Source of the DNA: an uncultured Holophagales bacterium
GTDB lineage: Bacteria > Acidobacteriota > Thermoanaerobaculia > Multivoradales > UBA5704
Reading direction: 5' to 3'
Assembly (NCBI GenBank): GCA_963842525.1
Contig: CAWJGT010000020.1
Coordinates: forward strand, 32,001-96,000
Length of the DNA stretch: 64,000 nucleotides
The translations under genes were made by a program, and so were the position numbers. The notes under the pieces are model-generated. The model was not told the origin of the DNA, made no database searches, and was given only the letters and a program-made list of their open reading frames with translations. Positions 1 to 64,000 of the stretch are shown here, piece after piece (position 1 is the first letter of the stretch; each line of letters begins with the position of its first letter).

Positions 1-1468
1 GGATCCGCCGTCTCCGCCACCGCTTGTGGTCTGGATGGACGATCAGCTCCCCGATAGGGAAGAAATCGAGCTGCGGCAGGCCGATCCTTCGAGCCTGGCC
101 TACGTCATCCACACCTCGGGCTCAACCGGCGAGCCCAAGGGCGTCTGCATCGACCACGCCGGCCTCCTGCGGCTGGCGGCGTGGTACCGGCGGGCCTTCG
201 ACCTGGGACCCGGGGACCGGTGCTCGCTGGCGGCGGCTCCCGTCTTCGACGCTTCGGTCCTGGAGATCTGGCCCTGCCTCACGGCCGGCGCGGCTCTCTG
301 CATCCCCCCGGAGGAGGTCCGCCTCTCTCCCGGCCGTCTCGTGCGCTGGATGGCGGAGGAGCGGATCACCGTCTCGTTCCTTCCGACCCCGCTGGCCGAG
401 GCGGTGCTGGCCGAAGATTTCGCGGGCCTCGGGCCATCTCTTCGGGTGCTCCAGACGGGCGGCGACCGGCTGCGGTGCCGGCCGCCCGCTGAGCTTCCGT
501 TCCCGCTGGTGAACCTCTACGGACCGACCGAGGTGACGGTCGTCACCACCGGCGGCCGGGTGGAGGCGATCGGCCGGCCGGAGCTGCCGCCGATCGGCCG
601 GCCGATCGGGCACACGGCTGTCCGTGTGCTGGACCCGGCCCTGCGGCCTCTGCCGATCGGCGCCGCGGGCGAGCTGTGGATCGGCGGCCCGCGGGTGGCC
701 CGCGGCTACCTGGGCCGGCCGGATCTCACGGCCGAGCGCTTCCGGCCTGATCCCTGGGGCGAGCCCGGCTCCCGCATGTATGGCACCGGCGACCGGGTGC
801 GCTGGCTGCCCGACGGCCGGCTGGAGTTCCTGGGCCGGCTCGACGCACAGGTGAAGATCCGCGGCGTCCGGCTGGAGCCCGGGGAGGTCGAGGCGGCGCT
901 GCGGCAGCATCCGGGAGTACGGGACGCGGCGGTCGTGGCGCGCCAGGACGGCCGCGGCGGAGCTCGGCTGGTGGCGTTCGTCGTCCCCGCGGGGAAGGAG
1001 GATCTGCCCGCTGACTGGCGGACCTTCCTGCGGACGCGCCTGCCGGATCACGCCGTCCCCTCGGATTTCGTTCTCCTGGAGGCCCTGCCGGTCACGAGCT
1101 CCGGCAAGGTGGACTGTCGGGCCCTGGCGCGCTGGGAGCTCGGGCCGGACAGCGGTTCGGGCGCTCCGGAATACGTCGCGCCGGCCTCGCCGTTCGAAGA
1201 GTGGCTGGCGGATGCCTGTGCGACGCTGCTCGGCCGGGAGCGGGTGGGGATGCGGGACAATTTCTTCCATTTGGGCGGGCATTCCCTGCTGGCTGCCCAG
1301 CTCGTCGGCCGGTTGCGCGAGGAATGGCAGTTCGATGTGCGCCTCCAGACGGTCTTCGAGACGACAACCCTGGCTGAGCTGGCGGAGCGCATCCTCCAGC
1401 ACGAGTTGGATCAGGTCGACTCCGAGGCCTTGACGGCGATCCTGGAAGACCTCGGGAGCCTGGGGTAG
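1..1468 (+). CDS. NRPS, 3' part (A domain - T domain - acidic C-terminal docking tail); starts before the window
   Basis: A3 LAYVIHTSGSTGEPKG, A5 NLYGPTE, A7 YGTGD, A10 SGKVD; T motif FFHLGGHSL. Code read by eye about DALFQGLVVK (hydrophobic, Leu-like). Confidence 0.92.
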   Translation, partial: DPPSPPPLVVWMDDQLPDREEIELRQADPSSLAYVIHTSGSTGEPKGVCIDHAGLLRLAAWYRRAFDLGPGDRCSLAAAPVFDASVLEIWPCLTAGAALCIPPEEVRLSPGRLVRWMAEERITVSFLPTPLAEAVLAEDFAGLGPSLRVLQTGGDRLRCRPPAELPFPLVNLYGPTEVTVVTTGGRVEAIGRPELPPIGRPIGHTAVRVLDPALRPLPIGAAGELWIGGPRVARGYLGRPDLTAERFRPDPWGEPGSRMYGTGDRVRWLPDGRLEFLGRLDAQVKIRGVRLEPGEVEAALRQHPGVRDAAVVARQDGRGGARLVAFVVPAGKEDLPADWRTFLRTRLPDHAVPSDFVLLEALPVTSSGKVDCRALARWELGPDSGSGAPEYVAPASPFEEWLADACATLLGRERVGMRDNFFHLGGHSLLAAQLVGRLREEWQFDVRLQTVFETTTLAELAERILQHELDQVDSEALTAILEDLGSLG

Positions 1469-1565
1469 GATTCGCTGGCTCCGGGGGGGTGAAGCTCCGG
1501 GGTTCCCGCCCGCGTTTGATCCCTTTGGGCTTCTTCGGGAAGATTCGCCGCACTTCATAGATGTC

Positions 1566-4500
1566 ATGAGCCAGCCGCACGACAAGGCCCCAGAAACCGC
1601 CGAAGGCATTGCCATCATCGGCATGGCTGGCCGTTTCCCGGGCGCGGCCGACCTCGACCGGTTCTGGCGCAACCTGCGGGATGGCATCGAGTCGATCTCC
1701 TTCCTCTCCCGGGAGGAGCTTTTGGCGGCCGGCGTGGAGCCGGTCCTGCTGGACGACCCCCGATTTGTTCCCGCCGGCGGCGTGCTGCCCGGCATCGAGC
1801 TGTTCGACGCTCCGTTCTTCGGCTTCGGCCCGCGCGAGGCCGAGATCATGGACCCGCAGCAGCGGGCGTTCCTCGAATGCTCCTGGGAAGCCCTGGAGTC
1901 GGCGGGCTACGACACGGACGGCTACAGGGGGTCGATTGGCATCTTCGGCGGCATGGGGATGAGCAGCTACCTGCTCCGGAATCTCATCTCGCATCCCGAC
2001 GTGCTGGCCGCCGCCGGGCCGCTCCAGATCCGCATCTTCAACGACAAGGACTTCCTTGTCTCGCTGGTCGCCTTCAAGATGGGGCTCACCGGGCCGAGCA
2101 TCAACGTCCAGACCGCCTGCTCGACGTCGCTGGTGGCGACCTGCCTGGCCTGCCAGGCGTTGCTCAACTTCCAGTGCGACATGGCCCTGGCGGGCGGGGT
2201 GACGATCGCGCTGCCCCAGGCGGGCCAGACGCCGATGGACGGGGTCTCTTCACCGGACGGCCACTGCCGGGCCTTCGACGCCAGGGCCGAGGGGACGGTA
2301 GGGGGGAGTGGTGCCGGGGTGGTGGTGCTCAAGCGCCTGGCCGACGCGATCGAGGACGGCGACACGATCCGGGCGGTCATCAAGGGCTTCGCCACGAACA
2401 ACGACGGCTCGCTCAAGGTGGGCTACACCGCCCCTGGAGTGGAGGGTCAGATCGAGGTGATCGCCATGGCCCAGGCGGTTGCGGGCATCCGGGGCGATTC
2501 GATCACCTACGTCGAAGCGCACGGGACCGGCACGCCGCTCGGGGACCCGATCGAGGTGGAGGCCCTGACGGAGGTCTTCCGATCGGCCACGGACCGGACA
2601 GGCTATTGCGGGTTGGGATCGGTCAAGACCAACATCGGCCACCTGGACACGGCGGCAGGCGTGGCGAGTCTGATCAAGACAGTGCTGGCCATGGAGCACG
2701 GTGTGATCCCGCCGAGCCTCGGCTTCGAGCGGCCCAACCCGCAGCTCGATCTGGTGAGATCGCCGTTCTACGTGCCGACCGCGGCGCGGGAGTGGCGGAC
2801 GGACGGCATTCCCCGGAGGGCCGGCGTGAGCTCGTTCGCCATCGGCGGGATCAACGCCCACCTGGTCCTGGAGGAGGCGCCCGCGCTGGTGCCCGCGCTG
2901 GTGCCTGCCGACCCGCCTCCGCCCTGGCATCTGCTGGTGCTGTCTGCACGGACGGAGACGGCTCTGGAGAGGGCGACTGAGAATCTGGTCCGGTATCTCC
3001 GGGAGCAGCCTGCGGGCGAGACGCCCGCGGTCCCAGGGGTGGCGGACGTGGCCTATACGCTCCAGGTGGGCCGAAGGGCATTTCGCCACCGCCGCATCCT
3101 GGTCTGCCGGGATCGGGAGGATGCGATCACGGCCCTGGAAGCACGGCGCTGGCTCGACGGAGCGGCCGAGCCCCGGGATGAGACGGTCCAGCCGGAACCG
3201 TTCACAGCGATGAGCGACCCGCGGATGGAGCTGACCGCCCTCGGCAAGCTCTGGCTCTCGGGAGCCCGCATCGACTGGTCCTCCCTCTGGGCCGGACAAA
3301 GACGCTGTCGCATCCCGCTGCCCACCTATCCTTTCGAACGCCAACGCTACTGGATCGATCCCGCGAGACCAGCGGCGGCAACGCCTGCGTCCCCCCTCTC
3401 CCGGGAGGCGGGGGGGCGATGGGAGAGGGGGACAGGGGGTGAGGCCCGCCCCCGCCCGCGCCTCCCGAACCCTTACGTCGAGCCCAGGGACGACCGCGAG
3501 CGGGCCGTAGCCGACGCCGTGCGTGACCTCCTGGGCCTCGATCGGGTCGGCCTTTACGACAGCTTCTTCGATCTGGGCGGCGACTCGCTGATGGCGACCC
3601 GCCTGGTGTCCCGCTTGAACGAGACCTTCGGGTGCGGCCTCACCCTGAAGGCGGTCTTCGAGGGTCCCGCGGCGGCCGACCTGGCGCTGCGCATCGAGGC
3701 GCGGGAGCCGGCCGCTTCGGTCCCTGAAGAGGCTCTGCCTGCGGGTCCCTCTCCGATCGAACGCCTGCCGCGGGACGAACGTTCCAGACATACCTTCCCG
3801 CTCTCCTTCGCCCAGCGGCGGCTCTGGTTCCTCGACCAGCTCGCCCCGGGAGACCCGTTCTACAACGTCCCGGCCGCGTCCGAGCTGCTCGGCCCGCTCG
3901 ACCCCGCGATCCTCGCCCGGTGCTTCGAAGAAATCGTCCGCCGCCATGAGACGCTGCGCACCACCTTCGGCGCGGCGGACGGCGAGCCCTTCCAGACAAT
4001 CGGTGATCCACGCCCCTGGATGCTGCCTCTGGTCGACCTCGGCGCATTGCCGGAAGAGGCCGGCCGGACCGAGTTGGAGAGACTGGTGCGCGACGAGGTG
4101 CGCAGGCCGTTCGATCTGGCGCGCGGGCCTCTCCTCCGGACACTCCTGCTCCGGCTGGAGCCCGACCGGCACGCCATCCTGATGACACTCCATCACATCG
4201 TCACCGATGGCTGGTCGAACACCGTGCTCCTGCGGGAGATGCTGGCCCTCTACGAAGCTTTTGCCGCGGGCCGGCCGTCACCTCTTCCCGCCCTGCCCGT
4301 CCAGTACGCCGACTTCGCGGTCTGGCAGCTTCGGCAGCTCGAAGAGGGCCTGCTGGCGGACCAGCTCGCCGCGTGGAAGGAAAACCTGGAAGGACTGCCG
4401 CCGGCCCTCGAGTTGCCGGCCGACAGGCCGCGTCCGGCCGTCCAGGGATTCGCGGGTGCCCAGGTTCCGGTCCGCATCGCGGCCGAGCTGACGGAGGCGC

Positions 4501-7500
4501 TGCGACGGCTGGGACGGGAGGAGGGCGCCACCCTCTTCATGACCCTGCTCGCCGCGCTGGACGTCCTGCTCTTCCGCCATACCGGGCAGGAGGACTTCGC
4601 GGTCGGCGTCCCCGTGGCCAACCGCACCCGGACCGAGGTCGAAGGGTTGATCGGCTTCTTCACCAACACGCTGGTGCTACGCGCGCGGCCCGACGCCGCC
4701 GCGAGCTTCCGCGAGCTGCTGCGTCAGGCCCGGGACACCGTTCGAGAGGCCCTGCAACGGCAGGATCTCCCGTTTGAGAAGCTCGTCGAAGAGGTCCAGC
4801 CGCAGCGCGACCTCTCCCGGTCCCCCCTCTTTCAGGTGATGCTCGTGAGCACCCCGCTGGACGAGACGAAGCTCCCCGACCAGGTGCGGCGCCTCGGCAT
4901 CGATCCCGGGGTCGCCCGGTTCGACCTGCTCTTCGACCTGAGCGAGAGCGGACGCGGGCTCTCCGGCTTCCTGGAATTCAACAGCGACCTCTTCGACGCC
5001 GCGACCGCCCGGCGTCTGGTGGAGAGGCTGGAGGTGGTGTTGGCAGGGGTTGCGGACGATCCGGACCGGAGAGTGGGGGAGCTGCCTCTGATGTCAGAGG
5101 AGGAGTGGAGCGCGGCGGTGGCCCCTCACCCCCCGACCCCCTCTCCCATCGCCCCCCCTGCCCCCGGGAGAGGGGGAGACCTGCTTGTTCATGATCTCGT
5201 CCAGGCCCAAGCCGCGCGGACGCCCGACGCTCCGGCGGTGATCGGGCTCGACGGCGACGAGGTCACCTATCGCGACCTGGTGCAGCGGGCGAACCGGCTC
5301 GCGGGGCACCTGCGCCGGCTGGGCGTCGGGCCGGAGGAGCGGGTGGCGTTGAGCCTTGAACGCTCCCCCGAAGCGCTGGTGGCGGTCCTTGCCGTCCTGA
5401 AGGCCGGTGGGGCCTATGTGCCGATCGACCCTTCCTATCCCGAGGAGCGGCGGCGGTTCATGCGGGAGGACTCCGGTGCCGCCGTGCTGCTGGATGGGGA
5501 GTTGCTCCGTGCGCTGGAAGCGGCAGGAGATATCCCGTTGCCGCCGAGAATGGAGGTAGATCCGGACAATCCGGCCTACGTGCTCTACACGTCGGGCTCG
5601 ACCGGCTGGCCCAAGGGGGTCACCATGCCTCATGGTGCGCTGGCCAACCTGATCTCCTGGCACGTGGCGCACCTTCCTGGGCAGCGGCGGACGCTACAGC
5701 TCGCGTCGCTGAGCTTCGACGTCTCGTTCCAGGAGATCTTTGCCACCTGGGCCGCGGGCGGCGCGCTGGTGCTGGTCTCGGAGGACGAGCGGCGCGACCC
5801 GGCGGCGTTGCTCGCCCTGCTCAGGAAACGCGCGGTGGAGCGGCTTTTCCTTCCTTTTGTCGCCCTCCAGCAGCTCGCCGAGGCGGCCGGAGAAGAAGAG
5901 CGCCTGTCCACATCCCTCCGCGAGGTGATCACGGCGGGCGAGCAGCTCCGGATCACTCCGGCTGTCGCCGCTCTGTTCCGCCGCTTACCGGGAGCGCACC
6001 TCTACAACCACTACGGTCCGACCGAGGCGCATGTCGTCACCGCCTATCCGCTCCAGGGTGATCCCGCGGACTGGCCGCCTCTGCCGCCCATCGGCCGGGC
6101 GATCCCCGGGACGCGTGTCCTCGTGCAAGACCCGGCCGGCGGGCCAGCCCCGCCCGGGGTCGCCGGCGAGCTGTTCCTCGGCGGCGTCTGCCTGGCGCGG
6201 GGCTATCTCGGCCGGCCGGATCTGACGGCCGAGCGGTTCGTCCCCGATCCGTTCGCGGGCTTCCGAGGCGAGCCGGGCGCCCGGCTCTATCGCACCGGCG
6301 ATCGGGCACGCCGGCGGACCGACGGAGTCCTCGAGTACCTGGGCCGGCTCGACAAGCAGGTCAAGGTCCGCGGCTACCGGATCGAGCCTGGGCGAGGTCG
6401 AGGCCGCGCTGGCCGCGTGCCCAGGTGTGGCCGAGGCCGTCGTAGGCGTGCGCGAGGTGGGGGAGGGAGACCGCCGCCTGGTCGCCTGGCTGGTGCCGAA
6501 GCCGGAGAGCGCGCTGGACGCCGCCGGCCTCCGTGCGCTCCTGGCCGCCCGCCTGCCCGAGCACGAGGTCCCCTCGGCGTTCGTCTTCGTGGACGCGCTG
6601 CCGCTTACGCCGAGCGGCAAGGTGGACCGCCGCCGGCTGGCGAGCCTCGCTCCCGATCCGGCCAGGGCCGAGCCGGAGGCGGAAGGCGCGGTCCCGCGCA
6701 CGCCGGCCGAGGAGATGCTCGCCAGGCTCTTCGCCGAGGTGCTCGGCCTGCCGCGGGTGGGGATCCGCGACGATTTCTTCGCCCTGGGCGGACACTCGCT
6801 CCTCGCCACCCGGCTCGTTGCGCGGGTGCGGACCGCTTTCGGCGTGGATCTCCCCGTGCGGGCACTGTTCGAGGCGCCCACCGTGGCGGCTCTGGCGGCG
6901 CGGATCGAGTCGCTCCGCCGGCACGACCAGGGGATCTCTGCGCCGCCACTGGCCCGCATCGATCGCACAGGGCCGCTCCCGCTGTCCTTCGCGCAGGAGA
7001 GGATCTGGTTTCTGGAGCAGCTCCAGCCGGGCACGCCGATCTGGAACCTGCCCATCGCCGTGGACCTGCGCGGAGCGCTCCGGCAAGAGGTCCTCGCCGC
7101 CATCCTCGGCGAAGTCGTCCGCCGGCACGAGGCGCTCCGGACCACCTTCCGGACGCTCGCCGGAAAACCTGTCCAGGAGGTCCGGCCCGCCTCTCCCATC
7201 GCTCTGCCGTTCGTGGACCTCGGGAGCCTGTCCGAGGAGGACCGTTACAGCGAGGCAGAGCGTCTCGCCGTTCTCTGGTCCCGCGAGCCGTTCGATCTCC
7301 AGAGCGGGCCGCTGCTCAGGGCGGCACTGCTGCGGCTCGGAGCGGAGCACCACCGGCTCGTGCTGGCGATGCACCACATCGCCGCGGACGGCTGGTCGCT
7401 GGGCGTCCTGGTCCGGGAGATCTCGATGCTCTATTCGCTCCTTGCCGCGGTCCCGGCCCCTCACCCCCGGCCCCTCTCCCATCCGCACTCCCCGACCCCC

Positions 7501-10357
7501 GGGAGAGGGGAGTCGCGAGAGTCAGATGCTCCAGCGCTTGCGGATGTCCTCCCCCCTCTCCCGGGGGGCTGGGAGTGCGGATGGGAGAGGGGGGCCGGGG
7601 GGGTGAGGGACTTTGCCTTGCCCGAGCTGCCGGTCCAGTACGGGGACTTCGCGGTCTGGCAGCGGGAGTGGCTGCGCGGCGAGGTCCTCGATCGCCTGCT
7701 CGCAGCGTGGCGCGAAAGGCTCGTGGGGGCGCCGCCGGCCATCGAGCTGCCGACCGACCGGCCGCGCCCGCCCGTCCAGGGCACCCGCGGCGGTAACGCG
7801 CTCGTCCGCCTCGGCCAAGAGACCTCCGCCGCCCTGGCCGCCCTCGCGCGGGCGGAAGGGGCGACCCCGTTCATGGTCCTCCTCGCCGCCTTCCAGGCTC
7901 TGCTCCAGCGCCTCGGCGGGCAGGACGACCTCGTGGTCGGCACACCGGTCGCCGGGCGCGGCCGGGAGGAGCTGGAGGGGCTGATCGGCGTCTTCATCAA
8001 CGCCCTTCCCCTGCGCACCGACCTGTCGGGCCGGCCATCCTTCCGCGAGCTGCTGCGGCGGGTCCGCGAAACGGCGCTCGACGCCTATGCCCTCCAGGAC
8101 CTCCCGTTCGAGAAGCTCGTCGAGGAGCTGCACCCGGTGCGTGACCTCTCCCGGGCCCCGATCTTCCAGACCATGCTCATCCTGCAGAACGCGCCCCTGG
8201 GGCCGCTGGAGCTGCCCGGGCTCGCTCTCGAGACCCAGCCGGTCGACAACGGCACCGCCAAATACGAGATGCTTCTCTCGCTGGCCGAAGAGCGGGAAGA
8301 GGTAGCCGGCACCCTCGAATACAGCGCCGACCTCTTTGACTACGCCACGGCCGAGCGCCTAGCCCGCTATTTCGGTACCCTGCTGGGCGAGGCGATTGCC
8401 GATCCTGTCCGCCCGGTCCTCCGCCTGCCGCTCCTGTCCACGGTGGAGCGCGAGCAGCTCCTGGCCGACTGGTCTCTCGGCCCGACTCTGGAGCCGTCCA
8501 GCGCCTGCCTGCACGAGCTGTTCGAGGCGCGGGCGGATGCTGCGCCGGGGTCGGTGGCGCTCTCCTGGGCCGGCCGGGACGTGACCTGCGGCGAGCTGGA
8601 CGCCCGGGCCAATCAGCTTGCGCGCCACCTGCGGGAGCTGGGCGTCGGACCGGAGGTGCGTGTGGGCATCTGCCTGGAGCGCTCTCCCGAGATGGTCGTG
8701 ACCATCCTGGCGGTCCTCAAGGCGGGAGGAGCGTACGTGCCGATGGAGCCAGGTCATCCTGCCGCACGGCTGGTTCTGATGGTGGAGGACACGGCCATGC
8801 CGGTGCTCCTCGCCCGCCGCGGGCTGGCCGCCTCGCTGTCGGTGACCGGCGACAGGGGCGTCCGGGTCGTCGATCTGGAGGAGGACCGACAAACGATCGA
8901 GAGCCGGCCGGCGTCCCGTCTTGCTCCTCTGGCAACGCCCGGGAAATCTGGCCTTACGTCCTCTACACCTCGGGCTCCACCGGTGTGCCCAAGGGGGTGG
9001 CGATCGCGCACCGGAGCGCGGCAGCCCTCGTGCGCTGGGCCCGCAGCGCGTTCCAGCCGGACGAGCTGGCCGCGGTGCTCGCCTCGACCTCGATCACGTT
9101 CAACCTCTCGGTCTTCGAGCTGTTCGCGCCGCTCGCCGCCGGAGGGCGGGTCGTGCTGGTCGAGAACGCCCTTCGGCTTGCGGAGCTGTCTGGAGCCGAG
9201 GGGGTAACTCTGGTGAATACCGTACCGTCCGCCATGACCGAGCTGGTGCGTATGCGGGCCGTTCCAGCCGCGGTGCGGGCGGTGGCTCTTGCCGGAGAGC
9301 CGCTGCGGCGGCGTCTGGCCGCGGACCTCCACGAGCTTGGCGTGGCGCGGGTCCTCAACCTCTACGGCCCCTCGGAGGCCACCACCTACTCGACCTTCGC
9401 CGAGGTCGGGCCGGGAGACGCGGCGGAGCCGTCCATCGGCCGGCCGATCGCCGGCACCCGGGCCTACCTGCTGGACCGGGAGCTGGAGCCGGTGCCGGTC
9501 GGAGTGCCGGCCCAGATCTGCCTGGCCGGCGAGGGCCTGGCCCGCGGCTATCTGGGCCGGCCGGACCTCACCGCGGAGCGCTTCCTGCCCGATCCATTCT
9601 CTGGGGAAGCGGGAGGCCGGCTCTACCGGACGGGCGACCTGGCGCGCTGGCGGCCGGACGGCGATATCGAATTCCTGGGGCGCTTCGACCACCAGGTGAA
9701 GGTGCGCGGGTTCCGCATCGAGCTGGGCGAGATCGAGGCGGCGCTCGTTCGCGAGCCGGAGGTCGCCGAGGCTGCTGTGGTCGTGCAGGAAGATGCGGGA
9801 GGCCGGCGGCTGGTGGCCTGCCTCGTCCCCGCGTCCGGGGCCGAGGATCTGGACCTTGGCCGGCTGCGCAGCGCCCTGCGGACCCGTCTGCCGGAGCCCA
9901 TGGTGCCCGCGGCCTTCGCCGTGCTTCCTGCACTGCCCCTCACTCCCAACGGCAAGATCGACCGCCGTGCCCTCGCTGGACTGGCCGAGACGTCCGCGGC
10001 CCCCGCCCGGTCGACCGCGAGGGAGCCGGAGGCTCCGAGGACGAGCTCGAAACCTGGCTGGTCGAGGTCTGCGCCGATCTTCTCAACATCGAGCAGGTGG
10101 GAATCCACGACAACTTCTTCGACCTCGGGGGGCATTCGCTCCTGGCCATGCAGCTCGTCGGCCGCCTGCGGGAGGAGTGGGGCATCGCCCTGCCGCTCCA
10201 GGCGGTGTTCAACGCGCCCGACCTTGCGAGCCTGGCCGACCGGATCGCCGAGGTCGAGCTGCTCTCGGCGGACGACGACGAGCTGGCGGAGATGCTCTCG
10301 GAGCTCGAAGGCCTCTCGCCCGAGGATCTGAAAGTCCTTCTCGCGGGAAAGGGATGA
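1566..10357 (+). CDS. Hybrid PKS/NRPS: KS-ACP-C-A(Pro)-T-C-A(Ala-like, D235N)-T, no AT domain; frameshifted near 6390, 8945-8960 and 10020-10035
   Basis: KS motifs NDKD, VQTACSTS, EAHGTGT, KTNIGHL; ACP FFDLGGDSL; C domains HHIVTDG and HHIAADG; first A code DVQFIAHVVK. Joined from ORFs 1566..7796, 6427..9207, 8985..10331 and 8921..10357. Confidence 0.88.
3012..3038. repeat. Palindromic element family C, single arm, in frame in the post-KS region (AGETPAVPG)
   Basis: gcgggcgagacgcccgcggtcccaggg is one mismatch from the arm at 18304-18330 and similar to 63397-63424. Confidence 0.8.
3390..3444. repeat. Palindromic element family A, right arm, in frame in the KS-ACP linker (SPLSREAGGRWERGTGGE)
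   Basis: cccctctccc...gatgggagagggggacagggggtgagg; internal hairpin; matches 28538-28596 and 12055-12107. Confidence 0.9.
5122..5177. repeat. Palindromic element family A, left arm, in frame in the C-A linker (PHPPTPSPIAPPAPGRGG)
   Basis: cctcaccccccgaccccctctcccatcg...gggagaggggga; near reverse complement of 3390-3444. Confidence 0.9.
7457..7609. repeat. Palindromic element family A, full two-armed copy, in frame inside a C domain
   Basis: Inverted arms about 7457-7511 and 7550-7609, sharing ctctcccatccgcactcc/ggagtgcggatgggagag. Adds about 50 aa between LYSLLAAV and LPELPVQY. Confidence 0.92.
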
Positions 10358-13300
10358 GCTTCACCCTGCCGCTCTCGCCAGGCCAGCGGGGCCTCTGGTT
10401 CCTGCATCGCCTGCATCCGGACAGCTCGGCCTATCACCTGGCCCTGGCGTCGCGGATCCTCAGCGCGATGCCGGCGGAGGCGATCCGTGGCTTCTTCCAG
10501 GAGCAGGTCGACCGCCACGAGGCCCTGCGCACCACGTTCCCTCTCGAAGGCGACGAGCCGGTCCAGCGCGTGGCCGATCCCTCCGAACACACCGAGTTGG
10601 CGTTCGAGGAGATCGACGCCACCGGATGGAGCGAGGCCGCTTTCCGGGAACGTCTGGAGCAGGAGGCGTGGAAGCCGTTCGATCTGGAGCGCGGGCCGCT
10701 GTTCCGTGTCCAGGTCTTCCAGCGGGTGAGCGAGCGGGTGCTTCTGGTCGTGGTGCATCACATCGTGGTGGATTTCGGGTCGTTCTACGGGATGCTGAGC
10801 AGCCCTCTCCCCCTGGCCCCCTCTCCCGCAGGAGCGGGGGAGGGGGAACGGCTCCAATACCGGGATTTCCTGCGCTGGCAGGAAGAGATGCTAGGGGGGA
10901 AAACGGGGGAGGAGCTGTGGGCGTTCTGGCGGGAGCGGCTGGCGGGATTGCCGGTGCTGGAGCTGCCAACGGACCGGCCGCGGCGCACGGGTGTCCCGGA
11001 GCGGGGCGGCAGCCGCTGGCACGAGATCGGGCCCGAGGTGGTGCGGCCGCTCAAGGCGCTGGCGCGCTCGCAGGGAGGGACGCTCTATGTGGCTCTTCTG
11101 GCGGGGTTCCAGGCGCTTCTTTCTCGCTACACGGGGCAGACCGATTTCGCGGTGGGCTCGCCCGCGGCCGGCAGGCCGAAGGGCTTCGCCCGGACGATGG
11201 GCTACTTCACGAATCCGCTCGCGGTGCGGGCGGATCTCTCCGGCGACCCGTCTTTCCTGGAGCTGCTCGGCCGTGTCCGCGCCCGGGTCTCCGAGGCTCT
11301 GGACCACCAGCACCTACCCCTGCCGGTCATCGTCGAGCGTCTACGTTTGGAGGCGTTCCGGACGCTTTTCGTTTTCCACCGGGACCCCTCGGGCCTGGAG
11401 GGGATGGTGGGCTTCGCGCTCGGCGAAGGGGGAGGTCTGCTGCGCTGGGGCGATCTGGAGCTGGAGCCGGTGGCCCTGCCGCCGCGGGCGGCACAGTTCA
11501 ACGTGACCCTGGCGGCGGGAGAGCGGCGGGGGAATCTGGGCCTCCAGCTCGTGTACAGCGCGGACATCTTTGACGCTTCGACCGCAGGGCGCTGGCTGGA
11601 GCATCTTGCCGTGCTCCTCGAAGCCGCAGCGGCCCAACCAGAGATGCCGCTCCGGGAGCTGCCGCTGTTGACCGCGTGGGAGAGGCAGCAGGTCCTGCTG
11701 GAGGTCAACGAGGCGAGCGAGATCGATCTGCCCTGGTCCCGTCTGGAGGAGGGATTCGAACGGCAGGCAGACCGGACGCCGGAAGCGGTCGCGGTGATCG
11801 ACGGCGACAGGCGGATCACCTACCGCGAGATGCGGGATCGTGTGATCGCGCTGGCCGAGTCACCTGAGCCATCTGAACGGGCAGGTGGTGGGGGTGAGGA
11901 TGCCCCGGAACGTCGAGATGGTGGCGACCCTGCTCGGAGTCCTGAAAGCAGGAGCCACCTACCTGCCGCTCGACCCATCGTATCCAGAGGAACGAATCAA
12001 CTTTCTCCTGGAGGACTCGGGGGCCTGTTCTGTGCTTCAGAGCACCAACGACGTTCCCCCTCTCCCGGCGGTGGGGGGGCGATGGGAGAGGGGGCCAGGG
12101 GGTGAGGTCGCCTACCTCATCTACACCTCCGGCTCCACCGGCCGTCCCAAAGGCGTCGCCATCGAGCACGCCAGCGCCGTCCGCCTCGTCGCCTGGGCCG
12201 GCAAGACCTACTCCCCCGAAGAGCTTTCCGGCGTCCTGGCCTCGACCTCGATCAGCTTCGACCTCTCCATTTTCGAGATCTTTGTCCCCCTCTCCTTCGG
12301 CGGGACGGTGATCCTGGCTGACAACGCCTTGGCGTTGCCTACCCTCCCGGCTGCCGGTGAGGTGACGCTGATCAACACGGTCCCTTCGGCCATCGCCGCC
12401 CTGCTGGACCTCGGGCCGCTGCCGCCACAGGTGCGGACGGTCAACCTGGCTGGCGAGCCGCTGCGGCGCTCGCTGGCGGATCGGGTGCTCGCCACCGGCG
12501 TCCGGCTCTGGGACCTCTACGGCCCCTCGGAGGACACGACCTATTCGACGGGCGCGGAGGTCCGGGCCGGCGATCCGGACGAGCCCTCGATCGGCTGGCC
12601 CGTAGCGGGATCGCGGGCCTACGTCGTCGATGCTGTGCTCCAGCCCTTGCCGGTCGGTGTCCCTGGGGAGCTGTGCCTGGGTGGAGGAGGGCTGGCGCGG
12701 GGGTACCTGGACCGGCCGGATCTGACGGCCGAACGGTTCGTGCCCGATCCGTTCTCCGGCGGAAGGCTCTACCGGACAGGCGACCTGGCCCGGAGACGGC
12801 CGGACGGAAACCTCGAATACCTGGGCCGGCTGGACCACCAGGTCAAGATCCGGGGGTTCCGCATCGAGCCGGGGGAGATCGAAGCGGCGCTGCTGTCCCA
12901 CCCTGGGGTGCGCGAAGCGGTCGTGGTGGCGCGTGACGAGGCCCTGGTGGCCTACGTCGCGCTGACCTCGGAGACCCCCGATCTGGCGGCGTACCTGCGC
13001 TCCCGCCTGCCTGCGCCCTTCGTGCCATCGGCCTTCGTGGTGCTGCCGGCCCTGCCCCTCACACCCAACGGCAAGGTGGATCGCAAGGCACTTCCTGCGC
13101 CGGAGCGGATGGGAGCGCAGACCGTCGAGGAGCCGGTCGGTCCGGTTGAAGAGGCGCTCGCCGGAATCTGGGCCGAGGTCCTCGGCCTTGATCAGGTGGG
13201 CCGGCACGAGAGCTTCTTCGAGCTGGGCGGTCATTCGCTGCTGGCGGTCCAGGTAGCGTCGCGCGTGCGCCGCGTCCTCGGCCGCGAGATCCCCCTGACT

Positions 13301-16300
13301 GACATCTTCGAGGCGCCCACGGTCGCCACACTGGCGAAGCGGCTCGGCGATGGGCTGGGGGCGGCACCCTCGCCGCCGCCGCTCCTGCCGGCTGACCCGG
13401 AGCTTCGCGCCGCGCCCGCGCCGCTCTCTTTCGCCCAGGAGCGGCTCTGGTTCCTCAACCGGCTCGATCCCGGCTCCGCCGTCTACAACATGCCCGCAGC
13501 GGTTCGCCTGACAGGGGATCTCGCCGCGTCCGCGCTCGGCCGCGCGCTCGCCGAGATCGTCCGCCGCCATGGAGCGCTGCGTGCCGTCTTCCACCCCGGC
13601 GAGGAGGGACCGGTGCAGGTGGTCTCGAAGGCGGGTTTCCCGCTGCCGTGGATCGATCTCACAGAGCTGGTTCGAGAGGTCGAGCCGGAGGCCCGGCGGA
13701 TCACCCGGGAGGAGGCCTCGCGGCCCTTCGATCTGGAGGCGGGGCCGGTCTTCCGCGCCATGCTCTTCCGGCTGGGCCCTGGGGACCACCTGCTCCTGGT
13801 CAACCTCCACCACATCGTCAGCGACGGCTGGTCCCTGGGCCTCCTCGTCCGCGAGCTGACGTTTCTCTACGACGCTTTCCGCGAAGTCTCTGCCTTCTCC
13901 CTTGCCGGAGCTGCCGGTCCAGTATGCCGATTATGCCCGCTGGCAGCGGAGCTGGCTGGAGGGCGAGGTCCTGACCTCCGAGCTGTCCTGGTGGCGCGAG
14001 TCCCTGGCCGGCCTGCCGGAAAGGCTCGATCTGCCTACCGACCATCCCCGCCGGGCAGGGATGGGGACGCGGCGCGGAGCCAGGCGGCCCGTGCGGCTCG
14101 GCACCAGCCTGACGCGACAGATCACCGATCTGTCCCGCCAGGAGGGCGCCACGCCGTTCATGGTGGTGCTTGCCGGCTTCCAGGCCCTGCTGGGGCGCTG
14201 GGCCGGTCAAGACGATCTGGCGGTCGGCAGCCCGATCGCCGGCCGGACGCGGATCGAGGTGGAGAACCTGGTCGGGCTCTTCGTCAAAACGCTGGTCCTG
14301 CGAGGAGACCTGCGCGGTGACCCTGCCGTCCGCGAGCTCCTGGCCCGGACGCGGCGGACCGTGCTGGCCGCCCACGAGCACCAGCATCTCCCGTTCGAAA
14401 AGCTGGTGGAGGAGCTGGCACCGGCGCGGGAGCTGGGGAGGACCCCGCTGTTCGAGGCGATGCTGGCCTTTCAGACCGCCTCTCCCGGCGCTCCCGAGCT
14501 GCCCGGCCTGGAGGTCGAGGTTGTGCCGGTCGAGACAGGGACGGCGAAATTCGACCTCCTCCTGGACCTGACCGAGCACGCCGGCAAGCTGGCGGGCTGG
14601 CTCGAATACGACGCCGGCCTGTTCGAGGCGCCAACAGTCGATCGCCTGCTGGGGCATTTCGAGGCGCTGCTGTCCGGCATGGTGGCCGCCCCTGGAGACA
14701 AAGTCCACGACCTGGCGCTGCTATCCGAGGTCGAGAGACATCAACTGCTGGCGGAGGCGAACGACCAGGGGGCGGCTGAGCCGCGCTGGGCGTTGCTCCA
14801 CGAGGGCTTCGAGCAGCAGGCGCAACGCACGCCGGATGCAGTGGCGGTCGTCTGGGGCGAGGAGAGGATCACCTACCGCCATCTGAACGAAAGCGCCGAC
14901 CGGCTGGCCACAGAGCTGCGAAGTCGAGGAGCCGGCCCGGAGAGGATCATCGGGATCTCCCTCCCGCGTACCCCCGAGATGATCGTGGCCCTGCTCGCCG
15001 TGCTCAAGGCTGAAGCCGCCTATCTCCCCCTCGATCCGTCCTATCCGCCGGACCGGATCGCATTCCTGCTCGCGGACGCTGGTGTGGACCTCCTCATTGG
15101 CAGCCCCGTAGGGGCGGCCGGAATTAGCCCGGGATTTCAATCCCGGGAATCGGGCGCATCCCCAAATCTCCAGAGCCCCGCCAGGGGCGACAGGAATCCG
15201 GCCGGCGAGCCCCTGCCGCCCCTAACGGGGCTGGTGGATGGGGGTGGCTTTCCCTTCCGGGCCTGAAGGCCCGGGCTAATTCCGGCCGCCCCTGCGGGGC
15301 TAGCTCGCCTACCTCATCTACACCTCCGGCTCCACCGGCCGCCCCAAAGGCGTCGCCATCGAGCACGCCAGCGCCGTGCGCCTCGTCGCCTGGGCCGGGG
15401 AGACCTACTCGCCCGAAGATCTCTCCGGCGTCCTCGCCTCCACCTCGATCAATTTCGACCTCTCGATCTTCGAGATCTTCGTCCCTCTCTCTTTCGGAGG
15501 GACGGTCATCCTGGCCGAGAACGCCCTCGCCCTGCCCACCCTGCCCGCGCGGGGAGAGGTGACCCTGCTCAACACGGTCCCTTCCGCCCTCGCCGCCCTG
15601 CTGGACCTCGGGCCGCTCCCGCCGTCGATCCGCACGGTCAACCTGGCTGGCGAGCCGCTGCGGCGCGGGCTTGCCGAGCGGGTCTATCGGAGGGGGCGGC
15701 GGGCGTGGAGCGGCTGTGGAACCTCTACGGCCCGTCCGAGGACACGACCTATTCGACCGGCTCGCTCGTCGAGCCGGGCTTGGCCGGGGAGCCCGCGATC
15801 GGCTGGCCGGTGGCCGGCTCGCGGGGCTATGTGGTCGACGCTTCGTTGCGGCTCCAACCCCCCGGCGTTCGCGGGGAGCTGTGTCTGGGCGGGGGAGGGT
15901 TGGCGCGGGGCTACATGGGCCGGCCGGAGCTGACGGCGGAACGGTTCGTGCCCGATCCGCTCTCCGGCGAGCCGGGCGGGCGCCTCTATCGGACGGGAGA
16001 CCTGACCCGCAGGAGGCCGGACGGGGCTCTCGAATACCTGGGCCGGCTGGATCACCAGGTCAAGATTCGGGGGTTCCGGATCGAGCCGGGGGAGATCGAG
16101 GCGGTGCTGCTGTCCCATCCCGAGGTGCGCGAGGCAGTGGTGGTGGCTCGGGAAGGGGCTCTGGTGGCCTACGTCTCGCTCACTTCGGAGGGTCTGGATC
16201 TGGCGGCGTACCTGCGCTCCCGCCTGCCGGCTCCCTTCGTGCCCTCGGCCTTCGTGGTGCTGCCGGCTCTGCCCTTGACCCCCAACGGCAAGGTGGACCG

Positions 16301-19300
16301 CAAGGCTCTGCCGGCGCCGGAGAGGATCGGGCAGAGGATCTTCGAGGAGCCGGTCGGACCCGTCGAAGAGGCTCTCGCCGAGGTCTGGACCGATGTCCTC
16401 GGCCGTGACCGTGTGGGCCGGCACGAGAGCTTCTTCGAGCTGGGAGGGCATTCGCTGCTGGCCACCCGGGTGCTGTCCCGGATCTCGCGCCGGTTCGGCG
16501 TGGATCTGCCGTTGGGTGCGCTCTTCGAATCGCCGACCGTGGCGGCGCTGGCCGGCAGGATCGCGGCCGCCGGTGGAGACGCAGCGCCGCCGCTGCGGCC
16601 TGTGCTCGTTCCACACGAGGGGCGACAGGACCTGCCGCTCTCCTTCGCCCAGCAGCGGCTCTGGTTCCTCGACCAGCTCCAACCCGGCTCGGCGGCCTAC
16701 AACATGCCCGGAGCGGCCTTCCTGGAGGGACCGCTCGCGCCGGCCGCGCTGGCCGCGAGCCTCACTGCACTCGTGGCGCGGCACGAGGCTCTGCGCACGC
16801 GCTTCGCCGAGCGCGACGGTCGTCCGGTCCAGATCATCGATCCGCCGCAGCCGGTGGAGCTGTCCATGGTCGAGGCTTCCGAGGAAGAGGCGTACACACT
16901 GGTCCAGCGCGAAGCGGCGCGCCCCTTCGATCTCGGCCGCGGTCCCCTTCTGCGTGCCGGCCTGGTACGGCTCGACCCTGAGCGCCACCTGCTGTGGCTG
17001 GTGCTCCACCACATCGTCGCCGACGGCTGGTCGCTCGGCGTTCTGATAGGCGACCTGGCGGCTCTGTACGCAGGGCTCTCCCTCCCCGAGCTGCCGGTCC
17101 AGTACGCCGACTACGCGATCTGGCAGCGGGAGCAGCCTGCCGACCTGGACTGGTGGAAGGAGCGCTTGGCAGGTGCGCCGGAGACCTTGGAGCTGCCGGC
17201 GGACCGTCCGCGCCCAGCCGTGCGCACCCAGCGCGGCTTCCAGGTGAGGACGTCGCTGCCGCCCGATCTGGCTGACGGCCTGCGTGACCTCTGCCGCCAG
17301 CGTGGAGCGACCCTGTTCCTGGGCCTGCTGGCCGCCTTCGAGACCCTGCTCCTCCGCTACACCGGCCAGGAGGATCTGCTGGTGGGATCGGCGGTGGCGA
17401 ACCGCAACCGGCCGGAGGTGGAGGGGCTGATCGGCCTCTTCGCCAACACTCTGGTGCTGCGCGGCGATCTGGCGGGTGATCCGTCCTTCGCCGAGGCTCT
17501 GGACCGGGCGCGGGAGGGCACCCTCAGCGCCTTCGCCCACCAGGACGTGTCGATCGAGAAGCTCGTCGAGGAGCTGCATCCTGGCCGGGAGTTGGGACAG
17601 AACCCGCTCTTCCAGGTGGTCATCGTCCTCCAGAACGCGCCCATCCGCCTGGAGCTGCCGGGGCTCACGCTGCGCCGGGTCGAGGTGGAGACCGGGACCG
17701 CGAAGTTCGACCTCACCCTGGAGCTGACCGAGAGCGCAGAGGGGTTGACCGCCGTCTGGGAGCTGAGCAGCGACCTGTTCGAGCCGGCGACAGGGCGGCG
17801 GATGGCGGCTCATTTCGAGAGCCTCGTGCGGAGCGCGGTGGCAGCGCCCGACCAGAGGCTTTCTGATCTGACTCTGCTGGGTGAGGACGAGCGCCGGCAG
17901 CTCTTGTTCGAGTGGAAGCTCGGCTCCTACGGCAGCGCCGCTGGAGCCGCTGGAGATACCGGTCCACCGCCTGTTCGAAGAGCAGGCCCGGAGCACGCCG
18001 GACCGGATCGCGCTCGTCGCGGGCAACCTGGAGCTGACGTATGGCGAGCTGGACGCGCGGGCCAACCGCCTGGCCCGTCATCTCCAGGACCTGGGCGTCC
18101 GGCCCGAGACCCTGGTGGGCGTGCTCCTCGAACGGTCACCGGAAATGATTGAGGCGTTCCTGGCGATCCTCAAGGCCGGCGGCGCCTATGTGCCGCTCGA
18201 TCCCTCCTGGCCGGAGGAGCGCCGGGCCGAGCTGATCGATGAGGCTGGCGTCCGGGTCATTCCCTGGGACCGCGGGCGTCCCGCCCGCACCATCCAAAAA
18301 AATGCGGGCGGGACGCCCGCGGTCCCAGGGGTGGGACTTCTGGCTTATGCGATGTTCACTTCGGGCTCGACCGGCCGGCCGAAGACGGTGGGCATCGAGC
18401 ACCGGAGCATCGTGCGGCTTGTGCGCGGCGCGGACTGGGCGGATCTCGGGCGGGATCAGGTCTTTCTCCAGCTTGCTTCGCCTGCCTTCGACGCCGCGAC
18501 TCTGGAGATCTGGGGCGCTCTCGCCAATGGCGGACGGCTGGCACTTTTCCCGCCAGGAGCCCCGTCGGTCGAGGACCTGGGAGCGGCCCTGGAGAGGCAC
18601 GGGATCACCACCCTCTGGCTCACCGCGGGTCTCTTCCATCAGGTCGTCGAGAGCAGGATCGACATCCTCCGCGGCGTGCGGCAACTCCTGGCTGGCGGCG
18701 ATGTGCTGTCGCCCGAGGCGGTCGACCGGGTGGTCGTCGAGCTGCCCGGCTGCCGGATGATCAACGGCTACGGTCCGACCGAGAACACCACATTTACCTG
18801 TTGTCACGAGGTCCGGGGGCCTCTTTCCGGCCGCACGGTGCCGATCGGCCGGCCGATCGCGGGGACGACGGTCTACGTTCTGGACGCCCATCTCCAGCCG
18901 GTCCCGGAGCTCGTTCCCGGGGAGCTTCTGGCGGGCGGCGAAGGTCTGGCCCGGGGCTATCTGGGCCGGCCCGACCTGACCGCCGAGCGCTTCGTGCCCA
19001 GCCCCCCCTTCGAGGATGAGCCGCCGGGTGCGCGCCTCTATCGCACGGGCGACCGGGTGCGTTGGTCGCCCCGTGGCGAGCTGGAGTTCCTGGGGAGGCT
19101 GGACCGGCAGGTCAAGATCCGGGGCTTCCGCGTCGAGCCCGCCGAGATCGAGGCCGTGCTGGCGCGCCATCCCGGTGTGTCCCAGGCTGCCGTGATCGTG
19201 GTCGACGATACGGCGGACCGGCGGCTCGTGGCCTGTGTGGTCCCCGCGGGCGAGGATCTCTCTGGGCTGCGCGATTGGCTGGCAGACCGGCTGCCGGCGT

Positions 19301-22300
19301 ATCTCATCCCCTCCCTGGTCACACTTCCCGATCTTCCGCTCACGCCCAACGGCAAGGTGGACCGGGCAGCGCTCCGAGGCCGTCTGCCCGAGGTCGAGCC
19401 GCAGAGCGGTTATGTCGCACCGCGCACTCCGGTCGAGGAGCTGCTGGCCGGCGTCTGGGCCGAGGTGCTCGGCGTCGAGCGCATCGGGATCCACGACGAC
19501 TTCTTCGAGCTGGGTGGGCACTCCCTGCTCGCCACGCGAGTCGTCTCCCGGGTGCGGGCGGCGCTGGACGCCGAGGTGCCGCTGGCCGCGCTGTTCGAGA
19601 CCCCGACCGTGGCAGGGCTGGCCCGCCTGATCGAGGAACGGCGCGTCCGGCAGAGCCCTCTCCCCCTGGCCCCCTCTCCCGTGCGTCCCCCGTCCGCCCG
19701 CCCCGAACGGGAGAGGGGGAACGAGAGCGGGCTGGGTGGTGGCGCCCCTCTCCCGCTCGGGGTGGGGGGTGGTGGCCGTGCGGGGGAGGGGTCGGGGGAG
19801 GGGGGCGAGGCCCCTCTCTCCTTTGCCCAGGAGCGGCTCTGGTTCCTGGACCGGCTGGAGCCCGGCTCGGCCACCTACAACTTGCCGGTGGCGGTGCGGC
19901 TGCGCGGGAACCTGGACATCTCCGCCCTGGAGAGGAGCCTGGGCGAGATCCTTCGCCGCCACGCGGCGCTGCGGACCACCTTCCACGAGTCCGGTGATGG
20001 ACCCATCCAGGTCGTTGCCCCGCCGGAGCCGTTCCGCCTGCCCGTCGACGATGCGCCCGGCAGCATGGAGGAGGAGGCGCGCTGTCCCTTCGATCTGGAG
20101 GCGGGACCGATCTTCCGCGCCCATCTCTTCCGGCTGGCTCCCGGGGACCACCTGCTCCTGGTCAATCTCCACCACATTGCCAGCGACGGCTGGTCCATGG
20201 GCATCCTCGTCCGCGAGGTGGCGGCTCTCTACGGCGCCTTCCGCGAAGGCCGGCCGTCGCCTCTGCCCGAGCTGCCGGTCCAGTACGCCGACTATGCCCG
20301 TTGGCAGCGGAGCTGGCTTTCCGGCGAGGCCCTGGCCGCCGAGCTGGCCTGGTGGCGAGAGACCCTGGCGGGCCTGCCCGAGAGGCTCGACCTGCCTACC
20401 GACCATCCGCGCCGAGGCGGAGCGGAGACGCGAAGCGGAGCCAGACGGCCGGTGCGGCTCGGCAGCGAGCTGACGCGGCAGATCGCCGGCCTGTCCCGCC
20501 GGGAGGGCGCCACGCCGTTCATGGTGGTCCTCGCCGCCTTCCAGACTGTTCTGGGGCGCTGGGCCGGCCAGGAGGATCTGGCCGTGGGCAGCCCGATCGC
20601 CGGCCGGACGCGGATGGAGGTGGAGGATCTGATCGGGTTCTTCGTCAATACGCTGGTCCTGCGGGGAGACCTGCGCGGCGATCCCACCGTTCGCGATCTG
20701 CTCGTCCGGACGCGGCGCATGGTGCTGGCGACCCATGAGCACCAGCACCTCCCGTTCGAGAAGCTGGTGGAGGAGCTGTCGCCTGTACGGCAGCTCGGGA
20801 GGACCCCCCTGTTCGAGGCGATGCTGGCCTTCCAGACCGCCTTGCCCGGGGCACCCGAGCTTCCAGGTCTGGAGGTGGAGATCGTGCCGGTCGATCCGGG
20901 GGTGGCGAAATTCGATCTCCTCCTGGACCTGACCGAGCGTGGCGGCGAGCTGGTGGGCTGGCTGGAGCACGACGCCGACCTGTTCGAGGCGCCGACCCTC
21001 GATCGTCTGCTGGGGCATTTCGAGGCGCTGCTGTCCGGCATGGTGTCTTCTTCTGGAGAGAGGGTCTTCGGCCTGCCGCTTCTATCCGCGGCGGAACGCC
21101 ACCAGATCCTCGAGTGGAATGCGAGCGCAGTAGCCCGGCCCGCGGAGGCTTCGATCCCTGCCCTGTTCCTGGAGCAGGTGGACCGGACCCCTGAGCAGGA
21201 GGCTGTCCGCTTCGCCGGCGAGAGCCTCACCTACCGCGATCTCGAAGAAAGATCGAGCCGGCTCGCCCGCCACCTGCGCCGGCTCGGAGTCGGACCGGAA
21301 GTCGTGGTGGGGATCGCCCTGGACCGTTCCCTGGAGCTGATCATCGCGCTCTACGCCACACTCAAGGCGGGCGGCGCCTACCTGCCTCTCGATCTCTCCC
21401 ATCCGGACGAGAGGCTTGCCTTCCTCCTGGCCGAGGCCGGCGCACCGGTCGTCCTGACCCTTGCGGAGCACGCGCCGCGCTTCGCCGGCTCCCGGGCCGC
21501 GGTCGTCCGCCTCGACGCCGAACGCTCCGTGATCGAGGCGGAGAGCACTGACCGTCCACCCCTGGAGATCCGGGGCGATCATCTCGCCTACGTCATCTTC
21601 ACCTCGGGCTCGACCGGGGCTCCCAAGGGAGCGATGAACACCCATGCGGCGATCGCCAACCGGCTGCTGTGGATGCAGGAAGCCTATCGGCTGGACGCGT
21701 CGGACCGGGTGCTGCAGAAGACGCCGTCCACCTTCGACGTTTCGGTCTGGGAATTCTTCTGGCCTCTGATCGCGGGTGCGACTCTGGTGATCGCCCGGCC
21801 GGAAGGACACCGCGATTCTTCGTACCTCCTGCGGACGATCCACGACGAGGCGATCACGGTCCTCCACTTCGTCCCGTCCATGCTGCAGGTCTTCCTCGAC
21901 GAGCCGGGGGTGGAGGAGGCGGCCAGCCGTCTGCGGCAGGTGATGGCGAGCGGCGAGGCGCTCCCGGCCGACCTTGCAAGTCGCTTTGCGGAGCGCCTGC
22001 CGGGAGTGCGGCTGCACAACCTCTACGGACCGACCGAGGCCGCCGTGGACGTCACCTCGTGGACGGTCGAGGCCGGGGAGCCGGCGGTCTCCCTCGGCCG
22101 GCCGATCGCGAACCTCGAGATCCATATCCTGGACCGCTCTTTCCGGCCGGTGCCCGTTGGCGTGGCCGGGGAGCTGTGCATCGGCGGCGCCGGTCTCGCC
22201 CGCGGCTATCTCGGCCGTCCGGATCTGACGCCGGAACGCTTCGTCCCCGCTCTGAGCGGGGCTCCTGGAGCGCGCCTGTACCGCACCGGCGACCTGGCCT

Positions 22301-25300
22301 GTTTCCGTCCGGACGGCAGGATCGAGTACCTGGGGCGCATCGACCACCAGGTCAAGATCCGCGGGCTCCGCATCGAGCCGGGGGAGATCGAGGCCGCGAT
22401 CCTCGGCCATTCAGTCGTCAAAGAAGCGGTGGTGGTGGCCCGCGAGGACCGGCCGGGCGACCGCCGCCTGGTGGCCTATCTGGTGCCGGGACAGGGGGAA
22501 TTGCGCATCGAGGATCTGCGGGCCTCCCTCCGCGCGCGGCTCCCCGAGCACATGGTGCCGTCGGCCTTCATGGTGCTGGAAGCCTTGCCGTTGACCGCGA
22601 ATGGCAAGCTCGACCGCCGGGCTCTCCCAGCTCCGGAGGGAAGACCACGGGCCGCGAGTGTCCCGCCGCGCACCGAGGCCGAGCAGGCCATCGCCGGCGC
22701 CTGGCGCGAGGCGCTCGGGCTGGAGGCGGTCGGGGTCGACGAGAGCTTCTTCGATCTGGGCGGCCATTCGCTCCTGGCCACGCGGGTGCTCTCCCGGATC
22801 CGGGAGGCGTTCCGGGTGGACCTGCCGCTGCGCGCCCTCTTCGAGGAGCCGACCGTGGCCGGTCTCGCCCGGCGGATCGAGGCGGCCGTCCAGGGGCCAC
22901 ATCTCCCGAGCCTGCCGATCGTTCCGATTCCGCGCGTGGGTGCCTTGCCGCTCTCCTTCGCACAGCAGCGGCTCTGGTTCCTCGATCAGCTCGAGCCCGG
23001 CGCCCCCCTCTACAACATCCCCGCGGCCCTGCGCGCCACCGGACCGCTCGACGTCCCTGCCCTGACGCACGCCCTCGGCGAGGTCGGCCGTCGTCACGAG
23101 GCCCTGCGGACGACCTTCGCCTCGGTGGAGGGGGCGCCGGTGCAGGTCGTCCAGCCGCCGTCCGCCTTCTCTCTGCCGGTCGTGGACCTCTCCGGTCTCG
23201 CAGAGCCTGAAGGGCCGGTGCTCGGGCTCGCGGCGAAAGAGGCCCTCCGGCCCTTCGACCTGGCGCAGGGACCGGTCTGGCGCGCTCTCTGCCTGCGGCT
23301 CGGCCCGGCCGACCACGTCCTCCTCGTCACCATGCATCACATCGCGAGCGACGGCTGGTCGATGGGCATCCTGGTCCGCGAGGTGCTGACACTCTACGGA
23401 GCGCATTTACCCCTGCCCGAGCTGCCGGTGCAGTACGCCGACTACGCCCTCTGGCAGAGAGACCGGCTCCAGGGCGATCTCCTCCAGAATGAGCTGGCGT
23501 ACTGGCGCGAACAGCTCGCCAGCCTGCCGGCGCTGGAGCTGCCGACCGACCGGCCGCGCCCCGCCATCCGCAGCCATCGCGGCAGCAACCGACCGGTGGA
23601 GCTGGGGGCCGACCTGACGGCCGGCCTGCGCCGTCTCGCCCGCCGCGAGGGGACCACGCTCTTCATGATCCTGCTCGCCGCTTTTGAGGCCCTGCTCGCA
23701 CGGCACAGCGGCCAGCGCGACCTGGCGGTGGGGAGCCCCATCGCGGGCCGGGAGCACCTGGAGATCGAGGGGCTGATCGGCTTCTTCGTGAACACCCTGG
23801 TCCTGCGCGGCGACCTGTCCGGAGATCCGCCGTTCCGCACCCTGCTCGCCCGGGCGCGCGAGACCGTCCTCGCGGCCCACCTCCATCAGGAAGTCCCCTT
23901 CGAGAGGCTGGTCGAAGAGCTGGAGCCGGACCGGAGCCCCAGCCGCACCCCCCTGTTCCAGGTGATGCTCTCGCTCGGCAATGCGCCGCGCGACATCCCC
24001 GAGACGCGGGGCCTGCGGCTGTGGCGCATGGATGCGGCCGAGATCCTCCCTCCGGTCGCCCGCTTCGATCTGAGCCTGGCTCTCGAAGAGCGGGAGGGTG
24101 GGCTCTCGGGTGTGTGGGAGCACAGCGCCGAGCTGTTCGACGCCACCACGATCGCCCGCATGGCGGGCCATCTGGAGAGGCTGCTCGCGGCTGTGGTCGC
24201 TGATCCCGGGCTCCGCCTCTCCGAGCTGCCGCTGCTCGGCGAGGTGGAGCGGCACCAGCTCGCCCTGGCGTGGAACGACACGACCGCGCCGGCTCCTCCG
24301 GACCTCCTCGTGCACCAGCTCTTCGAGGCCCAGGCGGAACGGCAACCCGAGGCGATCGCCTTGCGGCAGGGGAGCGAGGTCCTGACGTACGGCGAGCTGG
24401 CCGCCCTCTCCCATCGCCTGGCCCACCACCTCCGGCGCCTTAGGGTCCGTCCCGAGGAGCCGGTCGGGGTCTGCCTGGAACGGGTCCCACTGCGCATCGC
24501 GGCTCTCCTCGCGGTACTCCAGGCCGGCGGCGTCTATCTCCCGCTGGACCCGGCCTATCCGCGGGCGCGCCGCGAGCTCATGCTGCGCGATTCCGGGGCG
24601 CGGGTGCTGCTGACCTCCGGATGGCTGGCGACGCTGGGCTGGCCTGTCCCCAGGGTCGTTCCGCTGGACGAGATCGGGGCGGAGCTGGCCGCCGAGAGCC
24701 TCCAGTCCGCCGGCCGGAGCCGTGCGGCCCGAGATCCTGGCGTACATCCTCTACACCTCGGGGTCGACCGGCACGCCGAAGGGAATCGGGGTCGACCACG
24801 CCGCCGCCGTCGATCACTTCACGACGATCGTTCGTGCCTACGGGCTCGTTCCCGAGGATCGGGTGCTGCAGTTCGGGGCGCCCGGCTTCGATGTCTCCCT
24901 GGAGCAGATCCTCCCCACGCTGGCAGCCGGGGCCACGCTGATCCTGCCGCGCAACGAGCTGGTCAGCCCCGGCGAGCTGTTCTCCGTGCCTCCCGAGAGC
25001 GAGGTCACCGTCGTCAATGTGCCGACGGCCTATTGGCAGCAATGGGTCGGCGAGCTCGCCGACGGGAGAGCGCTTCCAGACCGGCTGCGGTTCGTGATCA
25101 CCGGCGGCGAGGCCATGGCGCTCGAATCGGCGCGTCTCTGGGCCGCGCTCCCCGGCAGCGGGCGGGTTCCGATGTTCAATGGCTACGGTCCGACCGAGGC
25201 GGTCGTGACCGCTACGATCGTCCCTCTCGGAGGCGACGGTCCCGGCGCTCCGGCGACGGTGCCGATCGGCTGGCTGCTCGCTCGCCGCACCGCCTGGGTG

Positions 25301-28300
25301 CTCGACCATGACGGCCGGCTCATGCCGCCGGGAGCCCATGGCGAGCTCTGCCTGGGCGGCGTGCTCGCTCGCGGCTATATCGGGCGGCCCGACCTGACGG
25401 CCGAGCGCTTCGTGCCGCACCCGTGGGGCGAGCCCGGGGCGCGGCTCTACCGGACCGGCGACCTGGCGCGGTATCTCCCCGATGGGAATCTCGAGTTCCT
25501 GGGACGGCTGGACGAGCAGGTGAAGGTCCGCGGTTTCCGCATCGAGCTGGGGGAGGTCGAGGCGGTCCTGGCCAGCCATCCCGCGGTGCGGGAGGCGGTG
25601 GTCCTCGCCATCGCGGACGGCCAGGGGGGCCGCAGGCTGGCGGGATTTGTCGTTCCCATCCCGGACGCCGCGGTCGCGCCGGCCGATCTGCGCGAGCACC
25701 TCCGGGAGCGCCTGCCGGACTACATGGTCCCCGGCGCCTTCTCGGTCATGGAATCGCTGCCGCTCACGCCCCACGGCAAGGTGGACCGGCGAGCCCTGGC
25801 CCACATCGCCCCGACGCCCTTATTGGCCGGGGAGGAGCACGCGGCCCCACGCGGCCCCGTCGAAGAGATCGTGGCGGCCCTCTGGGCCGACGTGCTGGGG
25901 ACCGACCGGATCGGCCGTGGCGACGGGTTCTTCGAGCTGGGAGGCCACTCGCTCCTGGCGACCCAGGTGGTCTCGCGGGTGCGCAAGACCCTGGGGATCG
26001 AGATCCCCCTGCGGGCCCTCTTCGAGGCGCCCACCCTGAGCGGCTTCGCCGGGAGAGTGGCCCGGGAGATCGAGGCCGGAAGCCGGACTGCCGTGCCGCC
26101 GATCCCCTCCCTGCCAAGGCGCCCCGGCGAGCGCTTCCCCCTGTCCTTCGCCCAGCAGCGGCTCTGGTTCCTGGATCAGCTCGAGCCCGGCTCCGCGGTC
26201 TATAACCTGCCGCTCGCGATCGATCTTTTTGGGCCTCTCGATGTGTCTGCGCTCGCCCGCGCCCTGGCCACGATCGCACTCCGTCACGACGCGCTGCGCA
26301 CGACCTTCCCCGCCGAAGATGGCAACCCGGTGCAGGTCGTCGCGGAGCTTCGGCGTCCCGTGCTCCCGGTGATCGACCTGACCGGCGTCGAAGGAGCCGT
26401 GGACACGGTCGCCGGAGAGCTGGCCCGCCGGCCGTTCGACCTGGAACGGGGCCCTCTCCTGCGCGCGTGCCTCCTGCGGGTGGAGAAGGAAGCGCACCGG
26501 CTCGTCGTGAGCATGCACCACATCGTGAGCGACGGCTGGTCGGTCGGCGTGTTCGCCCGCGAGCTGAGCGCGCTGTACGAGGCCTTCCGGGCCGGCCGGC
26601 CCTCTCCGCTGCCCGAGCTGCCGGTGCAGTACCCGGCCTTTGCGGTCTGGCAGCGGCAGTGGCTCGCGGGCGAGGTTTTGGACACGGAGCTGGCGTACTG
26701 GCGCGAGCAGCTTCACGGCCTGCCGCGCCGCCTGGAGCTGCCCGAGGACCGTGCCTGGAGGCGCCGGCGCGGAGCCGCGCGCGGAGGTCTCCGCCCGGTG
26801 GTTTTCTCCGAGGAGCTGGGGCGCCGCCTGCGAGAGCTCGCCCGCGCCGAGGGAGCGACGTCGTTCATGATCCTGCTGGCCGGCTTCCAGGCGCTCCTCG
26901 GCCGCTGCGCCGGGCAGGAGGATTTCGCCGTCGGCACCCCCGTCGCCGGGCGCTCCGCGGCCGAGCTGGAGGGGCTGATCGGCTTCTTCGTCAACACCCT
27001 GGTGCTCCGCGCCGACCTGGCAGGGGAGCCGGGTTTCCGTGCCCTCCTGCGGCGGGTTAGGGAGCGTGTTCTGGCGGCGCAGGCCCACCAGCACCTCCCG
27101 TTCGAGAAGCTGGTGGAGGAGCTGGAGCCCACGCGAAGCCTGGAGCACGCCCCCCTGTTCCAGGCCATGCTCGCCTTCCAGAACACGCCCCGCGAGACGT
27201 TGGACCTGCCCGGCCTCCTCACCATTCCGGTCGATGTCCATACCGGGACGGCCAAGCTCGATCTCCTCCTGTCCCTGGAGGAGGTCGACGGCCGCATCGC
27301 CGGCGCCCTGGAGCACGACGCGGACCGCTTCGACGCCACCACGATCGACCGCCTCCTGGCGTGGTACGAGGCGCTCCTCGCCGCCGCGGTGGCCGCTCCG
27401 GAACGGCCGGTCTTCGACCTGTCGCTGCTGTCTGCCGCGGAGAGTCACCAGGTGCAGGTGGAGTGGAACGACCGCGGAGGGGTCGAGCCCGGCTGGACGC
27501 TCCTGCACGAGGGCTTCGAGCGACAGGCGCAGCGCACGCCCGAGGCGATAGCCCTGGTCTGGGGTCAGGAGCGCCTCACGTACCGCGACCTCAACGAGAA
27601 GGCTGACCGCCTGGCCGAGGAGTTACGCCGCCGCGGAGCCGGTCCGGAGCGGGTGGTCGGGATCTCCCTCCCGCGCACCCCCGAGATGATCGTCGCCATG
27701 CTCGCCGTCCTTAAATCCGGGGCCGCCTATGTCCCCCTCGATCCATCCTACCCACCGGACCGGATCGCGTTCATGACCGACGACGCAGGTGTGAGCCTGA
27801 TCCTCACCTCCGAGGGTGGATTGGGGGACAAGCCCCAAAGGGGCGCCGGCATAAAGCCTGGGGTTTCAACCCCAGGTCGGCGGCTTGAGGATTCAGGCTG
27901 CCCCTATCCTGGGGTTGAAACCCCAGGCTTTATGCCGGCGCCCCTTCGGGGCTCCGAGGTCGCCTACCTCATCTACACCTCCGGCTCCACCGGCCGCCCC
28001 AAGGGCGTCGCCATCGAGCACGCCAGTGCCGTCCGTCTCGTCGCCTGGGCTTTGGAAGCTTTTTCTCGCGAAGAGCTGTCCGGTGTCCTCGCCTCGACCT
28101 CGATCAACTTCGACCTGTCGATCTTCGAGATCTTCGTCCCCCTCTCCTGCGGTGGGGCTGTGATCCTGGCCGACGATGCCCTTGCCCTGCCATCCCTGTC
28201 CGCGATGGGGGAGGTGACCCTGGTCAACACGGTGCCGTCCGCCATGGCCGCGCTGCTCGACCTGGGGCCGCTCCCACCCTCGATTCGCACCGTCAACCTG

Positions 28301-31300
28301 GCGGGCGAGCCGCTGCGGCGCGCTCTGGCCGAGCGGGTATATGGGTCGGGTGTGGAGAGGCTATGGAATCTCTACGGCCCGTCCGAAGACACGACCTACT
28401 CGACCGGCTCTGTGGTCGAGCGGGGCCGAAATCCTCACCCCCTGACCCCCTCTCCCATCTCCCTTCCACCCCCCGCCGGGAGAGGGGGAACATATCCGAA
28501 GCCATTCGGCGGGCTCGCCACGGGGGCATCAACAACGTCCCCCCTCTCCCGGGGATGGGAGGGTGGGAGATGGGAGAGGGGGACAGGGGGTGAGGACCCA
28601 CGGCCTGAGCCGTCCATCGGCCGCCCCGTCGCCGGCTCCCTGGCGTACGTGGTTGATGCTTCTCTCCGTATCCAGCCCTTCGGTGTGCCGGGCGAGCTGT
28701 GTCTGGGTGGAGGAGGGGTGGCTCGGGGCTACCTCGGCCGGCCGGAGCTGACGGCTGAGCGGTTCGTGCCGGATCCGTTCGGTGTGGCTCCCGGCGGCCG
28801 GCTCTACCGGACCGGCGACCGGGTGCGCTGGCGAACGGACGGGTCGCTCGACTACCTGGGCCGGCTGGACCGGCAGGTCAAGATCCGCGGGTTCCGGATC
28901 GAGCCGGGAGAGATCGAGGCGGTCCTGCTCGCCGGTCCCGGGGTCGAGGCGGCGGCGGTGCTGCCCCGCGGCGGCACCCTCGTGGCCTATGTGGTGGCTG
29001 CAACGGGCACCGGAGAGCTGCGGGCGTGGTTGGCCGGCCGGCTTCCGGCGCCCTTGGTGCCCTCGACGTTCGTCCGGCTCGATGCGCTGCCACTGACTCC
29101 GAACGGCAAGGTGGACCGCTATGCTCTCGCCCGCATCGCTCCGACCGTGGAGGCCCGGGAGCTCGCGGCTCCCAGCGGTCCGATCGAGGAGACCCTGGCG
29201 GCGATCTGGAGCGAGGTCCTCGGCATCGATCGGATCGGCGCCGGCGACTCCTTCTTCGACCTCGGCGGGCACTCCCTTCTGGCCACTCGCGCGCTGGCCC
29301 GGGTGCGCGAGGCCTTCCAGATCGACCTGCCGTTGCGCGACCTGTTCGAGGCGCCGACGGTCCAGGAGCTGGCCCGCCGGGTGGAGGCGGCTCTGGGCGG
29401 GGCTGCCGCACCGGCTCCGCCGATCGTCCCGGTCTCCAGAGAAGAGGACCTGCCGCTCTCCTTCGCGCAGCAGCGGCTCTGGCTCATCGACCAGCTCGAA
29501 CCCGGCGGCTCGGTCTACAACGTCTCCCTGGCACTGCGGCTGGATGGCCCCCTCGACCCCGAAGCCCTGGCCCGCGCCTTCTCCGAGGTGGCTCGCCGGC
29601 ACGAGGTCCTGCGGACCACCTTCGCGGTGCGCCACGGCGATCCGGTCCAGGTCATCGGGCCGCCATTGCCCATCCCCCTGCCGGTTCTCGATCTGACCGG
29701 GCTGCCTGAGCCGGTACGGTCGGCCGAGGTCAGGCGGCAGGCTCGCGAGGAGGGCGCTCGGCCTTTCGACCTTGGGACGGGTCCGCTGCTGCGGGCCGGC
29801 CTCCTATGGCTCGGCAGCGAAAGCTGGGTCCTGCTCGCCACCCTGCACCACATCGTGAGCGACGAGTGGTCGCTGCGCCTGCTCTTCCGTGAGCTGACCG
29901 TGCTCTATGCCGCCTTCCGGCAGGGGCTTCCGTCACCTCTGCCCGAGTTGCCCGTGCAGTTCGCGGACTTCGCGGTCTGGCAGCGTCGCTGGCTTACAGG
30001 AGACGTCCTGGAGGCGCAGCTCGCCTACTGGCGCGGACGGCTGGGGAGCGATCCACCTGTGCTGGAGCTGCCCACCGACCGGCCGCGGCCGTCGCTCCAG
30101 ACCTTCCGCGGCGCCCGCCTCGGCTTTTCTCTCCCGGCCGGGGCCTCTGCCGCGCTGCAGGCTCTCGGCCGCCGGCGGGGCGCGACATCGTTCATGACCC
30201 TGCTCGCCGCGTTTCAGGCCCTACTGGCGCGCACCAGCGGGCAGACCGACCTCACCGTGGGCACCCCGATCGCCGCCCGGCACCGCGTCGAGGTCGAGGA
30301 TCTGATCGGGTTCTTCCTCAACACCCTGGTCGTGCGGGCCGACCTGTCCGGCGATCCGGGGTTCCTGGAGATCCTCGGCCGGGCGCGCGAGCGGTCCCTG
30401 GAGGCCTTCGCCCACCAGGATCTGCCCTTCGAGAAGCTCGTCGACGAGCTGAAGCCGCGCCGCAGCCTCAGCCATCCGCCGCTCTTCCAGGCCCTGTTCG
30501 TCCTCGTCCACGCCGCGCGGCTGGAGGCGGAGTCGCTCGACATCCGGCTGAGTAACCTCGACTCCGAGGTCTCGACCGCCAAGTTCGACCTCACCTTGTC
30601 CCTGCTGGCCGATGGCGAGGCCCTCTCGGGCGTGATCGAATTCAACACCGACCTGTTCGACCGCACGACCGTGCTGCGCCTGGCCACGCATCTGGCGGTG
30701 CTGTGCGATGCCGCGGCGCGCGATCCGGAGCAGCCTCTTTCGGCCCTGCCGCTCCTCGCCGCGGCCGAGGAGCACCAGGTCAGCTTCGAGTGGAACGATA
30801 CGGCAGTGCCGGGCCGGGCGGAGGTCCCGGTCCACCGGCTGTTCGAGGCCTGGGTGGAGAAGGCGCCGGATCGGCCGGCGGTGATCTGGGACGGTGGGGT
30901 CTGGACCTACGCGGACCTCGACGGCCGGGCGGCGCGGCTGGCCCGCCGTCTCCGGTCGCTCGGCATCGGCCCCGAAGTCCCGGTGGGAGTCTGCGCCGAG
31001 CGCGGCCCAGAGCTGTCGGTCGCCCTGCTGGCGGTGCTCAAGGCGGGAGGCGCCTACCTCCCGGTCGATCCGCGCTACCCGCGCGAGCGCCAGGCGTTCA
31101 TGCTGGCCGACGCCGGGGCGCCGGTCGTGCTCGTGCAGGAGGCCCTTGCTGGCTCTCTCGCGGAGCACACGGGGAGGACCGTCCTGCTGAACGACGACGC
31201 CTGGAGCGGCGAGGCCCTGGAGACAGCGGTGCCTCATCTCGGCCCGGAGCAGATGTGCTATCTCATCTACACCTCGGGCTCCACGGGCCGGCCCAAGGGG

Positions 31301-32713
31301 ATCGCCCTGACGCACCGGACCCTGACCAACCTCGTGCGCTGGCAGGTCGATCCCGGCCGCGCGGCGGCCACGGCCAGCCCGGCGCACACTCTCCAGTTTG
31401 CCTCGCCGAGCTTCGACGTCTCCCTCCAGGAGCTGTTCTCGACCTGGGCGAGCGGCGGCGCTCTTGTGCTGATCACCGAGGACGACCGGCGCGATCCGGA
31501 ACGGCTGGCCGCGCGCCTGGCCGAAGGGAAGGTCGAGCGCCTGTTCCTCCCCTACGTGGCCCTCCAGCAGCTCGCGGACGTCCTCGCCAGGACCGACACC
31601 CCGCTTCCCGGCCTGCGGCAGGTCGTCACCGCGGGCGAGCAACCGCAGACGACGCCGCAGCTCGCCGAAGCCTTCCGGCGGCTCTCGGCGTCGACCGGCG
31701 GGGCCGGCGGAACCACCCTGCACAACCAGTACGGTCCGTCCGAGACCCACGTCATCACCGAGCTCGTGATGGAAGGCGATCCGGCAGGCTGGCCGGCGCT
31801 GCCGCCCATCGGCCGGCCAATTGCCAATGCGCGGACGTACGTCCTCGACCGCTCTTTGCGGCCGGCGCCGATCGGCGTGCCCGGGGAGCTGGTCCTGGGC
31901 GGCCTCCTGCCGGCGCGCGGCTACCTCGGCCGGCCGGACCTGACGGCGGAAAAATTCGTCCCAGATCCCTGGAGCGCAGAGCCGGGCGCGCGCGCCTACC
32001 GCAGCGGCGACCTGGCGCGGGTCAGGCCGGATGGCCATCTCGAGTTTCTGGGGCGGATCGACTTCCAGGTCAAGCTCCGCGGCTTCCGCGTCGAGCTGGG
32101 GGAGATCGAGGTCGTCCTCGCCGCACATCCGCGGCTGCGGGAGAGCGCGGTGGCCGTGCGCGAAGACCGCCCGGGAGACCGGCGGCTGGTCGCCTACTTC
32201 GTGGCGGACGAGGAGGTCGCTGCGGCCGAGCTGCGCGACTGGCTGCGCGAGCGCCTGCCGGAGCACATGGTGCCGGCGATCTTCGTCCGGCTCGACGCCC
32301 TGCCGCTCACAGGCAGTGGAAAGGTTCAGCGCTCAGCCCTGCCCGCGCCCGAGGCCCTGCGCGTCGAGAGCGCCCCCTACGTGGAGCCGCGCACCGCCAT
32401 GGAACGGACGATCTCCGCCGTCCTGCGCGAGGTGCTCGGCGTCGACCGCGTGGGCCGTGACGACAACTTCTTCGACCTCGGCGGCCATTCGCTCCTGATG
32501 ATCCGGGCGGCTTCGGGCCTCTCGGAGAAACTGAGCCGCAAGGTCCCGGTAATCGATCTCTTCCGCGCCCCGACCGTTGCCTCCCTGGCCCGCCATCTTG
32601 CCGCGGAAGGAGACGTCCTGCCCGCTCTCGACCAGCTCGAGCAGCGCGCCGAGACCCGCCGCCAGTCCCTCGGTCGCCGCCGCGAGCTGCGCCAGGGGCG
32701 GGCGAAATCCTGA
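10354..32713 (+). CDS. Giant NRPS with 7 C-A-T modules (predicted Ala, Ala, Val, Ser, basic residue?, Ala, Pro-like), no E or TE domain; frameshifted near 11856, 13890, 15245-15303, 15695, 17925 and 24715
   Basis: ATG at 10354 overlaps the upstream TGA (ATGA). Seven sets of C (LSFAQQRLW/HHxxxD), A (YTSGSTG) and T (GGHSL) motifs. Codes by eye: DLFNNALTYK x3, DALWLGGTFK, DVWHMSLVDK, DVENIGGVTK, DVQFVAQVIK. Fusing all fragments into one gene is an inference. Confidence 0.82.
10803..10847. repeat. Palindromic element family A variant, single arm, in frame inside a C domain (SPLPLAPSPAGAGEGE)
   Basis: agccctctccccctggccccctctcccg (10801-10828) is identical to 19654-19681. Confidence 0.85.
12055..12107. 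repeat. Palindromic element family A, right arm, in frame immediately before the A3 motif (PPLPAVGGRWERGPGGE)
   Basis: ccccctctcccggcggtgggggggcgatgggagagggggccagggggtgagg, followed directly by VAYLIYTSGSTG. Confidence 0.9.
15102..15301. repeat. Palindromic element family B, nested four-arm copy before the A3 motif; reading frame broken here
   Basis: Outer arms agccccgtaggggcggccggaattagcccggg / cccgggctaattccggccgcccctgcggggct; inner arms agccccgccaggggcgacagg / cctgccgcccctaacggggct. Confidence 0.9.
18262..18330. repeat. Palindromic element family C, perfect 28-bp inverted repeat with 13-nt loop, in frame before the A3 motif
   Basis: ccctgggaccgcgggcgtcccgcccgca (18262-18289) / tgcgggcgggacgcccgcggtcccaggg (18303-18330); encodes PWDRGRPARTIQKNAGGTPAVPG. 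Confidence 0.95.
19656..19805. repeat. Palindromic element family A variant, two-armed copy, in frame in a T-C linker
   Basis: ccctctccccctggccccctctccc...gggagaggggga, a spacer, then cccctctccc...gggggaggggtcgggggaggggg. Encodes SPLPLAPSP...GEGSGEGG before APLSFAQERLW. Confidence 0.88.
27831..27953. repeat. Palindromic element family B, 46-bp inverted repeat (45/46 match), in frame before the A3 motif
   Basis: agccccaaaggggcgccggcataaagcctggggtttcaaccccagg (27831-27876) / cctggggttgaaaccccaggctttatgccggcgccccttcggggct (27908-27953). Confidence 0.95.
28432..28596. repeat. Palindromic element family A, full two-armed copy, in frame inside an A domain after the A5 motif
   Basis: Arms 28432-28489 and 28538-28596. 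About 55 extra aa compared with the paralogous Ala domains (EDTTYSTG..[insert]..PSIGRP). Confidence 0.93.
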
Positions 32714-32716
32714 CCC

Positions 32717-33118
32717 CATTGGCAGCAAATTAGAGCAACAAGGCCGCAGCGGAGCGTCATAGGTTTGCATCGAATCGGGCTTGACGCGCTGCGAAAAAAG
32801 GTCATACTGCTGCGACCCGAGGTCGTGCACGAGCCGCGCACGCTCGCGCCGCTGTGACTCACGGCCGAGTCGCAGCGACGCGAGGATGGTTTGCATCACG
32901 CCGACGCAGATTTGCACCGGCACAAGGTAGAGTCGCAGCAAAAAGAGCCCGTGCGCGAGCGGCAGAGGGACGATTGGCAGCGGCTGGAGGTCGAGCACGA
33001 GCGGAAGAGGGTCGCCCGTGCCGTCAAGGGCCTCATTTCGCAGCAAAAAAAGGGCGAGTCACAGCGGCGCGAGGCCGGCTTGCAGCAGCGCGAGGTCGAG
33101 GGCTGCGGAAGAGGGTGA
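32717..33118. repeat. Degenerate 21-nt-period tandem array (about 19 units) between the convergent NRPS and AAA genes
   Basis: Units such as gagtcgcagcgacgcgaggat, gagtcgcagcaaaaagagccc, gagtcacagcggcgcgaggcc and ggcttgcagcagcgcgaggtc lie in 21-nt register. Confidence 0.6.
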
Positions 33119-33121
33119 GCT

Positions 33122-34690
33122 TCAAAGCCGCAGCACTCGGATCCTCCGTCCGCGGTGCTCGACCTCGTTTTCGGAGCAACGATCCGGGGCTGGCGGAGCC
33201 TCGGAGCGGCCGTCGAAGATGATCAGCGTGCCCGTGTCCAGGCCGAGCCGTTCGAGATAGCTGGAGAGCTGCTCGAGGCCCTGCTCCAGTGGATCGGGCC
33301 GGCCATCGCGCCAGACCTTGAGCTCCAGAGCCCAGCGCTGCATGCCGCCCGGATAGGGCCAGCGGATGTGGAGGTCGATACGTCCGCTGCCGACGGCGTA
33401 CTCCCGGTCGATGAAGCCTCCGCCATTGACGACCCGTTGGAGATAGGCCATGAAGACGAGCTGGGCCGCGGCCTCGGAGTAGGGTTGCCGCTGGAGGAAG
33501 AACTCGGCGTGCTCGCACCAGAAGGCGCGGAAATCGGCGAGCAGCTTCTCGAATCTCAGGGTGCCGTCCGGAGCGATGTAGGGCGCGCGAGGCACCGGCA
33601 GGGACTCCTGAACAACCCAGGCCAGAGCACGGGGTATCACCTCGCGGTAGATCGGGTTGGCGATCTCCAGGCCGGCGGGTCCGGACGTGACCAGGCCCAG
33701 GTCCTTGACGAACTGCATATCGTCTTCGAGCAAGTCCGGAGAGAGGAGCTCGCCGGCAAGGATCGGCTCCAGGACCCGGCGAACACGCGGCTCGCGCAGG
33801 CGGTCGATCAGGGAATCGAGATGGGTGTCCCGCCGCTCGATGAGCGCTTCCTTGGCTCGCTCGATATGGCTGGCTTCGATGGCGACGGTGCGATCCGGCA
33901 CCTCCTTGAGCACCGCCTGGCGCGCCAGGGCGTTCACCAGCCAGGGTTGGCCTCGCGTGAGCTCGTAGGCCAGGGACTTCGCTCCTTCGGTGAAGGCCTG
34001 CCCTGTCTCCTCTGTGTGCTGGTCGTAGAGCTCGGCCACCTCTTCCGCGTTAAAGTTGCGTATCGTGAGCGATTCGACCTTGATGTTGAAGGGAGATGAG
34101 GTGCCGAGGCTCTCCGACTCAGACCGCACGCGGATGCGGTAGTCCCGCACGTCCCGCAGGCCGACCAGAGCCACGGACTGGGGAAAGCTGCCAGGGCGGT
34201 CCGAATAGCCGGACCGGAGCTGGCGCAGGACTGACAGAAGAGTATCGTCCTGGAGGGCGTCGATCTCGTCCAGGAAGAGCACCACGGGCCGGGGGGAGCG
34301 TTGGCACCAGTGTGTGAGGTAGGTCAGGAACCGGGTCTCGGCATTGACAGCTTCGAAGCTCTCCACGGGCTCCGGCTGGATCTCAGGCGGGAGCGACCGC
34401 GCCCGTAAAGCAATAGACTGGAGCACCGCGGAGACTCCCTTGTCGATGTCGTTGCGAGCGGTCTGCCCGCTCTCGCAACTGGCATAGAGGGCAGCATAGC
34501 GGCCTTCAGCCGTCAATTTCCCGGCCAAGATCCGCACCGCTGTGGTCTTTCCCGTCTGGCGGGGTGCATGGAGGACGAAGTACAGCTCCTGGTCGATCAG
34601 CGCACGGACCTGGGGCAGCCGGCGCTCCGGCGGCAGCATGTAGTGCTTATCCGGATCGCAGGGACCGGCGGTATTGAAGAAGCGAGCCAT
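33122..34690 (-). CDS. AAA-like ATPase with C-terminal PD-(D/E)XK nuclease-like domain
   Basis: N-terminus MARFFNTAGPC; Walker A APRQTGKTT; Walker B VLFLDEID; C-terminal REY..GSGRIDL...ALELK. Confidence 0.85.
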   Translation of the reverse strand: MARFFNTAGPCDPDKHYMLPPERRLPQVRALIDQELYFVLHAPRQTGKTTAVRILAGKLTAEGRYAALYASCESGQTARNDIDKGVSAVLQSIALRARSLPPEIQPEPVESFEAVNAETRFLTYLTHWCQRSPRPVVLFLDEIDALQDDTLLSVLRQLRSGYSDRPGSFPQSVALVGLRDVRDYRIRVRSESESLGTSSPFNIKVESLTIRNFNAEEVAELYDQHTEETGQAFTEGAKSLAYELTRGQPWLVNALARQAVLKEVPDRTVAIEASHIERAKEALIERRDTHLDSLIDRLREPRVRRVLEPILAGELLSPDLLEDDMQFVKDLGLVTSGPAGLEIANPIYREVIPRALAWVVQESLPVPRAPYIAPDGTLRFEKLLADFRAFWCEHAEFFLQRQPYSEAAAQLVFMAYLQRVVNGGGFIDREYAVGSGRIDLHIRWPYPGGMQRWALELKVWRDGRPDPLEQGLEQLSSYLERLGLDTGTLIIFDGRSEAPPAPDRCSENEVEHRGRRIRVLRL

Positions 34691-34745
34691 GATCCGCAAC
34701 TGTAGCACCAGCCCTCCGGCATCAAACTGGCATAATACGCAGCGT

Positions 34746-35606
34746 ATGTACGACGAGCTGTTGGAAACCGCCCTGGCGGCTGCACAGGCCGGGGCCGAGG
34801 TGATCAAGCGCTGGTTCCGAGATGCGGATCTGGAGGTGCGGCGCAAGGGACAGAACGACTTCGTCACCCGGGCCGATCAGGAGAGCGAAGCAGCGGTCCT
34901 GGCCGAGATCCGCCGGCGCTATCCAGACCATGGCATCCTCGCCGAGGAAGGGACCGGCAACGAGGCCGTCCGCGGCAGCGACTACCAGTGGCTCGTGGAC
35001 CCGCTGGACGGCACCACCAACTTCCTCCAGGGGCTGCCGGTCTACTGCGTCTCGGTCGCCTGCCGCCGCGGCGACGAGCTGGCCGCCGCCGCCATCGTCG
35101 ATCCCGAGGGCGGCAACATGTTCACGGCCACCCGCGGCGGCGGGGCCTTCTGGAACGGCCGCCGGATGGAAGTCTCGCGCCAGGAGGGGCTCGACGGCTC
35201 CTTTCTCGCCACCGGCTATCCGTTCCGGGCGCTGCCCACGCTCGACGTCTACCTCGCCATCTTCCGCGATGTCTTTCTCCATTCCAAGGCCATCCGGCGC
35301 TGCGGCTCCGCGGCCCTCGACCTCGCCTACACCGCGGCGGGGGTCTACGATGGCTTCTTCGAATTCCGACTCTCGCCTTGGGACATCGGGGCCGGCATCC
35401 TGCTGATCCGCGAGGCCGGCGGGATGGTGACCGACCTCGACGGCGGCCACGCCTACTTCCGGAGCGGCAACATCCTGGCCGGCGGACCGGCCGTGCACGA
35501 GGGGCTCCTCGCCGTCGCGGCGCGCCATGCGAGCGAGGCCGAGATCGACCTGCTGAACCCGATCGCCAACCCCGTCGCGCCGGCCGCCTCCGTGGGGGCT
35601 CCATGA
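34746..35606 (+). CDS. suhB: Inositol monophosphatase family protein
   Basis: DFVTRADQESE, LAEE, WLVDPLDGTTNF, IRRCGSAALDLAY, WDIGAG. Confidence 0.92.
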   Translation: MYDELLETALAAAQAGAEVIKRWFRDADLEVRRKGQNDFVTRADQESEAAVLAEIRRRYPDHGILAEEGTGNEAVRGSDYQWLVDPLDGTTNFLQGLPVYCVSVACRRGDELAAAAIVDPEGGNMFTATRGGGAFWNGRRMEVSRQEGLDGSFLATGYPFRALPTLDVYLAIFRDVFLHSKAIRRCGSAALDLAYTAAGVYDGFFEFRLSPWDIGAGILLIREAGGMVTDLDGGHAYFRSGNILAGGPAVHEGLLAVAARHASEAEIDLLNPIANPVAPAASVGAP

Positions 35607-36685
35607 GGCTCTTCGGCCGCCGCTTCGAGCATGCCCCCACGCCCGAAGCGAGCTGGAGCCTCGAGGTCCAGATCCATCCCGGCGACATCCGCAAGCGGGT
35701 CCGCTATCTCTTCCTCTCGCGGATCCAGGTCACCCTCCTGTCGATCGTCGCTCTGACCTATCTGTTCCTTCTGGCCTTCACCGCCGCGGTCGCTCCCGGC
35801 GTCGTCGGCGGCATGCTGAACCGCCACGAATACCAGGCCCTGGCTGTCGAGCGCGCCCGCCAGGGAGAGCGGGTCCAGGCCCTCGTCGAACGCCTGGAGC
35901 GCCTCGCGGAGCGCACCGACGGTTTGCGCCAGCAGATGGACAAGATCTTCCTCGCCTATGGCGTGCCCCAGGGCCGGGCCGCCGGCCAGGGAGGTTTTCC
36001 TTTTACGGCGGCGCCGGTGCCCGCATCCATCTACTCCCAGGCGATCCAGCAGGGCAACCGCGTACGTGCCCGCGCCGGCGAGCGGCTGACGGTGCTCGAG
36101 AGCTATCTGACCGAGCTGCGACAGTTCGAGCGTGAGCACCCGGACCAGGTGCGTGCGACACCATCGGTCTCCCCGCTGCGTGGGGACTTCGTGCTGATCA
36201 GCTCTTTCCGCACCCGCCGCAGCCCCTTCACCGGCGAGCTCGACTTCCACACCGGGTTCGACCTCGCCGCTCCGCTCGGCACTCCAATCCACGCTCCCGC
36301 CGACGGGATCGTCTCCTTCGCGGGCCTCTATCCCATGGGGCGCAGCGCGGCCTGGTGGCGCTACGGCAACCTCGTGGCCCTGCGTCATGGCGACATCTTC
36401 GTGACCGTGTTCGGCCATTGCGAGGAGATCCGCGTCCGCCCCGGCCAGAGGGTGAGCCGCGGCGACGTCATCGCCACGGTGGGCAACACCGGCTGGAGCA
36501 CGAGCCCGCACGTTCACTACGAGATCCGCCGCCAAGGGGCGGACGGGGAATTCCGGCCGATCGATCCGGTGGTCCACATCCTGGATCACCACTGGCAGAA
36601 CGAGGACGACCGGTCACTCCTGCGTGCGCGGAGCGGCCCCCTCCGCAGCGGCTACGAGCCACTGCCGCCCGGATTCGCGAAATGA
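35603..36685 (+). CDS. M23 family peptidase with N-terminal TM segment and coiled coil
   Basis: HTGFD (HxxxD), YGNLVALRH, GNTGWSTSPHVHYEI; ATGA-coupled to suhB. Confidence 0.9.
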   Translation: MRLFGRRFEHAPTPEASWSLEVQIHPGDIRKRVRYLFLSRIQVTLLSIVALTYLFLLAFTAAVAPGVVGGMLNRHEYQALAVERARQGERVQALVERLERLAERTDGLRQQMDKIFLAYGVPQGRAAGQGGFPFTAAPVPASIYSQAIQQGNRVRARAGERLTVLESYLTELRQFEREHPDQVRATPSVSPLRGDFVLISSFRTRRSPFTGELDFHTGFDLAAPLGTPIHAPADGIVSFAGLYPMGRSAAWWRYGNLVALRHGDIFVTVFGHCEEIRVRPGQRVSRGDVIATVGNTGWSTSPHVHYEIRRQGADGEFRPIDPVVHILDHHWQNEDDRSLLRARSGPLRSGYEPLPPGFAK

Positions 36686-37482
36686 GGGCTCCTGCCGACG
36701 ACGTCGCGCCGACGATGCTCATCCCCCGGGGCACCCGGATCGAGCTGGACGCCGACGGACAGCTCTCGATCCACGCCCCCGGCAACCTGGTGGTCCAGAG
36801 CTCGGGCAAGTACGGAACCCTGGAGTCCATGACCGGTTCGATCCGCATCGACCGCGGGGCCGAGGTCGAAGCTGTGACGGTCCGCTGCGCCGACACCTGT
36901 TATGTGCAGGGATTCCTGACCGCCTGGAAGGTCTCCGCCCGGTCGCTCCAGCTCGAGGGCTCGGCGCGCGCCCACGTGGTCCTCCAGGAAACGCAGCGTC
37001 TGGAGATCGGCCGGGACGCGCGGCTGGTGGGCAATTTTTCCTCCGAGAAGGAACTCTTCGGCCTCTTCTCCCGCTTCGCCCATCAGCTCCGTTCGATCCC
37101 GCTCTTCTTCGACCGGCGGCAGGCCCCGGCCGAGCTGCCCCCCGCGCGCGAGGACCAGCGCGGGGAGCGCAGTGATCGCCACGATCGGAACGATGAGACG
37201 ATTGACATCCGGCCGCCGGGCAAGCCGGCCTCGCAACTTCCGGAGCCGCTCCTGCTCGCCATGGTCCTCCTCGAGCGCGAGGCCGAGCGCCGGATCCATC
37301 CCATCGCCGCCCAGCGTGCCCTCGACCAGCTCATCGAGCTCCTCCAGCAGCAGGACCTCGACACCCTGGAGCACACCTGGCGCCTCCTCTTCCGCCGCAT
37401 CGCCGAGCCCCGCGAGCACGTCAAGCGGGCCTACGAGCTGGTGGGGGAGCACTACGCGGACGCCTCGGCCCAGGGCAGCTAG
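36682..37482 (+). CDS. Hypothetical protein with N-terminal beta-helix/bactofilin-like region
   Basis: ATGA-coupled to the M23 gene. Repeating beta-strand pattern (LIPRGTRI...GSIRIDRGAEVE...VQGFL...LEIGRDARLVGNF). Confidence 0.6.
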   Translation: MRAPADDVAPTMLIPRGTRIELDADGQLSIHAPGNLVVQSSGKYGTLESMTGSIRIDRGAEVEAVTVRCADTCYVQGFLTAWKVSARSLQLEGSARAHVVLQETQRLEIGRDARLVGNFSSEKELFGLFSRFAHQLRSIPLFFDRRQAPAELPPAREDQRGERSDRHDRNDETIDIRPPGKPASQLPEPLLLAMVLLEREAERRIHPIAAQRALDQLIELLQQQDLDTLEHTWRLLFRRIAEPREHVKRAYELVGEHYADASAQGS

Positions 37483-37609
37483 GATCCGGCGTACCCGCTG
37501 ACACCCGCTGACTACCGGGCTGGAGAACGCATCCCCGGCCTGCTAGACTCTGCCGGCTCCACCCGAGCCGGCTTCCTGGACGTGGTTTCCCATTTGAGAG
37601 GAGCTCCTG

Positions 37610-38476
37610 ATGAGTGACATTTGTATCGGTGTGATCGGCGGCAGCGGTCTGTACGCCATGGAAGGGCTGCAGGTCCGGGAGGAGAGGCGCATCACGACGC
37701 CGTTCGGCGATCCCTCCGACGCTTATGTCATCGGCGAGCTCGAAGGGCGGCTGGTCGCTTTCCTGCCCCGCCACGGCCGCGGCCACCGGCTCTTGCCCAC
37801 CGAGCTCAACTACCGGGCGAACGTCTTCGGTTTCAAGCTCCTGGGCGTCGAGCAGATCGTCTCGGTCTCCGCCGTGGGCTCGATGAAGATCGAATACAAG
37901 CCGACCGACATCGTCGTCCCCGACCAGTTCTTCGACCGCACCCGGCACCGCCAGGACACCTTCTTCGGCAACGGCCTGGTTGCCCACGTCTCCCTGGCGC
38001 GGCCGATCTGCCCGCGGCTGATCGACCCGTTCGTCGACGCGGCCCGCGCCGCCGGCGCCACGGTCCACCGCGGCGGCACCTACCTCAATATGGAGGGGCC
38101 GCAGTTCTCGACCCGGGCCGAGTCGGAGATCTACCGCCAGTGGGGGATCGACATCATCGGCATGACCAACCTGACCGAGGCGCGCCTCGCCCGCGAGGCC
38201 GAGATCTGCTACGCCACGCTCGCCATGGTCACCGACTACGACTGCTGGCACGAGCACGAGGTCACCGGCCAGGAGGTCATGCAGGTGGTGGCCCAGAACG
38301 TGAAAATGTCGCAGGAGGTGGTGCGGCAGATCGTCAGCCGCATCCCGGAAGAGCGGCCGGCCGACTGCCTGTGCGCCAGGGCTCTCGCAGAGTCGCTCAT
38401 CACGGAGCGGTCCCTGATCCCCGAGGAGACGAAGCGGTCTCTCCAGCCCCTCATCGGGAGGTACATCCCGGTTTGA
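37610..38476 (+). CDS. mtnP: S-methyl-5'-thioadenosine phosphorylase
   Basis: IGVIGGSG, TPFGDPS, LPRHG, SAVGS, EGPQFSTRAES, GMT, VTDYDCW. Confidence 0.95.
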   Translation: MSDICIGVIGGSGLYAMEGLQVREERRITTPFGDPSDAYVIGELEGRLVAFLPRHGRGHRLLPTELNYRANVFGFKLLGVEQIVSVSAVGSMKIEYKPTDIVVPDQFFDRTRHRQDTFFGNGLVAHVSLARPICPRLIDPFVDAARAAGATVHRGGTYLNMEGPQFSTRAESEIYRQWGIDIIGMTNLTEARLAREAEICYATLAMVTDYDCWHEHEVTGQEVMQVVAQNVKMSQEVVRQIVSRIPEERPADCLCARALAESLITERSLIPEETKRSLQPLIGRYIPV

Positions 38477-39279
38477 CCCGCATCCTGGTGACCAACGACG
38501 ACGGGATCTTCTCCGAAGGGATCCGCTGCCTGGCCGAGGCGCTGGCCGAGCTGGCGGAGGTCGTCGTCGTGGCGCCCGACCGCGAGCAGAGCGCCACGGG
38601 CCATGCCCTCACCCTGTCGCGGCCCCTGCGCATGCAGAAGGTCCGCGAGAGCTGGTACGCGGTGGACGGCACGCCCACCGACTGCGTCAACCTGGGCGTC
38701 CTCGGGCTGCTCAAGGAGAAACGGCCGGACTTCGTGGCCTCCGGCATCAACTTCGGGCCGAACCTGGGCGACGACGTGACCTATTCGGGTACGGTGAGCG
38801 CCACGTTCGAAGGGACGCTCCTGGGCATTCCCTCGGTCGCCTTCAGCCAGGAGATCTCGGAGGGGTTCTCGTTCGGCCCCGCGGCGGTGTTTGCGCGCGA
38901 CCTCTTCCGCATCCTGATCGAGACCAAAGAGGAGCTGCCGCGCGACCTGCTGCTCAACGTCAACGTCCCGGCCGGCGGCATCCGCGGCGTGCGCTTCACC
39001 CGGCTGGGGCGGCGGGTCTACAAGCAGTCGGTCATCGAGAAGCTCGACCCGCGCGGTCGCAAGTACTACTGGATTCATGGCGTGCCGCAATGGGAGCAGG
39101 CCAGCGGCACCGATTTCGAGGCCATCTCGCTCGGCCACGCCTCGGTGACACCGCTCCATCTCGACCTCACCTACTACCCCGGCCTGGAGAGCTTCGCCCA
39201 CCTCCACGAGAAGCTCTCCGGCCTCCGCTTCGCGGACTACGGGCCCGCCGGCTCGGAGCCGGCCCGCCGGTCCGAATGA
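38473..39279 (+). CDS. surE: 5'/3'-nucleotidase SurE (TTG start)
   Basis: ILVTNDDG, VVAPDREQS, GTPTDCV, SGINFGPNLGDDVTYSGTV. Confidence 0.95.
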   Translation: MTRILVTNDDGIFSEGIRCLAEALAELAEVVVVAPDREQSATGHALTLSRPLRMQKVRESWYAVDGTPTDCVNLGVLGLLKEKRPDFVASGINFGPNLGDDVTYSGTVSATFEGTLLGIPSVAFSQEISEGFSFGPAAVFARDLFRILIETKEELPRDLLLNVNVPAGGIRGVRFTRLGRRVYKQSVIEKLDPRGRKYYWIHGVPQWEQASGTDFEAISLGHASVTPLHLDLTYYPGLESFAHLHEKLSGLRFADYGPAGSEPARRSE

Positions 39280-39283
39280 GCCG

Positions 39284-39943
39284 ATGAGCGACCCTTTCGC
39301 CGTCCAGCGCGAGCGGATGGTGCGCGACCTGATCGCCGCCCGGGGCGTCAAGGACGAGCGGGTCCTCGGGGCGCTCCGTTGGGCGCCGCGGCACCTGTTC
39401 GTCAAGGACCACCTGCAGCGCCAGGCCTACGGCGACCACGCACTGCCGATCGGCGCCGGGCAGACGATCTCGCAGCCCTATATCGTGGCGCGCATGACCG
39501 AGCTGCTGGAGGTCAGCCCGGAGCATTCCGTGCTGGAGATCGGCACCGGCTCGGGCTATCAAACGGCCGTCCTCGCCCGGCTCGCGCGCTGGGTCTACAG
39601 CCTGGAGCGCATTCCCGAGCTGGCTCGCGACGCGATCCCGCGCATGCGCCAGCTCGGCCTCGCCAACGTCAAGATCCAGGTCTTCGACGGCACGGTGGGA
39701 TGGAGCGAGTGGGCGCCCTACGACCGCATCCTGGTGACGGCCGGAGCTCCCAAGGTGCCGGAGCCGCTCCTCGGGCAGCTCGCTCCCGGCGGCGTCCTGC
39801 TCGTCCCCGAAGGGCCGTTCAACGCCCAGAAGCTCGTGGTCTACCGCAAGTCGGCCCGCGGCGGCATGCGGCGCAGCGAAGGGGAGGACGTGGCCTTCGT
39901 GCCGCTGCTCGGCCGCCACGGCTGGAAGGAGCCGCCGAAATGA
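39284..39943 (+). CDS. pcm: Protein-L-isoaspartate O-methyltransferase
   Basis: GQTISQPYIVA, VLEIGTGSGYQ, APYDRILVTA, FVPL; follows surE. Confidence 0.95.
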   Translation: MSDPFAVQRERMVRDLIAARGVKDERVLGALRWAPRHLFVKDHLQRQAYGDHALPIGAGQTISQPYIVARMTELLEVSPEHSVLEIGTGSGYQTAVLARLARWVYSLERIPELARDAIPRMRQLGLANVKIQVFDGTVGWSEWAPYDRILVTAGAPKVPEPLLGQLAPGGVLLVPEGPFNAQKLVVYRKSARGGMRRSEGEDVAFVPLLGRHGWKEPPK

Positions 39944-40212
39944 GGGCGGTCCGTCTGGTGCTCCGCGGGCGTGTGCAAGGAGTGGGCTTTCGCTGGTTCA
40001 CCCGCCACGCGGCCCGCGAGTTGGGGATCGCGGGCCGGGTGCGCAACCTGCCGGACGGGGCGGTGGAGGTGCACGCCGCCGCCGACCCGGAGACGCTGGC
40101 ACAGTTCGTCGAACGGCTGCGCGAAGGGCCGCCGGGCTCGCGGGTCACCGCCGTCGACGAGCAGGAGCTGGCCACCGTCCCCGACGGGGACGGCTTCGAT
40201 ATTGAACGCTAG
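39940..40212 (+). CDS. acyP: Acylphosphatase
   Basis: GRVQGVGFR, VRNLPDGAVEV. Confidence 0.92.
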   Translation: MRAVRLVLRGRVQGVGFRWFTRHAARELGIAGRVRNLPDGAVEVHAAADPETLAQFVERLREGPPGSRVTAVDEQELATVPDGDGFDIER

Positions 40213-40229
40213 AGGACCGCTAGAGGGAG

Positions 40230-40760
40230 ATGGAGAGTATGGACGACCTGAAGAAGCACATCCGCGAGGTGCCGGACTTCCCGAAGCCGGGCATCCTCTT
40301 CTACGACATCACCACCCTGCTGCAGCACCCGCTGGCGCTGCGCAAGACGGTCGACCAGTTCGTCTGGTTTTTCTCCGAGAGGAACATCGACAAGGTCGTC
40401 GGCATCGAGTCCCGCGGCTTCATGTTCGGGCCCATCGTGGCCTACGACCTGAACGCCGGCTTCGTGCCGGTGCGCAAGCCGGGCAAGCTGCCGTGGGAGA
40501 AGATCCGCGAGACGTACGAGCTCGAGTACGGCAACGACACCCTGGAGATGCACCGCGATGCCATCCAGCCGGGGGAGCACGTGCTGGTCGTCGACGACCT
40601 GGTGGCGACCGGCGGCACGGCGCTCGCCACGGCGCGCATGGTCGAGAAGCTCGGCGGCAAGGTCGCAGGCTTCGGTTTCATCGTCGAGCTGACGTTCCTC
40701 GACGGGCGCAAAAAGCTGGAGGCGGCAGGATACGAGGTCGCTTCGCTGATTCAGTATTGA
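40230..40760 (+). CDS. apt: Adenine phosphoribosyltransferase (start may be 40239)
   Basis: [41 protein letters not shown]. Confidence 0.95.
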
Positions 40761-40802
40761 CGATGCAAAGCGGACGAGGGAAGGCGCCGGAGGCGGTTGG
40801 GT

Positions 40803-40808
40803 TATAAT
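40803..40808 (+). promoter_or_regulatory. Probable -10 box of the tRNA promoter
   Basis: TATAAT 13 nt upstream of the tRNA, followed by a GC-rich stretch; no clear -35. Confidence 0.5.
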
Positions 40809-40821
40809 CCCGGCCGCCTGT

Positions 40822-40898
40822 GCGGCTATAGCTCAGGTGGACAGAGCAGGAGTTTCCTAAACTCTTGGTCGGGGGTTCGAGTCCTCCTAGCCGCACCA
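40822..40898 (+). tRNA. tRNA-Arg (anticodon CCT)
   Basis: Acceptor stem GCGGCTA/TAGCCGC, D arm GCTC..GAGC, anticodon loop TTCCTAA, T loop TTCGAGT, encoded CCA. Confidence 0.96.
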
Positions 40899-40953
40899 AT
40901 CCTGACGCTTCGGCCCTGTTCCAAGACAGGACAACTTTTCGGGAGTCTGTTTG

Positions 40954-41739
40954 ATGAGCCAACGTCTGACCCGCAAGGAGATCAAGCGCGACGAATTCAC
41001 GTCCGTCATGGGACGGGGTGTCGAGTATGCCGAGACCCACATCCGGACGATGATGCTCGCGATCGGCGCTGTCGTTGCCGCCGTCTTGATCAGTTTCGTG
41101 ATCTACCTCCTCCTCGGCATGCGTTCCGAGAAGGCCAACGAGGCCCTGGCGCGCGCGATCAAGGTCTATAACGCGCCGGTCGAAGCCACCGGTGCAAAGC
41201 CGGACGATCCGAAGTCCCCGAGCTTCGCCGACGAAGCGGCCCGGACGGCACGCGCCAAGGCGCTGTTCGAGGCGGTCCGCGACGACTATGGCATGAGCGA
41301 CGCGGCCGATGTGGCAGGCCTCTACCTCGCCCAGGTCGCGGTGTCCGAAGGCAATCTCGACCAGGCGCGCAAGCTGTGGACCGACTTCGTGGACGACCAC
41401 GGCGACAGCCTCCTCGCCGGCGAGGCGCGGATCAACCTGATCCACCTCGACCGCCAACAGGGCAAGGGGCAGGACCTGGCCCAGCGTCTCAAGACGATGC
41501 TGGAGGAGCAGGAGCCGCCGCTGCCCAAGGACGTGCTCTTGAACGAGCTGGGCCAGACCCTCGAGCAGCTCGGCCGCCGGGAGGAGGCCGCCCAGGCGTA
41601 CCGCCAGATCGTCGACGACTACCCGCAGTCCCGCTACCGCGGCGAGGCGCAGCAGAAGCTCTCCGCTCTCGATCCCACGCGGGCCGGGGGCGGCGCCGGC
41701 ACCCCCATGCAGGCGATCCCCGGCTTCCCGGGCTCCTGA
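40954..41739 (+). CDS. Membrane-anchored TPR protein (YfgM-like)
   Basis: RLTRKEIKRDEF, one TM segment, TPR helices ending in YRQIVDDYPQS. Confidence 0.8.
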   Translation: MSQRLTRKEIKRDEFTSVMGRGVEYAETHIRTMMLAIGAVVAAVLISFVIYLLLGMRSEKANEALARAIKVYNAPVEATGAKPDDPKSPSFADEAARTARAKALFEAVRDDYGMSDAADVAGLYLAQVAVSEGNLDQARKLWTDFVDDHGDSLLAGEARINLIHLDRQQGKGQDLAQRLKTMLEEQEPPLPKDVLLNELGQTLEQLGRREEAAQAYRQIVDDYPQSRYRGEAQQKLSALDPTRAGGGAGTPMQAIPGFPGS

Positions 41740-41756
41740 CCGCGGCAAGCGGCAAG

Positions 41757-43043
<1,287 letters not shown>

Positions 43044-43080
43044 ACGCCGCACTCCTCCGACCCCCGCTACGGCACATTTT

Positions 43081-43455
43081 TCAGCCCCTTCCCAGCAGGT
43101 GCTCCGCGAATGCCCGGTCGCTGGGCGCCAGGTCGTAGGTGGGTAGCTCCTCGGGGAGGACCCAGGCGAGGGCCGAGTGCTCCAGGGCGATCGGCTCGCC
43201 GGCGATCTCGACGGGGTGGAATTCGACGATGAAGGCCGAGCCGGGGTCCGGCACGGAGAGGAGCAGCTCGCCCATCGCGGTCATCTCGACCCCCAGCTCC
43301 TCGGCCAGCTCGCGACGGGCGGCGTCGAACATCGATTCGCCGGGCAGGAGCTTGCCGCCGGGAAACTCCCAGAGGCCCGCATGCCGCTTGCCCGGCGGGC
43401 GCCGGCAGAGGAGCAGGCGTCCGTTCCTTTCGATCACGGCGGCAACGACCTTCAT
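43081..43455 (-). CDS. NUDIX hydrolase, MutT/NudG-like
   Basis: WEFPGGK...ARRELAEELG Nudix box. Confidence 0.9.
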   Translation of the reverse strand: MKVVAAVIERNGRLLLCRRPPGKRHAGLWEFPGGKLLPGESMFDAARRELAEELGVEMTAMGELLLSVPDPGSAFIVEFHPVEIAGEPIALEHSALAWVLPEELPTYDLAPSDRAFAEHLLGRG

Positions 43456-43541
43456 GACATCCTCAAGAATCTTGGCATCCCTCTCGCAAGCACTCTATCG
43501 TTCGCCGTACACCGAGAGGAGCTTGCCGGAGAGGACACGCA

Positions 43542-47611
<4,070 letters not shown>

Positions 47612-47615
<4 letters not shown>

Positions 47616-49544
47616 ACGACATGCGCAACCTGAAGCTCTCTGCCGCGGTGTGTCTCGCCGCCATCCTCGCCGGACCCCCCGCCCAGGCCGGCCAGACCCA
47701 GGCCGGTCAGACCGCCGAGGCGGCCGATCTCAAGAGGCTCAGCATCGAGGAGCTGATGCAGATCGACGTCACCTCGGTCTCCCGGCGCGCCGAGCCTTTC
47801 TCCCGGGTCGCCGCGGCCATCTCGGTGATCACCGGCGAGGAGCATCCGTCGCTCGGGCGCCAACAGCCTCCCTGAAGCCTTGCGCCTGACCAACACCCTG
47901 CAAGTCGCCCGCAGCACCCAGGGGAGCTGGGGGATCAGCGCCCGCGGTTTCAACGCCACCACCGCCGACAAGCTGCTCGTCCTGATCGACGGCCGCAGCG
48001 TCTATACGCCGCTGTTCTCCGGCGTCTTCTGGGACGTGCAGGACGTGCTCCTGGAGGACATCGAAAGGATCGAGGTCATCCGCGGCCCCGGGGCGACTCT
48101 GTGGGGTGCGAACGCGGTCAACGGCGTCATCAACATCATCACCAAACGGGCCGAGGACACCCAGGGAGGGCTGGCGGTCGCCGGCGGCGGCACGGAGGAA
48201 AAGGTGTTCGGCGCGGCCCGCTACGGCGGCACGGTGGGCGACCGTGGCCATTTCCGGGTCTACGGCAAGCACTCCGAGCGCGATGCGCTCGTCTTCGTCA
48301 CCGGCGAGGATGCCCGCGATCCGATGCATCTAAGCCAGGGCGGCTTCCGCACCGACTGGCGGACCTCGGAGGCCGATTCCTTCACCGTGCAGGGAGACGC
48401 CTACACCGGCAAACTCGGCGCGGCAATCCGGGACGACACCGATCTCGACGGCGGCAACCTGCTCGGCCGCTGGAGCCGCCGCTTCTCCGAGCAGTCCGCT
48501 CTGGAGGTACAGGTCTACTGGGACCGCACGCACCGCCGCATCCCGGGCCTGTTCGAGGAGCACCGCGACACCGTGGACCTCGACGTGCAGCAGACCCTCC
48601 GCCCGCGCGAACGGCACGAGGTGATCTGGGGGCTCGGCGTGCGCCGCACGCGCGACCGGGTGGGCAACAGCCCGTCCCTCGCCTTCCTGCCGGCGCGCCG
48701 GGAGCAGGACCTCTTCAGCCTCTTCGCCCAGGACGAGATTGCCCTGCAAGGTGACCGGCTGTACCTGACCCTCGGGACCAAGCTGGAGCACAACGACTCC
48801 ACCGGCCTGGAGGTCCAGCCCAACGTCCGCCTCGCCTGGACGCCGAACGAGCGGCGCACGGTGTGGGGCGCGGTGTCGCGGGCCGTGCGTACCCCGACGC
48901 GCCTCGACGAGGACCTCGTGACCTTCGCGGCCGGCCGGCCGGTCCTCACGGGAAGCCGTGATTTCGAGTCCGAGAAGCTGCTCGCCTATGAGCTCGGCTA
49001 CCGGTCGCACATCAACCCGGAAGTCTCGCTCGACGTGGCGGCCTTCTACAACTTCTACGACGACCTGCGCAGCCAGGAGCCCCAGGTGGGCGGTCCGATC
49101 GTCCTGGCCAACAAGCTGAGCGCCGAGGCCTGGGGCGTCGAGGTTCGAGCGAACTTCCAGCCGCTCCCCTGGTGGCGCTCGTACTTGGGCTACGTCTGGT
49201 TCGACAAGGACCTCCACTTCGATCCGGACAGCCGGGACCCGACCGGGGGCGCGGGGGAGGGCAACGATCCCGCGAACCGGGCGATGGTGCGGACGAGCTT
49301 CAACCTGCGCGGCGGCGTCCAGCTCGACGGATTGCTGCGCTGGGTGGACCGCCTGCCGTCTCCGCCTGTGCCGTCCTACCTGGCCCTGGACCTGCGCGTG
49401 GGCTGGCGTCCCGTGCGTTCGCTGGAGCTCTCTCTGGTGGGCCAGAGCCTGCTGGAGGACAGCCATGCGGAGTTCGGCCCGGCCACCCCCCAGCGCGAAG
49501 AGGTCGAGCGCAGCGTCTACGGGAAGCTGACATGGTCGTTCTGA
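47612..49544 (+). CDS. TonB-dependent receptor, frameshifted near 47845-47875
   Basis: Signal peptide; LSIEELMQIDVTSVS; plug LVLIDGR and IERIEVIRGPGATLWGANAVNGVINIITK; C-terminal Phe. Confidence 0.88.
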
Positions 49545-50083
49545 GGGCGCGAGCCCTGGCGCTGCTCGCCGCGCTGCTGTACTTCTCGGGAAGGGCGGCG
49601 GCGCAGCCGGGCGTGTATCAGGAGTACGACGTCAAGGCGGCCTTCCTCTACAATTTTGCGAAGTTCGTCGAGTGGCCGCCCGACGCTCTCGGAAGCCCCG
49701 AGGAGCCGATGGAGATCTGCGTCTTCGGGGACGATCCGTTCGGCGAGAGCCTGGACGCCGTCGTCCGTGGTGAAACCCTGAACGGCCGCCGGCTCGTCGT
49801 CCGCCGGACGCGCAGCCTCGCGGACCTGCGCGACTGCCAGGCCGTCTTCCTCCCGGGCGCGGAGAGAAGCCGGCTCGCCGAGGCCCTCGCCACCCTGCGG
49901 GGCGCCAGCGTCCTTACGGTCGGGGAGGTGGACGGGTTCCTTTCCCAGGGGGGAATGATCCGTTTCGTCCTCGACCAGGGCCGGGTCCGCTTCGAGATCA
50001 ACCAGGAAGCTGCGGAGCGCGGCGGGCTCAAGCTGAGCTCGAAGCTGCTGCGTCTGGCCCGCGCGGTCTACCCCGAACGCTAG
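49532..50083 (+). CDS. YfiR/DUF4154 family periplasmic protein
   Basis: EYDVKAAFLYNFAKFVEWP, VLTVGE, RVRFEIN, LSSKLLRLA. Confidence 0.9.
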   Translation: MVVLRARALALLAALLYFSGRAAAQPGVYQEYDVKAAFLYNFAKFVEWPPDALGSPEEPMEICVFGDDPFGESLDAVVRGETLNGRRLVVRRTRSLADLRDCQAVFLPGAERSRLAEALATLRGASVLTVGEVDGFLSQGGMIRFVLDQGRVRFEINQEAAERGGLKLSSKLLRLARAVYPER

Positions 50084-50093
50084 GAGCGCCCTC

Positions 50094-51617
50094 TTGCCCG
50101 ACCTCCTGCTGCGCAACATCCCGATCCGCCGGAAGATCGTCCTGATCATCATGCTGGCGACCGGCGGCGCCCTTCTGCTGGCGGGTGTGGCGCTGATCGC
50201 CTCGGAGCTGCGGCGCTTCCGCCGCGAGATGGAGGACGACCTGAAGACGATGGCGGAGATCATCGCGCACAACAGCACCGCCGCCCTGAGCTTCAGCGAT
50301 CCGGCGGCGGCGGCGGAGACCCTGGCGGTCCTGCGCAAGAAGCCTTCGATCAAGAGCGCGGCCGTCTATGGCCAGGACGGTTACCTGTTCGCCACCTATC
50401 GTCGCGACCAGGGGGGCCGCGAGCCCCCGGCCCGCGCGGGCGCGGACCGCGTGGCCCGCGGCGAGAGCGCGGTCACCCTGTTCCAGCCGATTCTTTTGGA
50501 GGGGCGGAGAATCGGCACCGTCTACCTGGAGAGTGACCTGAGCGAGCTGTATGGCCGGGCCCGCGAGCAGACCCTGACGGTGACGGCGGTCTTCGTGGTC
50601 TCGGGGCTCGCGGCCCTGGTGTTCTCCTCCGGCCTCCAGCGCGTGATCTCGAAACCGATCCTGGAGCTGGCCGGGACCGCCCGCGCCGTCTCCGAGCGCA
50701 AGGACTTCTCGATCCGTGCGCACCGGCAGAGTGGCGACGAGCTGGGCCGGCTGGTCGACGCCTTCAACGAGATGCTGGAGCAGATCCAGGCGCGCGATTC
50801 GGAGCTGCTGCAAGCCAAGGAAGGGCTCGAGCGGCGGGTCGAGGAGCGCACCGTCGCCCTGCGTCACGAGCTCGCCGACCGGCTGCGGGCCGAGCGGGAG
50901 CTGGAGGAGAAGAACGCCGCGCTGGAACGGAGCAACCAGGACCTCGACGACTTCTCCTACATCGCCTCGCACGACCTCAAGGAGCCCCTGCGCGGGATCC
51001 ACAACTTCTCCGCCTTCCTGCTGGAGGACTACGCCGACAAGCTCGACGACGAGGGGCGCTCGCGCCTCGAGACCCTGACCCGCCTCAGCCGGCGCATGGA
51101 GGATTTGATCGACTCGCTCCTCCACTTCTCCCGCCTGGGGCGGGCCGACCTGGCGATCGACGAGGTGGACCTGAACGGCGTGGCAGCCGAGGTGGTCGAC
51201 GCGCTCGGCATCAACCTGCAGGAGAGCCGGGCCGAGGTCCGGATACCCCGGCCGCTGCCTACCGTGCGCTGCGACCGCGTGCGGGTGCGGGAGCTGTACC
51301 ACAACCTGGTCGTCAACGCGATGAAGTACAACGACAAGCCGGAGAAGTGGATCGAGATCGGTTACAGTGACGACGGTGCCGGCAGTCCGCCGACCTTCTA
51401 TGTCCGCGACAACGGCATCGGCATCCAGGAGAAGCACTTCGACTCGATCTTCCGTATCTTCAAAAGGCTGCACGGCCGGGACAAGTTCGGCGGCGGCACC
51501 GGCGCGGGCCTGACGATCGTCAAGAAGATCGTCGAGCGGCACAACGGCCGCATCTGGGTCGACTCGGCCTGGGGCGAAGGCACGACGATCCATTTCACCC
51601 TGGACAAGGAGGCCTGA
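50094..51617 (+). CDS. Membrane sensor histidine kinase (CHASE8-like, HAMP, HisKA, HATPase)
   Basis: Two TM segments, AALSFSD, DELGRLVDAFNEML, SHDLKEPLR, GTGAGL. Confidence 0.9.
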   Translation: MPDLLLRNIPIRRKIVLIIMLATGGALLLAGVALIASELRRFRREMEDDLKTMAEIIAHNSTAALSFSDPAAAAETLAVLRKKPSIKSAAVYGQDGYLFATYRRDQGGREPPARAGADRVARGESAVTLFQPILLEGRRIGTVYLESDLSELYGRAREQTLTVTAVFVVSGLAALVFSSGLQRVISKPILELAGTARAVSERKDFSIRAHRQSGDELGRLVDAFNEMLEQIQARDSELLQAKEGLERRVEERTVALRHELADRLRAERELEEKNAALERSNQDLDDFSYIASHDLKEPLRGIHNFSAFLLEDYADKLDDEGRSRLETLTRLSRRMEDLIDSLLHFSRLGRADLAIDEVDLNGVAAEVVDALGINLQESRAEVRIPRPLPTVRCDRVRVRELYHNLVVNAMKYNDKPEKWIEIGYSDDGAGSPPTFYVRDNGIGIQEKHFDSIFRIFKRLHGRDKFGGGTGAGLTIVKKIVERHNGRIWVDSAWGEGTTIHFTLDKEA

Positions 51618-52064
51618 GTGCGTACGCCGAATCAACCGATCCTGCTCGTCGAGGACAGCCCGGAAGACTTCGAGGCCACGGTGCGGGCCTTCAAGAAGTC
51701 GGGGTTGAAGAACCCCATCGTCCGTTGCGAGGACGGCGACGGAGCCCTCGACTACCTCTACCGGCGCGGCCCCTGGGCCGACCCGGAGGAGTCGCCCCGC
51801 CCGGGGGTGATCCTGCTCGACCTGAACCTCCCCGGCACGGACGGGCGCGAAGTCCTGACCGAGATCAAGAAGCACGACCAGCTCCGCCACATCCCGGTCA
51901 TCGTCCTGACCACCTCCAACGACCAGCGGGATGTGGAAGCCTGCTATCAGGCAGGCGCCAACAGCTACATTCAGAAGCCGGTGGACATGGACGGCTTCCT
52001 CAAGGCCATCGAGCGGCTCAACGGCTACTGGTTCGAGGTCGTGGTCCTGCCCCGAGGGGACTGA
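51618..52064 (+). CDS. Single-domain response regulator (Rcp1-like)
   Basis: ILLVEDS, LLDLNLP, VLTTS, GANSYIQKP. Confidence 0.92.
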   Translation: MRTPNQPILLVEDSPEDFEATVRAFKKSGLKNPIVRCEDGDGALDYLYRRGPWADPEESPRPGVILLDLNLPGTDGREVLTEIKKHDQLRHIPVIVLTTSNDQRDVEACYQAGANSYIQKPVDMDGFLKAIERLNGYWFEVVVLPRGD

Positions 52065-52081
52065 TGGGACCGAGGGGACCG

Positions 52082-53850
<1,769 letters not shown>

Positions 53851-53851
<1 letters not shown>

Positions 53852-53930
53852 AAGACCACAAGGACGGCAAGGACCACAAGGACGCCCTTTTCATTGTCGT
53901 CCTTTGGGTCTTGCTGTCCTTTTCGTCCTT
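53851..53930. repeat. Hairpin built from tandem 9-mers: (AAGGACnnn)x4 - loop - (nnnGTCCTT)x4
   Basis: aaagaccac aaggacggc aaggaccac aaggacgcc ... gtcgtcctt tgggtctt gctgtcctt ttcgtcctt. Confidence 0.8.
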
Positions 53931-53967
53931 GAGCGGGGCCACCCCGGCGGCGGGGTATATTGCCCCC

Positions 53968-54942
53968 ATGCCCGCCTCACCCCCTGCCCCCATCCTTGCC
54001 ATCGTCGGCGCCACGGCCACTGGCAAGAGCGCCCTGGGGATGTTCCTGGCCGAGGAGCTCGGCGGCGAGATCGTCAGCGCCGACGCGCTCCAGGCCTACC
54101 GGGGGTTCGACATCGGCACGGCCAAACCGGGGCCGGAGGAGCGGGCGCGGGTCCCGCACCACCTGATCGACATCCTGGAGCCGCACGAGCGCTACTCGGC
54201 CGGAGAGTTCGCGCGGCGGGCCCGCGCAGCCATCGCCGGCATCCAGGCCCGCGGCCGGCTGCCGCTCGTGGTGGGGGGGAGCGGCCTCTACCTGCGCGCC
54301 CTCTTCGCGGGGATCAGCCCGACCCCGCCGGGCGATTCAGCGGTGCGGCAAAGGCTCCACGAGCGCCTGGCGGAGGAGGGGCTGGAGGCGCTGACCCGCG
54401 AGCTGGAAAGGGTCGATCCGGCCACCGCGGAGCGGCTCGCGACGGGAGACACCCAGCGCGTCCTGCGCGCTCTGGAGGTGGCCGAAGTGAGCGGAGAGCC
54501 GCTCTCCGCCTGGATTTCGCGCCAACCCTTTGGGATTCAGCGGATTGCGGCAGACCATGTCGGATTGACGCTTCCGCGGAGCATCCTATACGATCGAATC
54601 GCGAGCCGCGTGGCTCGGATGATGGACGCAGGCTGGCTTGGCGAGGTCGCCCGGCTGCGGAGCCGGGGCCTCGATCCCGGCCTTCCTGCGTTCCAGGCCA
54701 TTGGGTACAGGCAGCTAGCCCGTTATGTGAAGGAGGAAGAGGAATGGTCCCTCGATCGAGCCATCGCCGAGACGATTCGAGCGACCTGCCGCTTCGCCAA
54801 ACGACAGGAGACCTGGTTTCGGAAGGAATCCGATATCTCCTCTATTGCCTGGTTCTCGGCCCAGGATATGAACCATCTTTTTCCTAGGGTACTAGAACAT
54901 GTCAAATCCAGGGGTCTCGGGAGGTGGAGGGCGTATGGCTAA
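53968..54942 (+). CDS. miaA: tRNA dimethylallyltransferase
   Basis: GATATGKS, EIVSADALQ, DIGTAKP, PHHLID, VGGSGLY, AIGY, FAKRQETWF. Confidence 0.95.
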   Translation: MPASPPAPILAIVGATATGKSALGMFLAEELGGEIVSADALQAYRGFDIGTAKPGPEERARVPHHLIDILEPHERYSAGEFARRARAAIAGIQARGRLPLVVGGSGLYLRALFAGISPTPPGDSAVRQRLHERLAEEGLEALTRELERVDPATAERLATGDTQRVLRALEVAEVSGEPLSAWISRQPFGIQRIAADHVGLTLPRSILYDRIASRVARMMDAGWLGEVARLRSRGLDPGLPAFQAIGYRQLARYVKEEEEWSLDRAIAETIRATCRFAKRQETWFRKESDISSIAWFSAQDMNHLFPRVLEHVKSRGLGRWRAYG

Positions 54943-55153
54943 GCACAACATCAACATTCAAGACGGCTATCTGTTCCAGAGCCTGAAGGAGGGGCAGACG
55001 ATGTACCTGGAGCTGGTGACCGGGAAACCGCTCCTGGGGCGTCTGAAGCGCTTCGATCGCTTCGCCGTGGTGATCGAGAGCGAAGGGAAAGAGATCCTGA
55101 TCTACAAGCATGCGATCGCGACCATTGCCGCAGCGCCTCATCCTGCGGCGTAG
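54935..55153 (+). CDS. hfq: RNA chaperone Hfq
   Basis: NIQD, FDRF, IYKHAI; directly after miaA. Confidence 0.92.
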   Translation: MAKHNINIQDGYLFQSLKEGQTMYLELVTGKPLLGRLKRFDRFAVVIESEGKEILIYKHAIATIAAAPHPAA

Positions 55154-56492
55154 CGCGACAGCCGCCGTCCTCCTGGCCCTTCTGGAGGTCTGGCTCGGGG
55201 CCTGTATACCCCGGCCCGCGTCGGCACCGCCCACCCGACAGCCCGAAAAGCCGCCGGAGCTGGCGCTTGCGCGCCAGGAGAGGGCCTATCTCCTCGACCC
55301 CCTGGAGGGCTATCCCCAGGAGGTCGATCCGGTCCGCCGCGAGCGCCTCGAGCGGGCCACCCGCGCCTTGCTCACGGGCGACCTCGAGGCCGTCCGGGAG
55401 ACCGCGGCCGAGCTCCTGGACGTGGACCCCGGCTTTGCCCCGGCCCACGTCCTGGCGGCGCAGGCCGACTTCGCCGAGGGCCGCCATCGCGGAGTAGTGA
55501 GCCGTCTGCTGCCGGTCGGCGACCAGACGCCGGGCTATGTCGCGAGCCAGCTCCTTTTCGGCCGCGCGGCCGAAAAGGAGGGGGACCTCCCCCTCGCCTA
55601 TGCCGCCTATCGCGCCATCGCCACCCGCAACCAGCTCGCCTTCCAACGGCTGGGCGAGCTCCACCCGCGTACCATCGAGATCCTCGCCAACCGGCTGAAC
55701 GAGGCGCTGCGTACCGGGCACACCGAGGAGGCGGACAAGCACCTCGCCCTGCTGCGGAGCTGGGGGCCCTCGGAGACCGCGACCCTGGAGGGCGCGCGTG
55801 CCGTGGCCGTGGCGCGCGCCGACCCGAAAGCCGAGCTGGCGGCCGTCAAGGAGCTCTCGCGCCGCAAGCCGGGCGACCGGCCGCTGCTGGAACGGCGGGC
55901 GGACCTCGAGCTGACGGTGGGCGACCCCGGCGCCGGGCTGGAGATCATCCAGGGCCTCGCGGCACAGCACCCCAGGGACCCGGCGCTGGCCGAAAAGCTG
56001 GACGCCGCCAAATTCCTCTGGCGCCTCTCGCTGCTGCCGAAGGCGGTCCAGGAGGTGGCGGCGAAGCCCGCGCTCAACCGGGCGGGCTTCGCCGTGCTGC
56101 TCTACTGGCTGGTGCCGAGCGTGCGCTACGCGCGCCCGAACGCCGGCCGGATCGCGACCGACGTGCTCGACCATCCGCAACAGGAGGAGATCGTCCGGGT
56201 GCTCAACCTCGGGCTGATGGACGTGGACTCGACCCTGCACCGCTTCTCCCCCTCGGCAACGATCCGCCGGGGCACCGCGCTGCGCAGCCTCGTCCGCCTG
56301 CTCTCCGGCTCCGGGCAGGCCATCCCCTGCCTGGGCGGGGCCAGGCCCTCGTCGCAAAGCGGTGTCTGTACGACTGCTGCGGCCTGCGGTCTGGTCCCGC
56401 AGGGAGAGGACTGCGACACCGGGACGGCCCTGTCGGGCTTCGAGGCGGTGGAGCTCATCCGGCGCACACAGAAGCTCCTGGGCGGCTCGTGA
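55110..56492 (+). CDS. Putative TPR lipoprotein (start uncertain)
   Basis: Hydrophobic stretch ending in LGAC (lipobox-like); helical TPR-like repeats. Confidence 0.65.
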   Translation: MRSRPLPQRLILRRSATAAVLLALLEVWLGACIPRPASAPPTRQPEKPPELALARQERAYLLDPLEGYPQEVDPVRRERLERATRALLTGDLEAVRETAAELLDVDPGFAPAHVLAAQADFAEGRHRGVVSRLLPVGDQTPGYVASQLLFGRAAEKEGDLPLAYAAYRAIATRNQLAFQRLGELHPRTIEILANRLNEALRTGHTEEADKHLALLRSWGPSETATLEGARAVAVARADPKAELAAVKELSRRKPGDRPLLERRADLELTVGDPGAGLEIIQGLAAQHPRDPALAEKLDAAKFLWRLSLLPKAVQEVAAKPALNRAGFAVLLYWLVPSVRYARPNAGRIATDVLDHPQQEEIVRVLNLGLMDVDSTLHRFSPSATIRRGTALRSLVRLLSGSGQAIPCLGGARPSSQSGVCTTAAACGLVPQGEDCDTGTALSGFEAVELIRRTQKLLGGS

Positions 56493-57043
56493 CCTTCACC
56501 ATCCCGAACCTCCTCTCGCTGCTGCGCATGGGGCTGGTGCCCCTGTTCATCATCGCCGTCCTCGACGGCGAGCTGCGCAAGGCCTTCCTGGTCTTCCTGG
56601 TGGCCGGGATCACCGACGCGCTGGACGGCTTCATCGCCCGCTTCGCCAACCAGCAGTCGCTGCTCGGCGCCTACCTCGACCCGATCGCCGACAAGATGCT
56701 GCTGACCTCGGCCTATGTGACCCTGGCGATCCCGAGCCTGAACCACGGCGCGCCCATCCCGATCTGGATCACGGTCCTGGTGATCGCCCGCGACGTGCTG
56801 ATCCTGGTGATGGCGCTGGTCTTCTACCTGGCGGCCGGAGTGCGGAAGTTCCCGCCCTCGATCCTGAGCAAGATCACGACGGCGGTCCAGGTGATCGCGG
56901 TCGTGCTGGTCCTGACCTCGGCCTTCTGGCCCGGCCTTGAGCCGGTGGCCACCTGGCTCCTCTTCCTGGTGGCCCTGCTCACCGTCGCCTCGGGCCTCGC
57001 CTACGTCGTCCGCGCCCCCAGGCTGCTCGCAGGAAACGCCTAG
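56489..57043 (+). CDS. CDP-alcohol phosphatidyltransferase (PgsA-like)
   Basis: TIPNLLSLLR, TDALDGFIAR, LGAYLDPIADK. Confidence 0.92.
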   Translation: MTFTIPNLLSLLRMGLVPLFIIAVLDGELRKAFLVFLVAGITDALDGFIARFANQQSLLGAYLDPIADKMLLTSAYVTLAIPSLNHGAPIPIWITVLVIARDVLILVMALVFYLAAGVRKFPPSILSKITTAVQVIAVVLVLTSAFWPGLEPVATWLLFLVALLTVASGLAYVVRAPRLLAGNA

Positions 57044-57100
57044 CGGCTCAGCAGCGGGTCGTGCCGAAGGCGCGGAGCGGGTGCAGCATAGAATCTCCGC

Positions 57101-57406
57101 ATGCCCTGCTCCGGCTGCCGCCTCGTTCTTGCCATCCTCCTCGTCGTCTCGATTCTTCTGCCGCAGACACCTTCCGTCGCGGCCGGTGGAGAGGCCTCGC
57201 TCCTCCTGACCGGCGCACGGGTGTGGACGGGCGATCCGGCGCGGCCCTGGGCCGAGGCCGTTGCGGTCGGCGGCGAGCGGATCCTCGCGGTCGGCACTGG
57301 GGCGGAGGTGGCTGCCTACCGCGGGCCGGCCACCCGGGTGATCGACCTTCAAGGCCGCTTCGGCGGCTTGTTTAGATGTGGCTCGAGGATCTCTGCCACG
57401 ATCTGA
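57101..57406 (+). pseudogene. Truncated N-terminus of a secreted YtcJ-like amidohydrolase
   Basis: Signal peptide plus LLLTGARVWTGD..AEAVAV..RILAVG..VIDLQGR; similarity stops near 57360, before the PGFxDxHxH motif. Confidence 0.75.
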
Positions 57407-57653
57407 GTGACCGCAGCGTAGTGAGGATCGGTTGTCAGCAAGACCGAGCCACACTGCATGGCGCCTGCGGCGATCCAGATATCATTTCGTCGGAATTGGA
57501 GAGCCAACTCGACGCAAGGAGTCGGAGAATGAATGCGTAGCGCTCCGCCGTCTCCTCGTCCGACTGCGAGGCTTCCCGGATTCGATGCCGAATTTGCGGA
57601 TGGCCCCTTTTGAAGGCGGAGTAGGCGGAGGTGTCGAGGAAGATCCCGCTCAC
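57349..57653 (-). pseudogene. vapC: VapC/PIN toxin with internal deletion and frameshift
   Basis: IFLDTSAYS..DEETAERYA in one frame and NDIWIAA..LLTTDPHY in another; the central GEL helix region is missing. Confidence 0.75.
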
Positions 57654-57904
57654 TCCCAGAGCTCCGGATCGACCCTGCGCTGCTCGGCCAGAGCGCCCTC
57701 GAAGGCCGCCGCTTCCTCATCAGACCAGGTGCCCGCGAGGTGATCGAGGTCGTGGTGAAGCTCGCGGCTAACGGCCCGCTGTCCCGTGGCTTCCTCCAAC
57801 ATGCGGATGACCGTCCTGTTGAGACTGAGGCCGTATGTACCCGCGCGCCTGCGGATAGTGTCCTGGAGCTTCGGGGGGATGTTGCGCAGAGTGATGGCTG
57901 TCAT
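57650..57904 (-). CDS. Ribbon-helix-helix antitoxin (FitA/VapB-like)
   Basis: MTAITLRNIP..IRRRA..SLN..HDLDHLAGTW; coupled to the PIN gene. Confidence 0.75.
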   Translation of the reverse strand: MTAITLRNIPPKLQDTIRRRAGTYGLSLNRTVIRMLEEATGQRAVSRELHHDLDHLAGTWSDEEAAAFEGALAEQRRVDPELWE

Positions 57905-57930
57905 CACAGGGCTCCTTCCGGTTTCAGGCG

Positions 57931-57962
57931 GCTGCATCACTCCGTGCAGCATGATGCATCAT
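57931..57962. promoter_or_regulatory. Palindromic putative operator upstream of the antitoxin
   Basis: gctgca-N8-tgcagc followed by the perfect palindrome atgatgcatcat. Confidence 0.45.
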
Positions 57963-58036
57963 ACCATGGCGTCCTGGTGAATCATGAGGCCGGGGGGGTG
58001 AGCTTCGGTCTCGTCTTCTGATAACATGCCCCTTGG

Positions 58037-61540
<3,504 letters not shown>

Positions 61541-61644
61541 ACCGTCGTGCAGGAGGAGGATCGAAGGCTCGTCTGGTCCTTGCCTTGTACCGGCGATGCG
61601 CAATAGAATTCTCATCTAGGAACGACTCCGAAAGGGAGCACGCC

Positions 61645-62409
61645 ATGAGCCAGCCAGCCGTCGCGGCACTCGCGCCTCTACCCTTCGAGCTCGTCTACAG
61701 CGACGGGGAACCCTTGGAATCCGAGTGGCATGTTCACCAGTTGCCCCTCCTCTGGGAGGTGATCCGCCAGGCCATGGTGGAACAGGGACGAACCGACTTC
61801 TACATCGGCACCAACATGTTCGTCTACTACTCCCTGGAGCAGGCGCGCGAGGTGGCGCGCGAGGTGGAGGAGAACCTGGAGCCCCGAGCCTTCCGCGGCC
61901 CGGACGTATTCTGGGCGGGCGGCGTTTCCGGGCACATGCGCAAGCTCTGGGCGGCATGGGAGGAAGGCGGGCGCTTGCCCGATGTGATCATCGAGCTGCT
62001 GTCGCCGTCCACCGCGAGGAAAGACCGCACCGAGAAGAAGGATCTCTACGCCCGGGTCTTCCGGACGAAGGAGTACTTCATGGCGGACCCGGAGGCCCGG
62101 AAGCTGGAAGGGTTCGATCTGGCGGGCCGGGCCTATCGGGCGAAGATGCCTGCTGGGCAGGGATGGCTCTGGTGTGAGCAACTCGGGGCCTTCCTCGGAT
62201 TCTGGCACGGTGTCTGGATGGGCGGCGAGGCCGACTGGGTCCGGCTGTTTCGTCCCGACGGCAGCCTGCTGCCGACAGAGGCCGAAGAGGAGCGGCAGAA
62301 GGCCGAAGCGGAGCGGCAGCGGGCCGATTCGGCGGATCAGCGTGCCGAGGCGGCGGAGGCAGAGCTCGCACGCCTGCGCGTTCTTCGAGCAGAGCGCGGC
62401 CGGGGATGA
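61645..62409 (+). CDS. Uma2/DUF820 family putative endonuclease with coiled-coil tail
   Basis: SDGEPLES..H, GPDVF, PDVIIELLSPST..D..EK, EYF; EEERQKAEAERQRA tail; RBS aagggag. Confidence 0.88.
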   Translation: MSQPAVAALAPLPFELVYSDGEPLESEWHVHQLPLLWEVIRQAMVEQGRTDFYIGTNMFVYYSLEQAREVAREVEENLEPRAFRGPDVFWAGGVSGHMRKLWAAWEEGGRLPDVIIELLSPSTARKDRTEKKDLYARVFRTKEYFMADPEARKLEGFDLAGRAYRAKMPAGQGWLWCEQLGAFLGFWHGVWMGGEADWVRLFRPDGSLLPTEAEEERQKAEAERQRADSADQRAEAAEAELARLRVLRAERGRG

Positions 62410-62505
62410 TCTAGCTCAATCCCATGTTTGCGATCGTAGAGGCGAGTCGACGTCCTCCACCGCATGAGGCAGCGGCTCGAGAGGCACCTGAAAGGGCGGA
62501 ACTGT

Positions 62506-62936
62506 GTCTTTATGCCAAAAGCCGTGGCGCTGGCTCTCCGCCACCTGTCTTTGCCGCTCTGCCATGAACGCAGGGCCAGAGGCTTTAGCCGTAGCTTCAC
62601 TGCCATAGATCTTTGGGCCAAAGACCATGGCGGAGAGCCAGAGGTTTTAGTCACAGCTTCACTGCCACGTGTCTTTGCGCCAAAGACCGTGGCGCTGGCT
62701 CTCCGCCACCTGTCTTTGCCGCTCTGCCATGAACGCAGGGCCAGAGGCTTTAGCCGTAGCTTCACTGCCATAGATCTTTGGGCCAAAGACCATGGCGGAG
62801 AGCCAGAGGCTTTAGTCACAGCTTCAATGCCACGTGTCTTTGCGCCAAAGACCGTGGCGCTGGCTCTCCGCCACCTGTCTTTGCCGCTCCGCCATGAACG
62901 CAGCGGCAGAGGCTTTAGCCGCAGCTTCACTGCCAC
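62506..62936. repeat. Near-perfect tandem array, 165-bp period, about 2.6 units, with internal palindromes
   Basis: ccgtggcgctggctctccgcc starts at 62522, 62687 and 62852. Confidence 0.92.
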
Positions 62937-63307
62937 ATTTCTTTGCATGAAAGGATAGCGAGCTCCAGGATGGACGTTGCGGGCCGCGAGGATCTTGCCG
63001 TCGTCCGCTGCCGCTGCCGGTTCTCCCTCTCCCGGTCGGTGGGGGGCAATAGGAGAGAGAGCCAGGGGGCGTGCATGAGGTCCACCGCGGATCAACCAAG
63101 GGTCTCCTGGCAGTCGACCGGTCCGTTCTCTCACTTGCCGCAGTCAGAGCGGGCGACCCAAATGGCGGTGTTTCGGGGATGTGGAGCGTCGGGTGCAGGG
63201 CGGGACGGTACTTCAAGGGCGGGATCATCGCGGTCTTCTTCCGAGAGAAGCACGAGCGTCCGCTTCCGCCGAGAATCCTCTGGCACCTCAAAGGCCGGAA
63301 AGTCACC

Positions 63308-63424
63308 CCCTGGGACCGCGGGCGTCCCGCCCGCACAGGCTCCCAGCGACCGTTGTGTTGCCGGAAAGCCTGTGGCGGCCCCAAAGCCCGTGGAGGGCGG
63401 GCGAGACGCCCCGCGATCCCAGGG
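63308..63424. repeat. Palindromic element family C, intergenic two-armed copy
   Basis: Left arm 63308-63335 is identical to 18262-18289; degenerate right arm at 63397-63424. Confidence 0.92.
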
Positions 63425-63611
63425 AAAAACAAGCTAGCTCATGCGCCCGGGGTGCCTTTCTGCTCCAGGAGCGCCTCCAGGTTCTGCAACGAGTGCCAGG
63501 CGATTCTCTGGCGATTCTCTGGATCTGTGGGGCCGACCGGGCAACCGGCCGGGTCTACCCGATTCTCCGGCGGCGTATTGCAGTGAAGTACGCCGCCGCG
63601 GTAAACCCGGA

Positions 63612-63908
63612 TTAGCGATAATTCTGATAGGATGGGAGTCTCGTCCAACGCGCCAGTCTGAGCTTGGGCAGGATCTGGGTCAACAGCTCCTCGATCTCGC
63701 GGGGCGGCTTCTCAAGCTGATTGGGATCTCTCGCCTTCACCCGGTCTCGATGGCGCTCGAGTTCGACCGCAGTCGCGAGAGCCGCATCCACCGCCTCCCT
63801 TTCCTCTTCGGGAACAAGGTCGGACAGCTCCTGGATCAACGCCTTGAACTGGTAAGAGCGGAGGGCTGGATAGAGGTCGGAGGGTTTGACGTCCGGGAAC
63901 CAGAGCAC
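63612..63908 (-). CDS. Hypothetical helical protein, possibly the 3' end of a frameshifted gene running off the window
   Basis: Protein-like composition (KALIQELSDLVPEEEREAVDAAL); no recognised motif. Confidence 0.4.
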   Translation of the reverse strand: MLWFPDVKPSDLYPALRSYQFKALIQELSDLVPEEEREAVDAALATAVELERHRDRVKARDPNQLEKPPREIEELLTQILPKLRLARWTRLPSYQNYR

Positions 63909-64000
63909 GTTTTGGTATGTCGTCGGCGTCTGCCACCCGATCTGCTGGTTTTCATCGAGGGCACGCTCGAACGTCGCCAGGCGTGACGCGATCTCGCGAT

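Follow-up and report, generated by a model that had tools for sequence, protein, structure and literature searches.

High-copy palindromic repeats before the A3 motif of adenylation domains in a Holophagales bacterium

Four adenylation (A) domains of one NRPS cluster carry, just before their A3 core motif, a stretch of DNA that also occurs elsewhere in the genome. How did these stretches come to lie at the same site in each of them? The window in which they are found is the whole stretch of 64,000 nucleotides that was analysed, taken from a contig of an uncultured Holophagales bacterium. The original prediction, based on this DNA alone, assigned the four elements to three families and saw in them independent events at one site, with site-directed targeting or break repair as possible mechanisms.

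The frames of the cluster match PF00501 (AMP-binding) with E-values from 1e-11 to 1e-201, DNA of the A3 motif is found at ten sites, and the best solved relatives are LgrA (7e-149) and McyA (2e-129); the A-domain frames of the cluster yielded no further Pfam family. Searching the genome with blastn, the cluster's own copies left out, produces pile-ups of hits with sharp right ends at 12107 (element A), 15301 (B1), 18330 (C) and 27953 (B2), which are the ends originally predicted. This confirms that the four stretches are copies of genome-wide high-copy palindromic repeats. Their coordinates, and those of the surrounding motifs, are given in Table 1.

Table 1. Repeat copies and core motifs of the cluster, in positions of the window.
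Feature	Position	Strand	Remarks
Family A unit, PKS module	3392..3444	+	between KS-side linker and carrier domain
Family A unit, C-A linker of first complete NRPS module	5124..5177	-	in frame, ..PHPPTPSPIAPPAPGRGG..
A2 core motif LKAGATYLPLD, Ala domain with element A	11945..11974	+	A2-to-YTSG 147 nt
Family A repeat unit	12052..12107	+	57-nt model, single copy, oriented like the gene
A3 core motif VAYLIYTSGSTGRPKG, Ala domain with element A	12107..12154	+	start of Ala A-core paralogy
Family B1 element	15101..15301		201-nt MITE with inverted arms
A3 core motif, Ala domain with B1	15304..15351	+	A2 end ~15035; A2-to-YTSG 283 nt
Family C hairpin	18262..18330		arms 18262-18288 and 18304-18330, 15-nt loop
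A3 core motif LAYAMFTSGSTGRPKT, domain with C	18340..18387	+	A2-to-YTSG 153 nt
Family A unit, partial matches	19657..19723	-	downstream of C-bearing A domain, in long frame-1 ORF
Family B2 element	27831..27953		123 nt with inverted arms
A3 core motif, Ala domain with B2	27960..28007	+	A2-to-YTSG 231 nt
Family A inverted doublet, same Ala domain as B2	28433..28595		in frame, between A5 and A6

The pile-up over element A starts at 12052 or 12056, and 380 hits end at 12107; translated in frame, the element reads ..PPLPAVGGRWERGPGGE, directly abutting VAYLIYTSGSTG. For B1, 27 hits start at the first position of the element and 27 end at its last; its inverted arms are 32 nt long and 96.9% identical, those of B2 46 nt and 97.8%. 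The arms of the C hairpin (27/28 nt) match at 100%, and since full-length genomic copies of this family, among the matches listed, mostly measure 112-117 nt, the window copy has an internal deletion. Between the end of the element and the L/V of (L/V)AY..TSGSTG there are 0 codons for A, 1 for B1, 3 for C and 2 for B2. The reading frame is kept across A, C (..WDRGRPARTIQKNAGGTPAVPG) and B2 (..PQRGAGIKPGVSTPGRRLEDSGCPYPGVETPGFMPAPLRG), and B1 is the one exception among the four: it lies out of frame, with stops inside and a TAG at the junction; the frame changes across the A2-A3 loop, and the domain is broken.

Is the native loop interrupted or replaced? In 201 element-free domains, the A2 end and YTSG are separated by a median of 201 nt (IQR 193-210). 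Once the element is subtracted, 91, 83, 84 and 103 nt remain in the domains carrying A, B1, C and B2, that is, the conserved flanks only: the replacement of a native segment, as first proposed, holds for these four domains. Genome-wide, however, replacement is one end of a continuum with plain insertions (remainder ~190-205 nt), and the remainder across element-bearing loops ranges from 81 to 269 nt. Trimmed element ends accompany lost native loop: the B1 copy at C9:1404811 (contig C9) retains both its outer ends and the native loop, whereas the window copy has neither, its ends being trimmed relative to intergenic B1 copies. Trimmed ends and a continuum with plain insertions agree better with insertion and later deletion than with repeats filling a repaired break, one of the mechanisms suggested at first.

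The repeats themselves are of several kinds. Family A is a REP/REPIN-type repeat, a short GC-rich, high-copy hairpin that is mostly extragenic and of which nhmmer finds 803 copies in the genome; most of them are arranged in inverted doublets, 252 in the (-,+) arrangement against 1 in the (+,-), with spacers mostly of 32-45 or 76-97 nt and a tail reaching 133 nt. Family C is a long hairpin. Family B1 is probably a MITE from an IS200/IS605-like element, equal to the terminal arms of a transposase-bearing element: inverted B1 arms flank the Y1_Tnp gene C32:133626-133973, 80-180 nt away on each side and ~510 nt apart, and the 201-nt MITE is two such arms joined. B2 is probably a MITE as well, its arms adjoining another Y1_Tnp gene, C9:225386-225727. 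REP/REPIN-RAYT systems and IS200/IS605 MITEs likewise combine inverted hairpin doublets, a mostly extragenic distribution and, as for our family B, arms that flank Y1_Tnp genes. A further likeness to REP/REPIN-RAYT is that no conserved flank was seen beyond the terminus GGGGGTGAGGG in 798 oriented family-A copies; a difference is that around the Y1_Tnp genes, of which 11 out of 20 matches were examined, a range of 900 nt contained no copy of family A or C. TIR-flanked Y1 transposases are reported in Acidobacteria in sections of Di Nocera et al. 2013 (PMC3733652); compared with the REP families treated there, the family-A unit (consensus 57 nt, 10-bp stem, ~18-nt loop) is longer, and its mobility is presumed.

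A genome-wide survey, suggested with the original prediction, finds a sharp hotspot: the positions of the repeats are not random. With the zone test set at 20 nt or more of high-copy repeat within -330..0 of YTSG, 39 of 286 A domains are positive. Repeat density in the A2-A3 zone reaches 0.41 per kb per module, compared with 0-0.07 in seven other zones, and this zone is 6-13 times denser than the other module zones, including the C-A, A-T and T-C linkers. Of the family-A copies, 708 lie outside modules and 95 within them, 45 in the pre-A3 zone and 50 elsewhere; the concentration of 45 of the 95 in-module copies in the 335 nt before A3 has a binomial P of 1e-23, for copies that are partly non-independent because of doublets and paralogues. 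Outside modules, strictly intragenic, in-frame copies make up 43 of 702 classifiable ones (6%), against 897 of 2000 random positions (45%). The pre-A3 site alone holds 26 of the 93 strictly intragenic family-A copies. Repeats also occur in 36 other ORFs, of which 34 were scanned with Pfam, including those of DNA pol III alpha, AcrB, UvrD-like and ABC proteins.

The window domains do carry families A, B and C, as predicted, but genome-wide the site has received at least five (A, B1, B2, C and D). The in-loop copies take both orientations and all six frames (10, 8, 8, 7, 7 and 3 copies). Left junctions lie 59-151 nt after A2, with one at 237, and right junctions 13-108 nt before YTSG, mostly at 13-36 nt, clustering 0-7 codons from LAY. 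One junction, GGGGTGAGGGCCTCGCCTAC, recurs across different domains and genomes.

The reading frame is kept in nearly all loops that carry an element: in 34 of 35 the length from A2 to A3 is divisible by 3 (a count that includes one assembly-duplicate pair), the exception being the window B1 domain, and 39 of 42 loops are open in the frame of A3. Among intergenic B1 copies, only 18% of frames are stop-free. The pattern extends to other genomes. Of 92 genomes belonging to the same family, 27 contain the junction between element A and A3, with 0 for the reversed control. In one A domain the in-frame peptide ..GGAPLPEAG.A.GEGSGVR.. is retained by all 8 orthologous sequences, which come from eight genomes; one orthologue is frameshifted further upstream, and one has the element partly deleted.

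What does the loop look like? In an AlphaFold2 model of the B2-bearing Ala domain, computed from an alignment of 7 sequences only, the core has a pLDDT of 85-97, and two segments fall below 50: residues 116-161, the loop encoded by B2, and residues 321-376, which correspond to the family-A doublet. The placement of the loop follows this predicted model, no solved structure carrying such an insert having been found. Labby et al., in 2015, reportedly described adenylation domains interrupted by an auxiliary domain between a2 and a3. Auxiliary domains between A2 and A3 also appear in sections of Baunach et al. 2021 (PMC8097286). The insertion point is the same, and in those proteins the A2-A3 region accepts large foreign sequence with adenylation kept; theirs are folded catalytic domains, while the inserts described here are repeat-encoded peptides of 20-70 residues, of low complexity and with nothing that points to an independent function.

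We propose a selective filter acting on REP/MITE-type insertions at a permissive loop, followed by trimming through deletions, a reading to which we give a rough probability of 0.6. The four elements would be fossil copies of such repeats. Repeats would insert widely, and copies that break genes would be purged, in line with the strong depletion of repeats from coding DNA in general. The A2-A3 segment, variable and presumably at the surface, would be a naturally tolerant site, hypervariable enough to accept almost any stop-free Gly/Pro-rich peptide; this tolerance is suggested by the predicted disorder of the loop and by the interrupted A domains already known. With 286 copies in this one genome, the site could then act as a sink; the enrichment and the keeping of the frame are observed. 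In-frame deletions would finally trim the native loop and the element ends down to the conserved flanks: the continuum is observed, its direction is our conjecture, and old insertions would come to resemble replacements flush with LAY. Some data fit this reading less easily. The linkers are so much poorer in repeats that tolerance must be assumed to differ strongly between regions. By a rough estimate, assuming ~12% non-coding DNA, the density of family A in the variable segment is at least that of intergenic DNA, which a pure filter does not predict unless copies persist longer in loops. The clustering of right ends near LAY and the recurring junction also count against a filter.

The clustered right ends and the recurring junction would favour active targeting, in which the A2-A3 DNA, or its single-stranded or hairpin state next to A3, would be preferred by palindromes mobilised by Y1 transposases; the hotspot would then reflect a bias of insertion and not survival. 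The contrast in density with every other module zone points the same way, as do the two best full-length B1 matches of the genome, themselves located in A2-A3 loops, and the short specific targets on single-stranded DNA that IS200/IS605-type enzymes use (abstract of PMC6006769). However, the site is used, in both orientations and six frames, by five unrelated families whose termini differ; family A shows no conserved flank, junctions are scattered over tens of nucleotides, copies inside loops are truncated compared with intergenic ones, and most family-A copies lie outside NRPS modules. Site-directed targeting, as first suggested, is not indicated by these data, and we regard it as unlikely.

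The Ala domains raise the question of recombination. They had been described as close paralogues carrying different elements: the elements do differ (A, B1 and B2), but the paralogy starts only at the element end, with 82-96% identity from there onward and ~55-70% upstream. The A-core paralogy beginning at the A3 motif at 12107 also covers those at 15304 and 27960, and the shared segment runs from A3 to ~A8-A10, each domain keeping its own C-A linker and A1-A2. Such a segment resembles the A-core recombination units of Baunach et al. 2021 (PMC8097286), in sections of which the A3-A9 exchange is the commonest natural NRPS recombination unit; that paper is silent on transposons, the string 'transpos' having 0 occurrences in its text. 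What differs here is that the 5' boundary coincides with a mobile repeat, a coincidence that is not general genome-wide. One could imagine that the precise 5' border of this unit attracts or retains repeats, which, as portable homology or as fragile hairpins, would trigger A3-to-A9 swaps among the ~286 domains; in this lineage of acidobacteria, NRPS substrate specificity would then be shuffled under the drive of a mobile-element family, which seems to us distinctly unlikely.

A related conjecture is that, where A-core swaps (A3 to ~A9) had their 5' breakpoint, the elements were captured as filler or acted as portable homology, and so mark, or perhaps promote, such shuffling. Exactly at the right end of the element, Ala identity jumps from ~55-65% to 86-96%, the largest discontinuities of a genome-wide scan are those of the Ala domains (0.63 to 0.86), and the native loop of the four window domains has given way to the element instead of being interrupted by it. 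Yet the median difference between upstream and downstream identity is 0.069 in element-bearing domains (n=32) against 0.054 in element-free ones (n=176), and exceeds 0.2 only in the window's own domains; plain insertions with an intact native loop exist, and the 3' boundary has no matching hotspot. We propose that the recently shared A-core of the three Ala domains ends at the element because the loops are heterologous, and a heterologous loop would halt a conversion tract there anyway. A role as filler or portable homology is improbable.

If a few original insertions had been copied through duplication of modules and short-patch gene conversion between the A2 and A3 motifs, independent hits would be far fewer than they appear. 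The same insertion is indeed present at window position 12117, C30:22525 and C9:1337292, at C18:25927 and C19:505003, and at C18:22756 and C19:508234, and conserved motifs ~200 nt apart bracket the loop. Against this, loops differ from one another in family, orientation, frame and junction position, near-identical context pairs amount to only one, and for 22 of 37 family-typed element-bearing domains the nearest paralogue is element-free. Both B1 and B2 are more similar to other genomic copies (~91% over the full length, 96-98% in the arms) than to one another, and are thus separate insertions. With different families in the Ala paralogues and most nearest paralogues element-free, the predicted independent events at one site stand up well, and spread by copying has little probability. 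That the cluster is a dead pseudogene or a mis-assembly, its elements neutral junk or chimeras, is extremely improbable: the cluster has ~10 frame changes in 31 kb and stops inside B1, and 24 of 266 A3-A8 intervals are broken genome-wide (about one frame break per 8 kb in NRPS genes), but rpoB, rpoC, gyrA, gyrB and dnaK are intact in the assembly, element-bearing loops keep their frame, and both the junction in independent genomes and the orthologous in-frame insertion argue against it.

The insertions call to mind the Rickettsia palindromic elements (RPEs) that Ogata et al. are said to have described in 2000. Intragenic REPs and RPEs are known (sections of PMC3733652 and PMC10969869), and share with our repeats the form of small high-copy palindromes inserted in frame into unrelated host proteins, at sites presumably tolerated by the fold, and translated as an extra peptide. 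The loop insertions are RPE-like in that nearly all are in frame and the host ORF is kept open, the window B1 copy being an exception. Unlike RPEs, they favour one structural site in one domain family, which takes a large share of the intragenic family-A copies; this site has received at least five families, often the native segment has been deleted and the repeat has become the loop, and the insertions occur in a soil bacterium rich in GC and in NRPS genes rather than in a reduced intracellular genome.

The cluster carries further family-A copies outside the A2-A3 loops (Table 1). The inverted doublet of the B2-bearing domain adds ~56 residues, and is common to paralogues on contigs C30 and C9.

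The window has a G+C content of 70%, and its first 32.7 kb are occupied, according to Pfam, by a hybrid PKS/NRPS with ten adenylation (A) domains. In four of these, the loop between core motifs A2 and A3 contains a stretch that blastn pile-ups of matches outside the cluster identify as a copy of a genome-wide repeat with sharp ends. The repeats belong to families A (REP/REPIN type), B1 and B2 (MITE-like) and C (a hairpin).

Features of the cluster and of its repeats (window coordinates unless a contig is named)
Feature	Coordinates	Basis or remark
A3-motif DNA, ten A domains of the cluster	105, 5581, 8959, 12117, 15314, 18350, 21593, 24747, 27969, 31263	
Element A	12052/12056 to 12107	blastn pile-up
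Element B1	15101 to 15301	blastn pile-up; long inverted arms
Element C	arms 18262-18288 and 18304-18330	blastn pile-up; long inverted arms
Element B2	27831 to 27953	blastn pile-up; long inverted arms
Frame changes in PKS/NRPS (1-32700)	near 6389, 8919-8955, 9974-10082, 10246-10366, 11846-11856	
Frame changes, continued	13885-13893, 15098-15283, 15693-15711, 17947-17951, 24615-24722	
Family D, examples	C9:1408190-1408315, C9:1030820-1030950, C23 around 278399	

The original prediction placed these elements immediately before A3, and they do stop there: A, B1, C and B2 end 0, 1, 3 and 2 codons, respectively, ahead of the L/V of (L/V)AY..TSGSTG. Between the end of A2 and the YTSG of A3 lie 147, 283, 153 and 231 nucleotides in the A, B1, C and B2 domains, against a median of 201 nucleotides in 201 element-free domains. 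When the element is subtracted, 83-103 nucleotides are left, which correspond to the conserved flanks alone; the native variable segment has thus been lost, and the elements of the window are replacements, as had also been proposed. The reading frame runs on through elements A, C and B2; B1 is out of frame, with stops. A family-A doublet is also present in a fifth such A domain of the cluster (A3 at 105), mostly just upstream of the window.

The crowding of repeats before A3 extends to the whole genome. The survey of A domains yielded 287 A3 motifs and 286 distinct sites, since one pair, on contigs C18 and C19, is an assembly duplicate and was counted once. The end of C19 and C18 (around 531944 and 39448) share 1700 nucleotides around one A domain with 99.9% identity, probably an assembly overlap. 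If a high-copy repeat is defined by at least 85% identity, a length of at most 260 nucleotides and 10 or more copies once the NRPS are masked from the genome, such a repeat lies within 330 nucleotides before YTSG in 39 of the 286 modules, a density of 0.41 per kb per module. In each of the other seven zones, from -2400 to +1600, 0-14 modules have a repeat (0-0.07 per kb). Of the family-A copies, 45 are in the pre-YTSG zone, 50 in other parts of modules and 708 outside them, bearing in mind that copy counts differ from event counts because doublets and paralogue groups exist. At least five families are found in A2-A3 loops: A, B1, B2 and C in 37 domains, and the palindromic family D, about 125 nucleotides long with some 90 blastn matches, in frame in four more, where its peptide reads ..PGLTPGATQFRPPGS..PEPGGRH.VAQGVNPG..

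Most of these inserts can be translated. Element-bearing loops are open in the frame of A3 in 39 cases out of 42, when only 18% of the frames of intergenic B1 copies are free of stops. The A2-A3 distance is a multiple of three in 34/35 element-bearing loops and in 192/201 element-free loops. Family A uses all six frame and orientation classes, and the peptides encoded by the repeats are rich in Gly, Pro, Arg and Glu. Excision of the inserts at the level of RNA or protein was set aside, because open inserts that keep the frame are what translation predicts. The AlphaFold2 model for the domain with B2, built on an alignment of seven sequences only, gives the core blocks a pLDDT of 85-97, and drops below 50 exactly at residues 116-161, which are B2, and 321-376. 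The latter are a second in-frame insertion of this Ala domain, formed by an inverted doublet of family A that lies between A5 and A6 (window 28433-28595, about 56 extra residues); its paralogues on C30 and C9 have this insertion too, and the other two Ala domains, at 12117 and 15314, lack it. Compared with LgrA, the B2 peptide takes the position of the native A2-A3 stretch.

Outside NRPS modules, the repeats avoid genes: a strict intragenic test retains 43 of 702 classifiable family-A copies, versus 897 of 2000 random sites. In-frame copies of A, B1 and B2 also occur in 36 other long ORFs, 34 of which were scanned with Pfam (loci L131-L164). Their products include DNA polymerase III alpha, with the repeat within its PHP domain, ABC transporters and one of AcrB type, a UvrD-like helicase, one CHAT-TPR and one TIR-domain protein, and PKS/NRPS proteins; part of the 36 may be stop-to-stop ORFs that run over two genes.

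The hotspot may also reflect an insertion bias added to selection. Linkers are 6-13 times poorer in repeats than the pre-A3 zone, and right element ends crowd against LAY. Logos of 798 oriented copies of family A display no conserved flank that could serve as a target motif. Conserved flanks of B1 were considered as such a motif and rejected, as they belong to a longer element. With nhmmer, the 57-nucleotide unit of family A has 803 copies, and the merged loci number 61 for B1, 46 for B2 and 35 for C. Family A forms 252 inverted doublets, almost never in the opposite arrangement, and has a sharp terminus, GGGGGTGAGGG. Full-length Y1-transposase genes number at least eight in this genome. Inverted B1 arms stand on both sides of one of them, C32:133626-133973 (region C32:133449-134157, locus L011), with a third arm at C32:134810-134906, and B2 arms adjoin another, C9:225386-225727. 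Family B thus appears to be a MITE derived from an IS200-like element, and the element on C32 is likely the autonomous parent of B1. Among the 11 Y1_Tnp genes examined, none adjoins family A or C. The repeats of this genome agree with the REPs, RAYTs and intragenic REPs/RPEs described in PMC3733652 and PMC10969869.

Genome-wide, the loop without its element ranges from about 190-205 nucleotides, a plain insertion, down to 81-103 nucleotides, a full replacement. The near-complete B1 copy at C9:1404811 has its outer inverted ends and the full native loop, and the B1 of the window has neither; the C element of the window is 69 nucleotides long, versus 112-117 in most full-length copies listed. 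We infer from this range that insertion would come first, followed by in-frame deletions that halt at the conserved flanks. A pair of paralogues stood in for an orthologous empty site: the empty loop at window 21593 and the filled one at C30:29174 differ by a 150-nucleotide doublet and a diverged stretch of 31-39 nucleotides. No clean target duplication is seen in this pair, and about 39 nucleotides of native sequence are diverged or replaced.

Identity among the three Ala domains (12117, 15314 and 27969) is 82-96% between the end of the element and about +800/+1000, and about 55-70% upstream. These domains have in common a recently exchanged A-core, a known unit of natural NRPS recombination according to PMC8097286. 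Element A at 12117 is also present in the paralogues on C30 and C9, and B1 and B2 are each nearer to other genomic copies than to one another, so that at least three insertion events are needed; the proposal of independent events at one site is thus upheld. The idea that the repeats are recombination or repair filler fares less well. The identity scan gives the same picture in element-bearing and element-free domains, with a median upstream/downstream discontinuity of 0.069 (n=32) versus 0.054 (n=176), and consequently we do not take recombination as the general cause. A heterologous loop alone would stop a conversion tract at the element.

In related genomes, we searched for a junction formed by a family-A terminus, 10-40 nucleotides and A3-motif DNA, with the reversed pattern as control. 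Of the family's 92 genomes, 27 have the junction, among them all five other genomes of the genus and 8 of 11 of a second genus; none has the control pattern. Among the matches listed, 63 of 80 public records with the junction are labelled as Thermoanaerobaculia, Holophagales or Acidobacteriota MAGs. In one A domain, located on contig C34 around 558262 in this genome, the insert ..GGAPLPEAG.A.GEGSGVR.. lies between VLLDELG and LADHPAY, always in frame, in 8/8 sequences from eight genomes, one with the element partly deleted and one with a frameshift farther upstream. Since this insert was kept in eight genomes, some insertions are old and lie within conserved genes. When 20 relatives were searched at the DNA level with window 26500-29500, no ortholog-based empty/filled pair emerged for the cluster: all matches are at the level of paralogues (about 70% or less), and none aligns across the loop.

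The assembly, of 9.95 Mb in 34 contigs, has about ten coding-frame changes over 31 kb of the cluster. Across its NRPS genes, 24/266 A3-A8 intervals and 10/236 A2-A3 intervals are broken; rpoB, rpoC, gyrA, gyrB and dnaK are intact. Either indels of the assembly or genuine decay could account for the frame breaks. One public read run contains 8% of the sampled words, and none of its contigs, 151-438 nucleotides long and in some cases identical to the window, bridges an element or a frame change.

Intragenic palindromic repeats and the permissive a2-a3 site are both already known; we found no report of the two joined, here in an acidobacterial lineage. No published report that we found connects bacterial adenylation domains, or this lineage, with palindromic repeats or MITEs; the supplements of PMC3733652 (a list of intragenic REPs) and PMC8097286 may bear on the question. 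The text of a paper on a BGC-rich acidobacterial genus does not mention repeats, transposition, palindromes or recombination. For NRPS biology and engineering, about one seventh of the A domains of this genome, together with domains in 26 related genomes, form a large natural experiment, in which 20-70 arbitrary repeat-encoded residues are inserted at a single place, in some cases replacing the entire native variable segment, with the reading frame preserved, in one instance between genera. This points to the A2-A3 loop as a site where tags, linkers and insertions should be tolerated. Domain callers and specificity predictors should expect unusual A domains in this lineage. For mobile elements, otherwise extragenic repeats can accumulate in coding DNA where a genome has one permissive loop in hundreds of copies, and filled, trimmed and empty sites are material for studying insert erosion. 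If the elements also seeded A-core swaps, a rarer reading, transposable elements would be directly tied to natural-product diversification.

Contig C30 contains, at 20683-33727, a mosaic paralogue of the cluster. It matches window 10365-12562 and 19813-21521 at about 85%, and the two segments are some 3 kb closer together on C30, a spacing consistent with one module having been gained or lost. Toward the window's right end, beyond the NRPS, lie copies of the family-C arm and a partial family-A unit (63308-63336 and 63020-63046).
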